The notes beneath the pieces are model-generated. The model did not search any database. It was not told the DNA's origin and was given only the letters and a program-made list of their open reading frames with translations. From an uncultured virus (IMG/VR IMGVR_UViG_3300034107_000607) (lineage: Duplodnaviria > Heunggongvirae > Uroviricota > Caudoviricetes): a stretch of DNA of 64,000 nt. The position numbers and the translations under genes were made by a program. The stretch lies in the IMG/VR virus record IMGVR_UViG_3300034107_000607; one strand, 5' to 3'. Below, piece after piece: positions 1-64,000 of this stretch (within the stretch, counting starts at the first letter, position 1; each line of letters begins with the position of its first letter).

Positions 1-923
1 ATATCCATTTCTTTCAGAGTCATAGACATGTTGACTACAGCTGGTTTGCCGCCTCTCATAATTGCCATGCCTTGAGGTGTATAATTAAAATTGAAGTTTT
101 CTATCATACATGTTTTATAGCGTGTAAAATATTCTTCTTGTAATCCAAAAAAGTATATATCAACAGTACTAGGGTAACTTAAAATTGCTCTCTTTAATGG
201 CCCTAATGCGGCATAACTTGGTAGTGCATTGCGCTTTACCAAATTTGTTATTTTAAGAATTTCATCTGATTCATCTGTAGATCTTGGGGCAAATGTCCAA
301 CTAAAGCTATGTGTTTTCATTTCAATTCCTTTGAATTGAAGTGCTTGTTTTGGATTTACAGTAGCACCCGCACCTGCCTCCAACGAACTTGTAAGCTGTC
401 CTGCATCTATTTGTGAACCTATAAAACTACCTGCAGCTGTATCTTGAAGCCTAGAAGCACCTTTACCAGCTTTGCCCGCCTTGCCAGCTCCTCTAGATAA
501 GAAAGCAAGAGTTCCACCAATAGCTGAACCAACCCCCTTTACCATTGTTTGTGTGCTAGGTACTCCCATATTTTCTGCAATTCCACCTAAACTTGGAGTA
601 GCACCCCCATTTAGCATATAACTTGCACTTTGACTTACAGCATCGCCAAATACACCTTGACTAAATTCACCTATATTGACTCTAAATGAATCACTAATTT
701 CTTTAGGCAAAGGTAATAAGAGAGCATTTCCACTTATTTCTTCTATGCTGAAATTATTTTCTGCTACACTGTTTATCCCTCTGGTACCTGGGCTTTGATA
801 CTTATACTTTTTAAAGATAAGTAACATTGAATGCGCAGATTGATCTTTTTTTGGAAATGTCAATACAGACATTCCATTCAGATCTTCTTTCTTTCTTAGT
901 ATTTCTTCTCTTGGTGTGGTCAC
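1..923 (-). CDS. 48: Baseplate tail-tube cap (T4 gp48-like), 3' end outside window
   Basis: Manual translation from GTG at 923; contains VNPKQALQFKGIEMKTHSFSWTFAPRSTDESDEI typical of gp48; divergent from gp4. Confidence 0.8.
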   Translation of the reverse strand, partial: MTTPREEILRKKEDLNGMSVLTFPKKDQSAHSMLLIFKKYKYQSPGTRGINSVAENNFSIEEISGNALLLPLPKEISDSFRVNIGEFSQGVFGDAVSQSASYMLNGGATPSLGGIAENMGVPSTQTMVKGVGSAIGGTLAFLSRGAGKAGKAGKGASRLQDTAAGSFIGSQIDAGQLTSSLEAGAGATVNPKQALQFKGIEMKTHSFSWTFAPRSTDESDEILKITNLVKRNALPSYAALGPLKRAILSYPSTVDIYFFGLQEEYFTRYKTCMIENFNFNYTPQGMAIMRGGKPAVVNMSMTLKEMD

Positions 924-935
924 CTTGAAATCCCT

Positions 936-943
936 TATAAATA
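936..943 (+). promoter_or_regulatory. T4-type late promoter TATAAATA for gp4-gp2-gp54-gp26 operon
   Basis: Exact TATAAATA about 35 nt upstream of gp4. Confidence 0.8.
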
Positions 944-958
944 CAATTGAGTTTAACC

Positions 959-966
959 TATTTATA
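959..966 (-). promoter_or_regulatory. T4-type late promoter TATAAATA for gp48
   Basis: TATTTATA on + strand = TATAAATA on - strand, upstream of the gp48 start. Confidence 0.8.
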
Positions 967-979
967 TTAAAAGTTGGGC

Positions 980-1438
980 ATGGCATACAAAGGACGATTT
1001 AGACCGGCTAATCCGCAAAAATACCGGGGTGATCCGAGCAATATAGTATACAGATCATTATGGGAACTTAAGTTTTTCAAATTTATTGACTTACACCCTG
1101 ATGTAATTTGGTGGCAATCAGAAGAATTAGCCATTCCTTATTTATCGCCAATTGACGGTAGGATGCATAGATATTTTCCTGATGTGATATTAAATAAAAA
1201 GGTAGGTCCTGATAAGTTTGAAACTATTATGATTGAGATAAAACCTGAAAAGCAGACACTACCACCTGATATAAGTAAAAAGAATAAAACACCAACTGGT
1301 AGAATTTCTAGACGGTACATAAACGAAGTTAAAACATTTGGTATTAATGATGCAAAATGGAAAGCTGCTAGACAATATTGTGGTTCTCATGGCTGGATTT
1401 TCCAGATAATGACCGAAAAACATTTAAACATAAGGTAA
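980..1438 (+). CDS. 4: Head completion nuclease (gp4)
   Basis: MAYKGRFRPANPQKYRGD..YRSLWE, YFPD, EIKP, NxAKW motifs; ATG 980 preferred over TTG 974. Confidence 0.92.
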   Translation: MAYKGRFRPANPQKYRGDPSNIVYRSLWELKFFKFIDLHPDVIWWQSEELAIPYLSPIDGRMHRYFPDVILNKKVGPDKFETIMIEIKPEKQTLPPDISKKNKTPTGRISRRYINEVKTFGINDAKWKAARQYCGSHGWIFQIMTEKHLNIR

Positions 1439-1442
1439 GAAC

Positions 1443-2051
1443 TTGGCTAAAATATTTGATGATATTCTACTAAAAGGTATTCGAGCAGGGCAAATGCCTT
1501 CTCGTAATAGTACCGCACGAGTATGGTATCGAGAAAAGGCTAAAGAAGTCGGTAAAGTAAATGAGACTTCATTTTTTAGAACTGCAGATGCTGACAGATT
1601 TAGAAATAGCGGTCAATTTCAAATTGGGTCAATGTATATGTTCTATTATGATCCAAAGCATAAAGATACACTTCCATATTATGACAGAGTACCTCTCATA
1701 TTTCCTATCAATAGAGCAAAAGGTGGATTCCTAGGAATTAACTTTCACTACTTACCTTTGAAGATGAGAGCTAAATTAATGGATAACATTTATGATACAG
1801 CATCAAATGATAAATATGATGAAACTACTAAAATGAAAATTTCATATAATATTTTAAACGCAAGTTCACAATACAAAGAATTTAGACCTGCGGTAAAACA
1901 TTATCTATTCGGTCATGTTCGCAGTAGATTACTTTATGTAAACCCATCCGAATGGGATGTGGCGTTATTCTTGAATATTGCTAGATTTGAAGGTGCTACA
2001 CAAACTAAAGTCTGGGAAGACTCGCAGAAAATTATAAGAGGAACAAAATAA
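1443..2051 (+). CDS. 2: DNA end protector protein (gp2)
   Basis: YDPKHKDTLPYYDRVPLIF, GINFHYLP motifs. Confidence 0.92.
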   Translation: MAKIFDDILLKGIRAGQMPSRNSTARVWYREKAKEVGKVNETSFFRTADADRFRNSGQFQIGSMYMFYYDPKHKDTLPYYDRVPLIFPINRAKGGFLGINFHYLPLKMRAKLMDNIYDTASNDKYDETTKMKISYNILNASSQYKEFRPAVKHYLFGHVRSRLLYVNPSEWDVALFLNIARFEGATQTKVWEDSQKIIRGTK

Positions 2052-2852
2052 ATGTTCAATATTAACGAATTTAAGTCAGTAATGAATAAGTATGGCGGCC
2101 CTGCAAAATCAAATTTATTTGTTGTATCACTTGGAACACAGTCTAAGCCAACTCGTAAAATTGATTTTATTGATAAATTTGATCTTAGATTCTTTTGTTC
2201 TGAAGTATCAATACCAGCTTTGAATATAAATTCTGCATCATACACTCCTAATACAATAGGTATACCTGAAGCAATGCCACTAAACTTATCCTCAGTTAAT
2301 ATAAATTGCACGTTCATGCTAGATTCTGAACATAGAGTACTTTCATTCTTTCATTCTTGGATGCAAGAGATAATAAATTATAACACTATTTATGGTGGTT
2401 CTTTATCACAGGTCAACGGGGATCACCTACCATATGAAATAGGATATAAGGAAGACTATGCTTGTGGTACAATGGAAATACATCATTTTAAAACTAATGC
2501 AGATGGCAAATTAGGAGATACATATATTTATAATTTTGCTAATGTATTTCCAACAGAAGTTGGAGGAAAAAATCTTTCATGGGCTCCTAATGATTCTATC
2601 CAAACATTAGGTGTAACCTTTAATGCCACCGCGTTTGATTTCACTGCTACAGACCCAGGTACTACAATATCAGATCTATCAAGAGGAAATGGAACTCTTG
2701 AATTACTAAATAGTGTGGGATTTAGAGGCCAAAATACCCAACAAAGAAACTTACCAACAACAGTACAAGATGCAATAAATACTTTTACAACAGTCCGAAA
2801 TGATTTTAATGCTATAAAAAATACCTTTAATACATTTCGCGGGCTATTTTAA
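2052..2852 (+). CDS. 54: Baseplate/tail tube initiator (gp54-like, tube fold)
   Basis: GGPAKSNLFVV N-terminus, GYKEDY, NVFPT; synteny with gp2 and gp26. Confidence 0.7.
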   Translation: MFNINEFKSVMNKYGGPAKSNLFVVSLGTQSKPTRKIDFIDKFDLRFFCSEVSIPALNINSASYTPNTIGIPEAMPLNLSSVNINCTFMLDSEHRVLSFFHSWMQEIINYNTIYGGSLSQVNGDHLPYEIGYKEDYACGTMEIHHFKTNADGKLGDTYIYNFANVFPTEVGGKNLSWAPNDSIQTLGVTFNATAFDFTATDPGTTISDLSRGNGTLELLNSVGFRGQNTQQRNLPTTVQDAINTFTTVRNDFNAIKNTFNTFRGLF

Positions 2853-2865
2853 CATGGAGAGATAA

Positions 2866-3567
2866 ATGTCACTACCAAAAATTGAGTTACCACTTTATGA
2901 ATTAATACTTCCTTCTAATGGAAAGAAAGTTCAATATAGACCATTCACTGTCAAAGAAGAAAAAATTCTTTTGACTGCGCAGCAATCTAAAGATCCAGAA
3001 CAGATTATTATGGCAATTAAACAAATTGTAAATAATTGTATACAAGATTATGATGTAGATAAATTAGCACTATTTGATCTTGAGTATTTACTTATTAATA
3101 TCAGATCAAGATCTGTTGATAATAATGTAGAATTTGAAATTGACGATCCAGATACACAAGAAAAAATAAAATTGACTTTAGATCTTCAAAATGTAAAAGT
3201 CTATAGAGATGAAAAGCATACAAATAAAATATCATTAGATGAAAAATATACAATTTTTCTAAAATATCCTTCTATAGATGATTTTACAGAAATTTTAGAT
3301 AAACAAGATTTATCACCAGAGAAAAGTTATGAAATTCTAATTTCATGCATTGACATGTTAGCATCAGAAAATGAAGTATATAACTTCAAAGATTTTACAA
3401 AGAAACAGGTTGATGAATTTATTGAAAGTTTGCACGCTGATGTCATAAAGAAGATTAAGACATTTTTTGATACAATGCCAAAAGTAAGACACGAGATGCC
3501 ATATAAAAATTCTAAAGGTAAAGATAAGGTATTTACAATACAAGGTACTCAAAGTTTTTTTATATAA
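2866..3567 (+). CDS. 26: Baseplate hub assembly protein (gp26)
   Basis: MSLPKI..YRPFTVKEEKILL, DLEYLLINIRSRSV, C-terminal SFF. Confidence 0.9.
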   Translation: MSLPKIELPLYELILPSNGKKVQYRPFTVKEEKILLTAQQSKDPEQIIMAIKQIVNNCIQDYDVDKLALFDLEYLLINIRSRSVDNNVEFEIDDPDTQEKIKLTLDLQNVKVYRDEKHTNKISLDEKYTIFLKYPSIDDFTEILDKQDLSPEKSYEILISCIDMLASENEVYNFKDFTKKQVDEFIESLHADVIKKIKTFFDTMPKVRHEMPYKNSKGKDKVFTIQGTQSFFI

Positions 3568-3740
3568 TCACGAGTCACACTAATCTTTTTGTATACTACC
3601 AAAAAGTATTTGGAATGGCTCAACACCATAAATATAGTATATCTGATATTGAAAATTTATTACCATATGAAAGAGATTTATATTTTGATATGTTAATTGA
3701 ATATATTCAAAGTCAAAACGAGAAAGAAAGAACTAGATAA
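3561..3740 (+). CDS. 51: Baseplate hub assembly protein (gp51), no ATG at expected start
   Basis: -1 frame relative to gp26 reads HTNLFVYYQKVFGMAQHHKYSISDIENLLPYERDLYFDMLIEYI; absent from ORF track. Confidence 0.8.
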   Translation, partial: YIITSHTNLFVYYQKVFGMAQHHKYSISDIENLLPYERDLYFDMLIEYIQSQNEKERTR

Positions 3741-6083
3741 ATGGCAACATTAGACGATCTCCAGGATGTTTTAAAATCTATTGATAAGACAATGACTGAT
3801 CAAAAAACGTTATTGGTCAATATGCTTACTGCTCAAGCAACTAGAGATCGTCTTTCTAGTACTGGTACTGATATTGTTTCTCCTGCCGCGCAGGCCGCTC
3901 AGGGACAATCTATAGGTCAAGCAGCTGCGCCGGGTGTTGGTGCTGGTATAGGTGCTGCTGCTAGCGGAGCCGGGGGTCTCATAGGTATGGGTGCTGGCAT
4001 AGCAGGATTTATGGCAGCGCTTTCAATAGGAAGTGTAGGATTAGACTGGCTTGGCAACGATTATAGCGGACTAAGTACTGCGTTTGCGTCGTTTAGTGAT
4101 GCAATGGAAAATCTATCGCCAGCTGCAATGACTGCATTAGCTGGCGCCGCGGCAATCGCGGCGGGAACTGCTTCTCTTAAAAATCTTTATGGTCTTGGTA
4201 CTGCAAGTGGGATGACAGGACTTGGCGCCGGCATTAGTGGATTTTTAGTAGGTCTTTCTATTGGTGAAATTGGACTAAGTTGGGTTGGAAATGATTATTC
4301 TGCTGTCGGCGGCGCGCTAGCTTCATTTAGTGAAGCTATAGGTAATCTTACTACTGGGGCAGTGACTTTATTTGCTGGTGTAGCTGCTATAGCTATAGCA
4401 AATCAAGCGTTCGGCGGAGATGCAAAAAGTTTAGCAAAAAATATGACAGGTGTTGCTGCTGGTATTGCAGGCTTTTTAGGTGGTCTTGTTTTAACAGATA
4501 TAGGTCTTGATTGGATTACAGGAATATCTGGGGCAGATGGTTCTGGTCTAAGCACGGTATTTAAAATGTTCAGTGATTCAGTAGGAAGTCTTTCACCTGA
4601 AAGTTTATTAGTGCTGGGTGGTTTAGCAGCAGTTGCAACTAAATTTGATGCAGATCCAAAAAGGACTGCCAAAAATATGTTTGGAGTTAGCGCTGGTATT
4701 GCAGGCTTTTTAGGTGGTCTTGTTTTAACAGATATAGGTCTTGATTGGATTACAGGAATATCTGGAACAGATGGTTCTGATTTAAATGGCGCATTTAAAT
4801 TGTTTAATGATTCTGTGACAGGTCTTTCTGTAGAAAGTGTTGCTATACTTGGAGGATTACTAGGTATTGCATCTAAATTTACTATCAATCCTGCAACTAT
4901 TGCAAAAAATATGTTTGGTATTAGTGCTGGTATTGCAGGATTCTTGGGTGGGCTTGTTCTAGCAGATAAGGGCTTATCATGGCTTGATGGAATACCTTCA
5001 GGAAGTGGCGAAGGTTTAGTTTCTGCGTTTAAAATGTTTAATGACATAATTTTATCGTTAAGTACAGAAGCTATGACAGCACTTGGTGTACTGATGGCAG
5101 TCGCAGCGACCGGTGTCGGAGGGGCAACCATAGCTGTAGGTCTACCTTTAATTGGTGTTGGTATAGCAGGTTTTATGTCAGCACTTGCAGTCGGTGATGG
5201 TATTACTCAATTAATAGCAATGGGAACTGGTGGTGAACCAGGTGCTGGATTAAAAGCACTATTTACTAATGTGTTCCAAGGTGTCGCCGCCGCAAAAGAA
5301 CTGGATGGTATTGATTTAGTAGGACTTGGTGCTGGTCTAATTTCCGTTTCTGCTGGCTTGGCAGCATTTGGTGTTGGTTCTATAATTAGTGGTTTGGGGC
5401 AAGCTGGGGCAGCAATTATTGCATTTTTTACTGGCGAAAGTGCATTTGATCAAATTATGAAAATTGCTGATAATGCGGATGGCTTGGTAAAAGGCGGAGA
5501 AGCATTAGAAAAAATTACGTCTGCTTTAAGTAAATTTGCAGATATTAAAATTAGTGGAATTAATCTTGATTTTAAACAATTAGCTATAGATTTAGGTAGA
5601 GCAATTCCATTCTTGGATGCGCTGGCCCACGGCGGTCCTGTAGAAGGGTCTGGCAGTTGGTGGGGAGAAGATATTAATTTTCCAAAAGGTTTATTAAACC
5701 CATCACTTCAATTAGATGAGATGGCTGATGCAATAGCAAAGGTAAACTTTGTATTAGGAAAATCAAATGTAAATCCAAATGTGCAGCAGAGTGCTGCATC
5801 GGCAACTGCCGAATCTAATTTAACAGGTGCTCAAGGCAATATCCCGATGGACGGCGCGATTAGAGAAACTAGTACAAGAATACAACAAGAACAGGAACGA
5901 AGTGCTAGACTTGAAGCAGAAATTGAAAGAAGAACGGCGGCTTCTGCACAAGCAGCTGCTAGCATAAATGCACCTACATATGCTCCTACTGATGCTAGAG
6001 CTGCAACATATGTTGGCGGTCCGACATACATTAATAACATGTCGAATTCCGATTCCGAATTAAGTTTCGGATCTGCTATGTAA
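3741..6083 (+). CDS. Tape measure / baseplate hub (gp29-like)
   Basis: 780 aa, Ala/Gly-rich with about 78-aa internal repeats; follows gp26/gp51. Confidence 0.65.
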   Translation: MATLDDLQDVLKSIDKTMTDQKTLLVNMLTAQATRDRLSSTGTDIVSPAAQAAQGQSIGQAAAPGVGAGIGAAASGAGGLIGMGAGIAGFMAALSIGSVGLDWLGNDYSGLSTAFASFSDAMENLSPAAMTALAGAAAIAAGTASLKNLYGLGTASGMTGLGAGISGFLVGLSIGEIGLSWVGNDYSAVGGALASFSEAIGNLTTGAVTLFAGVAAIAIANQAFGGDAKSLAKNMTGVAAGIAGFLGGLVLTDIGLDWITGISGADGSGLSTVFKMFSDSVGSLSPESLLVLGGLAAVATKFDADPKRTAKNMFGVSAGIAGFLGGLVLTDIGLDWITGISGTDGSDLNGAFKLFNDSVTGLSVESVAILGGLLGIASKFTINPATIAKNMFGISAGIAGFLGGLVLADKGLSWLDGIPSGSGEGLVSAFKMFNDIILSLSTEAMTALGVLMAVAATGVGGATIAVGLPLIGVGIAGFMSALAVGDGITQLIAMGTGGEPGAGLKALFTNVFQGVAAAKELDGIDLVGLGAGLISVSAGLAAFGVGSIISGLGQAGAAIIAFFTGESAFDQIMKIADNADGLVKGGEALEKITSALSKFADIKISGINLDFKQLAIDLGRAIPFLDALAHGGPVEGSGSWWGEDINFPKGLLNPSLQLDEMADAIAKVNFVLGKSNVNPNVQQSAASATAESNLTGAQGNIPMDGAIRETSTRIQQEQERSARLEAEIERRTAASAQAAASINAPTYAPTDARAATYVGGPTYINNMSNSDSELSFGSAM
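4458..4765 (+). repeat. 74-bp exact direct repeat (4458-4531, 4692-4765) in the tape-measure gene
   Basis: Identical copies 234 nt (78 codons) apart. Confidence 0.9.
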
Positions 6084-6087
6084 AATT

Positions 6088-6114
6088 AGAAGGGGAGCTA
6101 AAAGCTCCCCTTCT
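6088..6114. terminator. Bidirectional intrinsic terminator
   Basis: AGAAGGGGAGCT-AAA-AGCTCCCCTTCT between convergent genes. Confidence 0.85.
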
Positions 6115-6116
6115 TG

Positions 6117-6560
6117 TTACTCAGTAAGTAACTGTTTCTCTGTTGGTTTACCAATAGGAATTTTTCGAGGTTTCTTTTCTTCTGGTATTACGTTCTTCAG
6201 TTTGACTGTAAGAATACCTTGATTCAGATCAACACCCTCAACTTGAACTGTATCGGCGAGAGTGAATCGTCTCTCAAAGGATCTATTTGCAATACCCTTA
6301 TAAACATACTTATCTTCAGATGAAGTTTCTATATTGCCAGTGATAGTTAGAACACCGTTGTGTAACTCAATATCAATATCATTGGGACCGAAACCAGCAA
6401 CAGCTAGCTCGATGAGATAATCATTCTCATCCGTTTTTACGATATTGTATGGTGGGTACTTTTGAATGGGTGCAAGTTTTGCTCCTGCATTCATGCGGTC
6501 GAAAATACGATCAAAACCTACAAAAAGTGGATCGTTACGAAGTAATTGTTCAATAGTCAT
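6117..6560 (-). CDS. hsp20: Small heat shock protein Hsp20 (IbpA-like)
   Basis: YPPYNI, IELAVAGF, KGIANRSFERRFTLA, PRKIPI. Confidence 0.95.
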   Translation of the reverse strand: MTIEQLLRNDPLFVGFDRIFDRMNAGAKLAPIQKYPPYNIVKTDENDYLIELAVAGFGPNDIDIELHNGVLTITGNIETSSEDKYVYKGIANRSFERRFTLADTVQVEGVDLNQGILTVKLKNVIPEEKKPRKIPIGKPTEKQLLTE

Positions 6561-6566
6561 TTGTTT

Positions 6567-6646
6567 CTCCTTATTAAGCGAGTTTTAGTAATAGCCGTCA
6601 TCTAACCGGCTGTTTAAAAGTGGGGACCCATAAGGCATCCCCACTT
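6567..6646 (-). promoter_or_regulatory. ROSE-like RNA thermometer in hsp20 5' UTR
   Basis: CUC-G-CUU/AAG-GAG hairpin masking the SD with a bulged G (UCGCU motif) plus two upstream hairpins. Confidence 0.6.
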
Positions 6647-6660
6647 CATTTATATTATGA

Positions 6661-6906
6661 TTAGTCTTTCTTGACCACAAATCCGTAAAGTTCTTGCGCC
6701 TTTGTCATGATATCCTGAGGTGTATACATAACAGGCTTCATGGATTGAGTCTGCTCAATTAGTTCGGCAGCAGATTTATTCCAGTTTTCTGCTAGAGTTG
6801 AGCAGGCAGACCAGTAGGCATTGGAAGCTTCACTATACTGCTGATCCATCATTTCTTTTGCCATCTTGAGGACTTCAAGACGAATTTCAAAACCGTTCTT
6901 ATTCAT
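6661..6906 (-). CDS. Conserved hypothetical T4-like phage protein
   Basis: FEIRLEVLKMAKEM...AQELYGFV; RBS GGAG. Confidence 0.75.
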   Translation of the reverse strand: MNKNGFEIRLEVLKMAKEMMDQQYSEASNAYWSACSTLAENWNKSAAELIEQTQSMKPVMYTPQDIMTKAQELYGFVVKKD

Positions 6907-6938
6907 TTGTTTTCTCCGTGTCTATGTGTAAAATAAAG

Positions 6939-7451
6939 TTAGTTAGTGCCGGTTGAGCCGATTCCACCCACACGCTCTGTCTTTTGTTCAGGGCGGCTCT
7001 TCCGTTCTACGAGCGTGTATTGTTTAATTTCTTCTAGCATACCCTGCGCAATACGATCGCCGTGGTAGATACTGACTGGTGTATCACCCATGTTATATAT
7101 TGGGATGAATAGTTCTTCAACATAATCATAATCAATGATACCAGTGGAATTTGCAAGACCTATGCCATATTTAACTGCCATACTTGATCTTGGGAATACT
7201 TTGAGTACATGATTCTTTGGAATATCAAAAATCAGACCAGTTGGAACTAGTGTACGAAATTGCGGATGCAATACAGTTACTGCACGACCGTCTGATGCAA
7301 ATTTTGTAGGCACAATAATTTCTTTATTGTGTGGACTGTAGGTTTTTAGTCTTGTTTCTGCGGTAAGACATACTTTCACATCAAAGCAAGCAGAACCTTC
7401 TGTTGCAAAAACTGGTAGTTCTGCTGCGTCATTTAAACGAAATATTTTCAT
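6939..7451 (-). CDS. dut: dUTPase
   Basis: GSACFD, PRSS, GIIDYDY, GDRIAQ, RVGGIGSTG. Confidence 0.95.
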   Translation of the reverse strand: MKIFRLNDAAELPVFATEGSACFDVKVCLTAETRLKTYSPHNKEIIVPTKFASDGRAVTVLHPQFRTLVPTGLIFDIPKNHVLKVFPRSSMAVKYGIGLANSTGIIDYDYVEELFIPIYNMGDTPVSIYHGDRIAQGMLEEIKQYTLVERKSRPEQKTERVGGIGSTGTN

Positions 7452-7458
7452 TATGTAA

Positions 7459-7863
7459 TCAACCTTTCTTTTTGCCGATATTATATTTACTTGTCAATTC
7501 CCATTGATTCTTTTCTTTATGCGATAAGACCTTAATATGGCTTAATGGTGCCACGGGATCTTGAACTTTTTCAGAATTTAGTACTTTGACCAAATCCCAT
7601 TCTTCAAGTAGATTTACAATAGTGTTTCGTCTACCTTTATCTTCTTCTGTAAAGTTATTTTCCTTGCCATCTAGGATGAAAAGTTCTTTGAAGTGAAGAA
7701 TTACATATCTGCCTTGTTTATGTAAAATATGACAAGACTGATATAGTTTCTTATCTTTTCTAGATGCAATTCCAATTCGTGTGAGAGTTTCTTTTACTTT
7801 TAAGAAATTCTCTGGTATAGGTAGTTCTATTTCAACTCCAACACCGTGAAAAATGTCTTCCAT
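7459..7863 (-). CDS. regA: Translational repressor RegA
   Basis: FLKVKETLTRIGIAS, LYQSCHILHKQGRY, HFKELF. Confidence 0.97.
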   Translation of the reverse strand: MEDIFHGVGVEIELPIPENFLKVKETLTRIGIASRKDKKLYQSCHILHKQGRYVILHFKELFILDGKENNFTEEDKGRRNTIVNLLEEWDLVKVLNSEKVQDPVAPLSHIKVLSHKEKNQWELTSKYNIGKKKG

Positions 7864-7897
7864 ATAAGGTCACCTTTATTATTATTGTTATTCATTA

Positions 7898-8428
7898 CTA
7901 TGAGTTGCCTCCTTTGGAGACCCTATTATTTATCAATTCAAGGTTCTCCTTTGAAAGTACTTTCAAGTATTGTTTGGCGACAGTTCTATTACATTGATAG
8001 ACTTGTTGGATATTGTCTAGATCAGAGTCCTTTTTAGCTTTAAACCATTCACCTTTCCGGTAACGAGGCCGCAGGGCACCAAGATAATATCGGAATTGGG
8101 CATCTTTAAATACCCAGTGTTTACCATTCATTTCATTTGCATGAAGTATTGTATCAATGTAGAATGAAAATGCTTTATTGGTAATGTATGGATTGTATTT
8201 CCGTTCCATCTCCTCGGGGATTTCAGCATCTCTAATAAGATCCTTCTTGGATTTAGAGACAGCTTCAACAAACTTGAAGGTCATGTTTTCCTCTTTGAGT
8301 TCGGAAAGATCAATCTCCTCAAGTTCTTCTGGTTTACCAAGACCAAAATAGTTAAATTCCTGGAAGTCATCATCTCTAGCAGAAAGTTTTTGTTGGACCA
8401 CTGCGGTTTTTTTAGTCGTCTTTTTCAT
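7898..8428 (-). CDS. 62: Clamp loader small subunit (gp62)
   Basis: YNPYITNKAFS, ANEMN; position between gp44 and regA. Confidence 0.85.
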   Translation of the reverse strand: MKKTTKKTAVVQQKLSARDDDFQEFNYFGLGKPEELEEIDLSELKEENMTFKFVEAVSKSKKDLIRDAEIPEEMERKYNPYITNKAFSFYIDTILHANEMNGKHWVFKDAQFRYYLGALRPRYRKGEWFKAKKDSDLDNIQQVYQCNRTVAKQYLKVLSKENLELINNRVSKGGNS

Positions 8429-8612
8429 TGAGGCTTTCCCATGTATCTATAATATTGTTGAGATAATGTGAACATTCTGTGCAAACATTCATCGACCCAC
8501 TTCCATCCGCTGCTTTATATTTTAACACAAATGCAACACTTTTGTCAATATCTATTTTGCAGAAGTGACAAGTTACATTTGTATTTTTTTTCTTGAACAG
8601 ACCGGATAGCAT
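8412..8612 (-). CDS. Hypothetical protein, CxxC...CxxC zinc-finger-like
   Basis: ORF track; in-operon overlap. Confidence 0.6.
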   Translation of the reverse strand: MLSGLFKKKNTNVTCHFCKIDIDKSVAFVLKYKAADGSGSMNVCTECSHYLNNIIDTWESLNEKDD

Positions 8613-9562
8613 TAGCGGAAACTCGTTTCCATCATAATTTCAGTAAGGAAAGCGACAAGGTTGATTTCTTGATCAGCGACAAATGCAGATTTATACATAT
8701 AGTCCGCAAGAGACACGACAAAAGATGGCATACTTTTCAATTCAAGTTTGTCAGACGCAGTGTCATAGATTTTACGGAAGATTTCATTTGCATCTTGGTC
8801 AGAATTATCTGCACACCATTTACGCATACCGGTGAAGTTTTTCTCCTTCAAGAGTAAAAAGAGTTCATCAATAGACTCTTGTTTGAAGTCAGCAAAGATG
8901 CCTTCATCAATACGACCGTTACCAGCATATTTTTGAAGTTCATTTAGGATTCGGCGGAAGTCTGGGAAATATTTTTCAATGACTTTTGCCACAACTTTTG
9001 GTTCATAGTCAACATTTTCAGAATTAAGAATTGCAAGTGTGCGCTTGAAAAATTGTGCGGCAAGCTTTGGTTTTTCGGTTTTTTCAATCGCGAAGTCAAC
9101 CTCAGAAAGACGAGAACGAAGTGGAGCAATGATGCGATTTTTAAAGTTACAAGTAAAGATAAAACCACAGTTTTTAGAGAAGGTTTCAATTAGGTTACGC
9201 ATGGATGCTTGAGCATCAGGAGTAAGATAATCAGCTTCGTCTAGGATGATGTATTTGCGACCACCTGTAAGAGAGATCGAAGATGCAAAGGTTGAGATTT
9301 CACTGCGAACAGTATCAATGCCGCGGTTTAATGCAGCATTGATGATAATGTAATCGCAAGCCATTTCTTCAAGCATTGCTTTTGCTGCGGTTGTTTTACC
9401 AGTTCCCGGTGAACCAGCAAGAAGAAGATTTGGAATGTTGCTGGTATTAATGAATTTCTGAAATGCAGTTTTAGTCAATACAGGCAGAATTGTATCATCG
9501 ACTTTTTGCGGACGATACTTTTGAACCCATAGAAGTTCGTCGGATTTCACATCAAGAGACAT
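8612..9562 (-). CDS. 44: Clamp loader ATPase subunit (gp44)
   Basis: LWVQKYRP, GSPGTGKTT, DEAD, SRL, FPDFR. Confidence 0.97.
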   Translation of the reverse strand: MSLDVKSDELLWVQKYRPQKVDDTILPVLTKTAFQKFINTSNIPNLLLAGSPGTGKTTAAKAMLEEMACDYIIINAALNRGIDTVRSEISTFASSISLTGGRKYIILDEADYLTPDAQASMRNLIETFSKNCGFIFTCNFKNRIIAPLRSRLSEVDFAIEKTEKPKLAAQFFKRTLAILNSENVDYEPKVVAKVIEKYFPDFRRILNELQKYAGNGRIDEGIFADFKQESIDELFLLLKEKNFTGMRKWCADNSDQDANEIFRKIYDTASDKLELKSMPSFVVSLADYMYKSAFVADQEINLVAFLTEIMMETSFR

Positions 9563-9610
9563 TATATAGTATTCCTTTTCAAAAATTTCAATACGAATAT
9601 GGGAAAGTGC

Positions 9611-9796
9611 TTATTCAGCACTTTCCTTAGTAACAGGTTCTTGTTGTGATTGATTTTCACGAACAAAATTTGCAATTTTTTCACGTAGTGTTCCTACAGT
9701 TATCAACTCGTTACCTTTGAATGCCCCACGTTCTGTGCAAGCATCAATGATATTTACCATAGTAATCATATCACTTAAATTAATATTTGTTTCCAT
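9611..9796 (-). CDS. Conserved hypothetical protein
   Basis: IIDACTERGAFKGNELITVG motif. Confidence 0.7.
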   Translation of the reverse strand: METNINLSDMITMVNIIDACTERGAFKGNELITVGTLREKIANFVRENQSQQEPVTKESAE

Positions 9797-9798
9797 TA

Positions 9799-10461
9799 TT
9801 AGCCTTTCTTGTATGTTGATTTGGATTCAATAGCAATGAAGTATGTAACTTGATCACATACAAACTTTGAAATACCTTTTGAGCATAGTGTAACCTTATA
9901 CTTCTGCGGAATTAGTTTCAGATTTTCAGTCTTGATAATCAATTGAAATTTATCACCAGTGGAACCAAGTTCCACACCGAAAGTATCAGCAGTTGTATTA
10001 TTTGAGTCGATTGCCTTCAGTGAACAAGTATCGCCATCACCAACGAATGCAACTTCTGGTAGTTGAAGAACACCAGCAGCTTTAATTACAGATTGAAGAT
10101 CATTCCAGTCAATTTCAACTTCAACATCATTGGATGGAATAGTGATTTCTTTTTCTGGCGGGGCGATAATCATAGATTTGTCAGCAAAGTAATATCGGGT
10201 CTTTGTTTTACCTTGAGCCATCGTGAAATGATTACTTTCAAATTGAACATCTGGTTCACCGAATAGTCCATAAGTAGATAGGAAACGAGACATGTCATAA
10301 ACACAGGCTTCTGAAGGAATCTCGTCCTCAATATTTGCAATAGCCATTACAGTCTTTTGTGGACTGATAGTGCGCAGTTGTTTGCCGGGTTTAAAGATAA
10401 TGGATGGGTTAATTGTCGCAAAATTCTTGAGAACTGTGAGTGTGCGTTCAGAAAATTTCAT
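9799..10461 (-). CDS. 45: Sliding clamp (gp45)
   Basis: MKFSERTLTVLKNFATINPSI, YFIAIE. Confidence 0.95.
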   Translation of the reverse strand: MKFSERTLTVLKNFATINPSIIFKPGKQLRTISPQKTVMAIANIEDEIPSEACVYDMSRFLSTYGLFGEPDVQFESNHFTMAQGKTKTRYYFADKSMIIAPPEKEITIPSNDVEVEIDWNDLQSVIKAAGVLQLPEVAFVGDGDTCSLKAIDSNNTTADTFGVELGSTGDKFQLIIKTENLKLIPQKYKVTLCSKGISKFVCDQVTYFIAIESKSTYKKG

Positions 10462-10531
10462 AGTAATTCCTTTCAATGAGTGTCATATAATAGATTGAAT
10501 ATATCATAATGTGGGAAAAAGTCAACCAAAA

Positions 10532-10876
10532 TTACTCCAGAAATACTGGAATACTGACTTTTTCGGATGTTTTGTTAAACTTTGACTTGACCGCTTGCTC
10601 TAGGTCGATGTTAAATTCATTTGCAAGCAAGTCGATAGTGATGAGAACATCACCAATTTCCTCGACTAGATTTTCCATAAGATCATTAATGTCTTTGTTA
10701 TTGCCGATAATCCCATTCCGTGCTCTATAAACTTTCTTTACGGCATTTGCAAGTTCACCCGCTTCACCAGCAAATTCTACTGCTCGAAATAAAATATCAA
10801 CATTTTCAGCGCCAGTCCACATAGTCTGGCGCTGATTATTCTTTTGTCGTAGTTGTGTCAAAAATGAGTCTGTCAT
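10532..10876 (-). CDS. MazG-like nucleotide pyrophosphohydrolase
   Basis: GEAGELANAVKK...EEIGDV. Confidence 0.85.
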   Translation of the reverse strand: MTDSFLTQLRQKNNQRQTMWTGAENVDILFRAVEFAGEAGELANAVKKVYRARNGIIGNNKDINDLMENLVEEIGDVLITIDLLANEFNIDLEQAVKSKFNKTSEKVSIPVFLE

Positions 10877-11739
10877 GGTCTTGTCCCTAATTTATTCTTT
10901 TTCTTTGCTTTTGCATCGGCTCCTGCTGTAGGAGACGCTCCAATAGATGCGATTGCTGCCATCGAGCCGCGGAAGACATAAGTTCCAACATGTTGTAATT
11001 GCATCCATGGACACATATGAATTGTAATACCTATCTTACGAGCATTTTTACAGAAGAAATAATCCTCAGATAGATACCGCTTTGTTTCTGGATCAATTCC
11101 ACAATCAAAGAATGCAGTGATTTCTCTATCACCGTTAAAATTTTCAGATCTTACATGGTCTGGTTTATAACTATACTCTGGATATGCTGCAGAATATTTT
11201 TCTAGCACAGTTCTAGGAATAAGCATAAACCCAGTACCACCTTCGGCAACTTCAACTGGCTCGTCAATTTTAAATGATTGAACTTCTCTTGCAGGATTAA
11301 ATACATAATCTGCAGAATAAAAGGCAAGATCGGAAGGATTTTCTGCTTTGCCATTTTTAACAGCAGATTTTACTTTTTCCCATGCAATTGTTTTCTTAGG
11401 ATATGGACCAGTAACAATCTGATATTTTACCGGATCTGATATTTGCAGTGCTAATAGCATTAATACATCTTTAGGATTAAATCCAATATCAGCATCAACA
11501 AACATCAAATGTGTACAATCTGATCGCAAAAATTCATCAACAACATAATTTCTTGCACGTTGAACTAAACTCTCGTTAAAAAGAAAATATTCTTTAACCT
11601 CAATTCCATGTGTAGCACAAAGTTTAAAAAGATCATTTGTAGATTTACAAAAAAGACCTGCGCAATTACCTCCATACATAGGAGTGCCGAGGAATATGGA
11701 ATACTTTCGTAAGTCTTCTGTAGTTATTTCAAGTTTCAT
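10873..11739 (-). CDS. Putative GT-A-fold glycosyltransferase
   Basis: TPMYGG, ESLVQRARN, THLMFVDADI (DxD), GTGFMLI, SEDYFFC. Confidence 0.65.
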   Translation of the reverse strand: MKLEITTEDLRKYSIFLGTPMYGGNCAGLFCKSTNDLFKLCATHGIEVKEYFLFNESLVQRARNYVVDEFLRSDCTHLMFVDADIGFNPKDVLMLLALQISDPVKYQIVTGPYPKKTIAWEKVKSAVKNGKAENPSDLAFYSADYVFNPAREVQSFKIDEPVEVAEGGTGFMLIPRTVLEKYSAAYPEYSYKPDHVRSENFNGDREITAFFDCGIDPETKRYLSEDYFFCKNARKIGITIHMCPWMQLQHVGTYVFRGSMAAIASIGASPTAGADAKAKKKNKLGTRP

Positions 11740-11742
11740 TTA

Positions 11743-12378
11743 TCACCTTTTCGGTTGTTCTAAATCATTTTCTAGTCTAAGGATTGTTTGATACCGCAGC
11801 ATATCGGCAAGAATATCCCACGCGCTGTCGTGCTCTACAAAAACTGATTTCCAAAATTCTTCGTCTTGGATTGGGGTAATATTTGTAGTAACGGGATTAT
11901 TCAATTTAGCATTAATATGAGTTCGCATATCTTGCACTCTATTAAATCGGAAATATTCCTTAAAGGTGTAAGTTTTGCCAACTACTTTAAATAGTCTTTG
12001 GAGAATAATTGGATCAAAAGTATTACCACGTGAGAACCAATAGTCAAACTTACCAATTGTATTCATATGTGTAATCAGTTGATTGATAAACTGATCTACG
12101 GTAAGATCATCGGGGGAAGGTTTGACATGTTTACGAGCTTCTGGTGATACTTCTTGCCAAAATTTAAGCGCAGTATCTTGGACAATAAACCCATAATTCG
12201 TGACTTGATCTTTCACTGACAATTTAAACTTCTTTGAAAGGGTAACGTCTCTACAAGAATAAGGATTGTCAGACAACATTTTATCCGTATCGGCGACAAG
12301 TATAGCCATGTCTACTGCGGCACAAGGTTCGAGCACATCATCGCCCATTGTTTCAAAATCTATAAAGATTAATTTCAT
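11743..12378 (-). CDS. dexA: DexA-like DEDDh 3'-5' exonuclease
   Basis: IFIDFETMG, SRGNTFD, HDSAWD. Confidence 0.75.
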   Translation of the reverse strand: MKLIFIDFETMGDDVLEPCAAVDMAILVADTDKMLSDNPYSCRDVTLSKKFKLSVKDQVTNYGFIVQDTALKFWQEVSPEARKHVKPSPDDLTVDQFINQLITHMNTIGKFDYWFSRGNTFDPIILQRLFKVVGKTYTFKEYFRFNRVQDMRTHINAKLNNPVTTNITPIQDEEFWKSVFVEHDSAWDILADMLRYQTILRLENDLEQPKR

Positions 12379-12389
12379 AATATACTTTC

Positions 12390-13463
12390 TTAATCAAACC
12401 ATGATACAGGTTTCTGATGTTGCTTTTTATTTTCGATTGCTTTATCAATAAGATTATTAAGAGTTTGCACCCAATTTTCTTTGGAATGTTTCTCTTTGGT
12501 CTTTTGTGATAGTTCCATTCTATCAACTTTTAGTAATTTGTCAACTGCTAATTTGAAGTCCTTCTCAGTTTTATTAGTCATTGCTTCAAAATACTCTGGT
12601 CCTGGTGCAATATCCTCAGAAGCGTGTTTGTTTTTATTAGCGCCAATTCTGAATAAAACTACTGGTACACCACGAGCAAATGCTTCAAGTGCAGTAATAC
12701 CCCAGGTCTCTCTGGCACAAGTGGAAAGATAAACACCAGATCTTGATAGGTGATCCATAACTTCGACGTGTTTTAGATTAAACATGGTTTCCTTTGGGCT
12801 TTCCCAATGGTTATTCTTGTCAAGGTATTCTTGTTGAACTGGAAGTAATTCATACGCAGAGGTAAGAACCAATGATTTCAAGTCACTCTTACCTGCAAGT
12901 TTATGTAAAAGAAATGGATCTTTTTCCTTGTCAACTCTGCCAATGGTGACACAATCATAATCAATCTGCATAGAAACTTGTTCATCTCCATTGCAGAATG
13001 CAGAATTAATTAGACCACCATTTAATTCAAGTTCTCTGCTCCGAACTCTCTTGGACAGATCATTCATACCATCATATTGCCATTGACTAACCATAGCAAG
13101 AGTACCACCGTTGTCGACAAACTCTTTCATCATATCAAGTTGAGGGATTTTAAAAATACCACCAGATGCTGTATGTGATATCCACATCATAGGTACATCA
13201 ACCATTTTTTGGATATTAGTTGTAATAGTTCCCGAATCTTGATTTGAAATAACAAGGTCAGGTTTATGGTTATGTATAAATGCAAGTAACTTTGGCGTTA
13301 CAGTTCTATTTTTGCGATCATCTCGGTTATAATAGAACGGAATTACTTCCGCATTTGCATATTTGTAAATAAACTGCGAGAATCGTTCTAGTCCGCCAGA
13401 AACTCTTGGTGAATCTAAATCGTTTTCATCATTCATTAAGAAAGGCATTACAATTTTAGTCAT
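12390..13463 (-). CDS. GT-B (GT4-like) glycosyltransferase
   Basis: GGLERF, IGRVDKEKDP, ETWGITALEAFARGVPV. Confidence 0.8.
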   Translation of the reverse strand: MTKIVMPFLMNDENDLDSPRVSGGLERFSQFIYKYANAEVIPFYYNRDDRKNRTVTPKLLAFIHNHKPDLVISNQDSGTITTNIQKMVDVPMMWISHTASGGIFKIPQLDMMKEFVDNGGTLAMVSQWQYDGMNDLSKRVRSRELELNGGLINSAFCNGDEQVSMQIDYDCVTIGRVDKEKDPFLLHKLAGKSDLKSLVLTSAYELLPVQQEYLDKNNHWESPKETMFNLKHVEVMDHLSRSGVYLSTCARETWGITALEAFARGVPVVLFRIGANKNKHASEDIAPGPEYFEAMTNKTEKDFKLAVDKLLKVDRMELSQKTKEKHSKENWVQTLNNLIDKAIENKKQHQKPVSWFD

Positions 13464-14107
13464 TTAGTATCCTCATAATGTTGTCTCCATTCATCATATT
13501 CATCTTCTAAAAGAACCCAACGAAGTTTTGTAGATGAATTATCTTTCCGTTTATCCCAAATAATCCACATATATGCAATCATACCGCCAAGTTGCTCATT
13601 TTTATTTATAGCTTCAGGATACCCGGCTCCAAATCTAATACGATCCGAGAGGATAATTATATCACTTGGAACATTTTTTGTAAATAGTTTATTTCGTTTT
13701 TTGCCTTCTAGATATGTCAAACGAACAAATAAAGCGGTCACTGCATATTCGGACACACCCTTTTCTGCTATTTTACGAGGTAAATCCTGAAAATATGGTG
13801 GATTTGTCACAAAAGCATCATAATCAACTTGTTTTGGAAGAGTTAAAACATCTTGTCCAGTTTGAATAGAACATAATTGATCTGGATATTCGTGCATATC
13901 GAATGATTTAACATTAAACCCATTCCGAATTAGTTCAATAGAAATATTACCGCGCCCAGCACATGGTTCAATAATATTCTTCGGTAAATCAACATATTTC
14001 TGAAGTATATATGTTGCTATTGGCGGTGTTGGATAAAGATCATTTTCATTCCGATTTTCATCATCTTTTTTCACACCGACGTATATATCTTTGAGATTTT
14101 TAGCCAT
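13460..14107 (-). CDS. Putative N6-adenine DNA methyltransferase
   Basis: NDLYPTP, EPCAGRG, TNPPY. Confidence 0.75.
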   Translation of the reverse strand: MAKNLKDIYVGVKKDDENRNENDLYPTPPIATYILQKYVDLPKNIIEPCAGRGNISIELIRNGFNVKSFDMHEYPDQLCSIQTGQDVLTLPKQVDYDAFVTNPPYFQDLPRKIAEKGVSEYAVTALFVRLTYLEGKKRNKLFTKNVPSDIIILSDRIRFGAGYPEAINKNEQLGGMIAYMWIIWDKRKDNSSTKLRWVLLEDEYDEWRQHYEDTK

Positions 14108-14591
14108 TCACTGTCCAATCCAATTTATCTGAATTTGTATATGTAATGCCAATGTCACCGACTTCTACAATCATTTGTTTTGAAACTTTATCCCACTTTT
14201 CTGTCCATGGTGTGATATAGACATATGGATCTGGTGACATGACAACTCTTTTAATACCAGCTTGAATTATAGATTTTGTACATTCAGGGCAGACTGGAAG
14301 TCCATAAACATAAATTGTAGCACCTTTTACCGACACACCACTGTGTAGCGCATGCATCAATGAGTTCATTTCTGCGTGCACAATTCTAGGATACTTTTGT
14401 TCACGGTCATTTAATCTCTCTTCGGTATCTTCAATACCTTTTGGAAACCCGTTGTAACCAGTGGCAAGTATTCTGCGCTCGTCATTGACAATGACTGCAC
14501 CAATCTTTGAGCTTGGATCTTTAGACCATGTTGAAATTTCTCGGGCTAATTTCATGAACCGAGCATCCCATTTTGAATTAACTTTTGGCAT
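14100..14591 (-). CDS. cd: dCMP deaminase
   Basis: TGYNGFP, HAEMN, CPEC. Confidence 0.93.
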   Translation of the reverse strand: MPKVNSKWDARFMKLAREISTWSKDPSSKIGAVIVNDERRILATGYNGFPKGIEDTEERLNDREQKYPRIVHAEMNSLMHALHSGVSVKGATIYVYGLPVCPECTKSIIQAGIKRVVMSPDPYVYITPWTEKWDKVSKQMIVEVGDIGITYTNSDKLDWTVNG

Positions 14592-14923
14592 TAATTTTTA
14601 TCCTGGTGGTGAGTCCATTTTAGTTTCTTTTGCCATACATTTTCTGGTTCTTCATTTTCAAGAAAGTCACGTGGCAAGTCACGTGCTTGAACCATGCCAT
14701 AGATAACACCTTGTATGTCTCTTAACTCTTTGATGAGATCACCAAAGTTGGTAGGAATAAAAACACCGTGTTCTTTCGGTATTGTAGGATTACTACTGTC
14801 ATAGCCATGCCGAAGTATTTTTCCTACTACTTGGATTACTTCTGCGCACTCTTCGGCAAGCATAGCAAGCCGTTCTGTTTCTGCTGGTGTTAAGTTATTG
14901 AAATTTTCAGATGTCATAGTCAA
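14591..14923 (-). CDS. MazG-like pyrophosphatase
   Basis: LAEECAEVIQVVGKILRHG. Confidence 0.7.
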   Translation of the reverse strand: MTMTSENFNNLTPAETERLAMLAEECAEVIQVVGKILRHGYDSSNPTIPKEHGVFIPTNFGDLIKELRDIQGVIYGMVQARDLPRDFLENEEPENVWQKKLKWTHHQDKN

Positions 14924-14962
14924 ACCTCACTCATGATATATTTGTCTTTAGGTAAACAACTT

Positions 14963-15038
14963 TATAAATAATAGTGTAGATCACGGAGTACCAGTCCCAT
15001 CTACTCTACGTTGATAATTTTAAAAGGAACGCAGCATG
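14963..15038 (+). promoter_or_regulatory. Late promoter plus structured leader of homing endonuclease
   Basis: TATAAATA followed by hairpin GTAGAT..GGA/TCC..ATCTAC; homologous to 51610-51690 (-). Confidence 0.7.
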
Positions 15039-16070
15039 GATATTTATTCCATTTTGGCAAGTAAGCCGCACAATTCACATTATTTGAATAAGTATATAAC
15101 ATTTATTCAAAAATGTCAACTTAAAAATACTAATTATAATGGTAATATTGAAAAACACCATATTTGCCCGAAAGCAAATGACATGTTTCCAGAATATAAA
15201 TCATTTTTAATTTATCCTTGGAATAAAGCATTTTTAACACATCGCCAACATTTTATTGCACACTTATTACTTTGGAAAGCTTATCCAAAAAGTTATTCTT
15301 GTGTAGATGCAATATGGGGTATGAAATGCAGGAGAAAAACATTTATGAACTCCAGAATTTACGATAAACTTAGAGTAGAAGCAGTAACAAATATTTCTAA
15401 AAGAAACAAAAATAAAGTTGTTGTATATGACAAAAATAATCCAGAGATATATTTTAAATCAAATATAGACGATCACAATTATCTAAACGGCAATTATATT
15501 CCAATTTTAAAAGGTATATCATTAAAGGATGATCATAAACACAAAATTTCAAATACAAGTAAAGGAGTACGCAAAACAACAGCTCATAAAAATAATATAT
15601 CCTCTGGTTTACGAGGTAAAAAGAAAAGCAGTGAGCACACAGAAAAAGTTAGGAAAGCATTAACAGGCAGATTACTTTCGGAAACTCATAAAGAAAATAT
15701 AGGAAAGGGGCAACTTGGTCTAAAAAGGTCTGATGAAACTAGAGAAAAAATGTCTAAATCACAGAAAGGAAAAATAGTATCAAATGAAACTAAAGATAAA
15801 ATTTCCGAAAAAATGTCTGGGATAAATCATCATAAACATAAGTATTTTTATTCAACACCCATAGGAATATTTGATTCTGCATCAAGTTTAATAGATATGG
15901 GTATTTCTCGTGAAAAAATGAAAACATGGTGCATAAAATGTGATAGAAAAATATCATTGAGAGTTTATAGGAATAGTATTTTCTTGCAAACTAATTTTTT
16001 TAATAATATAGTGGGAAAAACCTATAGAGAAATAGGTTTTTCCGTAATTGCGAAAGATCAGATATCATAA
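15036..16070 (+). mobile_element. Free-standing HNH/NUMOD3 homing endonuclease, antisense to the surrounding operon
   Basis: EKHHICPK, LTHRQHFIAHLLL, NUMOD3-like repeats (SETHKENIG, SDETREKMS). Confidence 0.85.
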
Positions 16071-16903
16071 TTGAAATTAATATGTTGTTCTTTCTCTCTT
16101 GGTAGAGGCTCACCATAAGAATTTCTATATTTTTGATTTGTTCTTATAACTTCTTCTAATATAGTAAAGTGGTTTTTTTCTTTTTTTGCATACATAACAA
16201 ATGCAGGTCCGTCTTTTGCAAAACATGCCCCCGCGGCACCTTTGCGACCGTCATGTCCAGGTACCATAGTATGTGAACTGCCTATCCTAGGATCCGTAGT
16301 GATTGCCTTTTGTATAATACTAAAATTAGAACCGTTCTTTTCAATTAAATCAAAAAGTTGGTTGAAAAATAATACCTTTGTCATTAAAAATGAATTCATA
16401 CCATATTTGACAAAACTTGCTTCTTCGGCGGTCATGTGGTAAACAGCACATGGTTTACATGCACTATATCTAGTGTAGATCTTTTCAAGTTTTTCTGTTT
16501 GTTCAGAATCTCCACCGAACACGTGCATGATCGGATTGACAAAATCTTCATTTGCAGACTTTTCGGTCAAAAATTCTGGATTGTAAATGACTCTTGGATC
16601 TTTTGCAAGTTCACCGACAATACTCGGAATGACTGTTGATTTAATCACAATCATACCAGACGTGTATGCAAGCAAATCAGTTACAGTAGAAACTAGAATT
16701 GAAGCATCAATGCTTGCATCTTGCCCCATCGGAGTTGGAACACAAACAAATGACACTTCAACATCAGATTCCATTAAATCAGAGACTTGAGTTCCATATT
16801 TCGGATCAATGATTGTTTTATTACAGTTACCATTCGGAAACCCATAATCTACTGCTGCACCGACAAACCCGTGCCCCACAATAGCCATTCTTAACTTTTT
16901 CAT
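16058..16903 (-). CDS. UDP-glucose/GDP-mannose dehydrogenase-like (short form)
   Basis: GHGFVG, FVCVPTP, IKST, YNPEFL, GACFAKD. Confidence 0.85.
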   Translation of the reverse strand: MKKLRMAIVGHGFVGAAVDYGFPNGNCNKTIIDPKYGTQVSDLMESDVEVSFVCVPTPMGQDASIDASILVSTVTDLLAYTSGMIVIKSTVIPSIVGELAKDPRVIYNPEFLTEKSANEDFVNPIMHVFGGDSEQTEKLEKIYTRYSACKPCAVYHMTAEEASFVKYGMNSFLMTKVLFFNQLFDLIEKNGSNFSIIQKAITTDPRIGSSHTMVPGHDGRKGAAGACFAKDGPAFVMYAKKEKNHFTILEEVIRTNQKYRNSYGEPLPREKEQHINFNYDI

Positions 16904-16904
16904 A

Positions 16905-17762
16905 TTAGTCACACCATCCATTATATTTTAACAATTCGATATATTTAGTTAATTCTTTCTGAGGTTTCCACCCCAATTCTATAGTTTTTTCACTCTTAAC
17001 CTCTGCACTTAGGCGATTACCTTTTCGTTCTGGTAAATATTCAATTTCACCACCAAACATTTCGGCAACTTCTTGAATTGAATACGAATTTGGATTTCCA
17101 ATACCGTATTCGTCGCCTTGTCCACCGAAACCAACAAGAATTAAAGCATCGACAATATCATCAATGTGTGTAAAATTTCTCTGTTGGATACCTGGCATTA
17201 CAATAGGAAGTTTTTTGCCTTGTTTCATTAATGACTTGTATTTAGCAATAAGTGTAGCATATTTTCCGTCTTTGATTTCACGTTTACCATAAACATTATA
17301 GAAATACGTAATAGCATAGTCAATAGAATGCCATGAACAATATTGATTTACAAAATCTGTATTGGATGCTTTCGACCATTGATATGGACTTATAACATCA
17401 ACTTTTGCAAATTTGGTTGATGAACCAGCATAAATTAATTTTGCATTACATTGTTTTACATATTTAAGAACTTCATATGTTCCTACTTTATTAAAATTCC
17501 ATACAAGTTCCATATCATCAAATGATTGTTCTACTCGTGAATATTCACCAAGGTGATAAACATATTCAAAAGTTTCACTGTAAAGTAAAGACAGTATATC
17601 TTCAGTACTTCCGTTAATATAAGTTACACCCGAAATATGATTATCACTTGAGCCAGTAAAATAATTATCAAGTGATGTAACATTATGCCCCAGTGATACA
17701 AGACGTTCACACAGGTGGCTGCCGACAAAACCAGCACCACCTGTGACAAGAATATTATGCAT
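16905..17762 (-). CDS. NAD-dependent nucleotide-sugar epimerase/dehydratase
   Basis: [20 protein letters not shown] (YxxxK), NVYG. Confidence 0.9.
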
Positions 17763-18759
17763 GATTAGAAAGTCTCCCCTTGGGGTATTCATTTAAACTG
17801 AATGTAGGATCTGAAAATGTGTTATTTGACCCATAGTTACGGTATAATTCCATACCATAATTATCTACTTTATTGACTATGTCAACATCTTTTTTCAAGA
17901 TTGGAACATTTTGTCTAGCAGGTTGGCCGAACTTATTTATGATTTTATCAAGGTTTACATGGTGGTGTGCTCTACCATATTTTTCTACAAGTTCAACACA
18001 GTCTGGATGCATTTCATAAAGCATCTTGGACTTATTATATGATGCATCTTCCTGATAGTTGTTATAGATTTCGGTAGTATTACCACCTTTAACCGTACCA
18101 GTCCGGAGTTTCCCACAAAGGAACGAATAGAATAACATAGTGCAAAGACCTTCTTTCAAAACTCTAATTGAAAGATCAACGTCTTCATTATACTTACCGC
18201 GCCACATTACAGGGCAGTCATTATCAATAAGGAAACAAGACATTATGCGTGTATTTAAAATATATGGAGGGTATGCACAATCATCAATTGCAAAGAATTT
18301 GTATTGAAAACCTGAAAGTGCAATATTTTCAAACCGATCAACAAAATCTTCTGCGGCACGGAAAATTGCGGAACCTTTATCTACGCGGTAACGCTTGTTA
18401 TTATGTAGACGATAGAAGTCGAGCATATTATCATCCATAAGCCAATGCCGCTTGAAACCAGTTGCCTTTGAATGTTCCCAACACCAATTTCTAGCAGGTC
18501 CAGAACCTAGCCCATGGTTGCTGAAAGGTAGAGCCAAAACTTTTTCTTTGCCCACTGCATTTACATAGTTATCATATTCTTGTGGTTCAACAGCAAGATA
18601 ATACGGAACACCCATCTTGTCCAGAGTTCTTGCTGTGTGTCTTGATTCCCAGCGGCCTTTCGATATCACATAGATGGGGTATCGAGGATTATCATTCATC
18701 TGTGTCGTCATCTTCACTAATTCCTTCAATTTTATCTTGTTCATATCCTTCTTCAACAT
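17755..18759 (-). CDS. TET-associated glycosyltransferase (TAGT/GREB1-like); true start probably downstream of 18759
   Basis: [38 protein letters not shown]. Confidence 0.75.
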
Positions 18760-19015
18760 ATCGACTCATCATATTTGGATCGCGCGGTCTATCTGGATAT
18801 GATACCACATCAGTTCGATCTGTCAATTTGTATCCGAATAATTGTCCAAAATGTTCACGATCTTCTTTATTCTTAAATTTAATTACAATTTGTTTCCACG
18901 GGTCTTTGGATGGTTGTCTAAAACTCGGCATGCCTGCAGCCCACCATTGAAGATAATGATCGCGCCAGTGATTTTGTAATTCTTCTACTGTATTAATTTC
19001 AATTAATGTGCTCAT
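18692..19015 (-). CDS. Hypothetical protein (TAGT-adjacent)
   Basis: GMPSFRQ..WKQIVIKFKNKEDREHF. Confidence 0.7.
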   Translation of the reverse strand: MSTLIEINTVEELQNHWRDHYLQWWAAGMPSFRQPSKDPWKQIVIKFKNKEDREHFGQLFGYKLTDRTDVVSYPDRPRDPNMMSRYVEEGYEQDKIEGISEDDDTDE

Positions 19016-19017
19016 AT

Positions 19018-19335
19018 TTAATCTCCAAAGAAGTCAGAAAATGCTGATTTTTCACCTGGTGTTTCATAGATAAACCCCTTTAATTTCGGAACAGGTTTAC
19101 TTCCGATTTTGTTCATAAACTCAATATAGTCTTTTTCGGAATGAAAGTTTACCATTAGTCTCTGCCAATCTTCTGGAAATTCATTATCACGTTCTTTTTT
19201 CTTGACTTCTGGTTTATATTCTTTTGGTGTTTCACCAAGAAACTCATTTAATGATCCTTTATTGATATTTTCTTCGGCTACATAATCGACCATATCATCA
19301 TAGTCTTTTGAAGTATCCCTGACTTGTTCTTTCAT
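19018..19335 (-). CDS. Hypothetical protein, similar to neighbouring ORF
   Basis: WQRLMVNFHSEKDYIEF. Confidence 0.7.
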   Translation of the reverse strand: MKEQVRDTSKDYDDMVDYVAEENINKGSLNEFLGETPKEYKPEVKKKERDNEFPEDWQRLMVNFHSEKDYIEFMNKIGSKPVPKLKGFIYETPGEKSAFSDFFGD

Positions 19336-19390
19336 ACTTTACTCCTAAAATAAATCTATTTAGATAACTTTAACACAAGTTATGCATATG

Positions 19391-21928
19391 TCAACCAAAA
19401 AAACTTTCAAGCGTGTCAACTTTTTTGGAAGTCCAACCCATTGCATGCAGCACGATTTCGAGAGGTTTCAAGAATACCTTATCGAATTGTGTGTCATAAT
19501 CCACATATCGGTCAATACCGAGTTCAGTTGGAAGATATCCAGGAAATGCAATCACATTTTCACGGACGGGGTTGGGAAGTTTCAAATAAACAAATTTTAC
19601 TTTATCACCTGATCTGATTGTTTCATATTTGTTATTTAGATCTTTATCGGAAAGATACTTATTGTAAAGTATCGCGCCTCGGACGTGAATTGGACAACCT
19701 TTTGTATACCAACCTTGCTTGTCCATGAATTTGCCGATATCATCGGTTCCAGATGTCTTAGCAACTTCTGCGGCGGGAAGTGATGAAAATTCACGACGGA
19801 AACCTTCAATAAAATCCTGTGCATCAGTTTCGGTTCCGTTCAAGAACACTTTGAATGCATCTTCCATTTTATTTCGGCAGACTTCTGGAGTAGAAGACCG
19901 AACAGATTCAACACCTGTAACTGCAATTTTTGGTTTTGCATAGTGAACGCCTTCAGAGTTTAAAACATTCATGATATAGCGCTTCTTGGCAATAAAGATA
20001 GTCTTGTCCGTAATCTTTTCACGTTTCATGGACATTGCATTACGGTATGCACCCATCATCCATGCAAGTTTTTCATAACCCTCTTGGATGGCAGGTTCTA
20101 GTTTTTCCTTTGAAACTGCATCAAGGAACTTTTCACCTTGTTCACGTGTAATCTTTGTAGTTCCAAATATCTTTTCAACAAGTGGGGCCATATTCACATA
20201 GTTAGAGTCAGTGTCAACATATGAGACGTAATCTTTATTATCAGTTTTCAAAACAGAATTTAAATAATCATTTATAGATTTCTGTGAATACCGAATTGAA
20301 AGTTGACCAGATGTTGTGATAGCCTCGGCCATTTCAGAGATATAGTATAGGAAGTAACGATTAGCGGTTGCACCATACAAGCTGTTCATAGCAATTTTAA
20401 TAGCCATTTGCGCATTATGTAATTGTGTTATTTGCTTCTTGTATTCTTTTTTCTTTACAGGATCACTTGTATCCTGTTCAAGCTGTTCAATACGAAGCAT
20501 TTCGGTTTTAATCTTTTTACGATTACTATAATATTCTTGAATGATTTCTGGAATGATGCCAAGTTTCTTATTGGTAAAACATACACCATTTGCACAGACC
20601 GAATAATCTGGATTTGCATTCCTATATTCATTATTTAGAACCATTTCCTGTGAAATATATTCACGTTGGTCCGGAATATAAGTTTCAGGTGACATGTTGT
20701 ATTGGAGCATCAGGTGAGGATACAGTGAGTTAAGGTCGAAAGATACGATCCATTCTTTCAGACCAGTGTCAGGGTCCTTTACATAACCACCAACAAGTTC
20801 ACCAAGTTTTTCACCTGGACCTGATTTAACGGGTGGGACCAAGTTTTTGGTCATTAGTTTACGATAAAGGATTGATTCCCAGATACCAACGGTTCCGAAT
20901 GCGTCGGAATAGTTGACACCACCACCATATGCAACAGTCAAAACAAGAGCAAGGAGTGCCGTTTCGTCTTCCATCAACTGGATAAGTTGAGTGTCGATTA
21001 GGTTATAGTCAAGGTAAAGTTGTGGGTTTTGATTGTATAGTTCGGTCAATGAACCATAGTGAGAGTAATCAAGTTTCTTTTTGCCGAGAACAACGTGTGC
21101 AATATGATCTAGTTTGTATGTCTCTTGTGTGCCATATTTGTAACCGAACTTCTTGAATGCATCCATATAGTCAATGATATTGACACCAGAGATATTGTAT
21201 GTTGATTGATTACGATTGAAGATTTCAGTTGTGACTTTTCGGATGTAGCCCCAGGGTGAAAGTTCTTTGGCCTTTTCCTCACCGAACAAACGGATGATCC
21301 GAGTGATGATGTAATAAATGTCGAAGTATTCCACGTTCCATCCGGTCACAATATCTGGAAAGTCATTTGTCCAGATTTGGATGAAGCGGTTCAGTAGAGC
21401 CTTTTCGGTATCAAATTCCATGAATTGGATATTGTCTGGGTCAATACCAGACAGTGTCTTGGTCTTGTCATAGCCTTTACGGCCAAGAAGATGATATGTA
21501 TCTGATTTAGATGATTTAATAGCAATAGAAGTGATTTCATTATCAGCAGTTTCCATGTCTGGAAGTTTTTTGGAAATATCAACTTCTATGTCAAACGAAA
21601 AGATATTGATCTGGTTCATGTCAAAGTCAATTTCACTCGGATATTTTTCCTGAATGAATTGTTGAACAAAGTTTGTATTACCATAAACCTGAAAGTTTGA
21701 TACCTCTTTATATCGTTCAACATAATCTTTTGCATCATTCATAGTATCAAACTGTTTTGGTTTTATAGAATGGTCTCCGACCAAAGATTTATATTTCGTG
21801 TCCTCTTTAGTTGGAATAAACAACGATGGTTCATATTTAATCTTACGAGAAAAGCGGCGGTTATTTTCATAGCCCCGCCATAAAATCATGTTACCGCTGC
21901 GTTCAACAGATGTATAGAATGAAGACAT
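19391..21928 (-). CDS. 43: DNA polymerase family B (gp43)
   Basis: FDIE, DLNSLYP, KIAMNSLYG, YVDTDS, KKRY. Confidence 0.98.
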   Translation of the reverse strand: MSSFYTSVERSGNMILWRGYENNRRFSRKIKYEPSLFIPTKEDTKYKSLVGDHSIKPKQFDTMNDAKDYVERYKEVSNFQVYGNTNFVQQFIQEKYPSEIDFDMNQINIFSFDIEVDISKKLPDMETADNEITSIAIKSSKSDTYHLLGRKGYDKTKTLSGIDPDNIQFMEFDTEKALLNRFIQIWTNDFPDIVTGWNVEYFDIYYIITRIIRLFGEEKAKELSPWGYIRKVTTEIFNRNQSTYNISGVNIIDYMDAFKKFGYKYGTQETYKLDHIAHVVLGKKKLDYSHYGSLTELYNQNPQLYLDYNLIDTQLIQLMEDETALLALVLTVAYGGGVNYSDAFGTVGIWESILYRKLMTKNLVPPVKSGPGEKLGELVGGYVKDPDTGLKEWIVSFDLNSLYPHLMLQYNMSPETYIPDQREYISQEMVLNNEYRNANPDYSVCANGVCFTNKKLGIIPEIIQEYYSNRKKIKTEMLRIEQLEQDTSDPVKKKEYKKQITQLHNAQMAIKIAMNSLYGATANRYFLYYISEMAEAITTSGQLSIRYSQKSINDYLNSVLKTDNKDYVSYVDTDSNYVNMAPLVEKIFGTTKITREQGEKFLDAVSKEKLEPAIQEGYEKLAWMMGAYRNAMSMKREKITDKTIFIAKKRYIMNVLNSEGVHYAKPKIAVTGVESVRSSTPEVCRNKMEDAFKVFLNGTETDAQDFIEGFRREFSSLPAAEVAKTSGTDDIGKFMDKQGWYTKGCPIHVRGAILYNKYLSDKDLNNKYETIRSGDKVKFVYLKLPNPVRENVIAFPGYLPTELGIDRYVDYDTQFDKVFLKPLEIVLHAMGWTSKKVDTLESFFG

Positions 21929-21990
21929 AAGTACCTCTTAATTATAATGTATTTGGTTTATCTTATCACAAGGTGATAAATTTGTCAACA

Positions 21991-23703
21991 TCAAGCTGCA
22001 ATTTGCGTGAAGTTTTTCACCTTTTCAAACCGAATGTGATCATCGAACTTTTCGGAGAATTGTTGACCTCTGTGTGAGATGATAAAGATGTTGTCATTTC
22101 CGTTCATCTTGTGGAGAATATCAATCAATGATTCAACACCATCAGCATCAGATGGGCCATCAAGTGTTTCATCCATGATAAGTAGATTTGTTGACACTGA
22201 GTTTCTTAGTTTGGCAATAGCTCTCCATGTAAACATGATGCTGAGTGAAATGCGCATTTTTTCACCTTCGGAGAATGAAGCAAAGGAGAATGCATCGCGA
22301 AACCGTGACTTGATAGTTTCATTAAAGTTTTCATCCAGGTTAAAATCAACAAAAAGTTCGAACTCTGATAGAAACTGATTAATCAATTTATTCATGATAG
22401 GAATATATGTTTTTATGATACTCGTCTTGATTCCACCATCTTTTAACATTGTTCCAACAATACCGAGAGTTTCACGGTTCTCGTATAGTTCCGTCTGTTC
22501 TTCTTGTTTCTTTTTCAGGTCATTCATAAACTCAAGTATCTTTGTTTGGTCAATTTCTTCTACTTCTCGTTCAGCACCTTCAAGTTCTTTCTTGAATGAT
22601 TTTAACTGATTGATCATAATCTTTACTTGAACCCGATGCCCATTTGCTGTATTGTGTTGTTTTTGAATTTTATCTTCAACATCGGAAATTTCAGACAAAC
22701 GAGTTTCAACAGTTTCTATACGAGTCTTTAGTTTGTCAATCCCACCAAGTAACTCTGTATTTTTATCTGATTTCTCCGATACAATATGTTCTTTGAATAG
22801 ATGTTCAATACCTTGTTTACAAGTTGGGCAATTATCGTGATTTGAATAAAATGAAATTTCATCAATGTGTGTTTTATACTTTGATGTTAGTTCATATAGA
22901 AGATTTTTAGCTTGTTCTAAAGTTTTCTTCTGTTTTGCTTTATCTGTAATCAATAATGATAGTTCAGTAATTTCAGTTTCCAGTGTTTCAATTACTTGTT
23001 TTTCAACCTCTATTGTATTCAGATTTTCTTCAATTTTACCTTTGATCTTTTCAACTTCTGTTTCTTTGATCCGTTGAATTTCCTCATTATGTTCTTTTGC
23101 AGATTCAATTTTGGTTTTCAAAAGATCAATAGAATAATTATTGTCCATGATATTTGTCTTATTATCGGCAATTTTCTCTTTCAATAGAATATTCATTGTG
23201 CTGAATACCTGGATATCCAAAAGATCCTCGATGATTTCTCTTCTCTGACCGGCTGGAAGTTCCATGAAAGGAACATATGTTGCGCTTCCAAGGATAACAA
23301 TTTGAGAGAATGACTTGAAACTCATCTTGATAATATTCTGTTCCAAATATTCTTGATAGTCTCTTGTTGCTGCATCTTTATTTACAAGATCATTATTTTT
23401 CCAAATTTCAAATATATTTGGTTTCATTCCGCGTCTGATTAGATACTTATCTGCTGCAATGGAAAATTCAAGTTCAACAAGTAACTCTTTTTGATTAATA
23501 CTATTGACTAATTGTGGCTTGTTAATTTTTCTAAATGGCCTTCCATAGAGGGCAAAAACAACAGCTTCGATGAAAGTTGACTTTGAGGTTCCATTTGCAC
23601 CACTAATGAGAGTTGTTTTAGATCTAACCAAATCAATTTCTATGAATTGATTTCCGACAGACATAATATTTTTATATCTAACTTTATTGAATTGTATGTG
23701 CAT
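21991..23703 (-). CDS. 46: Recombination ATPase (Rad50-like gp46)
   Basis: GANGTSKST, CPTC zinc hook, FSEGEK, DE Walker B. Confidence 0.97.
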   Translation of the reverse strand: MHIQFNKVRYKNIMSVGNQFIEIDLVRSKTTLISGANGTSKSTFIEAVVFALYGRPFRKINKPQLVNSINQKELLVELEFSIAADKYLIRRGMKPNIFEIWKNNDLVNKDAATRDYQEYLEQNIIKMSFKSFSQIVILGSATYVPFMELPAGQRREIIEDLLDIQVFSTMNILLKEKIADNKTNIMDNNYSIDLLKTKIESAKEHNEEIQRIKETEVEKIKGKIEENLNTIEVEKQVIETLETEITELSLLITDKAKQKKTLEQAKNLLYELTSKYKTHIDEISFYSNHDNCPTCKQGIEHLFKEHIVSEKSDKNTELLGGIDKLKTRIETVETRLSEISDVEDKIQKQHNTANGHRVQVKIMINQLKSFKKELEGAEREVEEIDQTKILEFMNDLKKKQEEQTELYENRETLGIVGTMLKDGGIKTSIIKTYIPIMNKLINQFLSEFELFVDFNLDENFNETIKSRFRDAFSFASFSEGEKMRISLSIMFTWRAIAKLRNSVSTNLLIMDETLDGPSDADGVESLIDILHKMNGNDNIFIISHRGQQFSEKFDDHIRFEKVKNFTQIAA

Positions 23704-23766
23704 TAAGTCCTCACTGCGCTATATTTGCATTATTAATGCAAAAAGAATGAATAGTTGATTTTAATT

Positions 23767-24828
23767 TCAAATATTCATTGCTTCTAAGTATAATTGATCA
23801 ACAACGGTTTTAATCTTAACTTTATTGATATTTGTTTCAACTGAGTCAATATATGAATGTAATATATCCTTCGTGTCTTTTGCTTCTTCTAACATTTCGG
23901 CAACACCGATTCCAGATAAATTCAATCCATCTTCTACTGTTTTAATATCAGCAGCACCACATTCATTTAATCTATTTAGGAATAAATCATATAGATATGG
24001 ATTTGTTCTATTCTTTACGATAACTTTGACATAACAGTTTTTTAGTATTGATGTATCAAGAGCTGCAATATCATCAATCGCTAGATCAACATCATCATAG
24101 TCTAACTTATGATATATTCTATCATCATTTTCGACAAATGTCAACTCTCTTGTTTCAGTATCAATGACATGGAACCCTTTTTTACAACCATAGTCAGACC
24201 AGTTCATTTCATATTGAGCACCAAGATACTTGACGTTGCCGTATTCAGACTGGTGATGATAGTGACCAGAATAAACAGCTTCAAAATTCGAAAACTCTTT
24301 ATGGTCAAATCCGTGGTCACTGACAATTCCTTTCATCAATTCAAAACCTTTTAAATCGAGATGACCGCAAAGAATGTGTGCCTTTGATTCCTTCAGGATT
24401 TTCATATTAGTCTCTGTATTCTCTTTGGTCAACCAAGGACACATTGCAAATTTTGTTGAACCAAAATCTAGATGAACCACAGTATCTTCATATATATGAA
24501 TGTTATCATATTCTTTTAGTAGAAGTACATTTGAATTAACTTCATTTGTTGTTGTAAAGAATGTATCATGATTTCCAAGAATTGTGTGCATTTCAATATT
24601 GCGGCGCTTTAATTCATCAAAAAAGAACTCTCTTGATTTCTTGAGAGTATAAAAGTTAATGTACTTTCTTCGGTCAAAAATATCACCAAGATGTAATACA
24701 GTATCAATACCATATTCTTTTAAATACGGAAAAAACAAATTACCAAAGAACTTAGCTTGGTGTTCTAGAAATATCTTACTATCAGATCTTATTCCAAAGT
24801 GTGAATCGCATAATATAGCTATCTTCAT
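23767..24828 (-). CDS. 47: Recombination nuclease (Mre11-like gp47)
   Basis: DSHFG, LGDIFDRR, GNHD, SGHYH. Confidence 0.97.
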   Translation of the reverse strand: MKIAILCDSHFGIRSDSKIFLEHQAKFFGNLFFPYLKEYGIDTVLHLGDIFDRRKYINFYTLKKSREFFFDELKRRNIEMHTILGNHDTFFTTTNEVNSNVLLLKEYDNIHIYEDTVVHLDFGSTKFAMCPWLTKENTETNMKILKESKAHILCGHLDLKGFELMKGIVSDHGFDHKEFSNFEAVYSGHYHHQSEYGNVKYLGAQYEMNWSDYGCKKGFHVIDTETRELTFVENDDRIYHKLDYDDVDLAIDDIAALDTSILKNCYVKVIVKNRTNPYLYDLFLNRLNECGAADIKTVEDGLNLSGIGVAEMLEEAKDTKDILHSYIDSVETNINKVKIKTVVDQLYLEAMNI

Positions 24829-24983
24829 TTATGTCCACTCTTTTCCTTTTCATACTTTGCAATTGCACTTCCGACTTCGTCTCTAATTTTAAGAAGTGTG
24901 GCATAATAAAATTGTCGTCTTTCTATATGTGTATTCTTATTGGTTAAATTCTTTATATAATCTTCAATTATTGTCGGTAACAT
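24825..24983 (-). CDS. Small hypothetical protein (52 aa)
   Basis: Manual ORF MLPTIIEDYIKNL...EKSGHK filling the gap between gp55 and gp47. Confidence 0.5.
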   Translation of the reverse strand: MLPTIIEDYIKNLTNKNTHIERRQFYYATLLKIRDEVGSAIAKYEKEKSGHK

Positions 24984-25506
24984 CTTTTGCCTCGTCTATT
25001 TCTTTTTGTTTTTTACCTTTATTTAATTTAATTTCATAATCTTCAATAAAGTTATTGATATAATCGGCGCTTGTATTTAAATGTAGTGCAAGTTCCGATC
25101 CGCCTTCATATGTTTCACCCATTGAAATCATCGACTGCGATGATTTATATCTGATGTACATCTGTTTCTTCTCTTTAGCAATTCGTCTTAGAAATGCATA
25201 CCAAATAATTTGAGTGAAATATGCAAAAGGATTTTCAGTCTTTTCGGGATTGAAGTTATGCATATATTGCAAACAATTTTCAATACCGTCCATAATCATA
25301 TCTTCTTTAAAAGAATATCCTGAGAAGTTTGGTTTTGTGGATAACCTTGTTGCAATCTGAAAAATTGATTCGCCGATATATCTAGGAACCATAGGTTTCT
25401 CATCACCCGAATCTTCAGCATCACGACAATCTTTTTGATACTGAATGAGTGCTTGGTAAAGATCCTTGTTATTAATATAATTCTTTTTAACTCTTTTCTG
25501 TATCAT
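24964..25506 (-). CDS. 55: Late-transcription sigma factor (gp55)
   Basis: NYINNKDL, PNFSGYS, NFNPEK, NPFAYFTQI. Confidence 0.97.
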   Translation of the reverse strand: MIQKRVKKNYINNKDLYQALIQYQKDCRDAEDSGDEKPMVPRYIGESIFQIATRLSTKPNFSGYSFKEDMIMDGIENCLQYMHNFNPEKTENPFAYFTQIIWYAFLRRIAKEKKQMYIRYKSSQSMISMGETYEGGSELALHLNTSADYINNFIEDYEIKLNKGKKQKEIDEAKDVTDNN

Positions 25507-25587
25507 AATACATTCCTTCTGGTTTTTTATTTTATAATATATCAAGTTATTCATTTGTCAACTAAAATTAAAGAACCATCTTTTGTG

Positions 25588-25632
25588 TTGACAAATTCAC
25601 GACACATGGTATAATTGGATTATCATCCATAA
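25588..25632 (+). promoter_or_regulatory. Sigma70-type promoter plus hairpin, antisense to uvsW
   Basis: TTGACA-N16-TATAAT then TGGAT-TATC-ATCCA; 26 bp identical to 53979-54004 (-). Confidence 0.65.
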
Positions 25633-25653
25633 AGATAAAGGTGAAACCTAAAT

Positions 25654-27159
25654 CTATAAATCTATATTATATATCTTGAATGGGAATTGTTCCGCGGCAT
25701 AGATTTCAATTCGGCGGCGGAAGTGTTGGAGAGTATAATTCGTAAATGAACCTACTGTCAAGTCGTCTGTAATATCATAGAGGATTGCTTTATCTGAGCC
25801 ATTACCTTTGCGTAGTGTTCTACCAATTGACTGAAGAACTTTAATCTCTGCTTTGTATGCAGATGCAAAGACAGCATTGTCTATTCTTTTTATAGAAACA
25901 CCTGTAGAGAAAACTCCGTACGAAGCTAGTATGTCATGTCTCTTCAATGGATCATTCTCAATCAAATGACGAATTCGTTCACGTTCTTCACCAGGTGTAT
26001 TACCATAGATAAAATGTAGGATTCGTCCTTCTTTGCGTAGCAAAGGTTCTAAGATTTTACCATGTTTCTCAACCCAATCAAAAAGTATCAGGTTATTCTG
26101 ATTGTCGAGGGAATGAACCAACTTCTGTATGTAATTGTTTCGTTTCTCATTTGCAAAAAGATATTCTTTTTCAAAAGCATATACCATGTTCTTTTTGGTA
26201 GGATTTTTCTTCTTCATGTCTTTGAGAGTTCTTACAAATGTATCTTTAGACTCTTTATCGTGTTGGAGAACAAGTGCTTTCACCTTGAAGTCCGCAACAG
26301 TACCTTCATCCATAAGCTGTTTCGTGGTAACAAAGCGTTTGATTGGACCAAACACACCTTCAAGTATCAGTCTATGAACTTTTGACTCTGACGAAATTGT
26401 ACCTGTAAACCCATGGCGATAAGGTGCATCTGTTAGTTTTTCCATAATTGTTGTCAATGATTTTGCTTGGAACAAGTGTGCTTCGTCTCCAAGCACAACA
26501 CGGAATTGGTCGAACCATTCTTTTGGTTGACGAATGAGTGATTGCCATGTTGAAACTACTATCGGAGCTGAAGTTGTCTTATCAACACCACCCTGAATTT
26601 TGTAAATCTGCTTTGGGTCACAACCATAATCAATAAAGTCGCCGGCCATTTGGTGAACAAGAGAAATTGTCGGAACAATAATCAATGTGCGATGATTAAA
26701 TGCTCTCCAATAGTGCTGCTGAATTAGATAAATGATAAATGATTTACCAGATGATGTTGGAGACAATGAAAGTGATCTTCTATTCCGAAGAGCATTGAGA
26801 ACATATTGAATTTGATAATCACGCGGCTTTAATTTTGCACCAATCTCTTCGGCAAGTTCTTCAACATAGTTATCTGGAATATCAGTTTCAGGTTCCATTG
26901 AATCTGGAATAACTATTTCATATTCACGATCCTCACAGAATTTCTTGATGTAGTCAACAAGACCAGCATATAGAAGTGGCCGCATTGGATTATACAAGCG
27001 AAAAAATCCATCCCAAACTCGGTTTTTATATGCTGGCGTAAATTGATAACCAGGTGGTCTAAATGAGAAATACTGGGATAGTTCTTGACGAATACCAGGA
27101 TCACCTATGACCTTCATATGTACATCGTTAAAGTACTCAATAGTTACTACGTCTGCCAT
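25654..27159 (-). CDS. uvsW: RNA-DNA helicase UvsW
   Basis: SPTSSGKS, DEAH, TGT, QSIGR. Confidence 0.96.
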   Translation of the reverse strand: MADVVTIEYFNDVHMKVIGDPGIRQELSQYFSFRPPGYQFTPAYKNRVWDGFFRLYNPMRPLLYAGLVDYIKKFCEDREYEIVIPDSMEPETDIPDNYVEELAEEIGAKLKPRDYQIQYVLNALRNRRSLSLSPTSSGKSFIIYLIQQHYWRAFNHRTLIIVPTISLVHQMAGDFIDYGCDPKQIYKIQGGVDKTTSAPIVVSTWQSLIRQPKEWFDQFRVVLGDEAHLFQAKSLTTIMEKLTDAPYRHGFTGTISSESKVHRLILEGVFGPIKRFVTTKQLMDEGTVADFKVKALVLQHDKESKDTFVRTLKDMKKKNPTKKNMVYAFEKEYLFANEKRNNYIQKLVHSLDNQNNLILFDWVEKHGKILEPLLRKEGRILHFIYGNTPGEERERIRHLIENDPLKRHDILASYGVFSTGVSIKRIDNAVFASAYKAEIKVLQSIGRTLRKGNGSDKAILYDITDDLTVGSFTNYTLQHFRRRIEIYAAEQFPFKIYNIDL

Positions 27160-27165
27160 AATATA

Positions 27166-27615
27166 TTAATATCCCCCAGCCTGGAAGCGGGCCCAGTCGA
27201 TAGCTGCTCTAATCATAAAGTTTCTATTGTTGATTTGTTTGACAATGTCCTCAAGATAATTTGCTAATTGCAAATGATAGTCAATCTTGAGACTCAAGTT
27301 AATGACATCTTGGTCACTCTCAATATATTTATTTACATCAGCTCTTAAAATTTTGAGAGAATTTGGTCGCCAGCCACGGGTTTTCATGTCTTCTTCAGCC
27401 ATTGTTCCGGTGTACCATTCATATTTGGCATGTTCTAGTTGAGTTAAATCGGCTCTATATTTTTTGAATCTCAGAGATTCTTTACTATATAATGTGTAAT
27501 ATTTGTTATGTAACTGCGGTATTTTAAGAGCTTCATGACCTAATACAACTTCATCAATCTTTGCATCCTTAGCCCACATTTCATTTAATTCTTCCAGTGT
27601 CATTGAAGTCTCCAT
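27166..27615 (-). CDS. uvsY: Recombination mediator UvsY
   Basis: IPQLHNKY, INNRNFMIRAAIDWARFQAG. Confidence 0.93.
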   Translation of the reverse strand: METSMTLEELNEMWAKDAKIDEVVLGHEALKIPQLHNKYYTLYSKESLRFKKYRADLTQLEHAKYEWYTGTMAEEDMKTRGWRPNSLKILRADVNKYIESDQDVINLSLKIDYHLQLANYLEDIVKQINNRNFMIRAAIDWARFQAGGY

Positions 27616-27667
27616 ACTATAAATCTATTTTATATATTATATAATCTTTTTAATAAAAGTCAACTAC

Positions 27668-28153
27668 TTAAAGCTGTTCTATTTCATAATAATCGTATTG
27701 AAATGTTACAGTTGCCTCTGGATAGACTAGGTCCGAGGATGTAGTATCAAGATTTATTTCTGAAAGACTTATTGGAAAGCAATTTCTATATGTAATATTA
27801 ATAGAAGGATTTTTACTGCTGTTTAATACCAATACTGAAATATCAGAAAATCTACCTTCTTTGCTTTCATTTATTGTTTTAAATTGGTCAAAATTTTGCG
27901 GAAATGTAACACCTTTAATCCAGTTATAAATCTCAAGATAATTATTCATTTTCTCATCTATTATAAATGAAAAGTTAAAATTATCATAAGTCAATTTATC
28001 TGGAGTTTCAAATATATTGTTAAATGGTGTTGGATTAACAATTGGTGCTGCAGATACACCAGGTATCTGTGTTCTCTGTGTAAAGAACTCGGTGTTCGGT
28101 AATCTCTTGACGGACACGATAAATTCTAGTGGGGAAAAATAATTAGTTATCAT
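27668..28153 (-). CDS. 3: Tail completion/sheath stabilizer (gp3)
   Basis: NYFSP, IDEKMNNYLEIYNW, FPISLS; late promoter TATAAATA at 28194-28201 (-). Confidence 0.88.
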   Translation of the reverse strand: MITNYFSPLEFIVSVKRLPNTEFFTQRTQIPGVSAAPIVNPTPFNNIFETPDKLTYDNFNFSFIIDEKMNNYLEIYNWIKGVTFPQNFDQFKTINESKEGRFSDISVLVLNSSKNPSINITYRNCFPISLSEINLDTTSSDLVYPEATVTFQYDYYEIEQL

Positions 28154-28344
28154 TTCATTTCCGTTGACATATGTGAAGAATCGGTATACTATCTATTTAT
28201 AAGGTAGAAAAGGAATCATCTAATGATGTATCTTGTGGAGTGCAAACCTCGGTATGCAGATGGCGATTGGACAGGTGTCAGAGCCTTTTCTGATTATGCA
28301 GAAGCAGAAAAGTATATGTGGCAACAGTCGTTTGAATATCATCA

Positions 28345-28710
28345 ATGGAGAATTTTGTAATGACCTATAATCTTTTCATTGATGATGAACGAGTTCCCAT
28401 GGATGTAAAATGGGGACCTTGGGAAGATCAAGCACTTTATCGTGACGGTGACTGGACTATTGCTCGAAACTGGCTTGATGTTCTTGAACTTGTAGTCACA
28501 TTTGGTTTTCCACAAATGATCAGCTTTGACCATGACCTTGGTGACGGCGAAAAGACTGGTTATGAGATTGCACGAAAACTTTGTGATATGATTATGGATG
28601 GTCTTCAGTTACCAGATGATTTTGAGTTCAAGGTTCATTCCAAGAACCCAGTCGGTGCTGAAAATATTCGGGTATACATGAATAACTTTCTGAAACACTA
28701 CGGAGAATAA
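28345..28710 (+). CDS. Cyclic-phosphate-processing receiver-like domain protein
   Basis: LFIDDER, ISFDHDLG, TGY, HSKNPVG. Confidence 0.7.
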   Translation: MENFVMTYNLFIDDERVPMDVKWGPWEDQALYRDGDWTIARNWLDVLELVVTFGFPQMISFDHDLGDGEKTGYEIARKLCDMIMDGLQLPDDFEFKVHSKNPVGAENIRVYMNNFLKHYGE

Positions 28711-28712
28711 AA

Positions 28713-28910
28713 ATGAAACTTGTATCGCACGAAGAAGCTAAAGAACTTATGACTGAAACTCGTGAATGGTCATCGAACCACACTATGTTTTCATCCTCAC
28801 GTGGAGGTTCTGCCTTGGCTGCAGCCGAATTTTTCCTGAATCGTCAAGGTAAGACTCTATATCCATATATTGCAGCAAAATCGGAGACACGAGATGAAAA
28901 TAGAACCTAA
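28713..28910 (+). CDS. Hypothetical protein
   Basis: ORF with RBS, in operon. Confidence 0.6.
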   Translation: MKLVSHEEAKELMTETREWSSNHTMFSSSRGGSALAAAEFFLNRQGKTLYPYIAAKSETRDENRT

Positions 28911-29201
28911 ATGGGAATCAGTTGTAGATATAATAGTTTGCTCACATTGTCAGGGCAAAGGTATATCTGAAAAAAGTGAAATAACTGATTATCATCGAGA
29001 TGATTATACTTATTGGAATGAATTTTGCGGCCAATGTAATGGGAAGGTCGTTTAATTAAGACTAAATATTCTTTTAGGATTGAGTTTAAGACACCAGATT
29101 CTAAATATGATTGGCCAAATGATCATAAAGATCATAGTCATGAAGTAATTACTAAACTAGATGGACGCAAAACCTCAGATATTTATAGGATTCGTGAATG
29201 A
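28894..29201 (+). pseudogene. CxxCxGxG zinc-finger protein with apparent frameshift near 29043
   Basis: CGQCNG continues as EGRLIKTK... in the -1 frame to TGA 29201. Confidence 0.5.
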
Positions 29202-29467
29202 TGAACAAAAATTTAATTACAAAACTTGCCAAAGAGGCAGGAATGGTCCAAGGACCTTGGGCAAATGGAAACAAAGAGCGCATCTGGCAAGAGAATCGAG
29301 AGTTTTCAGATGCCCTCGAAGTATTTGCAAGTTTGATTGCAAAGGAATGTGTTTCAGTAGTTTCTGAGAGACACAAAATTGCACTTGAGAATAATTGGGA
29401 TGTTGATGATACATGTAACGACGTTAAAGAAAAAATTACAAATAAATTTGAGGTAAATCCACAATGA
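29198..29467 (+). CDS. Hypothetical protein
   Basis: LEVFASLIAKEC motif; overlapping operon. Confidence 0.65.
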   Translation: MMNKNLITKLAKEAGMVQGPWANGNKERIWQENREFSDALEVFASLIAKECVSVVSERHKIALENNWDVDDTCNDVKEKITNKFEVNPQ

Positions 29468-29832
29468 TAACTGAAATAGAATTAAGTGGTATCAAATATC
29501 CAATTATATCTCACGAGAATTTATCTGATGGTTTGAAAATCTATACATTTTCAGTAGTAGTTGACGGTAAAACAGTTCATCTTAGAGTAAAATATACTTC
29601 CGAAAGTCTTGATAGTCCACCAATATTTGGAATTAGTGCAGAAGAAGAACTACGGAATATTATGTATCTTGAACTTAAAGCTGAATTGTTTGCTATAGTA
29701 TATAATACGTCATTTAAAAAGCAATGTGAAATAGCATCAGAATGCGAGAATGTTGAAGAACTTCTTGCTGTATCCACGCACGATACTGTATTTGCAGCAT
29801 GGTTGGCAAATTTTGGCAGTCACTCATCATAA
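29464..29832 (+). CDS. Hypothetical protein
   Basis: ORF track. Confidence 0.55.
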   Translation: MITEIELSGIKYPIISHENLSDGLKIYTFSVVVDGKTVHLRVKYTSESLDSPPIFGISAEEELRNIMYLELKAELFAIVYNTSFKKQCEIASECENVEELLAVSTHDTVFAAWLANFGSHSS

Positions 29833-29835
29833 CGG

Positions 29836-29877
29836 TTGACAAATGTTTTCAAATAGTTTATACTGATTCTATAAGGT
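29836..29877 (+). promoter_or_regulatory. Early promoter class 1 (TTGACA-N17-TATACTGATTCTAT), first of 12 copies
   Basis: -35 hexamers at 29836, 31768, 33921, 42540, 45611, 49487, 54057, 54612, 56016, 60960, 62201, 63072, each upstream of an RBS and ORF. Confidence 0.9.
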
Positions 29878-29894
29878 GATAAAGGAACCGAAAC

Positions 29895-30134
29895 ATGATG
29901 ACCTTCGAAACTCTTGATGAAACCACTGCTGTAGCGACAAATTCTCTCAGAGAAGTACGAATTGTCCGAGGTGTTGCACCCGCTCAATATGACCGTAATA
30001 CGTGGATGGTTTACACACCCGAAGGTCGACTCGATGATAAGTTTACGAGTGCAGGACCTTTTGTCTCTTTCGATGCTGCTCGTAGGAATGCTGAATGGTC
30101 TGTCGGATTTCGTCAATTTCGGGGTGAATGCTAA
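29895..30134 (+). CDS. Hypothetical protein
   Basis: First ORF after promoter, AAGGA RBS. Confidence 0.7.
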   Translation: MMTFETLDETTAVATNSLREVRIVRGVAPAQYDRNTWMVYTPEGRLDDKFTSAGPFVSFDAARRNAEWSVGFRQFRGEC

Positions 30135-30358
30135 TGCGTATGACAACTGTTGAAAAAGAATGGGCTGAAGTTCGGCGCAACGGGGTCAAAACCGAAGATT
30201 GGTCTTGGACTGTTACTCTAGTTGAAGATGAAGTTGAAATTGACGAACTCTACATCAATAACGAAACTGATGCTAAAATGATTGCCGGTCTATTTGAAGC
30301 AGGTGCATTCACTCTCGGTGAATATGGACAAGTCTGCTTTGACACTGCTTTTGCTTGA
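30128..30358 (+). CDS. Hypothetical protein
   Basis: ORF track. Confidence 0.6.
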   Translation: MLMRMTTVEKEWAEVRRNGVKTEDWSWTVTLVEDEVEIDELYINNETDAKMIAGLFEAGAFTLGEYGQVCFDTAFA

Positions 30359-30370
30359 ATGGGAAACAAA

Positions 30371-30577
30371 ATGAAATACATTGCCTTTGTCGCTGTTATT
30401 CTTGTGTCTGCTTGTGGTATGTCACCAGATCAAGAACTTGCTGCTCATCTCGAAGCTGAACGTGATTTTCATGCACATCAGCAATATCTAGAATCAATCT
30501 ACAATTTGGATAACTATGATCCAGAATATGTAAATGATTGTTTATTTTATGAAGAACTTTTATGTGAGTTTGAATGA
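30371..30577 (+). CDS. Putative small lipoprotein
   Basis: MKYIAFVAVILVSAC lipobox. Confidence 0.6.
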   Translation: MKYIAFVAVILVSACGMSPDQELAAHLEAERDFHAHQQYLESIYNLDNYDPEYVNDCLFYEELLCEFE

Positions 30578-30963
30578 TGGCTCTGAAAAAGTTACCAAAT
30601 AATAAAAATGTAAAATACATAAATCCAGAAACTGGTAAGGTCGATTGCACATACAATGACTGCTTCACAAAGTTTATAGAAAGCTCTAGAACAGAAATTT
30701 GGACTCCAAAGGTGAGTGATGGCTACTTAATTGTAAAATTCAGAACTCATCATCACGAATGCACCGAGTGTAAAAGAACACAATCATCTTCTTCAGATAA
30801 AAGAAAAAGTATGGAATCATACAAAAATCAAATAAAAAGACCAATGGAAGTCGCATCTTTATACGATGACGATTATGACCCAGAACTTATTTTGACATCA
30901 GAAGAAAAACAGAAATACACCAACATCATTGACGGGTATAAAAGGAAACGACATAATGCATAA
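30574..30963 (+). CDS. Hypothetical protein
   Basis: ORF track. Confidence 0.55.
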   Translation: MMALKKLPNNKNVKYINPETGKVDCTYNDCFTKFIESSRTEIWTPKVSDGYLIVKFRTHHHECTECKRTQSSSSDKRKSMESYKNQIKRPMEVASLYDDDYDPELILTSEEKQKYTNIIDGYKRKRHNA

Positions 30964-31381
30964 ACTAACTCTTACTGCTCTTGCTGCAACTTCACTGTTT
31001 GCTCTTGCTGGCTGCCAAGATGATGCACAAGTGGCATCATACAATATTTCAAAAGCTGCTGACAACTTTGAAATTGACCGCCGTATCGTATTCTATAACG
31101 GTATTACAGATACATATATGTTGACAATCGAAGGTCGGTGCTCTATTGAAGATCAGACTACTCAGTTGGAAGTGACATGCAAGATCGGTCGCGATGCTTT
31201 CAAAAAGCACTTCCTCGGTTTGTCTGACAACGTGACCTATTTTGCTGAACAACTTGAAACTGCTAACGTGAGTGTCTATCATCACCGTGTAACATTCAAG
31301 CCGCAGGAAATTTTATCCGATATTGACTTCCGTGGTGATGCCGGTGAATTGCTTCAAAATAAAAGTGAGTCAAATCAATGA
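30956..31381 (+). CDS. Conserved phage lipoprotein
   Basis: LAGC lipobox; ADNFEIDRRIVFYNGIT, KKHFLGLSDNVTYF. Confidence 0.75.
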   Translation: MHKLTLTALAATSLFALAGCQDDAQVASYNISKAADNFEIDRRIVFYNGITDTYMLTIEGRCSIEDQTTQLEVTCKIGRDAFKKHFLGLSDNVTYFAEQLETANVSVYHHRVTFKPQEILSDIDFRGDAGELLQNKSESNQ

Positions 31382-31771
31382 TGAATAAGGAACAACTTGC
31401 AAACTTTGCTGATGAGTACGCAATCGTAGATCAAGCTGCAAGTTCACTCTTTGATCGTATCGAAAAACTGGAACAAAAATACTCGTCTGGTTATCGTGAA
31501 AAGTATTATTATGATCGATTTACGTTAGACAATGGTTATTTTTGAACTGCATGGTTCTTATTCATATCAAGGAGGTAGCGGTAGTATCTCACATGATATG
31601 TATGTAGATAAATTTGCTGATTCCGATGAGTTTATGCGAAACTACGAAAATGAATTGGAAAATGCTGATCTTGCTAGAAAAGAAAAAGAGAAAACAAGAC
31701 AAGCAGCAAAAGATGCTGCTGAATATGTACAATTTTTGAAACTACAAGAAAAATATACTAATAAGGGTTGA
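31378..31771 (+). pseudogene. Hypothetical gene split by an apparent frameshift near 31531 (or two small ORFs)
   Basis: ORF 31378-31545 overlaps +1 frame ORF 31532-31771; C-terminus resembles 55003-55392. Confidence 0.45.
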
Positions 31772-31821
31772 CAAATGCTATCAAATAGTTTATACTGATT
31801 CTATAAGGTAGAGGAAACAAA

Positions 31822-33078
31822 ATGAAAACACCAACTGTTGAAGAATTTAGATCTGTTTTCCTAGTAGGCGGCGCCGTCCGTGACATGCTGATGGGTCTGG
31901 AACCCAAGGACCGAGACTATGTTGTCGTTGGTTCATCTCCTTCTGACATGCTGGCTGCTGGGTTTTCTCAGGTCGGTGCAGATTTTCCTGTGTTCCTGCA
32001 TCCCGAAACCGGTGATGAATATGCACTGGCTCGGCGGGAGAAAAAGACTGGGACTGGTTACCTGGGCTTTACCTCTGAATTTGGAACTGACGTGACACTG
32101 GAGGAAGACCTGGGACGGCGAGACCTGACTATCAATTCTATGGCATTTGAAGCCGAGGAAGATAACCCCGGCAGTTTCCTGGTTCATGACTTTTTCGGCG
32201 GCAAAGATGATCTGCATGCCAAAGTGCTGCGGCACACTTCTAATGCTTTCGAGGAAGATCCTGTTCGTGTTCTGCGGCTGGCCCGATTCCGTGCTCGTCT
32301 GGGTTCGGAATGGACTGTTGCTCCAGAAACTGTAACTCTGGTTGCTAAAATGGCTAAAGCTGGTGTCCTGAATGAACTGACTGCCGAACGTGTCTGGAAG
32401 GAACTGTCACGGGCAATGGAAGAGGAATTTCCTCGCCTGTTCTTTGATACTCTGCTGGAGTGCGATGCACTGCATGTTCTGTTCCCAGAAGTGTATCGAC
32501 TGAAGACTGCTCTGGAGTCACGCCGTTGGCACCCAGAAGGTGATGCATACGAACACACCATGATTGTTCTGACTCAAGCCGTTCGTAAAGGTTTTGATCT
32601 GCAGACTCGACTGGCATGTCTGGTACATGACTTTGGTAAGGGTCTGACACCACGTGATCAACTGCCAAAGCACTACGGTCACGAAATGTCTGGTGTTCCT
32701 GTTACCAAAAACTTCTGTGACCGCCTGACCGTCCCTTCAAAGATGCGGGATCGAGTGATGAAAACCACTCGGTACCACATGCACATGCACAAACTGGATA
32801 CACTGAATCCAAAGACATTTGTTAATATGTTTATGGATATGGGTGCATTTAATGACCCAGAAGTTGTTTTTCTGCTGTGGTCTGTCGGTGTTTGTGATCA
32901 TAATGGTCGTCTGGGTTCAGAAAATGAGTCTACTGTCCATCTGATGAAACTGCTGGATATTTGGCATAGAGTCAAGTCTGTAAAATTTGCTGATGTTTTT
33001 CCTGACGGAGAAACTAATGTAGAACGGATCAAGGACGGTATGTTTAAAGCACGAGTTCGGGCGGTGAAAGCTGCCTGA
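31822..33078 (+). CDS. cca: Multifunctional CCA-adding tRNA nucleotidyltransferase with HD domain
   Basis: VGGAVRD, DRDYVVVG, EYALAR, RRDLTIN, EDPVRVLR, HDFGKG. Confidence 0.95.
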   Translation: MKTPTVEEFRSVFLVGGAVRDMLMGLEPKDRDYVVVGSSPSDMLAAGFSQVGADFPVFLHPETGDEYALARREKKTGTGYLGFTSEFGTDVTLEEDLGRRDLTINSMAFEAEEDNPGSFLVHDFFGGKDDLHAKVLRHTSNAFEEDPVRVLRLARFRARLGSEWTVAPETVTLVAKMAKAGVLNELTAERVWKELSRAMEEEFPRLFFDTLLECDALHVLFPEVYRLKTALESRRWHPEGDAYEHTMIVLTQAVRKGFDLQTRLACLVHDFGKGLTPRDQLPKHYGHEMSGVPVTKNFCDRLTVPSKMRDRVMKTTRYHMHMHKLDTLNPKTFVNMFMDMGAFNDPEVVFLLWSVGVCDHNGRLGSENESTVHLMKLLDIWHRVKSVKFADVFPDGETNVERIKDGMFKARVRAVKAA

Positions 33079-33085
33079 ACTTTTT

Positions 33086-33286
33086 ATGGAGATAAGAATG
33101 CTTGAATGGGTTCACCACGATAAACTACCAATGTATCTAGCAAAGTCACCTGCCGCAAAATCAGGTGACTTTCGTATCTTTTATGATGATGTTATGTATT
33201 GGGATGCGTTCTCTGGAATTTCTCCAACACAAGATCTAGATGCTATTAAAGCATGCGCACAAGAAATACACGATTCATATAAATAA
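33086..33286 (+). CDS. Hypothetical protein
   Basis: ORF track. Confidence 0.5.
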   Translation: MEIRMLEWVHHDKLPMYLAKSPAAKSGDFRIFYDDVMYWDAFSGISPTQDLDAIKACAQEIHDSYK

Positions 33287-33309
33287 GTGAAAAATAACTG
33301 GAGTTTTTC

Positions 33310-33924
33310 ATGCTTTCTTTTAAAGATTTTCTTTCTGAAAATTACAAGAATTTTATAGGACCATCATCAATAACTCAGAGAGAACTCTGGGCTGATCAAA
33401 CATGGGAAATTCTGAAAAAATCATATGCTCCAATTGGCGGTGTTAAAGGTAATGGTTTTAACTCAAAGCAAGATATGATTGATAATATTCCATTTTGGAA
33501 ACTTTATACTAAAGGTGATAAAGTACTTGCCGCAGTATTTTACAAAGACAAAGGTGGCCGAAAGTCTGTTGCTATTGCTACTGATGGGTCTGATCTTGGT
33601 AAAAAAGTAGTTGGTGATATATTCAAAGCATCTCTTGGTGTTTCATATGGAGAAAAATCTGGCCCTGCACTTGGAACTATGATGAAAGCAGTTCCTTGGG
33701 AAACACTGGAACGATTTTTGTTTACACCAGAACAATTGGAAAAAATCTCTGGAGAGAAAGTACTTCATGTCGAAAAGTTTGGCGTGCAAAACTTGGATGT
33801 CAAAGATAAATTTACTTATGATAAATTCCCACAATTAAAACCGTATTTCTATGTAAGAGAACTTGGCGGAGAAATGCACCTAAAAGTTTCTATGGGAACT
33901 CCGAATTTAAAAATTTTTAGTTGA
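33310..33924 (+). CDS. Late protein, possibly capsid-internal
   Basis: TATAAATA at 33278-33285; N-terminus MLSFKDFLSE. Confidence 0.6.
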   Translation: MLSFKDFLSENYKNFIGPSSITQRELWADQTWEILKKSYAPIGGVKGNGFNSKQDMIDNIPFWKLYTKGDKVLAAVFYKDKGGRKSVAIATDGSDLGKKVVGDIFKASLGVSYGEKSGPALGTMMKAVPWETLERFLFTPEQLEKISGEKVLHVEKFGVQNLDVKDKFTYDKFPQLKPYFYVRELGGEMHLKVSMGTPNLKIFS

Positions 33925-33970
33925 CATTTAAGTAAGTATAGTATATACTGATTCTATACGGAGAAATATT

Positions 33971-34564
33971 ATGATCTATATCTACCTTCACGGCTTTAAT
34001 TCTGCTTTTGATCCAGAAGCAAGTAAAGTAAAAACACTATCTTCTCTAGGAGAAGTAATCGGTATCACATATGATACTTATGTATCATATGATGAAATTT
34101 TCTCATACATCACATCTCAAGTACCAAGTGATCGGTCGGATGAAGTTATTTTCGTAGGAACCTCACTTGGCGGTTTCTGGGCGGCGCAAATGGGAAAGCA
34201 TTATGGATGTCCTTCGGTTATTATTAACCCTTGTTATGATCCTAGTTCAATGCTTCGTAGGTATGAAGGTGTTATAACAACAAACTATCATACAGCTATC
34301 ACTAATGTTTTAACTAGTGAAGTTGTTGATACATACAATTCGAAGTATATCTACGGGCAAGATAAAACTTACAAATATCTTCCTTTGGTTCTTTTGGATA
34401 TGGGTGATGAAGTTATTGGATCTGGTGGAACAGAATTAGTTCTAAAAGAATTCCCGATGAAGCGGTTTGAAGGTGGGAGCCATAGGTTTGATCATATGGA
34501 AGAATCACTAGAAACAATCCATGATTATATAAATCACTGTGGATATGTTGAACATCTTGACTAG
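33971..34564 (+). CDS. YqiA/UPF0227-like alpha/beta hydrolase
   Basis: YLHGFNS, GTSLGG, INP, GGSHRF. Confidence 0.85.
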   Translation: MIYIYLHGFNSAFDPEASKVKTLSSLGEVIGITYDTYVSYDEIFSYITSQVPSDRSDEVIFVGTSLGGFWAAQMGKHYGCPSVIINPCYDPSSMLRRYEGVITTNYHTAITNVLTSEVVDTYNSKYIYGQDKTYKYLPLVLLDMGDEVIGSGGTELVLKEFPMKRFEGGSHRFDHMEESLETIHDYINHCGYVEHLD

Positions 34565-35261
34565 AAAATTTGTATTTGATGTTGACGGTACTCTTACGCA
34601 ATCTCGTAAAGTTATAGAAAAAGATTTTGCAAAGTTTTTTAAAACATTCTGTGAAACAAATTTAGTATATTTTGTTACAGGAAGTGACAAGCCAAAAACT
34701 GTAGAACAAATCGGTAAAACTATATTTAATTCTGCGCAGCTTTCATTCAATTGTGCAGGTAATGAAGTATGGAATAAAAATTATCTAGTGTATTCAAGTA
34801 ATTGGAAACCAGATCAAGAAATTGTAAATTATCTTGAAATACTTCTAGATGAATCACAATTTCCAGAGAAAACAGGCAATCATATCGAGTTTAGAAAAGG
34901 TATGGTTAATTTCTCGATACCGGGTAGAAATTGTTCATTTAAACAGAGAGAACAATATGTTGATTGGGACAGTAAAACCCAAGAACGAAAACTATTTTAC
35001 AATAAGATAAAAGATAAATTTGATCATATAGATGTATATATCGGTGGTGAAACAGGTTTAGATATCTTTAAAAAAGGTTTTGGTAAATCACAAGCCATAA
35101 GTAAAATACGTACAGAAAAAACAGATATAATTTATTATTTTGGCGATCAGATCTTCCCTGGTGGTAACGATTATGACGCTGCAATACTGTGTGATTACTC
35201 TATTAATGTTAATAGTTGGTTAGATACATACAATTCACTCTTGATGATACGCGAGGAATAA
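34539..35261 (+). CDS. HAD-IIB phosphomannomutase-like protein
   Basis: FDVDGTLT, VTGSD, IEFRKGMVNFS, FGDQIFPGGND. Confidence 0.85.
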   Translation: MDMLNILTRKFVFDVDGTLTQSRKVIEKDFAKFFKTFCETNLVYFVTGSDKPKTVEQIGKTIFNSAQLSFNCAGNEVWNKNYLVYSSNWKPDQEIVNYLEILLDESQFPEKTGNHIEFRKGMVNFSIPGRNCSFKQREQYVDWDSKTQERKLFYNKIKDKFDHIDVYIGGETGLDIFKKGFGKSQAISKIRTEKTDIIYYFGDQIFPGGNDYDAAILCDYSINVNSWLDTYNSLLMIREE

Positions 35262-35672
35262 ATGAAAGAAATCGGACTTGTAACATCGTGTTTTGATTTG
35301 CTACACGCTGGTCATATTATGATGTTGAGAGAAGCAAAAACACAGTGTGACTATTTAATTGCTGCCTTGCAAACTGACCCAACTATTGACAGGCCAGAAA
35401 AGAATAAACCAATTCAAACATTGGTTGAACGATATGTACAATTATCTGCTGTAAAGTATGTAGATGAAGTTATATGCTATCAAACAGAGAAAGATCTGGA
35501 AGATATTACACAGATGTTTCCAATTACTGTTCGTATCTTAGGCGAAGAATACAAGAATAAAGATTTTACAGCTCGTGAAATCTGTAAACAACGTGGTATT
35601 CGCTTATACTTCAATACTAGAGATCATCGGTTTAGTTCTAGTGACTTGAGAAAACGAGTTATAGAAACATAA
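35262..35672 (+). CDS. Cytidylyltransferase (TagD-like)
   Basis: FDLLHAGH, KYVDEV, SSSDLR. Confidence 0.88.
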   Translation: MKEIGLVTSCFDLLHAGHIMMLREAKTQCDYLIAALQTDPTIDRPEKNKPIQTLVERYVQLSAVKYVDEVICYQTEKDLEDITQMFPITVRILGEEYKNKDFTAREICKQRGIRLYFNTRDHRFSSSDLRKRVIET

Positions 35673-35812
35673 AAGTGTTGACATAACGCCCGAATCGGTA
35701 TAATATGAAAATATAAGGAATGGAGAACTTACATGGATATGACTATCGAAGAGTATCTTGACTATATTCGTACTCTACTTGAACAAGCAGAAGAAGATGG
35801 GTTTGAAGTTGA

Positions 35813-36430
35813 ATGATCCAAATTCAAGGTAAACTTGATCGTGAAGTCTACGTTGCCTGTTCTGGTGGCGTAGACTCTATGGCAGTTGTTGACTTCTTGA
35901 TGAAGAATCATAAAGTCAACCTTATGTTTTTTGACCATGGAACTGAGACTTCTCGTGAAGCTCTTGAGTTTTTGAAAGATAAGTATTTACAAAGTATTGA
36001 ATTTGGTCGTATGAGTCTAGATATTGGCGGTTTGACAAATTCAAAAGCCAAATCAGATTCATGGGAAGAATATTGGAGAACTCAGCGATATGAGTGGTTT
36101 CATTCATATTACCCACATCCAATTATTACTTGTCACCATTTAGATGATTGTGTCGAAACTTGGATTTTTAATTCATTAAATGGTAACGGTAGAATTATTC
36201 CATATTCACATAGGAATGTTATTCGTCCATTTAGACTAAATCAAAAATCCGAATTTACAAACTGGTGCCGAAATAATAATGTCCCTTGGATCGAAGACTC
36301 TTCAAATCAAGATACAAAATATATGCGCAACTTCATCCGTCACGAAATTGTTCCCAAAGCGCTTGTTGTTAACCCAGGCCTTCATAAAGTAATTCGCAAG
36401 AAGGTTTTGGAAGATTGCTGTATAGTATAA
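35813..36430 (+). CDS. tilS: tRNA(Ile)-lysidine synthetase-like (PP-loop domain only)
   Basis: ACSGGVDSM, HHLDD, IRP, WIEDSSN, RNFIR. Confidence 0.85.
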   Translation: MIQIQGKLDREVYVACSGGVDSMAVVDFLMKNHKVNLMFFDHGTETSREALEFLKDKYLQSIEFGRMSLDIGGLTNSKAKSDSWEEYWRTQRYEWFHSYYPHPIITCHHLDDCVETWIFNSLNGNGRIIPYSHRNVIRPFRLNQKSEFTNWCRNNNVPWIEDSSNQDTKYMRNFIRHEIVPKALVVNPGLHKVIRKKVLEDCCIV

Positions 36431-36476
36431 ATATATCAATATAGAAATCTCACACTAACTAGAAAGAATACAAACC

Positions 36477-37457
36477 GTGTCAATTAAACCCAGCGGAAGT
36501 GCATTAACTATGACCGAGATACAAACTGAGTTTGGCGGAGTCGCGCCGATTAGTTTGTCCGAGTATTATGGGTTGGCAAGTGGTCTACCTACAAATGGAC
36601 CAATATCTATGTCCACGACCTACGAAAAAACTTTTGTTGTAGTCGAAACAATTACGGCTTCAAAGACATGGACCCCAAAACTTAATCTTGCTAGATTTAT
36701 TCATATCTTTACTATTGGGGCTGGCGGTTCTGGCGGAATGGGTTGGCCTGCAAGAAACGTAGGTACTTTTGGTAATACCGACGGTGTTGCTGGGGCTGGT
36801 GGCGGCGGAGCCGGCGGTGTATCATATAGTGTTATACCAGGAACAACTTCAGGTTCTGCTACTGTTACTATTGGAGCTGGAGGAACTGGAGTCGGCGTTG
36901 GTGGAGAACGAAATGCTATAAGTGGAAATGCTGGCACTGCATCTAGTTTTATAGGACTAGGCTTAAATATGACCGGGTCGGGCGGCCTAGGCGGGCAGGG
37001 TTCTCAAGCAACATCAGGCGGTGGAGACTCAACTTCTGGAAGCGGTGGTGCTGGTGGATCTGCATCTGGTGGTAATACATTAAATCTTACCGGAGGATTA
37101 GGAGGAGGATACAGCGTAAGTGGAAGTGATGTGCGCACATCTGCTGCGGGTGGCGGAGCTCCAAGATTCTTAAGTGTTGATGCCGGCACTGCTGTAAGTT
37201 CCACAACAGGCGCAACTACAGTCGGTATTAAAGTTTCAGGATATAGCGCATATCCTACAATCGCGACTTACGCAAGTAATAGGTCACAACCATTCTTAGG
37301 GTCGGCTATTCTGAGTTTTGATGCGTCTGATGGGAATAGATCCGGTGCTTCAGGATCTCCTACGTATGGAGCCGGAAGCGGCGGTGTAGCAACTGAATCC
37401 GCCGTAACGTCTGGCAAGGGCGGAAATGGTCTTGTCATAATCGTGTATGAAATATAA
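36477..37457 (+). CDS. Glycine-rich virion/fibre-like protein
   Basis: EIQTEFGG..PISLSEYY N-terminal motif, Gly-rich, GxGGxGLVII C-terminus; TATAAATA at 36426-36433. Confidence 0.65.
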   Translation: MSIKPSGSALTMTEIQTEFGGVAPISLSEYYGLASGLPTNGPISMSTTYEKTFVVVETITASKTWTPKLNLARFIHIFTIGAGGSGGMGWPARNVGTFGNTDGVAGAGGGGAGGVSYSVIPGTTSGSATVTIGAGGTGVGVGGERNAISGNAGTASSFIGLGLNMTGSGGLGGQGSQATSGGGDSTSGSGGAGGSASGGNTLNLTGGLGGGYSVSGSDVRTSAAGGGAPRFLSVDAGTAVSSTTGATTVGIKVSGYSAYPTIATYASNRSQPFLGSAILSFDASDGNRSGASGSPTYGAGSGGVATESAVTSGKGGNGLVIIVYEI

Positions 37458-37544
37458 TACCATTTAATAGTCACATTTAATTTAAATTTAATAATACATT
37501 TTCAGAAATACTGATATAAATGTAAACATAACTCTGTGAAGTAA

Positions 37545-37724
37545 ATGGACAGAAAACACCCCGAATATCTAGAATTTAAGCAACAATTCTGGCAATGGTT
37601 CGATACACTACCCCAAAAGAAAAAAGAAATGTTCTGGCGATATAAAGACGATATGGCAGAAACAAATTTTTATTTTACAGTGTACTCTAAAAAATCTGTT
37701 GACAAACCCAAAGAATTGGTATAA
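37545..37724 (+). CDS. Hypothetical protein (59 aa)
   Basis: Manual ORF MDRKHPEYLEFKQQFWQWFD... Confidence 0.55.
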   Translation: MDRKHPEYLEFKQQFWQWFDTLPQKKKEMFWRYKDDMAETNFYFTVYSKKSVDKPKELV

Positions 37725-37812
37725 ATTAAACTAACATCCAAAGGTTAGGTTCCGCAGAACCTAATAATGTTTATATTGAAAACACAAAAACTAACCTGGA
37801 AGGAACTACATT

Positions 37813-39276
37813 ATGGCTACTTTTTCACAAGCAGTTGCAAATCAAAAATCAGCGGAGGTATCTCGTACCGAGAACGGTATGAAGGCATGGGCAACTTCCG
37901 ACTCTAAGGTCCTTGACCTTTTCGGTAAGATCGGTTCAAGCCGTGGTCGTGACCTGACACCTTCGTTCTCCGCTGCACTTGCAGAAGATGAGAACCTAGC
38001 TGTTCGTGTTCTTCTATGGGCACGTGACGTCCGTTCCGGTGCTGGTGAGCGCCAGACCTTCCGTAATCTTCTTCGTTCACTCGAAGCACAGAGCCCAGCA
38101 CTAGCTGGTCGCATCATGCACAAGGTTCCAGAACTTGGCCGTTGGGACGACCTCTTTGCATATCGTGATCCTGCTAACCGCAAAAATGCACTCCGCATGT
38201 TTGCTGACGCACTCATGAATGGTGACGGTCTTGCCGCAAAGTGGGCTCCACGTCTTGCATCAAGCAAGAAGTCAACTACTCCAGGTAAGATGGAGAAGCT
38301 AAAGAACGCAAGCGAACTGCGCAAGTTCATGATGCTCTCTCCAAAGGAGTATCGTCAGATTCTTGTTGGTTCGACTCGTGTTGTTGAGTCTCTGATGTGT
38401 GCCAAGCGCTGGGACGAGATTAACTTCTCGCATGTTCCATCACTTGCTTCTGCCCGTTACCAGAAGGCTTTCGGTAAGAATGCCGCTGATGCTTACTCTG
38501 CTTATATCCGTGAGCTTCAGAAGCCACAGGAAGAGCGTGATCCAAAGGTCAAGATCAATGCTGGTGCAGTTTACCCATACGATGTTGTCAAGTCACTTCG
38601 TCATGGTAACGAGGCTGTTGCTAACGCACAGTTCGATGCTCTGCCAAACTATGTCGGTGACACCAAGATCATGCCAATGGTCGACGTGTCAGGTTCCATG
38701 GGTACTATGCTCGCTGGTGGTATGACTGCCATGGATATTGCCCTTTCACTAGGTCTGTATCTATCTTCCAAGACTTCATCTGACTTCAAGGATATGTTCA
38801 TTACTTTCACCAGTTCTGCAACTATTCAGGTTCTGAAGGGTACACTTTCCCAGAAGATGCGCCAGATGTCAGGTGCTGTTGGTTACGACACCAACCTTAC
38901 CAAGGCTTTCGATAGTCTACTACAGACTGCGAAGAGTGGTAATGTTGCACCAGATAATATGCCAGAATTTATTGCCATCATGAGTGATATGCAATTTAAT
39001 GATGCAGCAATCCGTGGTACTGACGCGACCGCACTAGAAATGGCTCGCCAAAAATATCGTGATGCTGGATATAATTGCCCAAAAATTATCTTCTGGAACC
39101 TAGCTGCTAGGGCAAGTGCAGATCAATCTCCTGTAAAGGTTAATGATCAGGGGGTTGTCATTGTATCAGGGTTTAGCCCATCAATTATGGCAACTGTTCT
39201 AGGTGCAAACCCAGAAGAGTTTACGCCTCAAGCTATGATGATGAAAGTAATCATGGATTCACGATACGACTTTTAA
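37813..39276 (+). CDS. TROVE/Ro60-like vWA protein (DUF2828-like)
   Basis: TENG, WARDVRSGAGER, GRWDDL, AAKWAPR, DVSGSM (MIDAS), SDMQF, IIFWN, SGFS. Confidence 0.8.
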   Translation: MATFSQAVANQKSAEVSRTENGMKAWATSDSKVLDLFGKIGSSRGRDLTPSFSAALAEDENLAVRVLLWARDVRSGAGERQTFRNLLRSLEAQSPALAGRIMHKVPELGRWDDLFAYRDPANRKNALRMFADALMNGDGLAAKWAPRLASSKKSTTPGKMEKLKNASELRKFMMLSPKEYRQILVGSTRVVESLMCAKRWDEINFSHVPSLASARYQKAFGKNAADAYSAYIRELQKPQEERDPKVKINAGAVYPYDVVKSLRHGNEAVANAQFDALPNYVGDTKIMPMVDVSGSMGTMLAGGMTAMDIALSLGLYLSSKTSSDFKDMFITFTSSATIQVLKGTLSQKMRQMSGAVGYDTNLTKAFDSLLQTAKSGNVAPDNMPEFIAIMSDMQFNDAAIRGTDATALEMARQKYRDAGYNCPKIIFWNLAARASADQSPVKVNDQGVVIVSGFSPSIMATVLGANPEEFTPQAMMMKVIMDSRYDF

Positions 39277-40041
39277 TTTGCAATTGTCTCCGTGCCATCT
39301 TGTGTAATTAGAACCTACATAAGAACCTTGACAGTATGGACAAACAGTTACTTTACGATTTTTTGCTCGGGCTAACATTTTGGCCCGAGCATCTTCAGAA
39401 GGAATCCAACCCTTCCCATTCTGATTACCTTTCATTCTTTCGGAATGTGCTAATTTAACTTCTTCGGTATGCTTTTTTCCGAACATTGGATTCTTTTCAC
39501 CAAACTGTAAACCTATATGAGATTCACTCATTTTTCTTCTGGTTTCTTCTGTTCTTTCATATCTGCCCATATTTTCTGAATTTAATTTTGGTTTTCTTAA
39601 CTTGTCCTTATGCTCTTCAGTTTTAGGTTTTCTTAACTTTTCCCTGTGTTCACGTGTTAATTTTCTTCCTTTATTTGCTTCTGATATTTTCTTTTTATGT
39701 TCTTCGGATTTAGGGATAGATTTTAATACAGATATATGCAAATTTCTTACCACATCATACTGCCGAGAGTTTAAAACTATGTTACTATTTGCTAATCTTC
39801 TAAGAGCATAAATCATTTTTATTCTATCAGAATCTAAGGTAATTTTTGCAAGTAGTAAATGGCATATAAAATGTTCTCTCGGTGTTAATAAAACAAGATT
39901 ATCTTTATCATTATTACCACCTAATGATTTTGGTTTTATATGATGATTTTCATAATACATATCACCTTTTATTCTTGATTTAGCTTTTGCATTATATATG
40001 ATCGAATAGTATATTTTGGTGTATTTATTTTCTATAAACAA
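39259..40041 (-). mobile_element. HNH/NUMOD3 homing endonuclease
   Basis: ENHHIKPKSLGG, LTPREHFICHLLL, NUMOD3 repeats, NPMFGKKH; TATAAATA at 40063-40070 (-). Confidence 0.88.
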
Positions 40042-40157
40042 TTCATTCTCCTTTATTTTTATTATTTATAAAGGATATACGGTTCAATAACAAATTTGTT
40101 GACATTTTGCATAAAATATGTTATACTACTATTAAATTATATCATGGAGATTATATA

Positions 40158-40304
40158 ATGAACTATCAAAGCTTTCGTAAACTATGGAAACAAAAGGTCG
40201 GACCTGTTCCAACTGATAATGAGATCCTTTTCAAGGATGGAAATCATCTGAACTGTGATTTTGATAATCTATACTATGGGAAAAAGAACGATGGACAAGC
40301 TTGA
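40158..40304 (+). CDS. Short degenerate HNH-like protein
   Basis: FKDGNHLNCDFDNL. Confidence 0.5.
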   Translation: MNYQSFRKLWKQKVGPVPTDNEILFKDGNHLNCDFDNLYYGKKNDGQA

Positions 40305-40554
40305 TTTTATCTACGATCTAGTCAATAAAGTATTGGCAAGTGGCAACGCCACACTATCAGAGTTAAAAGAAGAGAGACCTGAAGGCGAAGATGTAACATT
40401 CTATGATATGGGTCTTGATAGCGACGGTATGCCGTTTAGTTTTGGCAATGCAGACGATGTATATTCTGACGGTTTCCAATACGGTTCTCAAGCTGGTGAA
40501 TACGAGCTTGCGTCAAAGATTCTTCGTATTCTACATGGTGAAGAAGTAAAATGA
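40291..40554 (+). CDS. Hypothetical protein
   Basis: ORF track, internal ATG. Confidence 0.6.
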   Translation: MDKLDFIYDLVNKVLASGNATLSELKEERPEGEDVTFYDMGLDSDGMPFSFGNADDVYSDGFQYGSQAGEYELASKILRILHGEEVK

Positions 40555-40913
40555 AACCTCTTATTCATGCTCGTAACTCAGTAAAACGGTATGGTGGGGT
40601 AGAAGAAGATTATCTTCAAATTCACAACTGGTTTGATAGCACCAAAGCATCCACTGCAAATTTTTACCATCGTGCAATTCTACACAACACGTTTGGTATT
40701 TTCCTTGCCGAACAATTGTTTGGTGTCTATATTGTAAATAGTGATGGTAAGAAGATCTCTGTCCGTGATGTTGCAGAAGATCATGTTAAAGAGGATTGCC
40801 AAGGTAAAATTCCGACTATTGATGAATGGTTGGGTGATCTACCACCAAAGAATTGGATGGTAGGTAAAGGGTTGAAAACATATGTTGAAAGCATCGGTAT
40901 GGAGGCTGATTGA
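40551..40913 (+). CDS. Conserved hypothetical protein
   Basis: HARNSVKRYGG, HRAILH, DVAEDHVKED. Confidence 0.75.
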   Translation: MKPLIHARNSVKRYGGVEEDYLQIHNWFDSTKASTANFYHRAILHNTFGIFLAEQLFGVYIVNSDGKKISVRDVAEDHVKEDCQGKIPTIDEWLGDLPPKNWMVGKGLKTYVESIGMEAD

Positions 40914-41605
40914 TGGACGAAAAATTGCTTAATACATTGAAGAAAGAACACAAAACTCTTCAGGAGCAAATTAATGCTCTGAATGAGAAAATGCGTGAAA
41001 ACTCAAAGGAACTAATGAAGGAAGCATTCCGTGGCTTTCTAGAAAAATATGATGAAGTTGTCGAAAGTATTTTCTGGACACAGTATACACCTCACTTTAA
41101 TGATGGTGAAGCATGTGAATTTAGCGTGCATGACGTACATATTCTTTTGAAGAATGACGAAGATGCTTGCGAGTACGAAGGTTCCGAAATATACGACAAA
41201 GATAATATCAATAACTTGAAAGAACATATTGCAAAATGGGAAGCATGGGAAAAAGATCCCATGGGAGAAGCTCGAAAGCATAAAGAAGAATATATCAAAC
41301 GATATAATCGCAATCCTTTTGATACTAGTAGTTCGTATTCTTACAATAGACGTGAATACAAGACTGAAGAAGATCTTATGAGTGAATGGAAACCACATTA
41401 TGTTTCAAAGGAGAGTGTTCAAGATCAGCTTCAGACTGCAGAGTTAGTTGTGTCAAATTATCCAAATCTAAAAAAGGATTACAAAGAGATCCAAAGTATG
41501 ATCTCTGGTATTGATGAAGATCTTATGCGCGCTATGTTTGGTGACCACTCCAAAGTAGTTGTTTCAACTAATGGTATTGAAGTAGAGGAATATGAACATG
41601 ACTGA
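40910..41605 (+). CDS. Conserved hypothetical protein
   Basis: WTQYTPHFNDGEACEF, FGDH, EEYEHD. Confidence 0.75.
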   Translation: MMDEKLLNTLKKEHKTLQEQINALNEKMRENSKELMKEAFRGFLEKYDEVVESIFWTQYTPHFNDGEACEFSVHDVHILLKNDEDACEYEGSEIYDKDNINNLKEHIAKWEAWEKDPMGEARKHKEEYIKRYNRNPFDTSSSYSYNRREYKTEEDLMSEWKPHYVSKESVQDQLQTAELVVSNYPNLKKDYKEIQSMISGIDEDLMRAMFGDHSKVVVSTNGIEVEEYEHD

Positions 41606-41766
41606 GTTTGTTGAAGAATCATATGTAAACGAGTTTGACCAGAAGATCGAGCCAGGTGAGGAAGTTCTTTATGCTGGTTCTTCACGGAAGACTACAAGTA
41701 TTCAACAACACTTGAATCATTGGCTGGGACTTATTTCTAATAAATAGCTCCAAAAGGAGTTATTTT

Positions 41767-42207
41767 ATGAGACTATTCATATTTCTATTGGTCCTGTTAA
41801 TCCCTTCAATTGGGTTAGCAGGACCAAAAATACCTAAAGGTGTGCCATATCCATATGAAATTATTCGTGTGATAGATGGTGATACTGTGGAATTTAAAGC
41901 AGACTTTCTTCCAGCACCACTCGACAAAAAGTTATCATTACGCGTCTGGGGTGTAGATACACCTGAAAAATCATTCCGCGCAAATTGTGATTCTGAGAAA
42001 AAACTTGGAGAAGATGCAAGTAAATTTACAAAGAAACTTCTTGCTGAAGCAAAGAAAACAGAAATTGTAATTTACGAGTGGGACAAGTTCGGCGGCCGTG
42101 TTCTTGGTGATATTCTCATAGATGGTAAAAGTCTTACAAAACTTCTTATCGAGAATGGTTATGCCAGAGAATATTATGGTGATGCCAAAAAATCATGGTG
42201 CGAGTAA
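41767..42207 (+). CDS. Thermonuclease (SNase) family protein with signal peptide
   Basis: RVIDGDT, GVDTPE, DKFGGRVLG. Confidence 0.9.
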   Translation: MRLFIFLLVLLIPSIGLAGPKIPKGVPYPYEIIRVIDGDTVEFKADFLPAPLDKKLSLRVWGVDTPEKSFRANCDSEKKLGEDASKFTKKLLAEAKKTEIVIYEWDKFGGRVLGDILIDGKSLTKLLIENGYAREYYGDAKKSWCE

Positions 42208-42214
42208 AAAACAA

Positions 42215-42523
42215 ATGCTTTTAAATATTACATCGACAGCAAAAGAATATCTTACTAAGATGACTGAGGATAACGGCACACGATATGTTTATCTTAACGT
42301 CAAAGGTGGTGGATGCAGTGGGTTCAAATATGAATGGAACTTTACTGATGAGACCGACAAAGGTACATTAGTGCAAGACATTCTTGTCTTGGATACTATG
42401 GCTGAGATGTTTGTATTTGGTTGTACTGTGGATTACATTCGTAAACTAAGTGGCAACTATCTGACAGTATTGAATCCTAACGCAAAAGCAAAATGTGGCT
42501 GTGGTGAAAGTTTTGGCATATGA
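42215..42523 (+). CDS. IscA/HesB Fe-S cluster assembly protein
   Basis: GGGCSGFKY, NPNA, CGCGESF. Confidence 0.9.
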   Translation: MLLNITSTAKEYLTKMTEDNGTRYVYLNVKGGGCSGFKYEWNFTDETDKGTLVQDILVLDTMAEMFVFGCTVDYIRKLSGNYLTVLNPNAKAKCGCGESFGI

Positions 42524-42593
42524 TTATTGAAAATAACTGTTGACATTTCCTCCCTTATAGTATATACTGATTCTATAAGGTAAAGGAAACCAA

Positions 42594-42869
42594 ATGAAAG
42601 CAGTTTCTCCGTGGAACTCAAAAACTGAATGCCCTCTCGAAGGTTTTCAAGAATTCAAAAAGTGTCTGAATGATGCAAGTTATCATCATGCAGGTTCTCA
42701 ACAAGAATGGAACCTTGCAAAGGCTTGCATCAGTAAAGCTGTAGAGATTACAATCGAACAAGAATGGCCTTACTGGGCCATGGATCGAATGTTCCGTGAA
42801 ATTGAACCTTTAGTTGAATGGAGTCAGTTTATGCAGGCCTATATAAACAAACTTGGTGAAAAGGTCTAA
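42594..42869 (+). CDS. Hypothetical protein
   Basis: Follows class 1 promoter and RBS. Confidence 0.7.
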   Translation: MKAVSPWNSKTECPLEGFQEFKKCLNDASYHHAGSQQEWNLAKACISKAVEITIEQEWPYWAMDRMFREIEPLVEWSQFMQAYINKLGEKV

Positions 42870-42871
42870 TC

Positions 42872-43174
42872 ATGCTGAAACTTGTTCCGTTACATACAGA
42901 ACTTACGACTCTCGGTCTTCACTATTATGAAAATGGTGGGAGTGCTTCTGTTTCTAGGACTCTATTTCGTGGTGATAAGAATAAGCATTATGACAAAATT
43001 CACACGATGATTTTGGCCCGAGGATATAAACGAGTAGTATTTAATGAGTATGGCAGTTCGGAGTATGTAAAAAAACTGAATGAAGGGCGGAATACAGCGA
43101 CAGTTAAAATTGCTCATACACCTGATGGGCATGTTTACTCTGTTTCTACAATTACTTATCATAATCACTATTAA
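42872..43174 (+). CDS. Hypothetical protein
   Basis: ORF track. Confidence 0.6.
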   Translation: MLKLVPLHTELTTLGLHYYENGGSASVSRTLFRGDKNKHYDKIHTMILARGYKRVVFNEYGSSEYVKKLNEGRNTATVKIAHTPDGHVYSVSTITYHNHY

Positions 43175-43237
43175 ATTAGTTGACAAACGATTCTGATTAT
43201 ATTAATATGTCTATGTGAAATGAAAAGGAATCATGCT

Positions 43238-43432
43238 ATGGATATTCAAGCCGCCTATGAGTTTGCAAAAAATATGCGAAATTTGGCTCGGCGTGCAGAT
43301 ACGTTTGGTTATAACCGTCAACAGATTCTTGAAGCAATGATTGATATTGCCGAGAATTATGAAGAGGTTGCTGAACGGTCTGAGATGGAAATGATTATTC
43401 AATCCCAACGTGATTGGGTGGAGGCCGCTTGA
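43238..43432 (+). CDS. Hypothetical protein
   Basis: Follows promoter at about 43180. Confidence 0.6.
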   Translation: MDIQAAYEFAKNMRNLARRADTFGYNRQQILEAMIDIAENYEEVAERSEMEMIIQSQRDWVEAA

Positions 43433-43530
43433 TGTTTATTCTTGGTTTTATCACTGGAATTGTCACAACATTGATCTGTATATGGTTAGTTTTACGGAAC
43501 CCTCCAAATTTTCTGCCATGGTAACAAACT

Positions 43531-43753
43531 AATTGTTGACAAACACACAGAATCAGTATAATATTTAAATATACCGAAACGGAGACTGACTGATGAACTT
43601 CTATAAAAAAATTGGACGAAAAGCAGCTGGTTGCTGGGGTCGCCCCGGTAACAAATATGCAAAACGTATGAGTGCCAAGGCTATTCGCCGCCTTTCTAAA
43701 AATTATGAATAAAAGTTAAAAATAATTGTTGACAAACACACAGAATCAGTATA
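43531..43753 (+). repeat. Duplicated 30-bp promoter AATTGTTGACAAACACACAGAATCAGTATA (43531-43560, 43724-43753) flanking a small basic ORF
   Basis: Exact repeat; second copy plus TATAAATA (43759-43766) is upstream of the tRNA leader. Confidence 0.85.
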
Positions 43754-43853
43754 TATTATATAAATAAACCAAATAATGGATGAATACAGCAACTAAAATT
43801 GTTTGATATACAAAACCAAGCTCATCCAGATTAAAACAAAACAGAGGACTAAA

Positions 43854-43913
43854 ATGACTTACTTTATTTGCAAATTTGAGGAATATATGACTTGGGAGGG
43901 TTCCCGAGACTGA
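43854..43913 (+). CDS. Putative attenuator leader peptide MTYFICKFEEYMTWEGSRD
   Basis: SD AGAGGA at 43843-43848; codons match downstream tRNA specificities; overlaps antiterminator strand. Confidence 0.8.
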   Translation: MTYFICKFEEYMTWEGSRD

Positions 43914-43942
43914 TATCTTATGCAAATAAGTATATAGTTTTA

Positions 43943-43979
43943 GAACCCTCCTGGAAAAATCCTCGGAGGGTTTTTTATT
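43943..43979 (+). terminator. Intrinsic terminator (attenuator) before tRNA cluster
   Basis: AACCCTCC...GGAGGGTT stem followed by TTTTATT. Confidence 0.85.
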
Positions 43980-43991
43980 GCTCTTTGACAA
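43979..43991 (+). promoter_or_regulatory. boxA-like antitermination element
   Basis: TGCTCTTTGACA versus rrn boxA consensus TGCTCTTTAACA, just before the first tRNA. Confidence 0.65.
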
Positions 43992-43996
43992 TTTAG

Positions 43997-44070
43997 GTTC
44001 CTATAGCTCAATGGTAGAGCATTCGCCTGATAAGCGAGAGACCGAGGATCGTTACCTCGTAGGAACACCA
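43997..44070 (+). tRNA. tRNA-Ile(GAU)
   Basis: Cloverleaf, anticodon loop CTGATAA, encoded CCA; atypical T-loop ATCGTTA. Confidence 0.88.
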
Positions 44071-44075
44071 AATAT

Positions 44076-44159
44076 GGGTCGGATGCCACAAGGTGTGGCA
44101 GCGGATTGTAAATCCGTCGGGGAAACCCACGGCAGGTTCGATTCCTGCCCGACCCACCA
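44076..44159 (+). tRNA. tRNA-Tyr(GUA)
   Basis: Loop TTGTAAA, long variable arm, TTCGA, CCA. Confidence 0.93.
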
Positions 44160-44163
44160 AAAT

Positions 44164-44239
44164 GTAGCCCTGGTATAACTGGTGTGTACGCTAGTCTGAA
44201 AAACTAGAGGATGCGGTTCGATCCCGCGGGGCTGCACCA
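44164..44239 (+). tRNA. tRNA-Phe(GAA)
   Basis: Loop CTGAAAA, TTCGA, CCA. Confidence 0.92.
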
Positions 44240-44242
44240 TTA

Positions 44243-44342
44243 TTCTGATGATACACTGGTTAATCCATCATAGAAAAGTAGGTATGCGTATCTGTTGTCC
44301 GACGATAACTTCATAGGGGTAAGGAACAGTGTATCTTCTGAA
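44243..44342 (+). ncRNA. Unknown structured RNA 1 within tRNA cluster
   Basis: Closing stem GATACACTG/CAGTGTATC, non-coding, between two tRNAs. Confidence 0.5.
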
Positions 44343-44346
44343 TAAT

Positions 44347-44423
44347 GGCGCATTGGACTTCTTGGCGAAGGTCGCCGCCCTTTCAAGGCGGAGAAACGGG
44401 TTCGAAACCCGTATGCGCTACCA
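44347..44423 (+). tRNA. tRNA-Glu(UUC)
   Basis: Loop CTTTCAA, TTCGA, CCA. Confidence 0.93.
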
Positions 44424-44431
44424 AAATTTAC

Positions 44432-44517
44432 GGACCGCGTCCTATCATTGGTCAATAGGAACAGGCTCTTAACCTGTCGCGAAAGCTATCTGGGTTCAAT
44501 TCCCAGGCGGTTCACCA
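44432..44517 (+). tRNA. tRNA-Lys(CUU) with extended variable arm
   Basis: ACAGG-CTCTTAA-CCTGT, 12-nt variable region with GAAA loop, CCA. Confidence 0.85.
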
Positions 44518-44525
44518 AACTATAC

Positions 44526-44613
44526 GGTCCAGGTGCTCTCATTGGTCAAGAGCGGTGTCCTTTTAAGTCACTACCGAAAGGTTATAAGGGTTCAATTCCC
44601 TTCTGGATCTCCA
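44526..44613 (+). tRNA. tRNA-Lys(UUU) with extended variable arm
   Basis: GTGTC-CTTTTAA-GTCAC, variable ACC-GAAA-GGT, CCA. Confidence 0.82.
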
Positions 44614-44717
44614 TTAACTTTATGATGCACTAGGCGTATAGGGGTTGCTCCCGAAAACGATAAAACCTTGCGCTGGAATGTTCTCAATAAGAACCCTAGT
44701 GCAGCATTAAGTTAATG
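44612..44717 (+). ncRNA. Unknown structured RNA 2 within tRNA cluster
   Basis: CATTAACTT/AAGTTAATG and TGCACTAGG/CCTAGTGCA stems, internal hairpins. Confidence 0.55.
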
Positions 44718-44722
44718 ATCAT

Positions 44723-44794
44723 GGCGTCTCTAAGTGGTTTAGACGGGTCTCTCATAAGGATCTAGGGTCGGTTCAACTCCGACAGACGCTACCA
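44723..44794 (+). tRNA. tRNA with CAU anticodon (Met or Ile2), shortened D-arm
   Basis: Loop CTCATAA, T-arm GTCGG-TTCAACT-CCGAC, CCA. Confidence 0.75.
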
Positions 44795-44810
44795 ACTATA
44801 AAGGCGAAAA

Positions 44811-44987
44811 TTGGATATTAAATATTTTTCTTCATGGGAATGGCAACCAATAGAATACATGCCAGCTGGATGTTCATATGTTCTTGTAAGAGAAGACGGC
44901 GGAAATACCAGAGAACTGTGTTCTTGCGACTACTGGTGGTTATCAAAGGAAAAGAAAGATCTATACACTACGTTTAGATTTCAATGA
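44811..44987 (+). CDS. Small hypothetical protein (WQPIE motif)
   Basis: Manual ORF, TTG start. Confidence 0.45.
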   Translation: MDIKYFSSWEWQPIEYMPAGCSYVLVREDGGNTRELCSCDYWWLSKEKKDLYTTFRFQ

Positions 44988-45006
44988 TTAATAAATAGTA
45001 AATAAT

Positions 45007-45088
45007 GGCGCCTGGCCAGGACGGTAATGGGTCGGATTGCAAATCCGAAGCACGAAAGTACTCGGTTCGACTCCGAGAGGCGCCTCCA
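45007..45088 (+). tRNA. tRNA-Cys(GCA) with extended variable arm
   Basis: TCGGA-TTGCAAA-TCCGA, U73, variable AC-GAAA-GT, CCA. Confidence 0.9.
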
Positions 45089-45105
45089 AAATTAAAAGGT
45101 ATATC

Positions 45106-45444
45106 ATGATAGATAAAGCATTTGAATTGATTATGAAAGCATTTAGTGGTGAACAACTCACCGAGGACGAAAACAAATACTTGCGTGCACGTAATGCTAA
45201 GTATGAGCTTGTTCGATATGTTTACATGGAAAAGATGAAGCACGAAGGTTCGGGTTTAACCAATTTTCAATTCTCTCCTGGCGAGTCATTTATAGACACA
45301 CCGATCATTGATATTGTCAATGAACTTTTAAAAATGAACGAATCCATCAAAAATGGTAACTATGAAGTTGTAGACTTTGGCGATTCAAACCGGAAACACA
45401 ATCCACCACATACTGGAAAAACAAAAAGGACATTGGTAAACTAA
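45106..45444 (+). CDS. Hypothetical protein
   Basis: ATG after tRNA-Cys; the track's upstream extension overlaps the tRNA. Confidence 0.65.
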   Translation: MIDKAFELIMKAFSGEQLTEDENKYLRARNAKYELVRYVYMEKMKHEGSGLTNFQFSPGESFIDTPIIDIVNELLKMNESIKNGNYEVVDFGDSNRKHNPPHTGKTKRTLVN

Positions 45445-45669
45445 TGATATGTTGGATACTTCTCAAAAATCTCGACTCTTATAAAGCACTTTGCCATGAA
45501 GAAGGAATAAACCCCTATATTATAGAGCAAACTGAAGACAAAGCACATGTTCAAATGACAGCAAATACTGCTTCAACTTGGAACATGGTTGGTTATTGGT
45601 ACGAAATGGGTTGACATTTTCCTTCTTATAGTATATACTGATTCTATAAAGTAGAAAAGGATCCCACAA

Positions 45670-45903
45670 ATGAGACCTATCAATACCAAAGAACTTGCAG
45701 ATCAAGACATTATTGCTCTTGTTACCGCATTTGACAGACAAGGACTTCCACTTGACCGTCGCTTTGAAGGTGACGATGATATGCTTCGCGATTTTATGAA
45801 GAATCATGAAATCAATCATTTTGCCGCAAATGTTGCTATTGTTCTTTGTGTTTTGCTCAGAGAAGCAACTATTCGTGGTCTTGTAATCCCTCAGGTGAAT
45901 TAA
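45670..45903 (+). CDS. Hypothetical protein
   Basis: Follows class 1 promoter. Confidence 0.65.
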   Translation: MRPINTKELADQDIIALVTAFDRQGLPLDRRFEGDDDMLRDFMKNHEINHFAANVAIVLCVLLREATIRGLVIPQVN

Positions 45904-46347
45904 ATGAACATTAAACACAACCCATATCTTGATGTACAAAAAGCTGCTCAACTATATTCCGAAAAGGATGGTGTTGAAGTCAAGTATGTTTGTACATCTT
46001 CTACTTCAAACTATGGTGCTTCGGCCGCAGATATCTTTTTCCGTGAGACACCACACCCAGAGTTCGGCAATCGGTATTTTGGATTGTATAATGATTCGCA
46101 GGGTAGACTTATGATTACCAATGCAGACCGAATTGAAGATCTTAACTTTGACATGGTCGAAGTAAATGATGAACTTCATTATAGTCAACACAGACACGAT
46201 TTTCGTGGTGTCGGTAATGGTGTTTCTATTGACGGTGGTCGGGACTATTTCAGAGTAGCATTTATTGATCGAGATTCGTTTACTCGGAAAACACTGAAAA
46301 TAAAAGATGGAGTCTTTGTAGAAACGGTCTCGATAAATAGTCCGTGA
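45904..46347 (+). CDS. Conserved hypothetical phage protein
   Basis: PHPEFGNRYFG, YSQHRHDF, IDGGRDY. Confidence 0.75.
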   Translation: MNIKHNPYLDVQKAAQLYSEKDGVEVKYVCTSSTSNYGASAADIFFRETPHPEFGNRYFGLYNDSQGRLMITNADRIEDLNFDMVEVNDELHYSQHRHDFRGVGNGVSIDGGRDYFRVAFIDRDSFTRKTLKIKDGVFVETVSINSP

Positions 46348-46368
46348 GTACATTACAAAGGTTCTATC

Positions 46369-47133
46369 ATGCATTATAAGAGTATTTTTATATCTGATAT
46401 ACATTTAGGGAGCAGAGGGTGTCAAGCAGATGCTCTCTGCTCTTTTTTGAAAACTAATACATGTAAAAATTTATATCTTGTTGGTGATGTTATAGATGGT
46501 TGGCAACTTCAAAAACGATGGTATTTTCCTCAAAGTCATGCTAATGTGATAAGACGAATTTTAACTGCTGCAAAACGTGGAACAAATGTCTATTATATTC
46601 TAGGAAACCACGATGAAGCTCTTCGAAAGTTTTTACAATTTGATATTGAAGTAGGTAATATCAAGCTTCTAGATAGAATAGATTATACTGGGATTAATGG
46701 CAAAAGATATCTTGTAATACACGGAGACTTCTTTGATACATTAATGGTAAATCACAAATGGTTAATGCATATTGGAGATGTTGCATATAACTTTATGATC
46801 TGGTTTAACATACATTTCAATAAAATACGAAATTTATTGAACCTAGAATATTGGAGCTTAAGTAAATGGCTAAAACAAAACACCAAAGAAGCATTAAATT
46901 TTATTAACAATTTTGAAAATCGTGTATCTCAGTATTGCAAAGAAGAAGGTTATGATGGTGTTATATGTGGGCATATTCACGTAGCAAAGATTAAAACTAT
47001 TGATGAAATTCAATATATGAATTGCGGTGATTGGGTTGAATCCGGAACTGCCTTGGTAGAACACATGGATGGCAGGTTTGAAATAATAGAATATAGGTAT
47101 AATAAAAATGTCGAAGATACTTCTGATTACTGA
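46369..47133 (+). CDS. LpxH/PlcP-like metallophosphoesterase
   Basis: FISDIHLG, LVGDVIDGW, GNHDE, HGD, CGHIH, NCGDWVES. Confidence 0.88.
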   Translation: MHYKSIFISDIHLGSRGCQADALCSFLKTNTCKNLYLVGDVIDGWQLQKRWYFPQSHANVIRRILTAAKRGTNVYYILGNHDEALRKFLQFDIEVGNIKLLDRIDYTGINGKRYLVIHGDFFDTLMVNHKWLMHIGDVAYNFMIWFNIHFNKIRNLLNLEYWSLSKWLKQNTKEALNFINNFENRVSQYCKEEGYDGVICGHIHVAKIKTIDEIQYMNCGDWVESGTALVEHMDGRFEIIEYRYNKNVEDTSDY

Positions 47134-48118
47134 TGCTTGGCATCCACAAGTAAATGGTGTTGTGACTACACTTTCTAATCTAGTTAAACAAGCTCGGGAG
47201 CATGGAGATATTGTTTATGTATATCACCCAAAAAGATGCAAGATTAGATTTTCACTTTGGTTTTATCCAGAGATTGAAATTGGAATTCCAAATCCGTTTC
47301 AAATCAGAAAATTATTAAAGAAACAAAAGTGGGATCACATACATATTGCAACACCAGAAGGTACTCTTGGTATTGCATTTTCACGAACTTGCCGTAGATT
47401 AAAAATACCATTCTCCACATCGTGTCATACAAAATTTCCAGAATTTATTAATGCAAAATGGAACTTCATTTCAGTAGAACTTGGTTGGAAATGGATGAAG
47501 CATGTATATAATGGGACAACAACTATTTTGACAACTACAGATAGTATGGTTCAAGAGCTAAAAGATAAAGGTTTTACTCAAGATATTCAGTCATGGACTC
47601 GTGGTGTTGACCGATCAATTTTTTATCCAGAAGAACAAGATAAAAATAGAAATATTACATTGCTGTGTGTCAGTCGAGTAAGTCCAGAAAAAGGTCTTGA
47701 TGATTTTTGTTCTATAAAAATACCAAATGCTCAGAAAATACTAGTAGGTGATGGTCCTTATCTACAAACACTGAAAAAGAAGTATCCAGATGTTCTTTGT
47801 GCTGGTAAAAAGACCGGGAAAGAACTTGGTGACTATTATCGAAAAGCGACCGTGTTTGTGTTTCCTTCAAAAACTGACACATTCGGAGTTGTAAATATTG
47901 AAGCACTTGCCTGCGGTACTCCTGTTGCTGCATATCCAGTTACAGGCCCTAAAGATATCATAGAAGAGGGTGTGAATGGTTACTTATCAGATGATTTATC
48001 TGAAGCGGTACAAAAATGCCTTGACTTAAATAGAGAATCGGTTTATATTAGTTCTAAGAAATGGACGTGGGAGAATTGTTATAAGCAATTCTCAGATATA
48101 TTATTGAAAGCGAGATAA
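47108..48118 (+). CDS. GT4 glycosyltransferase (Agt-like)
   Basis: TDAWHPQVNGVVTTL, HIATPEG, WTRGVD, FPSKTDTFG, EALACGTPVAAYPV. Confidence 0.88.
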   Translation: MSKILLITDAWHPQVNGVVTTLSNLVKQAREHGDIVYVYHPKRCKIRFSLWFYPEIEIGIPNPFQIRKLLKKQKWDHIHIATPEGTLGIAFSRTCRRLKIPFSTSCHTKFPEFINAKWNFISVELGWKWMKHVYNGTTTILTTTDSMVQELKDKGFTQDIQSWTRGVDRSIFYPEEQDKNRNITLLCVSRVSPEKGLDDFCSIKIPNAQKILVGDGPYLQTLKKKYPDVLCAGKKTGKELGDYYRKATVFVFPSKTDTFGVVNIEALACGTPVAAYPVTGPKDIIEEGVNGYLSDDLSEAVQKCLDLNRESVYISSKKWTWENCYKQFSDILLKAR

Positions 48119-48559
48119 ATGCAGATTGAATATATAAAAGGTGACCTGCTTGAAACAAATATCAAGCATATTATTCATGGTTGTAATAGTCATGGTGTGA
48201 TGAGGTCTGGTGTTGCTTATGTACTTCGAGATAAATATCCATCTGCATTTCAAGACTACAATGACTCGTATAATAGTTATGGTCTTGAACTTGGTGCAAT
48301 CGTCGTATCTGTTCAGGAAGATGGAAATGTAATTCACAATGCAATTACCCAGAAAGATTATGGACGTGATCCATCACGTGTTTATGTTTCATATTGGGCA
48401 ATTGCAGAAGTATTCCGTAAAATTAATCAATGGGGTATTAAAGAGATTGCAATGCCAAAAATCGGTGCAGGTCTTGCCAACGGAGATTGGAATGTTATTT
48501 CCGCTATCATTGAGAATACTCTTATTGATACCAAACCTTTTGTCTATGTACTAGAGTAA
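48119..48559 (+). CDS. Macro domain protein
   Basis: KGDL, IIHGCN, IAMPKIGAGLANGDW. Confidence 0.88.
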   Translation: MQIEYIKGDLLETNIKHIIHGCNSHGVMRSGVAYVLRDKYPSAFQDYNDSYNSYGLELGAIVVSVQEDGNVIHNAITQKDYGRDPSRVYVSYWAIAEVFRKINQWGIKEIAMPKIGAGLANGDWNVISAIIENTLIDTKPFVYVLE

Positions 48560-48562
48560 AAA

Positions 48563-48844
48563 ATGGTCAAAGTTCTTATTTACGGCTCAAAAGAAATTTA
48601 TGATAATGCACCTTTTGATGGTCAGGCAGAAGCAGATGTAATTGCATATAGAAAAAATGAAGCTTATGTAATACTTAAGAATCGTACATTTCAATATATG
48701 GCAAAAGAGATTGTTTATTTTACAATGAATAGAATTTTGGAATGGGTAGAACTAGATGAATGGAAACGTGATCTTGCAAGACATAAATTGACTGAAAGTT
48801 ACAAAGATCACCCCTACACGAGGTTAATGAAAAATGATGTATAG
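48563..48844 (+). CDS. Hypothetical protein
   Basis: ORF track. Confidence 0.55.
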   Translation: MVKVLIYGSKEIYDNAPFDGQAEADVIAYRKNEAYVILKNRTFQYMAKEIVYFTMNRILEWVELDEWKRDLARHKLTESYKDHPYTRLMKNDV

Positions 48845-48972
48845 TGTGTGCTACATTGAACAAGATACAAATGGTCTTTGGTATATCACGTGGCCTGATT
48901 GTACACGTGCATGGGGCCAAGGTTATAAAACCAGTGCATGGGCAAAAAGAACTTTAAATTGGTTGAAAATGA

Positions 48973-49476
48973 ATGGTTGATTACGTAATTGGAACGGAAA
49001 ATTTTAGAAAGAATTTAGATGATTGGTTATTTAAAAATGATCAATCGAATGCAAATTTTCTCTTTATAAACAGAAATAAGATTCCAGCCCCATTTAGATC
49101 ATACAGACAAAAACTATACAGAGGTATGTATATTGACGATGTAGCACTAGAAAAGATAGAAAAATCTGGTTCTATGTTACTAGATAAGCACACATCTTGG
49201 TCTAAAGATGAAAAGATAGCAACTAAATTTGTTACAGATGAAAGTTTTTCTCTTGGAAGAACAAATATAGAAAAGAAAAAGATCTTGATAGGTAAAGTCA
49301 TAGCACAATCAAGCCAAATTATAGATATAGATTCATTTGTTCTTTTCATGGGAATACAACAAATGATGATGCTTGGGTATGATGAAACAAACTTAGACAG
49401 TGCATCGAAAGAAAAAGAAGTGTTAGTCTCTAAAGGTACCCGAATATCAAAAAGTGATATTAAAATACTAAAATAA
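48973..49476 (+). CDS. Putative ADP-ribosyltransferase-fold protein
   Basis: LYRG, TSWS, EKEVLV (R-S-E pattern). Confidence 0.55.
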   Translation: MVDYVIGTENFRKNLDDWLFKNDQSNANFLFINRNKIPAPFRSYRQKLYRGMYIDDVALEKIEKSGSMLLDKHTSWSKDEKIATKFVTDESFSLGRTNIEKKKILIGKVIAQSSQIIDIDSFVLFMGIQQMMMLGYDETNLDSASKEKEVLVSKGTRISKSDIKILK

Positions 49477-49544
49477 AAGAAAATTGTTGACATTTACTTG
49501 CAGTTAGTTTATACTGATTCTATAAGGTAAACAAGAGAGCAGAA

Positions 49545-50102
49545 ATGAAAATCATCACGAAGATCATGATCGGTGTTAATATTGCAGCTATTGCAACTGC
49601 GAGTTCTATGTATTACACAAAAGTTTCCGAAGACATATTTAGCGCTAATCAAACTCAGTTAATTATAGCTGAAGTTTCTATGCATCTTAGAAATGCAAAA
49701 CAAGTTGATTGTCTTGCAAAAAATATCTACCACGAAGCTCGTAATGACGGTATGACAGGTCAACGTGCCGTTGCTTGGGCAACAATGAATCGCACCAAAA
49801 GTGAAAAATATCCTGACACTATCTGTGATGTAGTTTATCAGGCAGAATTGAATGATAACGGTATCCCGTTGAAGAACAAGTGCCAGTTTAGCTGGTTCTG
49901 TGACGGGAAGTCTGATGATATTACAGATCAGGCAGCATGGAATGTTTCCGCAAAGATCGCGGAAGAGGTTTTTGCCGCATACGGGGATGAGATTGATCCT
50001 ACCAATGGCGCGATCATGTATCATGCCAACTACGTGGAACCATTCTGGGTTTCCAGCTATACTGAAACTGCGCGAATTGACTCGCACATCTTTTATAATT
50101 GA
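49545..50102 (+). CDS. SleB-like cell wall hydrolase
   Basis: CLAKNIYHEAR, YPDTICDVVYQ, CQFSW, YHA, HIFY. Confidence 0.92.
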   Translation: MKIITKIMIGVNIAAIATASSMYYTKVSEDIFSANQTQLIIAEVSMHLRNAKQVDCLAKNIYHEARNDGMTGQRAVAWATMNRTKSEKYPDTICDVVYQAELNDNGIPLKNKCQFSWFCDGKSDDITDQAAWNVSAKIAEEVFAAYGDEIDPTNGAIMYHANYVEPFWVSSYTETARIDSHIFYN

Positions 50103-50111
50103 GGAAATAAA

Positions 50112-50327
50112 ATGCAATATAATATTCAACCAATTGAGACTGCACCAAAGGATGGAACTTATATTCTTGGTATAGTTAAGATAAATGATACGGTTTTGTC
50201 TAGAACTACAAAATGGGTCGATACAAAACCCGGCAAGTATAATCAAGATGGCGGATACTGGACATGTCCAAACACGAAAGCAGTTATCGGACCGTTTACA
50301 CATTGGATGAAAAATCCAGAACTATGA
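50112..50327 (+). CDS. Hypothetical protein (DUF551-like)
   Basis: QPIETAPKDGT...THWM. Confidence 0.7.
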   Translation: MQYNIQPIETAPKDGTYILGIVKINDTVLSRTTKWVDTKPGKYNQDGGYWTCPNTKAVIGPFTHWMKNPEL

Positions 50328-50397
50328 ACAAAGGAACTTACATGATCCGTTACAGAAAGTTTTATGAAGACTTCTAGGCTTAACCTAGGAGGAATAA

Positions 50398-50610
50398 ATG
50401 GCAAAATCACCGGTTTACGGCAGAGGTCGTAATCGCAAACATAATAAAGGCCCTTTTCACGCAGCTGCTGCAAATATTAATATGAAAGGTAAGAAAAGCA
50501 AGTCCGATAATTGCTGGTGCTGTATCTGTATTGATATGCGTGAAGATATTCAAACAAAAGAACATCGTAAAGAAATTAGAGAGTATATGCAATGCAACGG
50601 AAATATCTAA
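50398..50610 (+). CDS. Small basic Cys-containing protein
   Basis: Strong RBS AGGAGG. Confidence 0.65.
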   Translation: MAKSPVYGRGRNRKHNKGPFHAAAANINMKGKKSKSDNCWCCICIDMREDIQTKEHRKEIREYMQCNGNI

Positions 50611-50670
50611 TCTTTCTTGACATCGACGGTGTATTTACGTCGAATCGGGTTCACTATGCACACAATGCAA
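50592..50670 (+). pseudogene. Orphaned 5' fragment of the HAD gene
   Basis: MQRKYLIFLDIDGVFTSNRVH is paralogous to the N-terminus of 51707-52222. Confidence 0.75.
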
Positions 50671-50676
50671 TGAAAT

Positions 50677-51612
50677 CTATTCATATTCATTCTTTATTGA
50701 TTCTATTTTATTGTCTATCCATTCATCATTTCTTCTATTCCAATTTCTGCCAAGACTGATTTTGTATTTTTTGGACAATGTTTTCAGTTCTTCAACGTTC
50801 TTTCTTAAAAGCATTTTATTTCTGTGATCTGAAATTTTTTCTATTATCTCAGGCGATTTAAATGGATTATCTGCTCCATATTTTTCTATGTTAGTTTTTT
50901 CTGCTTTTTCCTTGTTTACATACGAAGAGTTACCATACTTTTCTAATTTTGTTTTCTTTGACTTTTCGGTATTATTATAGGTAGGACTGCCATATTTCTC
51001 CAGTTTTGTCAATTTTGACTTTTCATGATTTACAAAAACGGGGTTGCCATACTTTTCTAACTTAGATATAAACATACGATCCTTAATCATATCGTTTTGC
51101 ATTGGATGTTGAACACCGTATCTATCTAGAGAAGTTTCTAAAAATTTATCTCTGTATTCTTCTGTTTTTGAATAATGATCAACACCATATCTTTGCAACA
51201 CCGTATTCTTCTTTCTCATTTGTATTTCTTCGGAATAAATAGGATGAGTTACGCCGTAATAACTTAGCATCATATCTTCATATCTTTTTGTATTGAAACT
51301 AATCAGATGATCATTATTATGACCATTATAAAATTTTGGATGGTTCCTTGCATCTACTTTTACTAAAAACCTAGTTTCATAGTTTTGAGCTTTTTCTGCT
51401 GTTTCAAATGTTCTTATTTTTCGGATGATAAAATTTTCAAATCCATGTTTTCTAATAAGTTTTTTGATGGTTTCCGATGAAGTCTCGTATCCGCCTTCTT
51501 TCAAAAGCTGACCTGGATGACATCCTTGTGCCCATTTAGCACCAGCGTAATACATACCAGTAGAAACTTCTTGAATGATGTAGAAATAAGGGATATAAAT
51601 ACCATTTGTCAT
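50677..51612 (-). mobile_element. GIY-YIG-like homing endonuclease with T-x-LEKYG repeats
   Basis: YFYII..GMYYAG, YETSS; repeated (K/R)YG units; own late promoter at 51683-51690. Confidence 0.75.
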
Positions 51613-51706
51613 GGCTGTGTTCCTTTCCTGTAAAGTGTTCAAACATAGAGTCAGTGGGACGGCAATCCGCGACTGACACTTCTATTTATAATGAAAAGGA
51701 TTTGAG

Positions 51707-52222
51707 ATGAGAAAATATTTGTGCTTCCTTGATATTGATGGAGTCCTCACATCACAGAGAGTGCATAAGACCTATCAAGGCGAATATGGAATGTGGTGTC
51801 AATTCGATCCCATAGCAGTTCAATTTTTTAATTGGATCCATGACACATATCCAGTTGAGTTTGTTCTCATGTCGACTTGGAAAAATGGACTTCGGAATGA
51901 TGATCAAATGACGGAACATTGGGTTCGGTCAGCATTTGCAAATTCTGGGTTCCGGGGCGAGTTTGCAAGTCCTTGGAAAACAGACCCTGATAATTTTGCG
52001 CCAGTAAAAAAGTGGGATCGAGGTAATGAAGTCAAAGATTACCTCGAAACATACGCTACTGATGTAGACGATTTTGTTCTGTTCGATGATAATCGGTATC
52101 GGTTTAATGAAATCCTTGGTAAGAGGCGGCTTGTTCAGACTGATGCAGATAATGGATTATTGCATAAACACATGCTTAACGCTGTTAGTCTGATGGGTAC
52201 TTGGGAGAAAAAGAATGTTTGA
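51707..52222 (+). CDS. HAD-domain protein (RNA-repair-associated type)
   Basis: FLDIDGVL, STW, RGNEV, FVLFDD, GL. Confidence 0.75.
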   Translation: MRKYLCFLDIDGVLTSQRVHKTYQGEYGMWCQFDPIAVQFFNWIHDTYPVEFVLMSTWKNGLRNDDQMTEHWVRSAFANSGFRGEFASPWKTDPDNFAPVKKWDRGNEVKDYLETYATDVDDFVLFDDNRYRFNEILGKRRLVQTDADNGLLHKHMLNAVSLMGTWEKKNV

Positions 52223-52415
52223 AATTACAAAGTTATCTGAGACTTGTTATCTATGTGAAGATGTAGGTCTTGCTATTATAAATTCAGTCGATTCATTAAA
52301 TTGGTTTGTTATTGACAAAGGCAATGATAACAAGCCGAGCAAAGTTGTTTTTGGGCCATCAGTATTTGAGCAGTGCCGCGTTTTTGTCGAAACAGTATTT
52401 TTAGGAGAAACGTAA
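52215..52415 (+). CDS. Hypothetical protein
   Basis: ORF track. Confidence 0.55.
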   Translation: MFEITKLSETCYLCEDVGLAIINSVDSLNWFVIDKGNDNKPSKVVFGPSVFEQCRVFVETVFLGET

Positions 52416-52607
52416 ATGAGTATATTCTGGTGGATTATTCTTGCTTATCTTGTATGGGCCGCGGCAGGAGTTTGTCGAGTTATAAGCCTTTTGGGTCACA
52501 AAAATCACAAAGATACATTACTAGACAAAATACTAATATCTGGTGTAATGCCGATAGCATACATTATGGGTGCAATCACATTTATTAAACATAAGGTTAG
52601 CAAATGA
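52416..52607 (+). CDS. Hypothetical membrane protein
   Basis: Two hydrophobic segments, GGAG RBS. Confidence 0.55.
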   Translation: MSIFWWIILAYLVWAAAGVCRVISLLGHKNHKDTLLDKILISGVMPIAYIMGAITFIKHKVSK

Positions 52608-52798
52608 ACTACGATAGAGAGTTTGAAGAATTTTTTGCAAGAAATACAAGGAAGATGGTTGATGCCGTTTTGTATCCAAAGCATTACGAGAATGAAAAGA
52701 AAATGATGAAGCTCGCATGGGATACTGCCCTTAAATTGAAAGACAGAGAGTATTCCATGCCGGAAGCAGGATCCGGTATTTGGATGAGGAAAGACTGA
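52604..52798 (+). CDS. Hypothetical protein
   Basis: ORF track. Confidence 0.55.
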   Translation: MNYDREFEEFFARNTRKMVDAVLYPKHYENEKKMMKLAWDTALKLKDREYSMPEAGSGIWMRKD

Positions 52799-53365
52799 AT
52801 GGCTAAACTCACCTTCATCTTTTCATCAATGAACTCCGGCAAGACACTCGCCCTTCTCACCAAAAACTTTATGTTAAAGGAGAAGGGCTATCGTACATTG
52901 CTAATTAAACCTGCAGTCGATGATAGAACAACAACTATATCAAGTCGTATTGGTCTTGAAGCAGAATGTATAATGGTAGATGATAAATATCCAATACTCA
53001 GTCAAATATATGAAAAGACTAGTCTATCAGAATATTGCAATATAGATTATATTTTAGTAGACGAAGCACAATTTCTCACAAAAAAACAAGTCTGGGATTT
53101 ATCCGATCTCGTTGATTACCATGATGTAAATATCATCTGCTATGGTCTAAAACTTACTTGGAAAGGTGAGTTTTTTGATGGTAGTAAAGTGTTGATGGAA
53201 ATAGCAGATGAACTTCAACAGATGGATTCGTTCTGCAAAGAAACAGGAAACCCTGCTCTGTTTCATCATAAATTAGGCGGATCTGATAATGCAGTAGAGA
53301 CTGGTTATGAAGACTTGTATAAGACGGTATCGCGCCGCATTTGGAAGGAGAAGAATAGAAAATAA
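52799..53365 (+). CDS. tk: Thymidine kinase
   Basis: SMNSGKT, ISSRIG, LVDEAQF, CYGL. Confidence 0.93.
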   Translation: MAKLTFIFSSMNSGKTLALLTKNFMLKEKGYRTLLIKPAVDDRTTTISSRIGLEAECIMVDDKYPILSQIYEKTSLSEYCNIDYILVDEAQFLTKKQVWDLSDLVDYHDVNIICYGLKLTWKGEFFDGSKVLMEIADELQQMDSFCKETGNPALFHHKLGGSDNAVETGYEDLYKTVSRRIWKEKNRK

Positions 53366-53619
53366 TGTCACTAAGATTAGATTTTAGGTTCCTAGACAAA
53401 GACGGTAAGTTTGTATCCGAAGGAACCATTTCATCATCAAACTATACAGATGATTTACAAAATTTGAACTTTCTTCATAAAAAGTTGAAAGAACATTTGA
53501 CTCATCCTATGGTTATTCATAGAACAGCAATAAAATATGCAGTACCAGTCGATGTTAAATCATATATGTTTGATACCGATACGTTTGAACTTTTACCAAA
53601 TAGGTTTGAAAAGAAATGA
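53365..53619 (+). CDS. Hypothetical protein
   Basis: ORF track. Confidence 0.55.
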   Translation: MSLRLDFRFLDKDGKFVSEGTISSSNYTDDLQNLNFLHKKLKEHLTHPMVIHRTAIKYAVPVDVKSYMFDTDTFELLPNRFEKK

Positions 53620-53960
53620 AACAAATTATTGTAATGAGAAAAGACCTGAATATGCGTTTGGGAAAACAAATAGCACAAGGTGCTCATGCAAGCATGAAAG
53701 CTACGCTTGAAAATCTTGAACATCCGAACGTGAAGGAATGGCTATCAGGTCCATTCACCAAAATTGCCGTTTCGGTAAATTCAGAAGAAGAACTATTTGA
53801 AATTATGAATAAAGCTAAAGAAGCAGGTCTTATTACTGCACTCATCACTGATGCAGGAAGAACCGAATTTAATAATGTGCCGACGAATACTTGCATCGCA
53901 GTAGGTCCTGCCTCTCATGAGGAACTACTTCCTATTACTGGTTCTCTGAAACTACTATAG
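53616..53960 (+). CDS. Peptidyl-tRNA hydrolase Pth2
   Basis: RKDLNM, GKQIAQGAHA, DAGRTEF, TCIAVGP, TGSLKLL. Confidence 0.93.
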   Translation: MKQIIVMRKDLNMRLGKQIAQGAHASMKATLENLEHPNVKEWLSGPFTKIAVSVNSEEELFEIMNKAKEAGLITALITDAGRTEFNNVPTNTCIAVGPASHEELLPITGSLKLL

Positions 53961-53978
53961 AATCAGTACTCTTTTATA

Positions 53979-54023
53979 TTATGGATGATAATCCAATTAT
54001 ACCACGTGTTAAGATAATGTCAA
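53979..54023 (-). promoter_or_regulatory. Sigma70-type promoter plus hairpin, antisense to pth2
   Basis: TTGACA-N16-TATAAT-TGGATTATCATCCATAA; twin of 25588-25632. Confidence 0.65.
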
Positions 54024-54108
54024 CCATTAATGTCGTTATAAAGAGACTTTTGTTGGTTGACATTTGCTTTCAAATAGTATATACTGATTCTATAAGGTAG
54101 AGGAACAG

Positions 54109-54372
54109 ATGACAATCAATAGCAACGGTTACATCGCAGTTGACAAACCCGAAGTCAAACGTACAAGACAAGAGTCAATGGACTTGTTTGATTCATTTTC
54201 TCCTGAAATCCGAGCAATCCTTCGAGATGCAAACTACAACGTGTCAATCAAACCAGGGCATGAGAAATTGTTTCGACAAGGTATGTGGTTGAAAGAAACA
54301 CTTCACCGAATTTCTCGTGAATCTGCAATGAAAACCTACGGATCAAACTATCCTTTGGAGACTGTAAAATAA
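54109..54372 (+). CDS. Hypothetical protein
   Basis: Follows class 1 promoter. Confidence 0.7.
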   Translation: MTINSNGYIAVDKPEVKRTRQESMDLFDSFSPEIRAILRDANYNVSIKPGHEKLFRQGMWLKETLHRISRESAMKTYGSNYPLETVK

Positions 54373-54608
54373 TGAAAATTGAACATATAGTTTGGGAAGA
54401 TTGGAACTACACCGACAAGAAAGTGTTTGGTATTCTTGAGATTGAAGTCCATTGGCATGGCGGCGGGACTGATAAGTTTATCATGGAAGGCACCTATAGC
54501 AATAAAGATCGTGGACTATTTACTAATCGTATCATGGGAACATTGAGTTCTGATACAGAGGGTGTAAGCAATGTCAGTCTCCTTCGCATTGGAACGATTG
54601 CAGAATAA
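54372..54608 (+). CDS. Hypothetical protein
   Basis: ORF track. Confidence 0.6.
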   Translation: MKIEHIVWEDWNYTDKKVFGILEIEVHWHGGGTDKFIMEGTYSNKDRGLFTNRIMGTLSSDTEGVSNVSLLRIGTIAE

Positions 54609-54669
54609 TTGTTGACAAATGCTTTCAAATAGTTTATACTGATTCTATAAGGTATAAAGGAATATCGAC

Positions 54670-54987
54670 ATGAGCACTGGAAAATACTCACCTCTTTGCC
54701 CTCACGCTAATGAACCTGGATATGATATGTTCAAGTTCAACTGCTATGGGGAAGTCCCGACCGAGTGGAACAAAGACTCGTATAACGAAAAAACAATGTA
54801 TGACAACTACGACGACGAAGGATTTGACTCTTACGGATACTCCTGCTTTGATGCCGATGGTGAATATGTCGGCTGCGGCGACGGTGTCGACCGCTATGGA
54901 TACACTGAAATGGACTATCTTACTGGTGGTGACTTGTATTATGATGGGGCTTTCACTCGCATGACTTCGTTTGTTCGTAATCGCTGA
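54670..54987 (+). CDS. Acidic hypothetical protein with (F/Y)DxxGY repeats
   Basis: Follows class 1 promoter. Confidence 0.7.
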   Translation: MSTGKYSPLCPHANEPGYDMFKFNCYGEVPTEWNKDSYNEKTMYDNYDDEGFDSYGYSCFDADGEYVGCGDGVDRYGYTEMDYLTGGDLYYDGAFTRMTSFVRNR

Positions 54988-55002
54988 TAGAGGAAATATA
55001 AA

Positions 55003-55392
55003 ATGAGCCGCAAGAACGAAAACGGTATCTATGTGAACTATGACAAAATCAACTGTGATCGGTACAGTTTTGAAACTACCGCCGATGGTGTGAAAGCATA
55101 TATCGACTCAGTAGTTGAAGCTGCAAATGCCAAAGGTATGGTCGGTGAAGGCCGCTTTGATTTTGAAAGCTGCGCCATCTATTATAGTAATGATTATGAG
55201 TTGGTTATCACTTACGAATTTGAGCGTGTTGAAACCGAAAAGGAAACCTTTGCTCGTGAAAATGCTGAAGCCAAACGCAAAGAGGCTGCCTCTGCCAAAC
55301 GTAAAGCTACTGCTGAAGCTAAGAAGTTGAAGGCTGACGCTGAATATGCTGAGTTCTTGCGGTTGAAAGAAAAGTTCAAGGAGTTGATCTAA
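55003..55392 (+). CDS. Hypothetical protein
   Basis: RBS GAGG; C-terminal EYAEFLRLKEKF. Confidence 0.7.
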   Translation: MSRKNENGIYVNYDKINCDRYSFETTADGVKAYIDSVVEAANAKGMVGEGRFDFESCAIYYSNDYELVITYEFERVETEKETFARENAEAKRKEAASAKRKATAEAKKLKADAEYAEFLRLKEKFKELI

Positions 55393-55610
55393 TGCCTGAT
55401 ATTCTACAAGATCTTTCTAGTGCCGTTGCTGAGATCGAGGGCGGCATCCGTAACACGATGTCTGGCGCCGAACTTTATCTTTTACTGTCACGAGCAGTCG
55501 GTGAAATTAAACGCCTTCGTGAAAGCAACAGCGATATGGGGTGGCAAATAAATCCTGATCGCTCGGGCGGCCAATTTACGGAAGAAGAACTAAATCGTGG
55601 AGAATGGTAA
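55392..55610 (+). CDS. Hypothetical protein
   Basis: WQINPDRSGGQFT motif. Confidence 0.65.
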   Translation: MPDILQDLSSAVAEIEGGIRNTMSGAELYLLLSRAVGEIKRLRESNSDMGWQINPDRSGGQFTEEELNRGEW

Positions 55611-55807
55611 TGGATAGTAAAATTATTGAGCGGTTGAAAAAGTTTGCCCGCAAAGAATGCTACTATGACGTAGAAGATGAAGACAAGTGTATTAATGACT
55701 ATGCTGGTGGAAATGTAGATGACGCATTCGAACAAGGCGAACATGCTGGCGAAGTGATGTTGGCTCGTGATATTCTTCATCATATGGGCATTTCGTGGTG
55801 TAAATAA
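55604..55807 (+). CDS. Hypothetical protein
   Basis: ORF track. Confidence 0.6.
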   Translation: MVMDSKIIERLKKFARKECYYDVEDEDKCINDYAGGNVDDAFEQGEHAGEVMLARDILHHMGISWCK

Positions 55808-55831
55808 ATAATTCTTTTGTAGGAGGAAGTT

Positions 55832-55993
55832 ATGAAGACTAAACAAGTAAAACTCAAAAAAGAACGAAATCCTTTCGTTCAGCACCTTATTGGTAAAAAG
55901 CAGGGTGCACACGGCAGAACCAAGAAAGCCGTCCGTCGTGATGAAAAAGCCCAACTTCGTAAAGAATGTTTTGGTCAAGTGGTCATTATTTGA
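55832..55993 (+). CDS. Small basic protein (53 aa) with a long hairpin over its 3' end
   Basis: AGGAGG RBS; MKTKQVKLKKERNPFVQHLIGKKQGAHGRTKKAVRR... Confidence 0.7.
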   Translation: MKTKQVKLKKERNPFVQHLIGKKQGAHGRTKKAVRRDEKAQLRKECFGQVVII

Positions 55994-56073
55994 CTATTTT
56001 ACCAAAACATTCTGGTTGACATATCATACGGAATGGTTTATACTGATTCTATGAAATGGAAAGGAACTAAATT

Positions 56074-56286
56074 ATGACTACATTGAATGGCGGATTCTCC
56101 ACATCTCGCGGAGATGCTCTTCCTCCTGAAGATCGTGCTCTAATTAACGAATTTATCCGTACCAAAGGTGTTCACACTATCGAACCAGCTGGTGCTGATG
56201 CCAATGAGGCAGCAAGCGGAAGTCGAGAGCGCCTTGCGCAGGCTCGCAGTGACTTTCGTAATACACAGAAAAATAAAAACAAGTAA
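56074..56286 (+). CDS. Hypothetical protein
   Basis: Follows class 1 promoter. Confidence 0.7.
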   Translation: MTTLNGGFSTSRGDALPPEDRALINEFIRTKGVHTIEPAGADANEAASGSRERLAQARSDFRNTQKNKNK

Positions 56287-56296
56287 GAGAACCTGA

Positions 56297-58129
56297 ATGG
56301 CAAAAGAACAATTCAAAATTCTTACGCCGCGTGAACACGTGCGCGAACGAATCGGTATGTACATGGGGTCGGCAGCTCGGGAAGATGTTGACCGTTTTGT
56401 ACTTGGTAAATGGAAGACTGCAGTTTATGTTCCTGCACTTTCCAAGATGATTGATGAAATCCTCGACAACTCGATTGATGAAGCAATCCGTACCAATTTC
56501 CAATATGCAAACAAGATTGATGTTTCCATTGACGGAAACTGGGTGATGGTGACTGATAATGGTCGTGGTATTCCTCAAGAGGAAATTCATGACTCTGTTA
56601 CCAACGAGAAAATTCTCCGGCCGGTCGCCGCTTGGACCCGAGTCAATGCTGGCACATCGTTTGATGATAGCCGAGTGACCATCGGCACAAATGGTGTAGG
56701 TTCCTCTGCGACCAACTTCCTGTCAACAGAGTTCGTGGGGCGAACATGGCAGAATGGAAATATGCTAGAGGTGCTTTGCACTGAAGGTGGTCTTAAAACC
56801 AAAGTCAAACACAAAGCCAAAACTGGCTCTGGAACTGAAGTGTCTTTCATTCCTGATTTTTTACTATTTGAAGTTGACTCGATCAGCGACCTTGACACCA
56901 TCCAGCTAGTCGAGGATCGACTGATCAGCCTTCAAATGGCTTTCCCTGAAATCACATTCTCGTTTAACAAGAAGCGGATTCAAGTCCGTGACATGAAGCG
57001 CTATGCTGAAATGTTTTCAGAAGAAGGTGCTTCGGTTATCATTGAGAAATCAGAAAATCTGTCCTTCTTCTTTGCATCGTCTGTTGATGGTTTCCGCACC
57101 AATAGTTTCATTAATGGCGTGAATACACGCCAAGGTGGAACCTATGTAGAATACCTCGTGAATAACGTGATTGATGAGGTTCTAGCACTTATCAAGAAAA
57201 AGCACAAGGTCGAGGTTTCCAAGAGTGTTATCAAGAATGGTTTGACATTTGTTCTGTTTGCAAAGAATTTTGTCAATCCAAAGTTTGATAGCCAGACCAA
57301 GGAACGTCTGACCAATCCACTGTCAAACATCAAAGAACATCATGAGACTACCGATGTTCATGACTTCAAGCATATTGCCAAGCGGATCTTTGCTGCAACG
57401 GATATTATTGAACCAATTATTGCTGCACAACTTGCCAAAAAGATGGCAGATGATCGGCGCGACTCTATTGTTGCTCAGAAGAAACTCAAAAAGGTCAAGG
57501 TTGCCAAACATATCTCGGCAAATAATGTCAATGCACTTCTTGCCCTTGTCGAGGGTGACTCTGCTATGGGGTTCCTTCTGAAAGTTCGTGATGCTTCAAA
57601 GATCGGCGCATATCCACTTCGTGGTGTTATCATGAACACTTGGGATATGAAACCGTCCGATGTTCTTAAAAACAAGGAACTAGGTGAACTTGTTGCAATC
57701 CTTGGTCTTGATATCAATGATCCGAACAGTGTAGACAACATGACGTATCGTGGTGTGGCAACATTGACTGATGCGGATCACGACGGCGCTGGACATATTT
57801 CACCATTGATTGTGGCCTTCTTTTACAAGTTTTGGCCACGTCTCTTGACCGAAAAGCGTATTCATATTACCCGTTCACCGATCATGATCTCAACAAATGG
57901 TAAAGATGTCAAGTGGTTCTTTACATATGATGATGCAACAGAATTTAAATCTGATTGCAAAGGTTACACACACCGATATATCAAAGGCTTGGGATCATTG
58001 ACCGAATCAGAATATGACCGTGTTATCAATGATCCGGTCCTTGATACTGTAACAATTGATGATGCAAATTACTTTCAGATCATGTTTGGTAATGACGTAT
58101 CTCTTCGAAAGGAAATCATGACAAAATGA
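56297..58129 (+). CDS. 39: DNA topoisomerase II large subunit (gp39+60 fused)
   Basis: EILDNSIDE, DNGRGIP, GTNGVG, EGDSA, PLRG, DADHDG, YIKGLG. Confidence 0.96.
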   Translation: MAKEQFKILTPREHVRERIGMYMGSAAREDVDRFVLGKWKTAVYVPALSKMIDEILDNSIDEAIRTNFQYANKIDVSIDGNWVMVTDNGRGIPQEEIHDSVTNEKILRPVAAWTRVNAGTSFDDSRVTIGTNGVGSSATNFLSTEFVGRTWQNGNMLEVLCTEGGLKTKVKHKAKTGSGTEVSFIPDFLLFEVDSISDLDTIQLVEDRLISLQMAFPEITFSFNKKRIQVRDMKRYAEMFSEEGASVIIEKSENLSFFFASSVDGFRTNSFINGVNTRQGGTYVEYLVNNVIDEVLALIKKKHKVEVSKSVIKNGLTFVLFAKNFVNPKFDSQTKERLTNPLSNIKEHHETTDVHDFKHIAKRIFAATDIIEPIIAAQLAKKMADDRRDSIVAQKKLKKVKVAKHISANNVNALLALVEGDSAMGFLLKVRDASKIGAYPLRGVIMNTWDMKPSDVLKNKELGELVAILGLDINDPNSVDNMTYRGVATLTDADHDGAGHISPLIVAFFYKFWPRLLTEKRIHITRSPIMISTNGKDVKWFFTYDDATEFKSDCKGYTHRYIKGLGSLTESEYDRVINDPVLDTVTIDDANYFQIMFGNDVSLRKEIMTK

Positions 58130-58341
58130 AAAAGTCAATTATCTTTATTCTATCTGAGCTATTAATGTATGCACTTACCTTGGGTGTAGTCATTATTGTC
58201 CATCCTGCAATTCCGATTCATCTATTGTTTATTGTAGCGGCCATTGTTTACGGTTTTGCAACATCGATGTCATTGTTGCTTGAGTTTACAACCAAGATTG
58301 CCGTTAATTATTACTATGACCGAAAGGAAAAGAATAAATGA
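58126..58341 (+). CDS. Hypothetical membrane protein
   Basis: Two hydrophobic segments between the topoisomerase subunits. Confidence 0.6.
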   Translation: MKKSIIFILSELLMYALTLGVVIIVHPAIPIHLLFIVAAIVYGFATSMSLLLEFTTKIAVNYYYDRKEKNK

Positions 58342-59726
58342 GTGGGTTGACAAATTTCTTTGATGGTGATACAGTAGAATCAAATGGTAAAAAGGCTAAA
58401 TCAATGATTCGGGAATATCCTATCTCCAAGGTTGCTCGTAACGAGTGGTTACAATTTGCTCTTTATACAGTAGAGGCTAGAGCTATTCCAAGTATGATTG
58501 ACGGTATGAAACCCGTAAATCGCTTTTATCTGTATTCATCTATCAAGAATAGCAAGACCGAATTTAAAAAAGTCAGTGCTGTTTCAGGTGTGTTAAGCGA
58601 TTACGGGTATGCACACGGTGAAAGTTCTGCTGCTGGTGCCGGTCAACTAATGGCAGCTGATTGGTCTAACAACATCTGTCTTGTCGAAGGTCGAGGATCA
58701 TTTGGAACTCGTCTAGTTCAGTCTGCAGCCGCGGCCCGCTATACCTACACACGTCTCCACAAGAACTTCAATCGGTATATCAAGGACATTGATCTTGCTC
58801 CTGTGCACGACGATCCTGAACACGAACCACCTTCGTTCTATGTTCCTGTGATCCCTCTGGTTCTTGCCAATGGTGTCAAAGGTATTGCCACTGGTTTTGC
58901 AACAAATATTCTACCGCGTGATCCAGATGATCTTGTCCGTGCATGCCAAGAATACATTAAAACTGGAGACATCAAATCCAAAGTCAAGATCAAGTTTCCA
59001 GACTTCAAAGGAACCGTGACATATAATGCCGACGAAAACCGTTACTATTGTAATGGTATCTTCGAACGGAAGGGCAAGACAGTTCTGCTAATCACTGAGG
59101 TCCCATACGGTTATGATCGTGAAGGGTATGTCGAGGTTCTGGATAAACTAGAAGAAAAAGGCGACATTGTCGGATATGATGATCTCTGTGACAAGACTGG
59201 CTTCAAGTTCGAAGTCAAACTGAAACAGAATACATCTGCAAACTGGGACGACCAAAAAATCATCTCTGCTTTCAAACTGGCAAAACCATTCAGTGAAAAC
59301 TTGACTGTTATTGATAGTCGTGGTAAACTGAAAGAATATGACGATGAACGAAATCTGGTCCGTGACTTCTGCGATTATCGCACAACTATTCTTCAAAAAC
59401 GGATTGACCTACGGAAGGTTGAAACAACAGAACTTGCCCGTTGGTTGACTGTCAAAATGCAATTTATCCAAGCTGTTCTTGAGGATAAAATCAAGTTCAA
59501 GAACAAGAAAAAGGATGAAGTTGCAAAACAGATCTTTGAAACCACCGATGCAATTCAAGATGATATTGATCGACTGCTTCGGATCAACATTCTGAGTTTG
59601 ACTGCTGAAATGGTCAAGCAACTTGAAACTGAAATCAAAGATGCTCAAAAGGAACTTGTGTATTGGTCAAAAACAACACCCAAGGATCAATTCACCAAGG
59701 ACCTTACTGAGTTGACAGCCGCCTGA
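58338..59726 (+). CDS. 52: DNA topoisomerase II medium subunit (gp52)
   Basis: RAIPSMIDGMKP, YAHGE, GSFG, AARY, GIATGF. Confidence 0.96.
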   Translation: MSGLTNFFDGDTVESNGKKAKSMIREYPISKVARNEWLQFALYTVEARAIPSMIDGMKPVNRFYLYSSIKNSKTEFKKVSAVSGVLSDYGYAHGESSAAGAGQLMAADWSNNICLVEGRGSFGTRLVQSAAAARYTYTRLHKNFNRYIKDIDLAPVHDDPEHEPPSFYVPVIPLVLANGVKGIATGFATNILPRDPDDLVRACQEYIKTGDIKSKVKIKFPDFKGTVTYNADENRYYCNGIFERKGKTVLLITEVPYGYDREGYVEVLDKLEEKGDIVGYDDLCDKTGFKFEVKLKQNTSANWDDQKIISAFKLAKPFSENLTVIDSRGKLKEYDDERNLVRDFCDYRTTILQKRIDLRKVETTELARWLTVKMQFIQAVLEDKIKFKNKKKDEVAKQIFETTDAIQDDIDRLLRINILSLTAEMVKQLETEIKDAQKELVYWSKTTPKDQFTKDLTELTAA

Positions 59727-59732
59727 TAGCAC

Positions 59733-59751
59733 AAAGCCCGTTATGGGTTTT
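59733..59751 (+). terminator. Possible intrinsic terminator after gp52
   Basis: AGCCCG-TTA-TGGGTT followed by TT. Confidence 0.45.
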
Positions 59752-59805
59752 AGATAAAATCATACTAAGTGAACCAAGTATCAACTGACTAATGGAGACT
59801 ATATC

Positions 59806-60231
59806 ATGAATAGAGAACTTGCACTCGACAGACTAGTAATTACTGTACTTAAAGAGGGAGTCGAAACACTTCTTAGACTCGACGAAAAAGATAAAGATAG
59901 TGATATGATTCTTTCGATACTTCGAGTGATTGAATATTACAGTGTACCAAGTGAATATGAAAACTACTATGCAGAAAACAAGGCTCGAATTGATACGGTG
60001 CTAGGTACCAAGAATTTGCCAGCCAACACGTTTACTATAACTTGTGTCAATGAAAATATTGACGGTTCTGCTGATATTGAAGTAGAAATGGGACCTGGTA
60101 TGAAAGATAAAGTTCTAGACGCGGGACTTAACTTTCTTCTTGTGAAAGCAATTCTAGGTGGTACTACTGAGCAAATTCTTGAGTGGGCAACTCGCGGCAA
60201 ACAAGAAGTTGAAAGTAAAATCAGTTTATAA
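59806..60231 (+). CDS. Hypothetical protein
   Basis: RBS GGAG; ENIDGSADI motif. Confidence 0.65.
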   Translation: MNRELALDRLVITVLKEGVETLLRLDEKDKDSDMILSILRVIEYYSVPSEYENYYAENKARIDTVLGTKNLPANTFTITCVNENIDGSADIEVEMGPGMKDKVLDAGLNFLLVKAILGGTTEQILEWATRGKQEVESKISL

Positions 60232-60238
60232 CAAAACT

Positions 60239-60622
60239 ATGTTTTACGAAGTAGTAAACAAATCCAAACGAATCGAGACCGTGTTGCTAGACACCGCGGT
60301 CTCTTTTGCTTGTTCTTATCTTGACTTGAATAACGACATCGTGATTGAGTTCGAGAGACTTGAAAAACACCAGTATGGTTTCTGTGATTATGATGAAGAT
60401 GAAGTTATAGTCACCATTGCAAAAAGACTGTCACAGAAAGATATTATTCGGACACTGTTTCATGAACTAGTGCATGTCAAACAATACGTGGATGGTCGAC
60501 TAGATCACGGTCGCAAGTGGTTTGGTGTAGTCTATAAAGATGACTATGACAAACTCCCGTGGGAAATTGAAGCATATGAACTCGAAGAAAAGATGATGAA
60601 GGTGTTTTATGGTATCAATTAA
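60239..60622 (+). CDS. HExxH zinc-metallopeptidase-like protein
   Basis: TLFHELVHVKQY, PWEIEAY. Confidence 0.8.
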   Translation: MFYEVVNKSKRIETVLLDTAVSFACSYLDLNNDIVIEFERLEKHQYGFCDYDEDEVIVTIAKRLSQKDIIRTLFHELVHVKQYVDGRLDHGRKWFGVVYKDDYDKLPWEIEAYELEEKMMKVFYGIN

Positions 60623-60971
60623 ATCAACCGACAAAAGACTTTGTGATCGAGATATATGGCCGGGTCTTCCGTGGAATTGGAAAGACACACATCGCATTCA
60701 AGATGAATGTCGACGGCGTGCTATAGAAACAGGAATTACCGAAGAACCCAATTTGTCTTTTGCTGCCTCCCGTGAATACTCGAAGTATATGAGTCATTTT
60801 CCGTCATTTGGTGATCGACAGAAAATTATGTCAAAAATATATCCTATGAAACCAAGTAAACCAAAACTTGATTTTACCGAGGAAGAACTGAAATATCTTG
60901 CAGATCGACTATTTGGTGCAAATGATGAACTCGGCCAAAATATTTTGATAAAAATACAGTTGACTTTGTGA
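60609..60971 (+). CDS. Hypothetical protein
   Basis: ORF track. Confidence 0.55.
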   Translation: MVSIKSTDKRLCDRDIWPGLPWNWKDTHRIQDECRRRAIETGITEEPNLSFAASREYSKYMSHFPSFGDRQKIMSKIYPMKPSKPKLDFTEEELKYLADRLFGANDELGQNILIKIQLTL

Positions 60972-61113
60972 TCTTAATAGTATATACTGATTCTATAAGG
61001 TGAAAGGAACCTAATATGCTTAAGATTGATCTTTCTGACATTGCTTTGATTGCAGCTACTGCTTTTGCTTTCGGCATGATCATCTACGTACTTAGTCTCT
61101 AAAGGAATATAAA

Positions 61114-62010
61114 ATGGCATCACGTGTACAACTAATGAAACAGAAGGGACTTATCAGTCCGCCAAGGTGGCTACCTCAAAACATTCACTATGAAGTGATC
61201 ACCGGTTCTGTCAGCTATGCTGTAAGTTCAGACACTTCTGATATGGATGTTGTTGGTTTTTGTATGCCACCAAAAGATGACATCTTCCCGCACCTTCGTG
61301 GTGAGATTCCTGGTTTTGGTTTACAACACAAACGATTTGAATTATGGCAGGAACATCACATCATGGATAATGAATCTCGTCAAGAATACGACTTCAGTAT
61401 CTATTCAATCGTGAAGTTTTTTCAACTTGCAATGGAAAATAATCCGAATATGGTTGACATTCTGTTTACTCCACAACGGTGTGTTTTGTATTGCTCTACT
61501 GTTGCTCAGATTGTCCGTGATAACCGCAAACTATTCTTGACAAAGAATTCGTATCACAAGTTCCGCGGATATGCTTATGCTCAATTGCACAAGATCGGCA
61601 CGAAGTCAAATAGTTCCAATCCTAAGCGCCAAGCTGACATCGAAAAACACGGCATGGATCTTAAGTTTGCTTATCATGTTATTCGTCTTGCTCTTGAGGG
61701 TGAACAGATCTTGATGGAGCATGATCTTGACATTGAACGAAATGCTGAAGTCCTGAAAGCAGTTCGTCGTGGTGACTGGAGTGAAGAGAAACTCCGGAGC
61801 TGGTTTGATGCTAAGGAGAAACATCTTGAAGAACTTTATACCAAGTCAACCCTTCGGCATGTGCCGGACGAAGATGCTATCAAGGATCTTCTTATGACTT
61901 GTCTAGAACAGCACTATGGTTCTCTGGATCAAGCTGTCAAACGCGATGTTCCGGTAGAACGGCTTGTTGCTGAACTAAAGTCCGTCCTTGAAAAGTATGA
62001 AGGTAGGTAA
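61114..62010 (+). CDS. Pol-beta-superfamily nucleotidyltransferase
   Basis: GSVSY..SDMDVVG, NNPN, GYAYAQL, KFAYHVIRL. Confidence 0.85.
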   Translation: MASRVQLMKQKGLISPPRWLPQNIHYEVITGSVSYAVSSDTSDMDVVGFCMPPKDDIFPHLRGEIPGFGLQHKRFELWQEHHIMDNESRQEYDFSIYSIVKFFQLAMENNPNMVDILFTPQRCVLYCSTVAQIVRDNRKLFLTKNSYHKFRGYAYAQLHKIGTKSNSSNPKRQADIEKHGMDLKFAYHVIRLALEGEQILMEHDLDIERNAEVLKAVRRGDWSEEKLRSWFDAKEKHLEELYTKSTLRHVPDEDAIKDLLMTCLEQHYGSLDQAVKRDVPVERLVAELKSVLEKYEGR

Positions 62011-62217
62011 ATGGAATTAGGTTATAGAGACCCATTTACCTACAAAAAACTTCCACTGCTCCCAAGTATGAGACTTACAACTCATGTATTGAATATAGAA
62101 AACCTTATTGAGAAACATATGAATGTAGCAGTTCATCAATATATTCATGAACTATCCAGTGGAATAGACCCTCAAGAGAGTAAATGGTACAAAAATATTG
62201 TTGACAAATGCTTTTAA
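62011..62217 (+). CDS. Hypothetical protein
   Basis: ORF track. Confidence 0.5.
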   Translation: MELGYRDPFTYKKLPLLPSMRLTTHVLNIENLIEKHMNVAVHQYIHELSSGIDPQESKWYKNIVDKCF

Positions 62218-62355
62218 ATAGTTTATACTGATTCTATAAGGTAGAGGAAACCAGATGAACGAAGATTACGAGTATGATGTCTACGATGAGCATGACTGGT
62301 ATGCAATTCATTTCCCTGACGGTGATAATACTGACGCAGAAGAAGAGGAAACTGC

Positions 62356-62565
62356 ATGATAAACATAAACCGTGCAAAGACTGAATTTGAGAATCACACT
62401 AAAGAAACTCTCGATGTTCAATCACTAGGTGGTGCACTATATGCATTTGGTTCTGAACTTGCTTGTCTTCGTCTTGCAAAAGCATATCGACATTGCGGTG
62501 AACGAGCAGATTCCGGGTTTTCACAGAATCTGAAAACTTGGTACTTCCGTCTCGAAACTCTCTGA
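62356..62565 (+). CDS. Hypothetical protein
   Basis: AFGSELACLRL motif. Confidence 0.65.
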   Translation: MININRAKTEFENHTKETLDVQSLGGALYAFGSELACLRLAKAYRHCGERADSGFSQNLKTWYFRLETL

Positions 62566-62575
62566 GGAGAAAACA

Positions 62576-62863
62576 ATGGCTTACGCGCCTCTCGGTGTTA
62601 TTTCTATTTCTGGCTCCTTTGTCGAGCGTTATTGTGGTCACACATTCGAGTATATTGAAAATCCTGAATATGTACTCCATACTCCTGCACATGGTGGCAA
62701 AAATGTACATTTTCCTCACTTGATCTTTGTCGGACCTTTTGGTCAAGAAACTCGTCGAGCTCTAGTCAAAGGTTCCGTAGTTCATGTTGTCACCGATGAA
62801 ACCGATAATGGATATACGATTGAAAAATGGAACATCAAAAATCACAGGAAATATGCCAAATGA
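62576..62863 (+). CDS. Hypothetical protein
   Basis: RBS GAGGAG. Confidence 0.7.
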   Translation: MAYAPLGVISISGSFVERYCGHTFEYIENPEYVLHTPAHGGKNVHFPHLIFVGPFGQETRRALVKGSVVHVVTDETDNGYTIEKWNIKNHRKYAK

Positions 62864-63069
62864 AACTTGCAAATATCACTCTTGCCCGAGATGATCATGC
62901 GACTGCGACAATTCTTGCAAAGCAATATATTGAGACAGTTCCATTTTGGAAGATCACATGGGCACCACAGCACGTCATTTTTCACACAAATATATCGGAT
63001 GAAAACTGTATGATCGTATATCGTGCCGATAGAATTTTTGAAATTACAACGGAAGAACTTGAAAATTAG
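62860..63069 (+). CDS. Hypothetical protein
   Basis: ORF track, overlapping ATG. Confidence 0.55.
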   Translation: MKLANITLARDDHATATILAKQYIETVPFWKITWAPQHVIFHTNISDENCMIVYRADRIFEITTEELEN

Positions 63070-63128
63070 TGTTGACAAACAGGTTTAAATTGTTTATACT
63101 GATTCTATAAGGTAACACTGAGGAACCA

Positions 63129-63710
63129 ATGACAAATCTTGACCTGCAACAAGTCATCATCTACCGCAACAAGCGACTGAAGCTTGCTCACATTGCTGTA
63201 AACAATATGTTCACGAACAAAGGTCAGAGGAACTACTCTGCAACCTTGAACGGTGCATATAACAGTGCAAAGTATGCAGTTCGAGGTGCCGCAAACAACC
63301 CTTCTACTGAATATCAGTTCGGTTCGGCCTTTGTGACTCGCTTGATGAATACCGGTATCTCTGAATGGTCGGAAACCGATCGTGTTGAAAACCTGAATAT
63401 GAACCCTGCACTTCGGCTTGCACGTGAACTTCGTGAAACTCTCGAGGCTGAAGGTTATGATGTCACCGGTTGTTTCCGCGGCAAAAGTATCCGCAACACC
63501 GGAATCAAAGGTATCACGAATTTCATTATCAAGAATGCGACTCAGGGTCGTATCTTTGATATTGTCGGCAAGTTGACTGTCGGGATCGAAGGTCTAAACA
63601 TCAACAAGACCCGAAACACCATTTACATGCAGTATATCAAAGATCAACTGCAAACTCGCCGTCAAATTTGGTTCTTCATTCAAGAAAATCTGGATACCTT
63701 GACCCAATGA
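63129..63710 (+). CDS. Hypothetical protein
   Basis: Follows class 1 promoter and RBS. Confidence 0.7.
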   Translation: MTNLDLQQVIIYRNKRLKLAHIAVNNMFTNKGQRNYSATLNGAYNSAKYAVRGAANNPSTEYQFGSAFVTRLMNTGISEWSETDRVENLNMNPALRLARELRETLEAEGYDVTGCFRGKSIRNTGIKGITNFIIKNATQGRIFDIVGKLTVGIEGLNINKTRNTIYMQYIKDQLQTRRQIWFFIQENLDTLTQ

Positions 63711-64000
63711 CCGTTATCAAAGCAGAAACTAGCTATCCTAAGTTTTTTGAAAAGTTTGCACAGTTTTTGTGTGTTGAACTTGATATTAGACCCGCAAAAG
63801 TTACTATTGTTCCCTATGAAATGAATGATGGAACTCTTGGTCTTTGTCTTGATGTAACCGAAGATGAATTTCTTGTATTCGTCAAGGAAAAAGATCGAGA
63901 TATCGGTTGTATGTGCACGACCATTGCACATGAAATGATCCACGTGAAACAATTTCTGAAAGATAACTTGAACCACTGGATTCACACCTGCTGGGATACT
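63707..64000 (+). CDS. HExxH metallopeptidase-like protein, truncated by window end
   Basis: Manual translation TIAHEMIHVKQF; paralogous to 60239-60622. Confidence 0.7.
   Translation, partial: MTVIKAETSYPKFFEKFAQFLCVELDIRPAKVTIVPYEMNDGTLGLCLDVTEDEFLVFVKEKDRDIGCMCTTIAHEMIHVKQFLKDNLNHWIHTCWDT

Follow-up and report, generated by a model that had tools for sequence, protein, structure and literature searches.

Among the leader-peptide attenuators of enterobacteria, thrL (Thr/Ile) and ilvL/ivbL (Ile/Leu/Val) are multivalent; others are trpL, hisL, pheL and leuL. A component of the translation machinery can be controlled in the same manner, as in the pheM leader of E. coli pheST, an attenuator that responds to the supply of charged tRNA. 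The locus analysed here, which precedes a cluster of tRNA genes in an uncultured phage, resembles the enterobacterial attenuators in its general plan: a promoter, a short ORF in which regulatory codons abound, predicted mutually exclusive helices of the 1:2, 2:3 and 3:4 types, and a terminator placed just before the regulated genes. It is also alike in that a ribosome terminating translation of the leader would mask the antiterminator strand. With T-box riboswitches it has in common that tRNA-related genes would be tuned to the state of a given tRNA by a choice between terminator and antiterminator.

The reason why phages carry tRNA genes has been a question for 50 years and, to our knowledge, the regulation of these genes is almost unstudied. 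In the parts available of three papers, phage tRNAs are proposed or shown to stand in for host tRNAs that tRNA-targeting defences have removed (PMC10264068, PMC11555353, PMC11464382); these papers concern the tRNAs themselves, and the same parts mention no leader ORF or attenuator. Full-text searches, with subscription journals and the older phage literature outside their scope, found no description of leader-peptide control of tRNA genes.

The DNA under study (hereafter, the window) is a stretch of 64,000 nt from an uncultured virus of the Caudoviricetes (IMG/VR record IMGVR_UViG_3300034107_000607). An earlier note, made from its sequence alone, had proposed that a 19-codon ORF located upstream of eight tRNA genes is the leader of an attenuator sensing the tRNAs encoded by those genes. 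The window and its relatives contain the sequence elements of such a device, predicted alternative folds, and leader codons that co-vary with the tRNA genes. Our main conclusion, to which we assign a probability of about 0.8, is that a ribosome-mediated leader-peptide transcription attenuator gates the phage tRNA operon; the phage probably makes the tRNAs of the cluster mainly when ribosomes run short of them.

RESULTS

The source phage and its genomic setting

The phage is uncultured and T4-like: its DNA polymerase, of the gp43 type, shares 43% identity with the cyanomyovirus enzymes, and the phage also encodes gp46/47-like nuclease subunits and topoisomerase II subunits. Sixteen lake-water metagenome runs contain the stretch almost in full. 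Three IMG/VR copies are 100% identical over the leader, so they provide no variation to learn from. One near-identical IMG/VR record of the same phage (G001) was used for the sequence beyond the window. RNA libraries (four runs) contained contigs of relatives' tRNAs, plus one 55-nt piece in a run that is probably DNA, and were uninformative on transcript ends and expression.

Four further genes in the window, specifying a CCA-adding enzyme, a TilS-family PP-loop protein, a DUF2828/DUF7788 protein and a protein with an RNA-repair HAD domain (Table 1), together look like a toolkit for tRNA maturation and repair. These tRNA-upkeep genes fit the attenuator reading, without demonstrating an anti-nuclease role.

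As a separate observation, tRNA genes with a CTA anticodon (amber-suppressor type) are present in G001 (locus L062) and in the relatives G002, G003 and G004, and a relaxed ARAGORN search called a tRNA with anticodon TCA in G001. Recoding of stop codons is not indicated in the window, where ORFs cover 84% under the standard code and reading through TAG, TGA or TAA adds similar amounts.

Table 1. Positions of the features discussed, in window coordinates
Feature	Position	Strand	Details
Sigma70-type promoter	43729-43757	+	TTGACA 43729-43734, 17 nt, TATATT 43752-43757; 11/12 positions match
Shine-Dalgarno AGAGGA	43843-43848	+	5 nt upstream of ATG
Long hairpin (predicted anti-antiterminator, 1:2 equivalent)	43849-43943	+	
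Leader ORF	43854-43913	+	ATG 43854, 19 sense codons, TGA 43911-43913; peptide MTYFICKFEEYMTWEGSRD
Putative sensing codons 3-12	43860-43889	+	TAC TTT ATT TGC AAA TTT GAG GAA TAT ATG
Antiterminator 5' strand (predicted)	43894-43903	+	GGGAGGGTTC; codons 14-17
Antiterminator 3' strand (predicted)	43943-43952	+	also the terminator 5' arm
Intrinsic terminator	43944-43976	+	arms AACCCTCC 43944-43951 / GGAGGGTT 43965-43972, small inner stem, then T6
tRNA-Ile(GAT)	43997-44070	+	
tRNA-Tyr(GTA)	44076-44159	+	
tRNA-Phe(GAA)	44164-44239	+	
tRNA-Glu(TTC)	44347-44423	+	
tRNA-Lys(CTT)	44432-44517	+	86 nt
tRNA-Lys(TTT)	44526-44613	+	88 nt
tRNA, CAT anticodon	44723-44794	+	
tRNA-Cys(GCA)	45007-45088	+	82 nt
CCA-adding enzyme	31822-33078		
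TilS-family PP-loop protein	35813-36430		
DUF2828/DUF7788 protein	37813-39276		PHROG label 'RNA-binding protein'
'Swiss Army Knife' RNA-repair HAD domain	51707-52222		
Second leader of the window phage	~64537-64700 (window-equivalent, on the G001 contig; locus L062)	-	32 codons, terminator

Organisation of the leader and of the tRNA cluster

The promoter, the Shine-Dalgarno sequence and the 19-codon ORF that the earlier note had described were all found as claimed when the sequence was checked, and the ORF list contains no ORF of note between the promoter and the leader. Near-identical early promoter cassettes (TTGACA-17-TATAYT, with common flanks) occur in the window at 42540, 43536, 43729 and 45611, and further copies of the promoter at 43729 lie elsewhere on G001. 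The ten sensing codons specify Y F I C K F E E Y M, which are exactly the seven amino acids served by the eight downstream tRNAs, and all ten can be decoded by these tRNAs. The mismatches are the ACT codons at positions 2 and 13 and the last five sense codons (Trp, Gly, Ser, Arg and Asp), for which the cluster has no tRNA.

An ORF of 81 amino acids on the opposite strand (43991-43746, minus strand) was considered and rejected: its ends are not conserved, the neighbouring genes are all on the plus strand, and it accounts for none of the codon/tRNA matching. The antisense frame over the leader is free of stop codons for 81 codons in the window and for 52-67 in three relatives (4/4 of the variants of this leader type, type 1), probably as a by-product of the conserved sense sequence.

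ARAGORN identified eight tRNA genes at 43997-45088, the first of them ∼20 nt downstream of the end of the terminator. A consensus scan found no promoter-like site matching at ≥10/12 positions between the terminator and position 45100, beyond the end of the cluster; transcription of the tRNAs must therefore pass the hairpin.

Several features of the cluster were recorded apart from the leader. The variable arms of both tRNA-Lys genes and of the tRNA-Cys gene are long, an uncommon feature in these tRNA species. Structured, conserved elements are present between tRNA genes (window 44240-44346 and 44614-44722; locus L013 2379-2468 and 2680-2783; locus L014 3240-3350), in which an internal loop (TGATGAT / ATCTTCT) separates the outer stem TTATTY...RAATAA from the inner stem ACACT/AGTGT. 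They are reminiscent of Y-RNA-like RNAs or of the stable RNAs encoded in the T4 tRNA cluster, and had no match in Rfam; in one relative, ARAGORN labelled as 'tRNA-???' a copy that includes a T-arm-like part. Finally, the motif GCTCTTTGACAATTTAG, located at 43980-43996 between the terminator and the first tRNA with no -10 box after it, recurs before tRNAs or other structured RNAs in L020, L023, L057 and G003.

Leader codons follow the downstream tRNA genes in related phages

Relatives were sought through a neighbouring protein, through the pattern of the long-armed tRNA-Cys (28 loci in 19 distinct contexts) and through a leader pattern. At 10 of the 19 distinct tRNA-Cys loci no leader was present in the range fetched. 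When the pattern GGGAGGGTTCC...AACCCTCC was scanned against viral contigs, five of the eight non-identical loci examined proved to be unrelated DNA; in metagenomes the scan rendered at least six leaders (6/80 among the matches listed), the rest being mostly unrelated DNA. In addition to that of the window, 13 leader loci were assembled, of which one is truncated where its contig stops; 12 distinct complete peptides were obtained. All come from related uncultured phages, and the leaders are not independent samples because they are homologous. An ATG-initiated ORF of 19-38 codons was found in 13/13 complete leader loci, and the terminator stem starts 23-32 nt past the stop codon in the 10/10 leaders measured. 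A promoter just upstream is visible in most relatives; Shine-Dalgarno sequences are weak or distant in some, and L027 has GAGGA at a spot similar to that of the window.

The earlier note had predicted that leader codons should co-vary with tRNA content among relatives, and a match was indeed observed over 14 leader loci, including two swaps within a genome, with G006, L041 and L037 left out of the tRNA scoring as their contigs end. The limits of the clusters were set by eye, and several tRNAs of the relatives were missed by ARAGORN or called with anticodons of two or four bases. Some of the tRNAs are relaxed ARAGORN calls and three genes were read by eye: the Cys gene of L057 (32.4 bits in Rfam), a Tyr-like gene of G003 (tRNA-clan hit, 32 bits) and a Tyr-like gene of G002, which had no ARAGORN or Rfam call and was assigned by its likeness to called Tyr genes.

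In G002 (MHHTMTIRCEKFY...), a 12-residue prefix uses exactly the 10 amino acids of the tRNA cluster (P = 1.2e-4), and in its sister G005 (MHIMRCEKFY...) a 10-residue prefix uses exactly the nine of its own cluster (P = 1.6e-4); two Thr codons and a tRNA-Thr are present in G002 and both are absent from G005. The type-1 relative L027 (MKRFICTNEWYMPWEGSQD) has gained Trp and Thr codons along with tRNA-Trp and tRNA-Thr. In L057 the ORF is identical in nucleotide sequence to that of the window; flanks, terminator loop and tRNA order differ, and the tRNAs serve the same seven amino acids. L066 bears an E9K change that stays inside the amino-acid set of its tRNAs. There are exceptions: G003 has a tRNA-His and L027 a tRNA-Val with no corresponding codon in the leader, and the partial leader L135 contains AGA with no tRNA-Arg in view. 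In several cases the match holds at the amino-acid level only, as for CGC/CGT versus Arg(TCG) and GTA versus Val(GAC) in the first leader of G004.

A different arrangement was observed in another phage (L028, ∼9700-10000 in the tRNA-Cys orientation), where a 44-codon ORF with seven Cys codons, followed by a terminator, lies directly before a tRNA-Cys gene. This arrangement may represent a form of the attenuator devoted to one amino acid, or the ORF may specify a metal-binding peptide.

Two genomes contain two leaders each. In the window phage, the second one (peptide MTSLHVSSLSAQWTQDNNPGRQVLIGRGSGLF) is found ∼0.5 kb past the end of the window and is followed by a terminator and ∼32 tRNA genes. 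Its own cluster can decode 28 of its 31 codons and matches the other three at the amino-acid level, with none unmatched; cluster 1, that of the window, can decode just 2/31. A TTGACA-N17-TATAAC site, seen by eye after the terminator of this second leader, could bypass this gate. The relative G004, a complete genome of 218 kb, has a first leader (MIRQPQPQMNNKRQVFTCEYIRMCEGSI) that precedes tRNA genes for Cys, CAT, Gln, Pro, Lys, Lys, Asn, Phe, Ile, Tyr, Glu, Val, Thr and Arg, and the first 24 residues after its Met are exactly the 13 amino acids of this 14-tRNA cluster (P = 2.5e-5). Its second leader (MLSTHSSISRQAINLPGVWTDGDGLL) stands before a further 21 tRNA genes, among them those for Ser, Ala, Asp, Leu, Trp, Gly and His. 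Of the codons in leader 1, 20/27 are decodable by its own cluster and 11/27 by the other one, while the values for leader 2 are 23/25, with none unmatched, and 6/25. Both Ile codons of leader 2 are ATA, a codon readable by a tRNA with a CAT anticodon if this is lysidine-modified.

This division of labour bears on the possibility that the attenuator senses general translation capacity (overall ribosome speed, or the coupling of transcription to translation, for example after host shut-off), the codon match being secondary. Such a sensor would agree with the leader of G006, which includes all 20 amino acids in 38 codons, with that of L041, which includes 19, and with those codon matches that hold at the amino-acid level only. 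However, where one genome has two leaders, these divide the amino acids between them in line with their own clusters (28/31 versus 2/31, and 23/25 versus 6/25), which the sensing of speed does not require, and this explanation is considered unlikely. A leader that responds to the particular tRNAs it precedes is the reading preferred here.

Predicted alternative pairing of the leader RNA

The earlier note had placed an intrinsic terminator with a U-tract between the leader and the first tRNA, a 10-bp antiterminator, and a long hairpin hiding the antiterminator strand, and each of these elements was recovered by calculation. The terminator hairpin (43945-43971) has an energy of -15.0 kcal/mol according to RNAfold; a consensus terminator scan had missed it because its loop is longer than 8 nt (the scan rule being 3-8 nt). 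The best duplex between GGGAGGGTTC and the strand at 43943-43952 reaches -19.6 kcal/mol, a value that was equalled in 0/200 shuffles. The minimum free energy structure of 43764-43996 consists of the long hairpin plus the terminator (z = -4.21; equally stable in 0/200 shuffles). In this predicted structure the sequence beyond the stop codon is paired, within the hairpin, to the start and sensing codons, and the antiterminator strand is buried.

To represent a ribosome in the equilibrium folding of the window leader, a footprint of 27 nt was used. The probability of the terminator was 0.96 without a ribosome, ≤0.05 when the A site was at codons 2-5, 0.14-0.65 at codons 6-10, 0.00 at codon 11, and again 0.96 when the A site was anywhere from codon 12 to the stop codon. 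The calculations thus reproduce, for the window leader, the switch between mutually exclusive helices of the trp/his type that had been postulated.

The same pairing was then compared across leaders. A MAFFT alignment misplaced L027 at the TATGCAAAT block, and the variants were therefore folded one by one. The best partner of the terminator 5' arm was the last ORF codons in 11/11 leaders, its 3' end falling between -7 and +9 nt relative to the stop codon; because the partner ends so close, the stop codon appears to be placed such that a terminating ribosome masks the antiterminator strand. An antiterminator duplex as good was obtained in 0/200 shuffles for the window, L027 and both leaders of G004, and in a fraction of 0.01 for the second leader of G001 and 0.03 for G006; the fraction was above 0.05 in 5/11 leaders (G002, 0.07; L037, 0.075; G003, 0.115; L041, 0.155; G005, 0.165). 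In the second leader of G004 the two strands are unrelated in sequence to the others but complementary over 12 bp (GGGCUACUUUGA and UCAAAGUAGCCC). The antiterminator strand of G003 carries a synonymous GGT>GGC change, with a matching A>G change in the terminator flank.

Both alternative folds are common to 4/4 type-1 variants despite their different stem sequences, and in this type the long hairpin is predicted to bury both the start codon and the antiterminator strand. The nascent transcript, as it is before the terminator 3' arm exists, was folded with ribosome occlusion for ten leaders. In 10/10 the probability of the antiterminator was 0.64-1.0 at upstream stalls, and in 10/10 it dropped when the ribosome was on the last codons. 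At equilibrium, no placement of the ribosome displaced the terminator (0.97-0.98) in G002, G005, G006 and L041, and few did so in the first leader of G004. The switch in these five leaders appears only in the nascent-transcript model, whereas that of the window is complete at equilibrium. An anti-antiterminator hairpin is not evident in the second leader of G004 and in others, for which the nascent model predicts the antiterminator to form without a ribosome.

Could the leader instead be an independent small transcript, either an sRNA or a micropeptide mRNA, that ends at its own terminator, with the tRNAs made by constitutive leak-through and the ORF being functional or nothing? The RNA is strongly structured (z = -4.21), a C-terminal E/G-G-S is conserved across leader types, and the full-length fold sequesters the start codon, all of which would suit such a transcript. 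The conserved '...EGS' end, however, can be explained as an RNA constraint, since the EGS codons are the antiterminator strand, as the paired changes in G003 also indicate. Moreover, the length (19-38) and composition of the peptides vary with the tRNA sets, and the leader peptides match none of the protein families tested. This alternative is regarded as very unlikely, and attenuation by a translating ribosome remains the favoured explanation of the paired strands.

The codon match compared with chance

The earlier note's claim that codons 3-12 equal the amino-acid set of the downstream tRNAs holds exactly, and among the 127,942 ten-residue windows in the six frames of the 64-kb sequence only one contains the exact set of seven, namely that in the leader ORF. 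In simulations, random 18-mers of phage composition reached the in-set count and coverage observed for the window leader at P = 0.0012. That the match is a coincidence of AT-rich composition, which any short ORF would show, is already disfavoured and appears extremely improbable: the seven amino acids do account for 35% of phage protein residues, but only 12 of those 127,942 windows are made solely of the seven and one covers them all, the second leader of the same phage is almost devoid of them (2/31), and the simulated P values range from 3.5e-5 to 4.5e-3 in 7/7 leaders.

DISCUSSION

The elements described can be arranged in the following scheme, in which the leader ORF would be translated and read-through into the tRNA genes would be regulated. 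Transcription by host RNA polymerase would begin at the early promoter (43729), and a ribosome would engage the 19-codon leader. Given an ample supply of aminoacyl-tRNAs for Tyr, Phe, Ile, Cys, Lys, Glu and Met/CAT, the ribosome would reach the TGA codon and cover GGGAGGGTTC; the terminator would then form, and transcription would stop 20 nt before tRNA-Ile. Should any one of the sensed tRNAs be scarce, the ribosome would stall at codons 2-11 leaving GGGAGGGTTC free to pair with the terminator 5' arm, and the polymerase would enter the eight tRNA genes. If the leader were not translated, the long hairpin would hide the antiterminator strand, making termination the default. The circuit would amount to a negative feedback on tRNA supply, with the operon on when its tRNAs limit and off otherwise. 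Candidate natural triggers may include cleavage of host tRNAs by defence nucleases, decay of the host pool and the AT-rich codon demand of the phage itself.

No cultured phage with a leader of this kind was found by blastn with the window region, the first leader of G004 and the leader of G006 against 50,697 phage records, the hits being to tRNAs only or, in one case, a 42-nt chance hit. Nor is the window leader a member of the Rfam His_leader family (RF00514), for which it scored 22.9 bits (E = 0.83; cut-off, 49); L057 scored 37.0 bits (E = 0.011), also below the 49-bit cut-off. Other Rfam hits were limited to sub-threshold ones to PyrR and mir-2208, and no T-box match was found in 43000-45600 at E values up to 1. 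On balance, we lean slightly towards the idea that leaders sampling one codon of each kind form a general, unpublished class of phage regulators that sense the supply of tRNA codon by codon.

If this were true, every tRNA operon would act on its own as a supply-and-demand circuit, triggered by a shortage of any single one of its tRNAs. The phage could replace tRNAs that host anticodon nucleases destroy, or that disappear as the host pool decays, at the very time of need, and leaders would be re-written whenever a tRNA gene was gained or lost. A leader that mirrors the tRNA genes it gates would show the phage measuring tRNA supply codon by codon, which favours supply-replacement models whether the shortage arises from defence, from decay of the host pool or from codon demand. 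Since the promoter, Shine-Dalgarno sequence and terminator are of the E. coli type, the function of phage tRNAs should be testable with simple reporters. Classical attenuation would be extended to RNA genes, and these leaders would offer a natural design for multi-input codon sensors.

The comparison with known systems shows where the phage leader would depart from them. Enterobacterial attenuators regulate biosynthetic enzymes, whereas the phage leader would regulate tRNA genes. The enterobacterial leaders contain runs of codons for one or three amino acids, whereas those of the phages are one-of-each samplers of 7 to 20; the latter, in addition, are carried by a phage and are unrelated in sequence to the enterobacterial ones. 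While pheM controls the synthetase for one amino acid, the phage leader would control the tRNAs themselves, and for many amino acids at once. Finally, a T-box binds uncharged tRNA directly and without translation, while in the phage leader the ribosome would be the sensor.

Follow-up and report, generated by a model that had tools for sequence, protein, structure and literature searches.

Three tRNA genes encoded by an uncultured virus, tRNA-Lys(CUU), tRNA-Lys(UUU) and tRNA-Cys(GCA), were confirmed to carry an extra arm in the variable region, a region that normally spans 4-5 nt in cellular Lys and Cys tRNAs, as the preliminary description had correctly stated. The window (the whole stretch of DNA that was analysed, 64,000 nt in length) comes from a T4-like lake-water phage, and the arm was found to be general in phages and rare in cells. 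The best explanation, and one that may well be right on the comparative evidence set out below, is that these are three working, cognately charged tRNAs with an added helix, whose change of shape would block defence nucleases.

Eight tRNAs were called by ARAGORN at positions 43997-45088 of the window. The tRNA-Lys(CUU) gene (44432..44517, + strand) is 86 nt long, with A73 and an encoded CCA, and has a D-stem of 4-5 bp, the D-loop TCATTGGTCAA and the anticodon stem ACAGG/CCTGT. Positions 36-41 read UAACCU, and the variable arm (44478..44489, + strand; CGCGAAAGCTAT) comprises 12 nt, arranged as C, GC-GAAA-GC and TAT. The tRNA-Lys(UUU) gene (44526..44613, + strand; 88 nt, U73, CCA encoded) shares this D-loop and has a U30·U40 mismatch, UAAGUC at positions 36-41 and a 14-nt arm (44572..44585, + strand; TACCGAAAGGTTAT), arranged as T, ACC-GAAA-GGT and TAT, which follows the common phage design of 1 nt, a 3-bp stem, GAAA and a tail of 3-4 nt. 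Both Lys genes were supported by ARAGORN, folding and covariation within the family. The tRNA-Cys(GCA) gene (45007..45088, + strand; 82 nt, U73, CCA encoded), supported by ARAGORN, its Rfam score and covariation, has a 3-bp D-stem, a 9-nt D-loop (GGACGGTAA) and a 12-nt arm (45049..45060, + strand; AGCACGAAAGTA) arranged as AGC, AC-GAAA-GT and A. The extra stem thus comprises 2-3 bp (2 bp in two of the genes) and is closed in each by C-GAAA-G. Variable-region boundaries agreed between ARAGORN and a parse by hand for all three genes, which bore out the lengths and hairpins first described; the shared Lys D-loop, and the U-U anticodon-stem mismatch and U73 of tRNA-Lys(UUU), were likewise present as reported.

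A further point raised in the preliminary description was that alternative folding might yield normal short variable loops. Minimum-energy folding of the three genes revealed no alternative structure that absorbed the extra bases elsewhere and returned a cloverleaf plus mini-hairpin for both Lys genes. The 2-bp arm stem of tRNA-Cys was too weak to appear in the minimum-energy fold; it is supported by covariation in relatives. All three genes show the features of the tRNA cloverleaf (an acceptor stem of 7 bp, an anticodon stem and a T stem of 5 bp each, an anticodon loop of 7 nt that includes U33, and a T-loop reading TTCRAnn), and the general Rfam tRNA model places the extra bases as an insertion in the variable region. 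Against a gathering cut-off of 29 bits for RF00005, tRNA-Cys scored 46.2 bits and tRNA-Lys(UUU) 25.4 bits, under the cut-off, as was tRNA-Lys(CUU), whose score of 25.9 bits was best against the tRNA-Sec model; the low scores of the Lys genes arise because the odd D-loop and the insertion cost score. As in canonical class II tRNAs (Leu, Ser, Tyr), the variable region exceeds 10 nt and contains a stem-loop in all three genes (the class II threshold being at least 10 nt), and the arms resemble that of the tRNA-Tyr of the same phages in layout, with a 3-bp stem, a 4-nt loop and a 3' tail of 3-4 nt. Unlike class II tRNAs, however, which have the anticodons and discriminators of Leu, Ser, Tyr or Sec, these genes have those of Lys and Cys (anticodons CUU, UUU and GCA; discriminators A, U and U), the D-arm of the Lys genes joins a stem of 4-5 bp to an 11-nt loop, and two of the extra stems are only 2 bp long.

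The remainder of the cluster, all on the + strand, consists of tRNA-Ile(GAU) (43997-44070), tRNA-Phe(GAA) (44164-44239) and tRNA-Glu(UUC) (44347-44423), each called by ARAGORN with a 4-nt variable loop; a tRNA(CAU) (44723..44794), recognised by ARAGORN and folding, whose D-arm is irregular, whose variable loop has 4 nt and whose Rfam score of 25.8 bits is below the cut-off; and tRNA-Tyr(GUA) (44076..44159; ARAGORN and folding), an ordinary class II tRNA with the arm GGG-GAAA-CCC. The Tyr arm indicates that GAAA is the usual cap in this phage. The cap is not confined to the three genes, as the ordinary Tyr and Leu(CAA) tRNAs of the phage are also GAAA-capped.

In the Lys family (six sequences), 95.2% of the cells pair and double changes occur at 13 of 21 pairs, a result reached by none of 500 shuffles, and in the Cys family (five sequences) 96.5% pair and 17 of 23 pairs covary. 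The extra helix of the Cys family is 100% paired, with two of its three pairs compensatory; such changes keep the arm helix in the relatives L017, L359, L365 and L370, and the arm helix covaries in the wider Lys/Asn class also. As judged from these sequence comparisons, the three tRNA genes are under constraint. As the nearest Lys relatives (identity 0.76-0.82) have 6-nt variable loops, the Lys arm is a lineage-specific insertion, derived and then kept. The two Lys arms of the window differ by a compensatory swap of G-C to C-G. Relatives 90-97% identical in public runs retain the arm lengths, and in one of these GAAA is changed to GCAA at 44482 in the Lys(CUU) arm, which is still GNRA and of unchanged length. 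The Cys arm is also present in a phage whose neighbouring protein is 77% identical. In pairwise comparison the window genes traced to Lys and Cys tRNAs and not to those for Tyr, Leu or Ser. A look-alike D-stem and anticodon arm had prompted the idea that a single base change in the anticodon (GUA to GCA) had turned a tRNA-Tyr into the tRNA-Cys. This was rejected: when the anticodon was masked and the variable region left out of the comparison, the window Cys gene was nearest to the arm-bearing Cys gene of L017 (0.67), and the identity of Tyr to it was not above the tRNA background of about 0.6.

Pattern scans of viral sequences for the Lys/Asn form matched at least 120 and at least 119 stretches, the 117 called seeds of the second scan comprising, among the matches listed, 68 Asn and 34 Lys genes, and a full viral scan for the Cys form returned 62 arm-bearing Cys genes, of which 43 were unique. 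When 185,579 cellular species genomes were scanned with the same Lys/Asn pattern, only 62 stretches matched; among these were 22 ordinary Leu genes and 26 Lys/Asn calls, 23 of the latter in loci with at least three tRNAs. This rarity in the matched cellular scan indicates that the arm exceeds chance expectation. The trait had at first been treated as peculiar to this cluster and proved instead to be widespread among phage tRNAs, where Asn(GUU), Lys, Thr(UGU), Cys and Met/Ile(CAU) tRNAs often have it. In loci picked for an arm-bearing Lys/Asn-type tRNA, the sequences of which are related so that p-values overstate independence, long arms occurred on 58 of 812 unique non-seed tRNAs with class I anticodons: on 11 of 39 Thr-UGU versus 0 of 33 other Thr (GGU/CGU; p=6e-4), on 39 of 294 ANN readers versus 19 of 518 of the rest (p=7e-7), and on none of the Asp (0/43), Gly (UCC, GCC; 0/50), Phe (0/27) or Ala-UGC (0/43) tRNAs. 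The arm tracks particular anticodons, not amino acids. An arm-bearing Asn gene is matched by more than 500 cultured phage records, and among the matches listed it is labelled plain 'tRNA-Asn' or left unannotated; a literature search found no paper describing an extra arm on such phage tRNAs.

In the three genes a short helix of 2-3 bp closed by C-GAAA-G extends the variable region of a body that is otherwise typical of its isotype. Under the preferred reading, nucleases that engage this side of class I tRNAs, for example the TOPRIM enzymes PARIS AriB and P2 OLD, would no longer fit the altered shape. Synthetase, EF-Tu and ribosome would still accept the arm-bearing tRNA, as they do Leu, Ser and Tyr tRNAs, and Lys and Cys codons would stay readable via the phage tRNAs once those of the host were destroyed. 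To our knowledge, Cys, Met-CAU and Ile-UAU are not targets of AriB. Both the blocking of a nuclease by the arm and the nuclease that would act in the host are what we infer. The suggestion in the preliminary description that the remodelled bodies resist cleavage is favoured on circumstantial grounds, namely the overlap of the arm-bearing anticodon set with the targets of AriB and the behaviour of the Thr(UGU) tRNA of phage Bas33, and may be correct. The wealth of RNA-repair and tRNA genes in the window, listed further below, and the finding of no other Lys or Cys tRNA in about 80 kb of the phage also speak for this reading. The main targets of AriB are Lys-UUU, Thr-UGU and Asn-GUU, and the enzyme cuts at 40|41 and contacts the D-loop at 16-17 (PMC12409363; bioRxiv 10.64898/2026.07.10.737580); the set of phage isoacceptors enriched in arms includes all of these published main targets. 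The available text of the sources on the T5 counter-defence tRNAs (Lys-UUU, Thr-UGU, Asn-GUU) directed against PARIS AriB, and on phage Thr(UGU) against P2 OLD, describes phage copies of nuclease-targeted tRNAs, as in the window (PMC12409363; PMC11464382; bioRxiv 10.64898/2026.07.10.737580). The T5-type and window Lys tRNAs are also alike in differing from the host in the nuclease-contacted anticodon stem (39-41) and D-loop. The T5-type escape, however, consists of point substitutions (U39A, A41C, U16C) in a class I body, whereas a whole helix is added in the window, which moreover has an arm-bearing Cys, an isoacceptor not reported as a target of PARIS AriB or P2 OLD. Mycobacteriophage tRNAs embody the same idea of nuclease-insensitive replacements, but the changes described in the accessible part of that source sit in the anticodon loop rather than in an added arm (PMC10264068).

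The host-type site U36AAUC|A41 is absent from both window Lys genes (UAAGUC and UAACCU). Because this site is lost and the D-loop is remodelled, the arm is not needed to explain an AriB-like escape here. In the seeded loci, with the same overstatement of independence, UAAUC is kept in 25 of 34 arm-bearing versus 18 of 46 short-loop Lys genes (p=0.003), a contrast that was not significant for Asn (28/55 versus 10/23) or Thr (4/11 versus 7/28). Among T5-like coliphages, those Thr and Asn genes with short loops that ARAGORN calls have a mutation at position 39, and the arm-bearing Bas32 Asn and Bas33 Asn and Thr genes keep UAAUC; arm and site mutation look complementary as escape routes. The Thr(UGU) gene of Bas33 combines a 15-nt arm with an intact cleavage-site sequence. 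For escape from PARIS, Bas33 needs only Lys-UUU to be supplied, whereas T7 needs Lys and Thr, and against OLD the Bas33 Thr(UGU) gave strong counter-defence and that of E. coli none (PMC12409363; bioRxiv 10.64898/2026.07.10.737580). In these published assays, Bas33 Thr(UGU) behaves as a nuclease-resistant working tRNA. Against a requirement for the arm, the short-loop Thr(UGU) tRNAs of Bas32, T4 and HK446 were also strongly protective (PMC12409363; bioRxiv 10.64898/2026.07.10.737580). The word 'variable' has no occurrences in the AriB and OLD papers, where the arm is neither tested nor mentioned. Bas34 was considered as a counter-example and set aside: its annotated Asn gene, 77 nt in length and not called by ARAGORN, is armless, so the published need of this phage for T5 Asn says nothing against the arm. 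Somewhat more tentatively than for the three genes themselves, it is proposed that the arm could be a general shape-based means by which phages escape tRNA-cutting nucleases (AriB, OLD and others, including ones aimed at Cys and at Met/Ile-CAU), its addition taking the place of point mutations in the cleavage site.

Any account that alters the amino acid carried has to contend with the identity elements. The tRNA-Lys set of E. coli type comprises anticodon U35/U36 and A73, and that of tRNA-Cys comprises the GCA anticodon and U73. U35, U36 and A73 are all present in Lys(CUU); Lys(UUU) has U73 where A73 is usual, a difference also seen, among the matches listed, in 12 of 34 arm-bearing and 6 of 46 short-loop Lys genes from phages. 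The window Cys gene has both GCA and U73, although its longer variable region obscures the 15:48 tertiary pair, and U73 was present in every one of the 43 unique arm-bearing Cys genes from phages (43 of 43). Of 55 arm-bearing Asn genes among the matches listed, 45 have G73 and 38 have U1. The retention of cognate discriminators by arm bearers makes mischarging unlikely. The non-cognate charging put forward in the preliminary description, in which the arm and U73 of Lys(UUU) and Cys would recruit SerRS, TyrRS or LeuRS and AAA/AAG or UGU/UGC would be read as another amino acid, is therefore considered extremely improbable, despite the U73 of Lys(UUU). Variable stems of 2-3 bp are, furthermore, too short for recognition by SerRS, the ancestry of the genes is not that of Tyr, Leu or Ser, and the phage would have no other Lys or Cys tRNA, these three being the only ones found in about 80 kb of its sequence. 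Precedents do exist. The selC* tRNA-Cys and allo-tRNAs, obtained by genome and metagenome mining and in some cases from phages, likewise place a long arm on anticodons other than Leu, Ser and Tyr, including Cys (Mukai et al. 2017, PMC5389517; PMC7609411), and in allo-tRNAs the long arm with G73 or U73 suggests serylation. These are, however, defined by 8/4 or 9/3 acceptor/T-stems and long, tRNA-Sec-like D and anticodon stems (PMC5389517; PMC7609411), whereas the window genes have a 7/5 layout and ordinary stems (in Cys, a D-stem of 3 bp and an anticodon stem of 5 bp). Nematode nev-tRNAs also join a class II shape to anticodons of class I amino acids, but according to the accessible text of the sources they are Leu-type bodies charged with leucine, in contrast to the cognate bodies and discriminators of the window (PMC3333845, PMC4300185). 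That no other Lys or Cys tRNA was found in this sequence also disfavours the decoy function offered in the preliminary description, in which the RNAs would stand outside translation and tie up a nuclease or toxin directed at tRNAs. Competition by viral tRNAs is mentioned as a possibility by the AriB authors, and many arm-bearing Lys genes retain the nuclease site sequence; nevertheless, only 5 of 35 Lys cases and 15 of 75 Asn cases in the wider phage sample share their locus with a short-loop twin, cloverleaf covariation, encoded CCA and cognate discriminators fit translation, and phage Thr(UGU) was reported not to protect host tRNA from OLD-linked degradation. A decoy is accordingly held to be very improbable.

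The arm could instead be a functionless small hairpin, picked up by fast-evolving phage tRNA genes and tolerated in a length-permissive region, its placement reflecting what synthetases and modification enzymes tolerate. In favour of this, close relatives differ by gain and loss of arms: the Lys family includes both 6-nt loops and arms of 12-14 nt, the Asn arm differs between T5 and Bas32/Bas33, and tRNA-His is 77 nt in Bas32 and 91 nt in Bas34. The stems are short, the loops vary (GAAA, GCAA, GTAA, AAAA), and Leu-anticodon tRNAs with short loops show that the reverse change also occurs, in keeping with general plasticity. This explanation is nonetheless judged unlikely. It leaves unexplained the difference between Thr-UGU and the other Thr tRNAs, because these share a synthetase, and it sits poorly with compensatory changes that maintain the helix, with the far greater frequency of the arm in viral than in cellular DNA and with the preferential keeping of the nuclease site sequence in arm-bearing Lys genes. 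Alternatively, a GNRA-capped arm might mark tRNAs for a phage processing, repair, modification or RNA-binding protein, or, in variants of this idea, for a stripped-down synthetase-like enzyme or as 'self' during host tRNA degradation; taken together, these are considered decidedly improbable. The window has many genes for RNA repair and for tRNA-related proteins (cREC, CCA-adding enzyme, HAD_SAK_2, PTH2, RlaP) and also encodes a DUF2828/DUF7788 'RNA-binding' protein and a PP-loop ATPase, and the C/G-GAAA cap is common to the four long arms of the cluster. However, no such enzyme adjoins the tRNAs, the next ORF (45106-45444) giving no match in a family search; similar caps occur on the phage's canonical tRNAs for Leu, Ser and Tyr; arm sequences and loops differ widely among phages; and Bas33 Thr(UGU) is reported to work in E. 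coli on its own, supplied from a plasmid. A private synthetase beside the tRNAs was also considered and discarded, as the flanking ORFs contain no synthetase family.

Enzymes that cut tRNAs are by now seen as a major part of bacterial immunity, with phage tRNAs as the countermeasure, and escape has so far been explained by point substitutions only. If the nuclease-escape reading is true, the arm would be a second route and a simple sequence mark of counter-defence tRNAs in any phage genome; arm-bearing isoacceptors would mark the targeted host tRNAs in uncultured systems (here Lys and Cys in a lake bacterium), the cultured coliphages Bas32/Bas33 versus T5 would provide a ready test bed, and it would be explained why phages, but almost never cells, depart systematically from the class I/class II rule. 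Were the arm neutral, it would be a useful but ordinary catalogue entry. The finding corrects the textbook class I/II rule and an annotation blind spot, as general tRNA models score the Lys genes under threshold.

With regard to the source phage, no close cultured relatives were found: the tRNA region matched single conserved tRNAs only, and the 14 kb upstream of the tRNAs gave just two 40-bp matches. RNA-library contigs (X21-X23), which come from relatives 90-97% identical, cover tRNA-sized pieces only, a pattern that is equally explained by the tRNA genes being the conserved part, so that the contigs cannot show transcription. The best sigma-70-like promoter match upstream of the cluster (43729..43757, + strand; TTGACA, 17 nt spacer, TATATT; 11/12) is a consensus match only, from a scan that gave 7 sites versus 5.2 expected. 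The stretch is contained in 20 lake-water DNA runs, among which the source sample may be included; these runs are the basis for calling it a lake-water phage, and G001, L002, L006 and L009 represent the same phage, with all three tRNA genes identical.

Eight tRNA genes were called by ARAGORN on the + strand at 43997-45088, namely Ile(GAU), Tyr(GUA), Phe(GAA), Glu(UUC), Lys(CUU), Lys(UUU), a CAU tRNA and Cys(GCA). Variable regions were delimited by hand parsing of the raw sequence together with the ARAGORN bracket output, and the variable regions of 12, 14 and 12 nt with GAAA-capped mini-hairpins reported in the preliminary description were borne out: tRNA-Lys(CUU) (44432-44517, + strand) carries a 12-nt region (CGCGAAAGCTAT, 44478-44489), tRNA-Lys(UUU) (44526-44613, + strand) one of 14 nt (TACCGAAAGGTTAT, 44572-44585) and tRNA-Cys(GCA) (45007-45088, + strand) one of 12 nt (AGCACGAAAGTA, 45049-45060), each with a 2-3 bp stem closed by C-GAAA-G. 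The D-loop shared by both Lys genes (TCATTGGTCAA), and the U30·U40 mismatch and U73 of Lys(UUU), had also been described correctly. The cloverleaf with mini-hairpin was the minimum-energy fold of both Lys genes, while the 2-bp arm stem of Cys is too weak to show in such a fold. In all three genes the Rfam tRNA model aligned the extra bases as a variable-region insertion, scoring Cys at 46.2 bits and the two Lys genes at about 25-26 bits, the latter below cut-offs. The GAAA cap is not restricted to these genes, as it is also found in the ordinary Tyr (GGG-GAAA-CCC) and one Leu(CAA) tRNA of the same phage.

It had also been proposed that the remodelled tRNAs may be charged with a non-cognate amino acid. 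Mischarging of the Leu, Ser or Tyr type is known from nev-tRNAs (PMC3333845) and, in the available text of PMC5389517, has been proposed for allo-tRNAs. Judged by sequence, arm-bearing genes retain the discriminator of their own isotype. U73 was present in all 43 unique arm-bearing phage Cys genes and, among the matches listed, arm-bearing Asn genes had G73 in 45/55 and U1 in 38/55, and arm-bearing Lys genes A73 in 22/34 and U73 in 12/34, so that the U73 of the window Lys(UUU) is common to one third of the latter. As the acceptor/T layout is 7/5 and the arm stems span 2-4 bp, cognate charging fits, and a switch of identity appears very improbable. It is very probable that the three genes are genuine, functional tRNAs of cognate identity and that their extra helix is real.

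Further evidence on the origin of the arms came from related genes. A D-loop scan found Lys(UUU) tRNAs with the same unusual D-loop and a 6-nt variable loop in four further phage contigs; their identity to the window Lys(CUU), computed after masking the anticodon and deleting the variable region, was 0.76-0.82 (about 0.6 among unrelated tRNAs in the same comparison). These relatives indicate that, in this lineage, the arm was inserted into a Lys tRNA body of class I. Within the Lys family alignment (6 sequences), 95.2% of cells pair and 13/21 pairs are changed on both sides, a result matched by 0/500 shuffles and collapsing when partner columns were slid. The arm is retained in both window Lys paralogues, whose second stem pairs differ in a compensatory way (G-C to C-G). 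For Cys, a 282-kb contig encoding a 77% identical DUF2828 protein contains an 82-nt tRNA with a 12-nt arm (CC-AAAA-GG), and with three further members from the Cys scan a five-sequence family was aligned, in which 96.5% of cells pair, covariation is seen in 17/23 pairs, and the arm helix is 100% paired and compensatory in 2/3 pairs. In public-run contigs from relatives 90-97% identical, arm lengths were unchanged, and one relative had GAAA replaced by GCAA, retaining a GNRA loop. Contigs of two public runs joined Glu directly to Lys(UUU), skipping 93 bases (window 44427-44521), which indicates that some close relatives are without the Lys(CUU) gene.

An extra variable arm on class I tRNAs is a general phage design and not unique to this window. 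Related T4-like contigs have variable regions of 11 nt in Thr(UGU), 12 and 16 nt in Asn(GUU), 14 nt in Met(CAU) and 23-25 nt in Ile(UAU) with A73 (L012 8854-8944, L013 10200-10291, L020 605-699 and L021 1222-1316). The last are kept across several related phages, adjoin Ser(GCU) in L020 and L021, and recall the nematode nev-tRNA-Ile(UAU) and allo-tRNA(UAU). The reverse departure was also observed in five such contigs (L011, L012, L013, L021 and L022) and in the coliphages Bas33 (L400) and Bas32 (L401), where tRNAs with Leu anticodons (UAA, CAA, UAG, GAG) and A73 have 5-6 nt loops; short-loop tRNAs made up 42/87 unique Leu-anticodon tRNAs among the matches listed from the viral loci of a fourth scan. 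A first viral scan, for an anticodon loop ending in TTAA followed by C-GAAA-G and a T-arm, returned at least 120 stretches, and ARAGORN called 74 Leu(UAA), 10 Leu(AAG), 1 Leu(CAA), 15 Asn and 11 Lys among the matches listed, two of the Lys being this phage's own. A second, allowing any anticodon of the form N-U-(C/G/U), returned at least 119 stretches, and the 117 called seeds (tRNAs matched directly by the pattern) among the matches listed comprised 68 Asn, 34 Lys, 7 Gln, 5 Glu, 2 His and 1 Ser, the Ser being a register shift, with no Asp. The identical pattern gave 62 stretches in total in 185,579 bacterial and archaeal species (one genome each), of which 52 were called, including 22 ordinary Leu in shifted register, 6 Asn and 20 Lys, three of these Lys being counted twice in two overlapping loci. 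For 23 of the 26 cellular Lys/Asn calls, the locus holds 3 to 18 tRNAs per 5 kb and looks like prophage or phage DNA. The viral Cys scan, listed completely, yielded 75 stretches with 62 arm-bearing Cys genes (43 unique, arms 12-17 nt). Among the matches listed, the two pairs outside the closing C-G were paired in 31/31 and 29/31 armed Lys and in 47/47 and 33/47 armed Asn genes, using four or more pair types. Matches to an arm-bearing Asn gene were obtained in 579 records of cultured phages, spanning at least 80% of its length in 512; T5-like phages of Salmonella and E. coli and T4-like phages of Klebsiella are included, and among the matches listed the gene was annotated as plain tRNA-Asn or not at all. 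No description of long variable arms in phage or viral tRNAs was found by full-text literature search; the tRNA alignments in supplementary figure S3 of the PARIS paper and figure S10 of the OLD paper may show the arm uncommented. A review of non-canonical tRNAs (PMC7609411) does not contain the word 'phage', the available text of Mukai et al. 2017 (PMC5389517) describes only 8/4 and 9/3 tRNAs, and the design was not found in the available portions of a review, dated 2026, on how tRNA modifications bear on viral replication or of a bacterial Schlafen paper.

The distribution of arms over anticodons was examined in 812 unique non-seed class-I-anticodon tRNAs among the matches listed from the second-scan viral loci. 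As the presence of a Lys/Asn-type tRNA with an arm had served to select these loci, and as the sequences share ancestry, the p-values should be taken as no more than indicative. A variable region of at least 9 nt was found in 58/812, among the matches listed: Thr(UGU) 11/39, Asn(GUU) 9/32, Ile(UAU) 2/9, Cys 4/19, Met(CAU) 9/68 and Lys(UUU) 3/24, with none in Asp (0/43), Gly (UCC and GCC, 0/50), Phe (0/27) or Ala(UGC) (0/43). Among the same matches, readers of ANN codons had long arms in 39/294 cases, compared with 19/518 for the rest (p=7e-7), and Thr(UGU) in 11/39, compared with 0/33 for the other Thr isoacceptors (p=6e-4). One explanation is that the arm is simply a tolerated add-on; since synthetase tolerance cannot explain why, among Thr isoacceptors, Thr(UGU) alone has arms in this sample, we regard this as possible and rather unlikely. 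Pressure from an enzyme that reads the anticodon, in contrast, can explain the Thr contrast. According to the available text of PMC12409363, AriB, the tRNA-cutting TOPRIM nuclease of PARIS defence, targets Lys(UUU), Thr(UGU) and Asn(GUU) and, as a minor target, Thr(CGU), and cleaves all of these at 40|41, within the anticodon stem's 3' strand; in the authors' model, D-loop positions 16-17 are touched by the dimer's second monomer. The variable region sits a few nucleotides 3' of this cut, towards the elbow where the D-loop lies. The extra helix would jut from the core with the 3' strand of the anticodon stem on one side and the D-loop/elbow on the other, where it could sterically exclude nucleases or toxins gripping a class I tRNA by this face, and would be tolerated by a translation machinery that already handles class II tRNAs. 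On this analysis we would give about even credence to the extra helix being a counter-defence device, as the preliminary description had suggested in proposing resistance to cleavage. A handle for a phage factor seems unlikely, and the decoy also proposed in the preliminary description more doubtful still. If the counter-defence reading is true, host attack on Lys and Cys tRNAs is predicted for this phage. The window Lys genes are without an AriB-type site (UAAGUC, UAACCU) and have a remodelled D-loop. More than one means of escape may thus be united in them, or else the arm may be directed at some other enzyme.

The tRNA regions of four cultured coliphages, T5, Bas32 (IrisVonRoten), Bas33 (HildyBeyeler) and Bas34 (SelmaRatti), were compared at positions 36-41. 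T5 has short loops throughout (Lys(UUU) 5 nt, UAAACC; Thr(UGU) 4 nt, UAAGCA; Asn(GUU) 5 nt, UAAGUU). Bas32 combines short-loop Lys(UUU) (5 nt, UAAUCC) and Thr(UGU) (4 nt, UAAGCA) with a 13-nt arm on Asn(GUU) (UAAUCC), and Bas33, which has no Lys(UUU), carries 15-nt arms on Thr(UGU) (UAAUCA) and Asn(GUU) (UAAUCC). Bas34 has a 5-nt-loop Lys(UUU) (UAAGCA), no Thr(UGU) and an annotated 77-nt Asn(GUU) gene without an ARAGORN call. Among these phages, position 39 is mutated in the ARAGORN-called Thr and Asn genes with short loops, whereas the arm-bearing ones retain the site, that of Bas33 Thr(UGU) being identical to the E. coli cleavage-site sequence quoted in the available text of PMC12409363. In the wider sample, among the matches listed, UAAUC was kept in 25/34 arm-bearing and 18/46 short-loop Lys genes (p=0.003), and the same contrast was not significant for Asn (28/55 and 10/23) or Thr (4/11 and 7/28). 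As far as the published text extends, Bas33 needs T5 Lys(UUU) alone to escape PARIS and T7 needs Lys plus Thr (PMC12409363), while Thr(UGU) from Bas33, T4, Bas32 and HK446 gave strong counter-defence against the P2 TOPRIM tRNase OLD, that of T5 partial rescue and that of E. coli none (bioRxiv 10.64898/2026.07.10.737580). These assays, as available, fit the counter-defence reading and indicate that a Thr(UGU) can bear an arm, keep the site sequence intact, function in translation and withstand two TOPRIM tRNases in vivo. Attributing the resistance of Bas33 Thr(UGU) to the arm is our inference, and in the same available text the short-loop Thr(UGU) of Bas32 was as protective. The word 'variable' occurs 0 times in the available text of either paper (PMC12409363; bioRxiv 10.64898/2026.07.10.737580). 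Separately, tRNA-His of Bas34 (L405 14522-14612, 91 nt, variable region 19 nt) is identical through the anticodon arm in its 5' half to that of the close coliphage Bas32 (L401 14153-14229, 77 nt, variable region 5 nt), providing a natural twin pair for the effect of an insertion at the variable region.

The window is part of a T4-like phage of low GC content (about 36%), with a gp43-type polymerase, gp41, gp44/45/62, gp46/47, UvsY, RegA, topoisomerase II and baseplate genes. The same phage is present on three IMG/VR contigs with the three odd tRNA genes identical, and the stretch was found in 20 lake-water DNA runs; sequence search found no close cultured relative. A second, larger cluster starts just beyond the window end (L010, the same phage), with 26 ARAGORN-called tRNAs, all of the class expected from the anticodon. 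As neither these calls nor the extra tRNA-like matches there include Lys or Cys, some 80 kb of this phage holds no Lys/Cys tRNAs other than the three odd genes. RNA-repair and tRNA-care genes abound in the window and comprise a cyclic-phosphate-processing receiver domain (28345-28710), a CCA-adding enzyme with HD domain (31822-33078), a 205-aa PP-loop ATPase (35813-36430), a DUF2828/DUF7788 'RNA-binding' protein (37813-39276), a metallophosphoesterase (46369-47133), a macro domain (48119-48559), HAD_SAK_2 (51707-52222), the peptidyl-tRNA hydrolase PTH2 (53616-53960) and RlaP (61114-62010); no RNA ligase was seen within the window. Elsewhere, 12390-18759 encodes a TET-associated glycosyltransferase (17755-18759), a UDP-glucose dehydrogenase-like gene, an epimerase/dehydratase, a dCMP deaminase and another glycosyltransferase, a set that suggests sugar hypermodification of phage DNA.

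Several minor observations were made in the tRNA clusters. In L010, ARAGORN missed a Trp(CCA) tRNA at 4888-4962, and two tRNA-like genes (10568-10675 and 9781-9862) have normal acceptor and T arms and aberrant middles: one, a 103-nt match (41.3 bits), is interrupted in the region of the anticodon arm by a big insertion, and the other, 82 nt long, shows no recognisable D/anticodon layout. In the window, the CAU tRNA (44723-44794) has an irregular D-arm, is without the normal 8-9 linker and scores 25.8 bits with Rfam, below cut-off; as the PP-loop ATPase 8 kb upstream belongs to a family that includes lysidine synthase, this tRNA may be an AUA-reading tRNA-Ile2 instead of Met. The best promoter-like site upstream of the cluster lies at 43729-43757, and just upstream of tRNA-Ile (43896-43990) a long hairpin is followed by a GC-rich stem and T-run that looks like a terminator, though not listed under the terminator-scan rule. 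Two gaps within the cluster, 44240-44346 (107 nt) and 44614-44722 (109 nt), each fold as a long hairpin with paired ends (-27.8 and -32.5 kcal/mol), share ATAGGGGT and resemble the 'stable RNAs of unknown function' annotated within the T5 tRNA region. Short contigs from a size-fractionated RNA library cover 44250-44303, one of them ending in adapter sequence.
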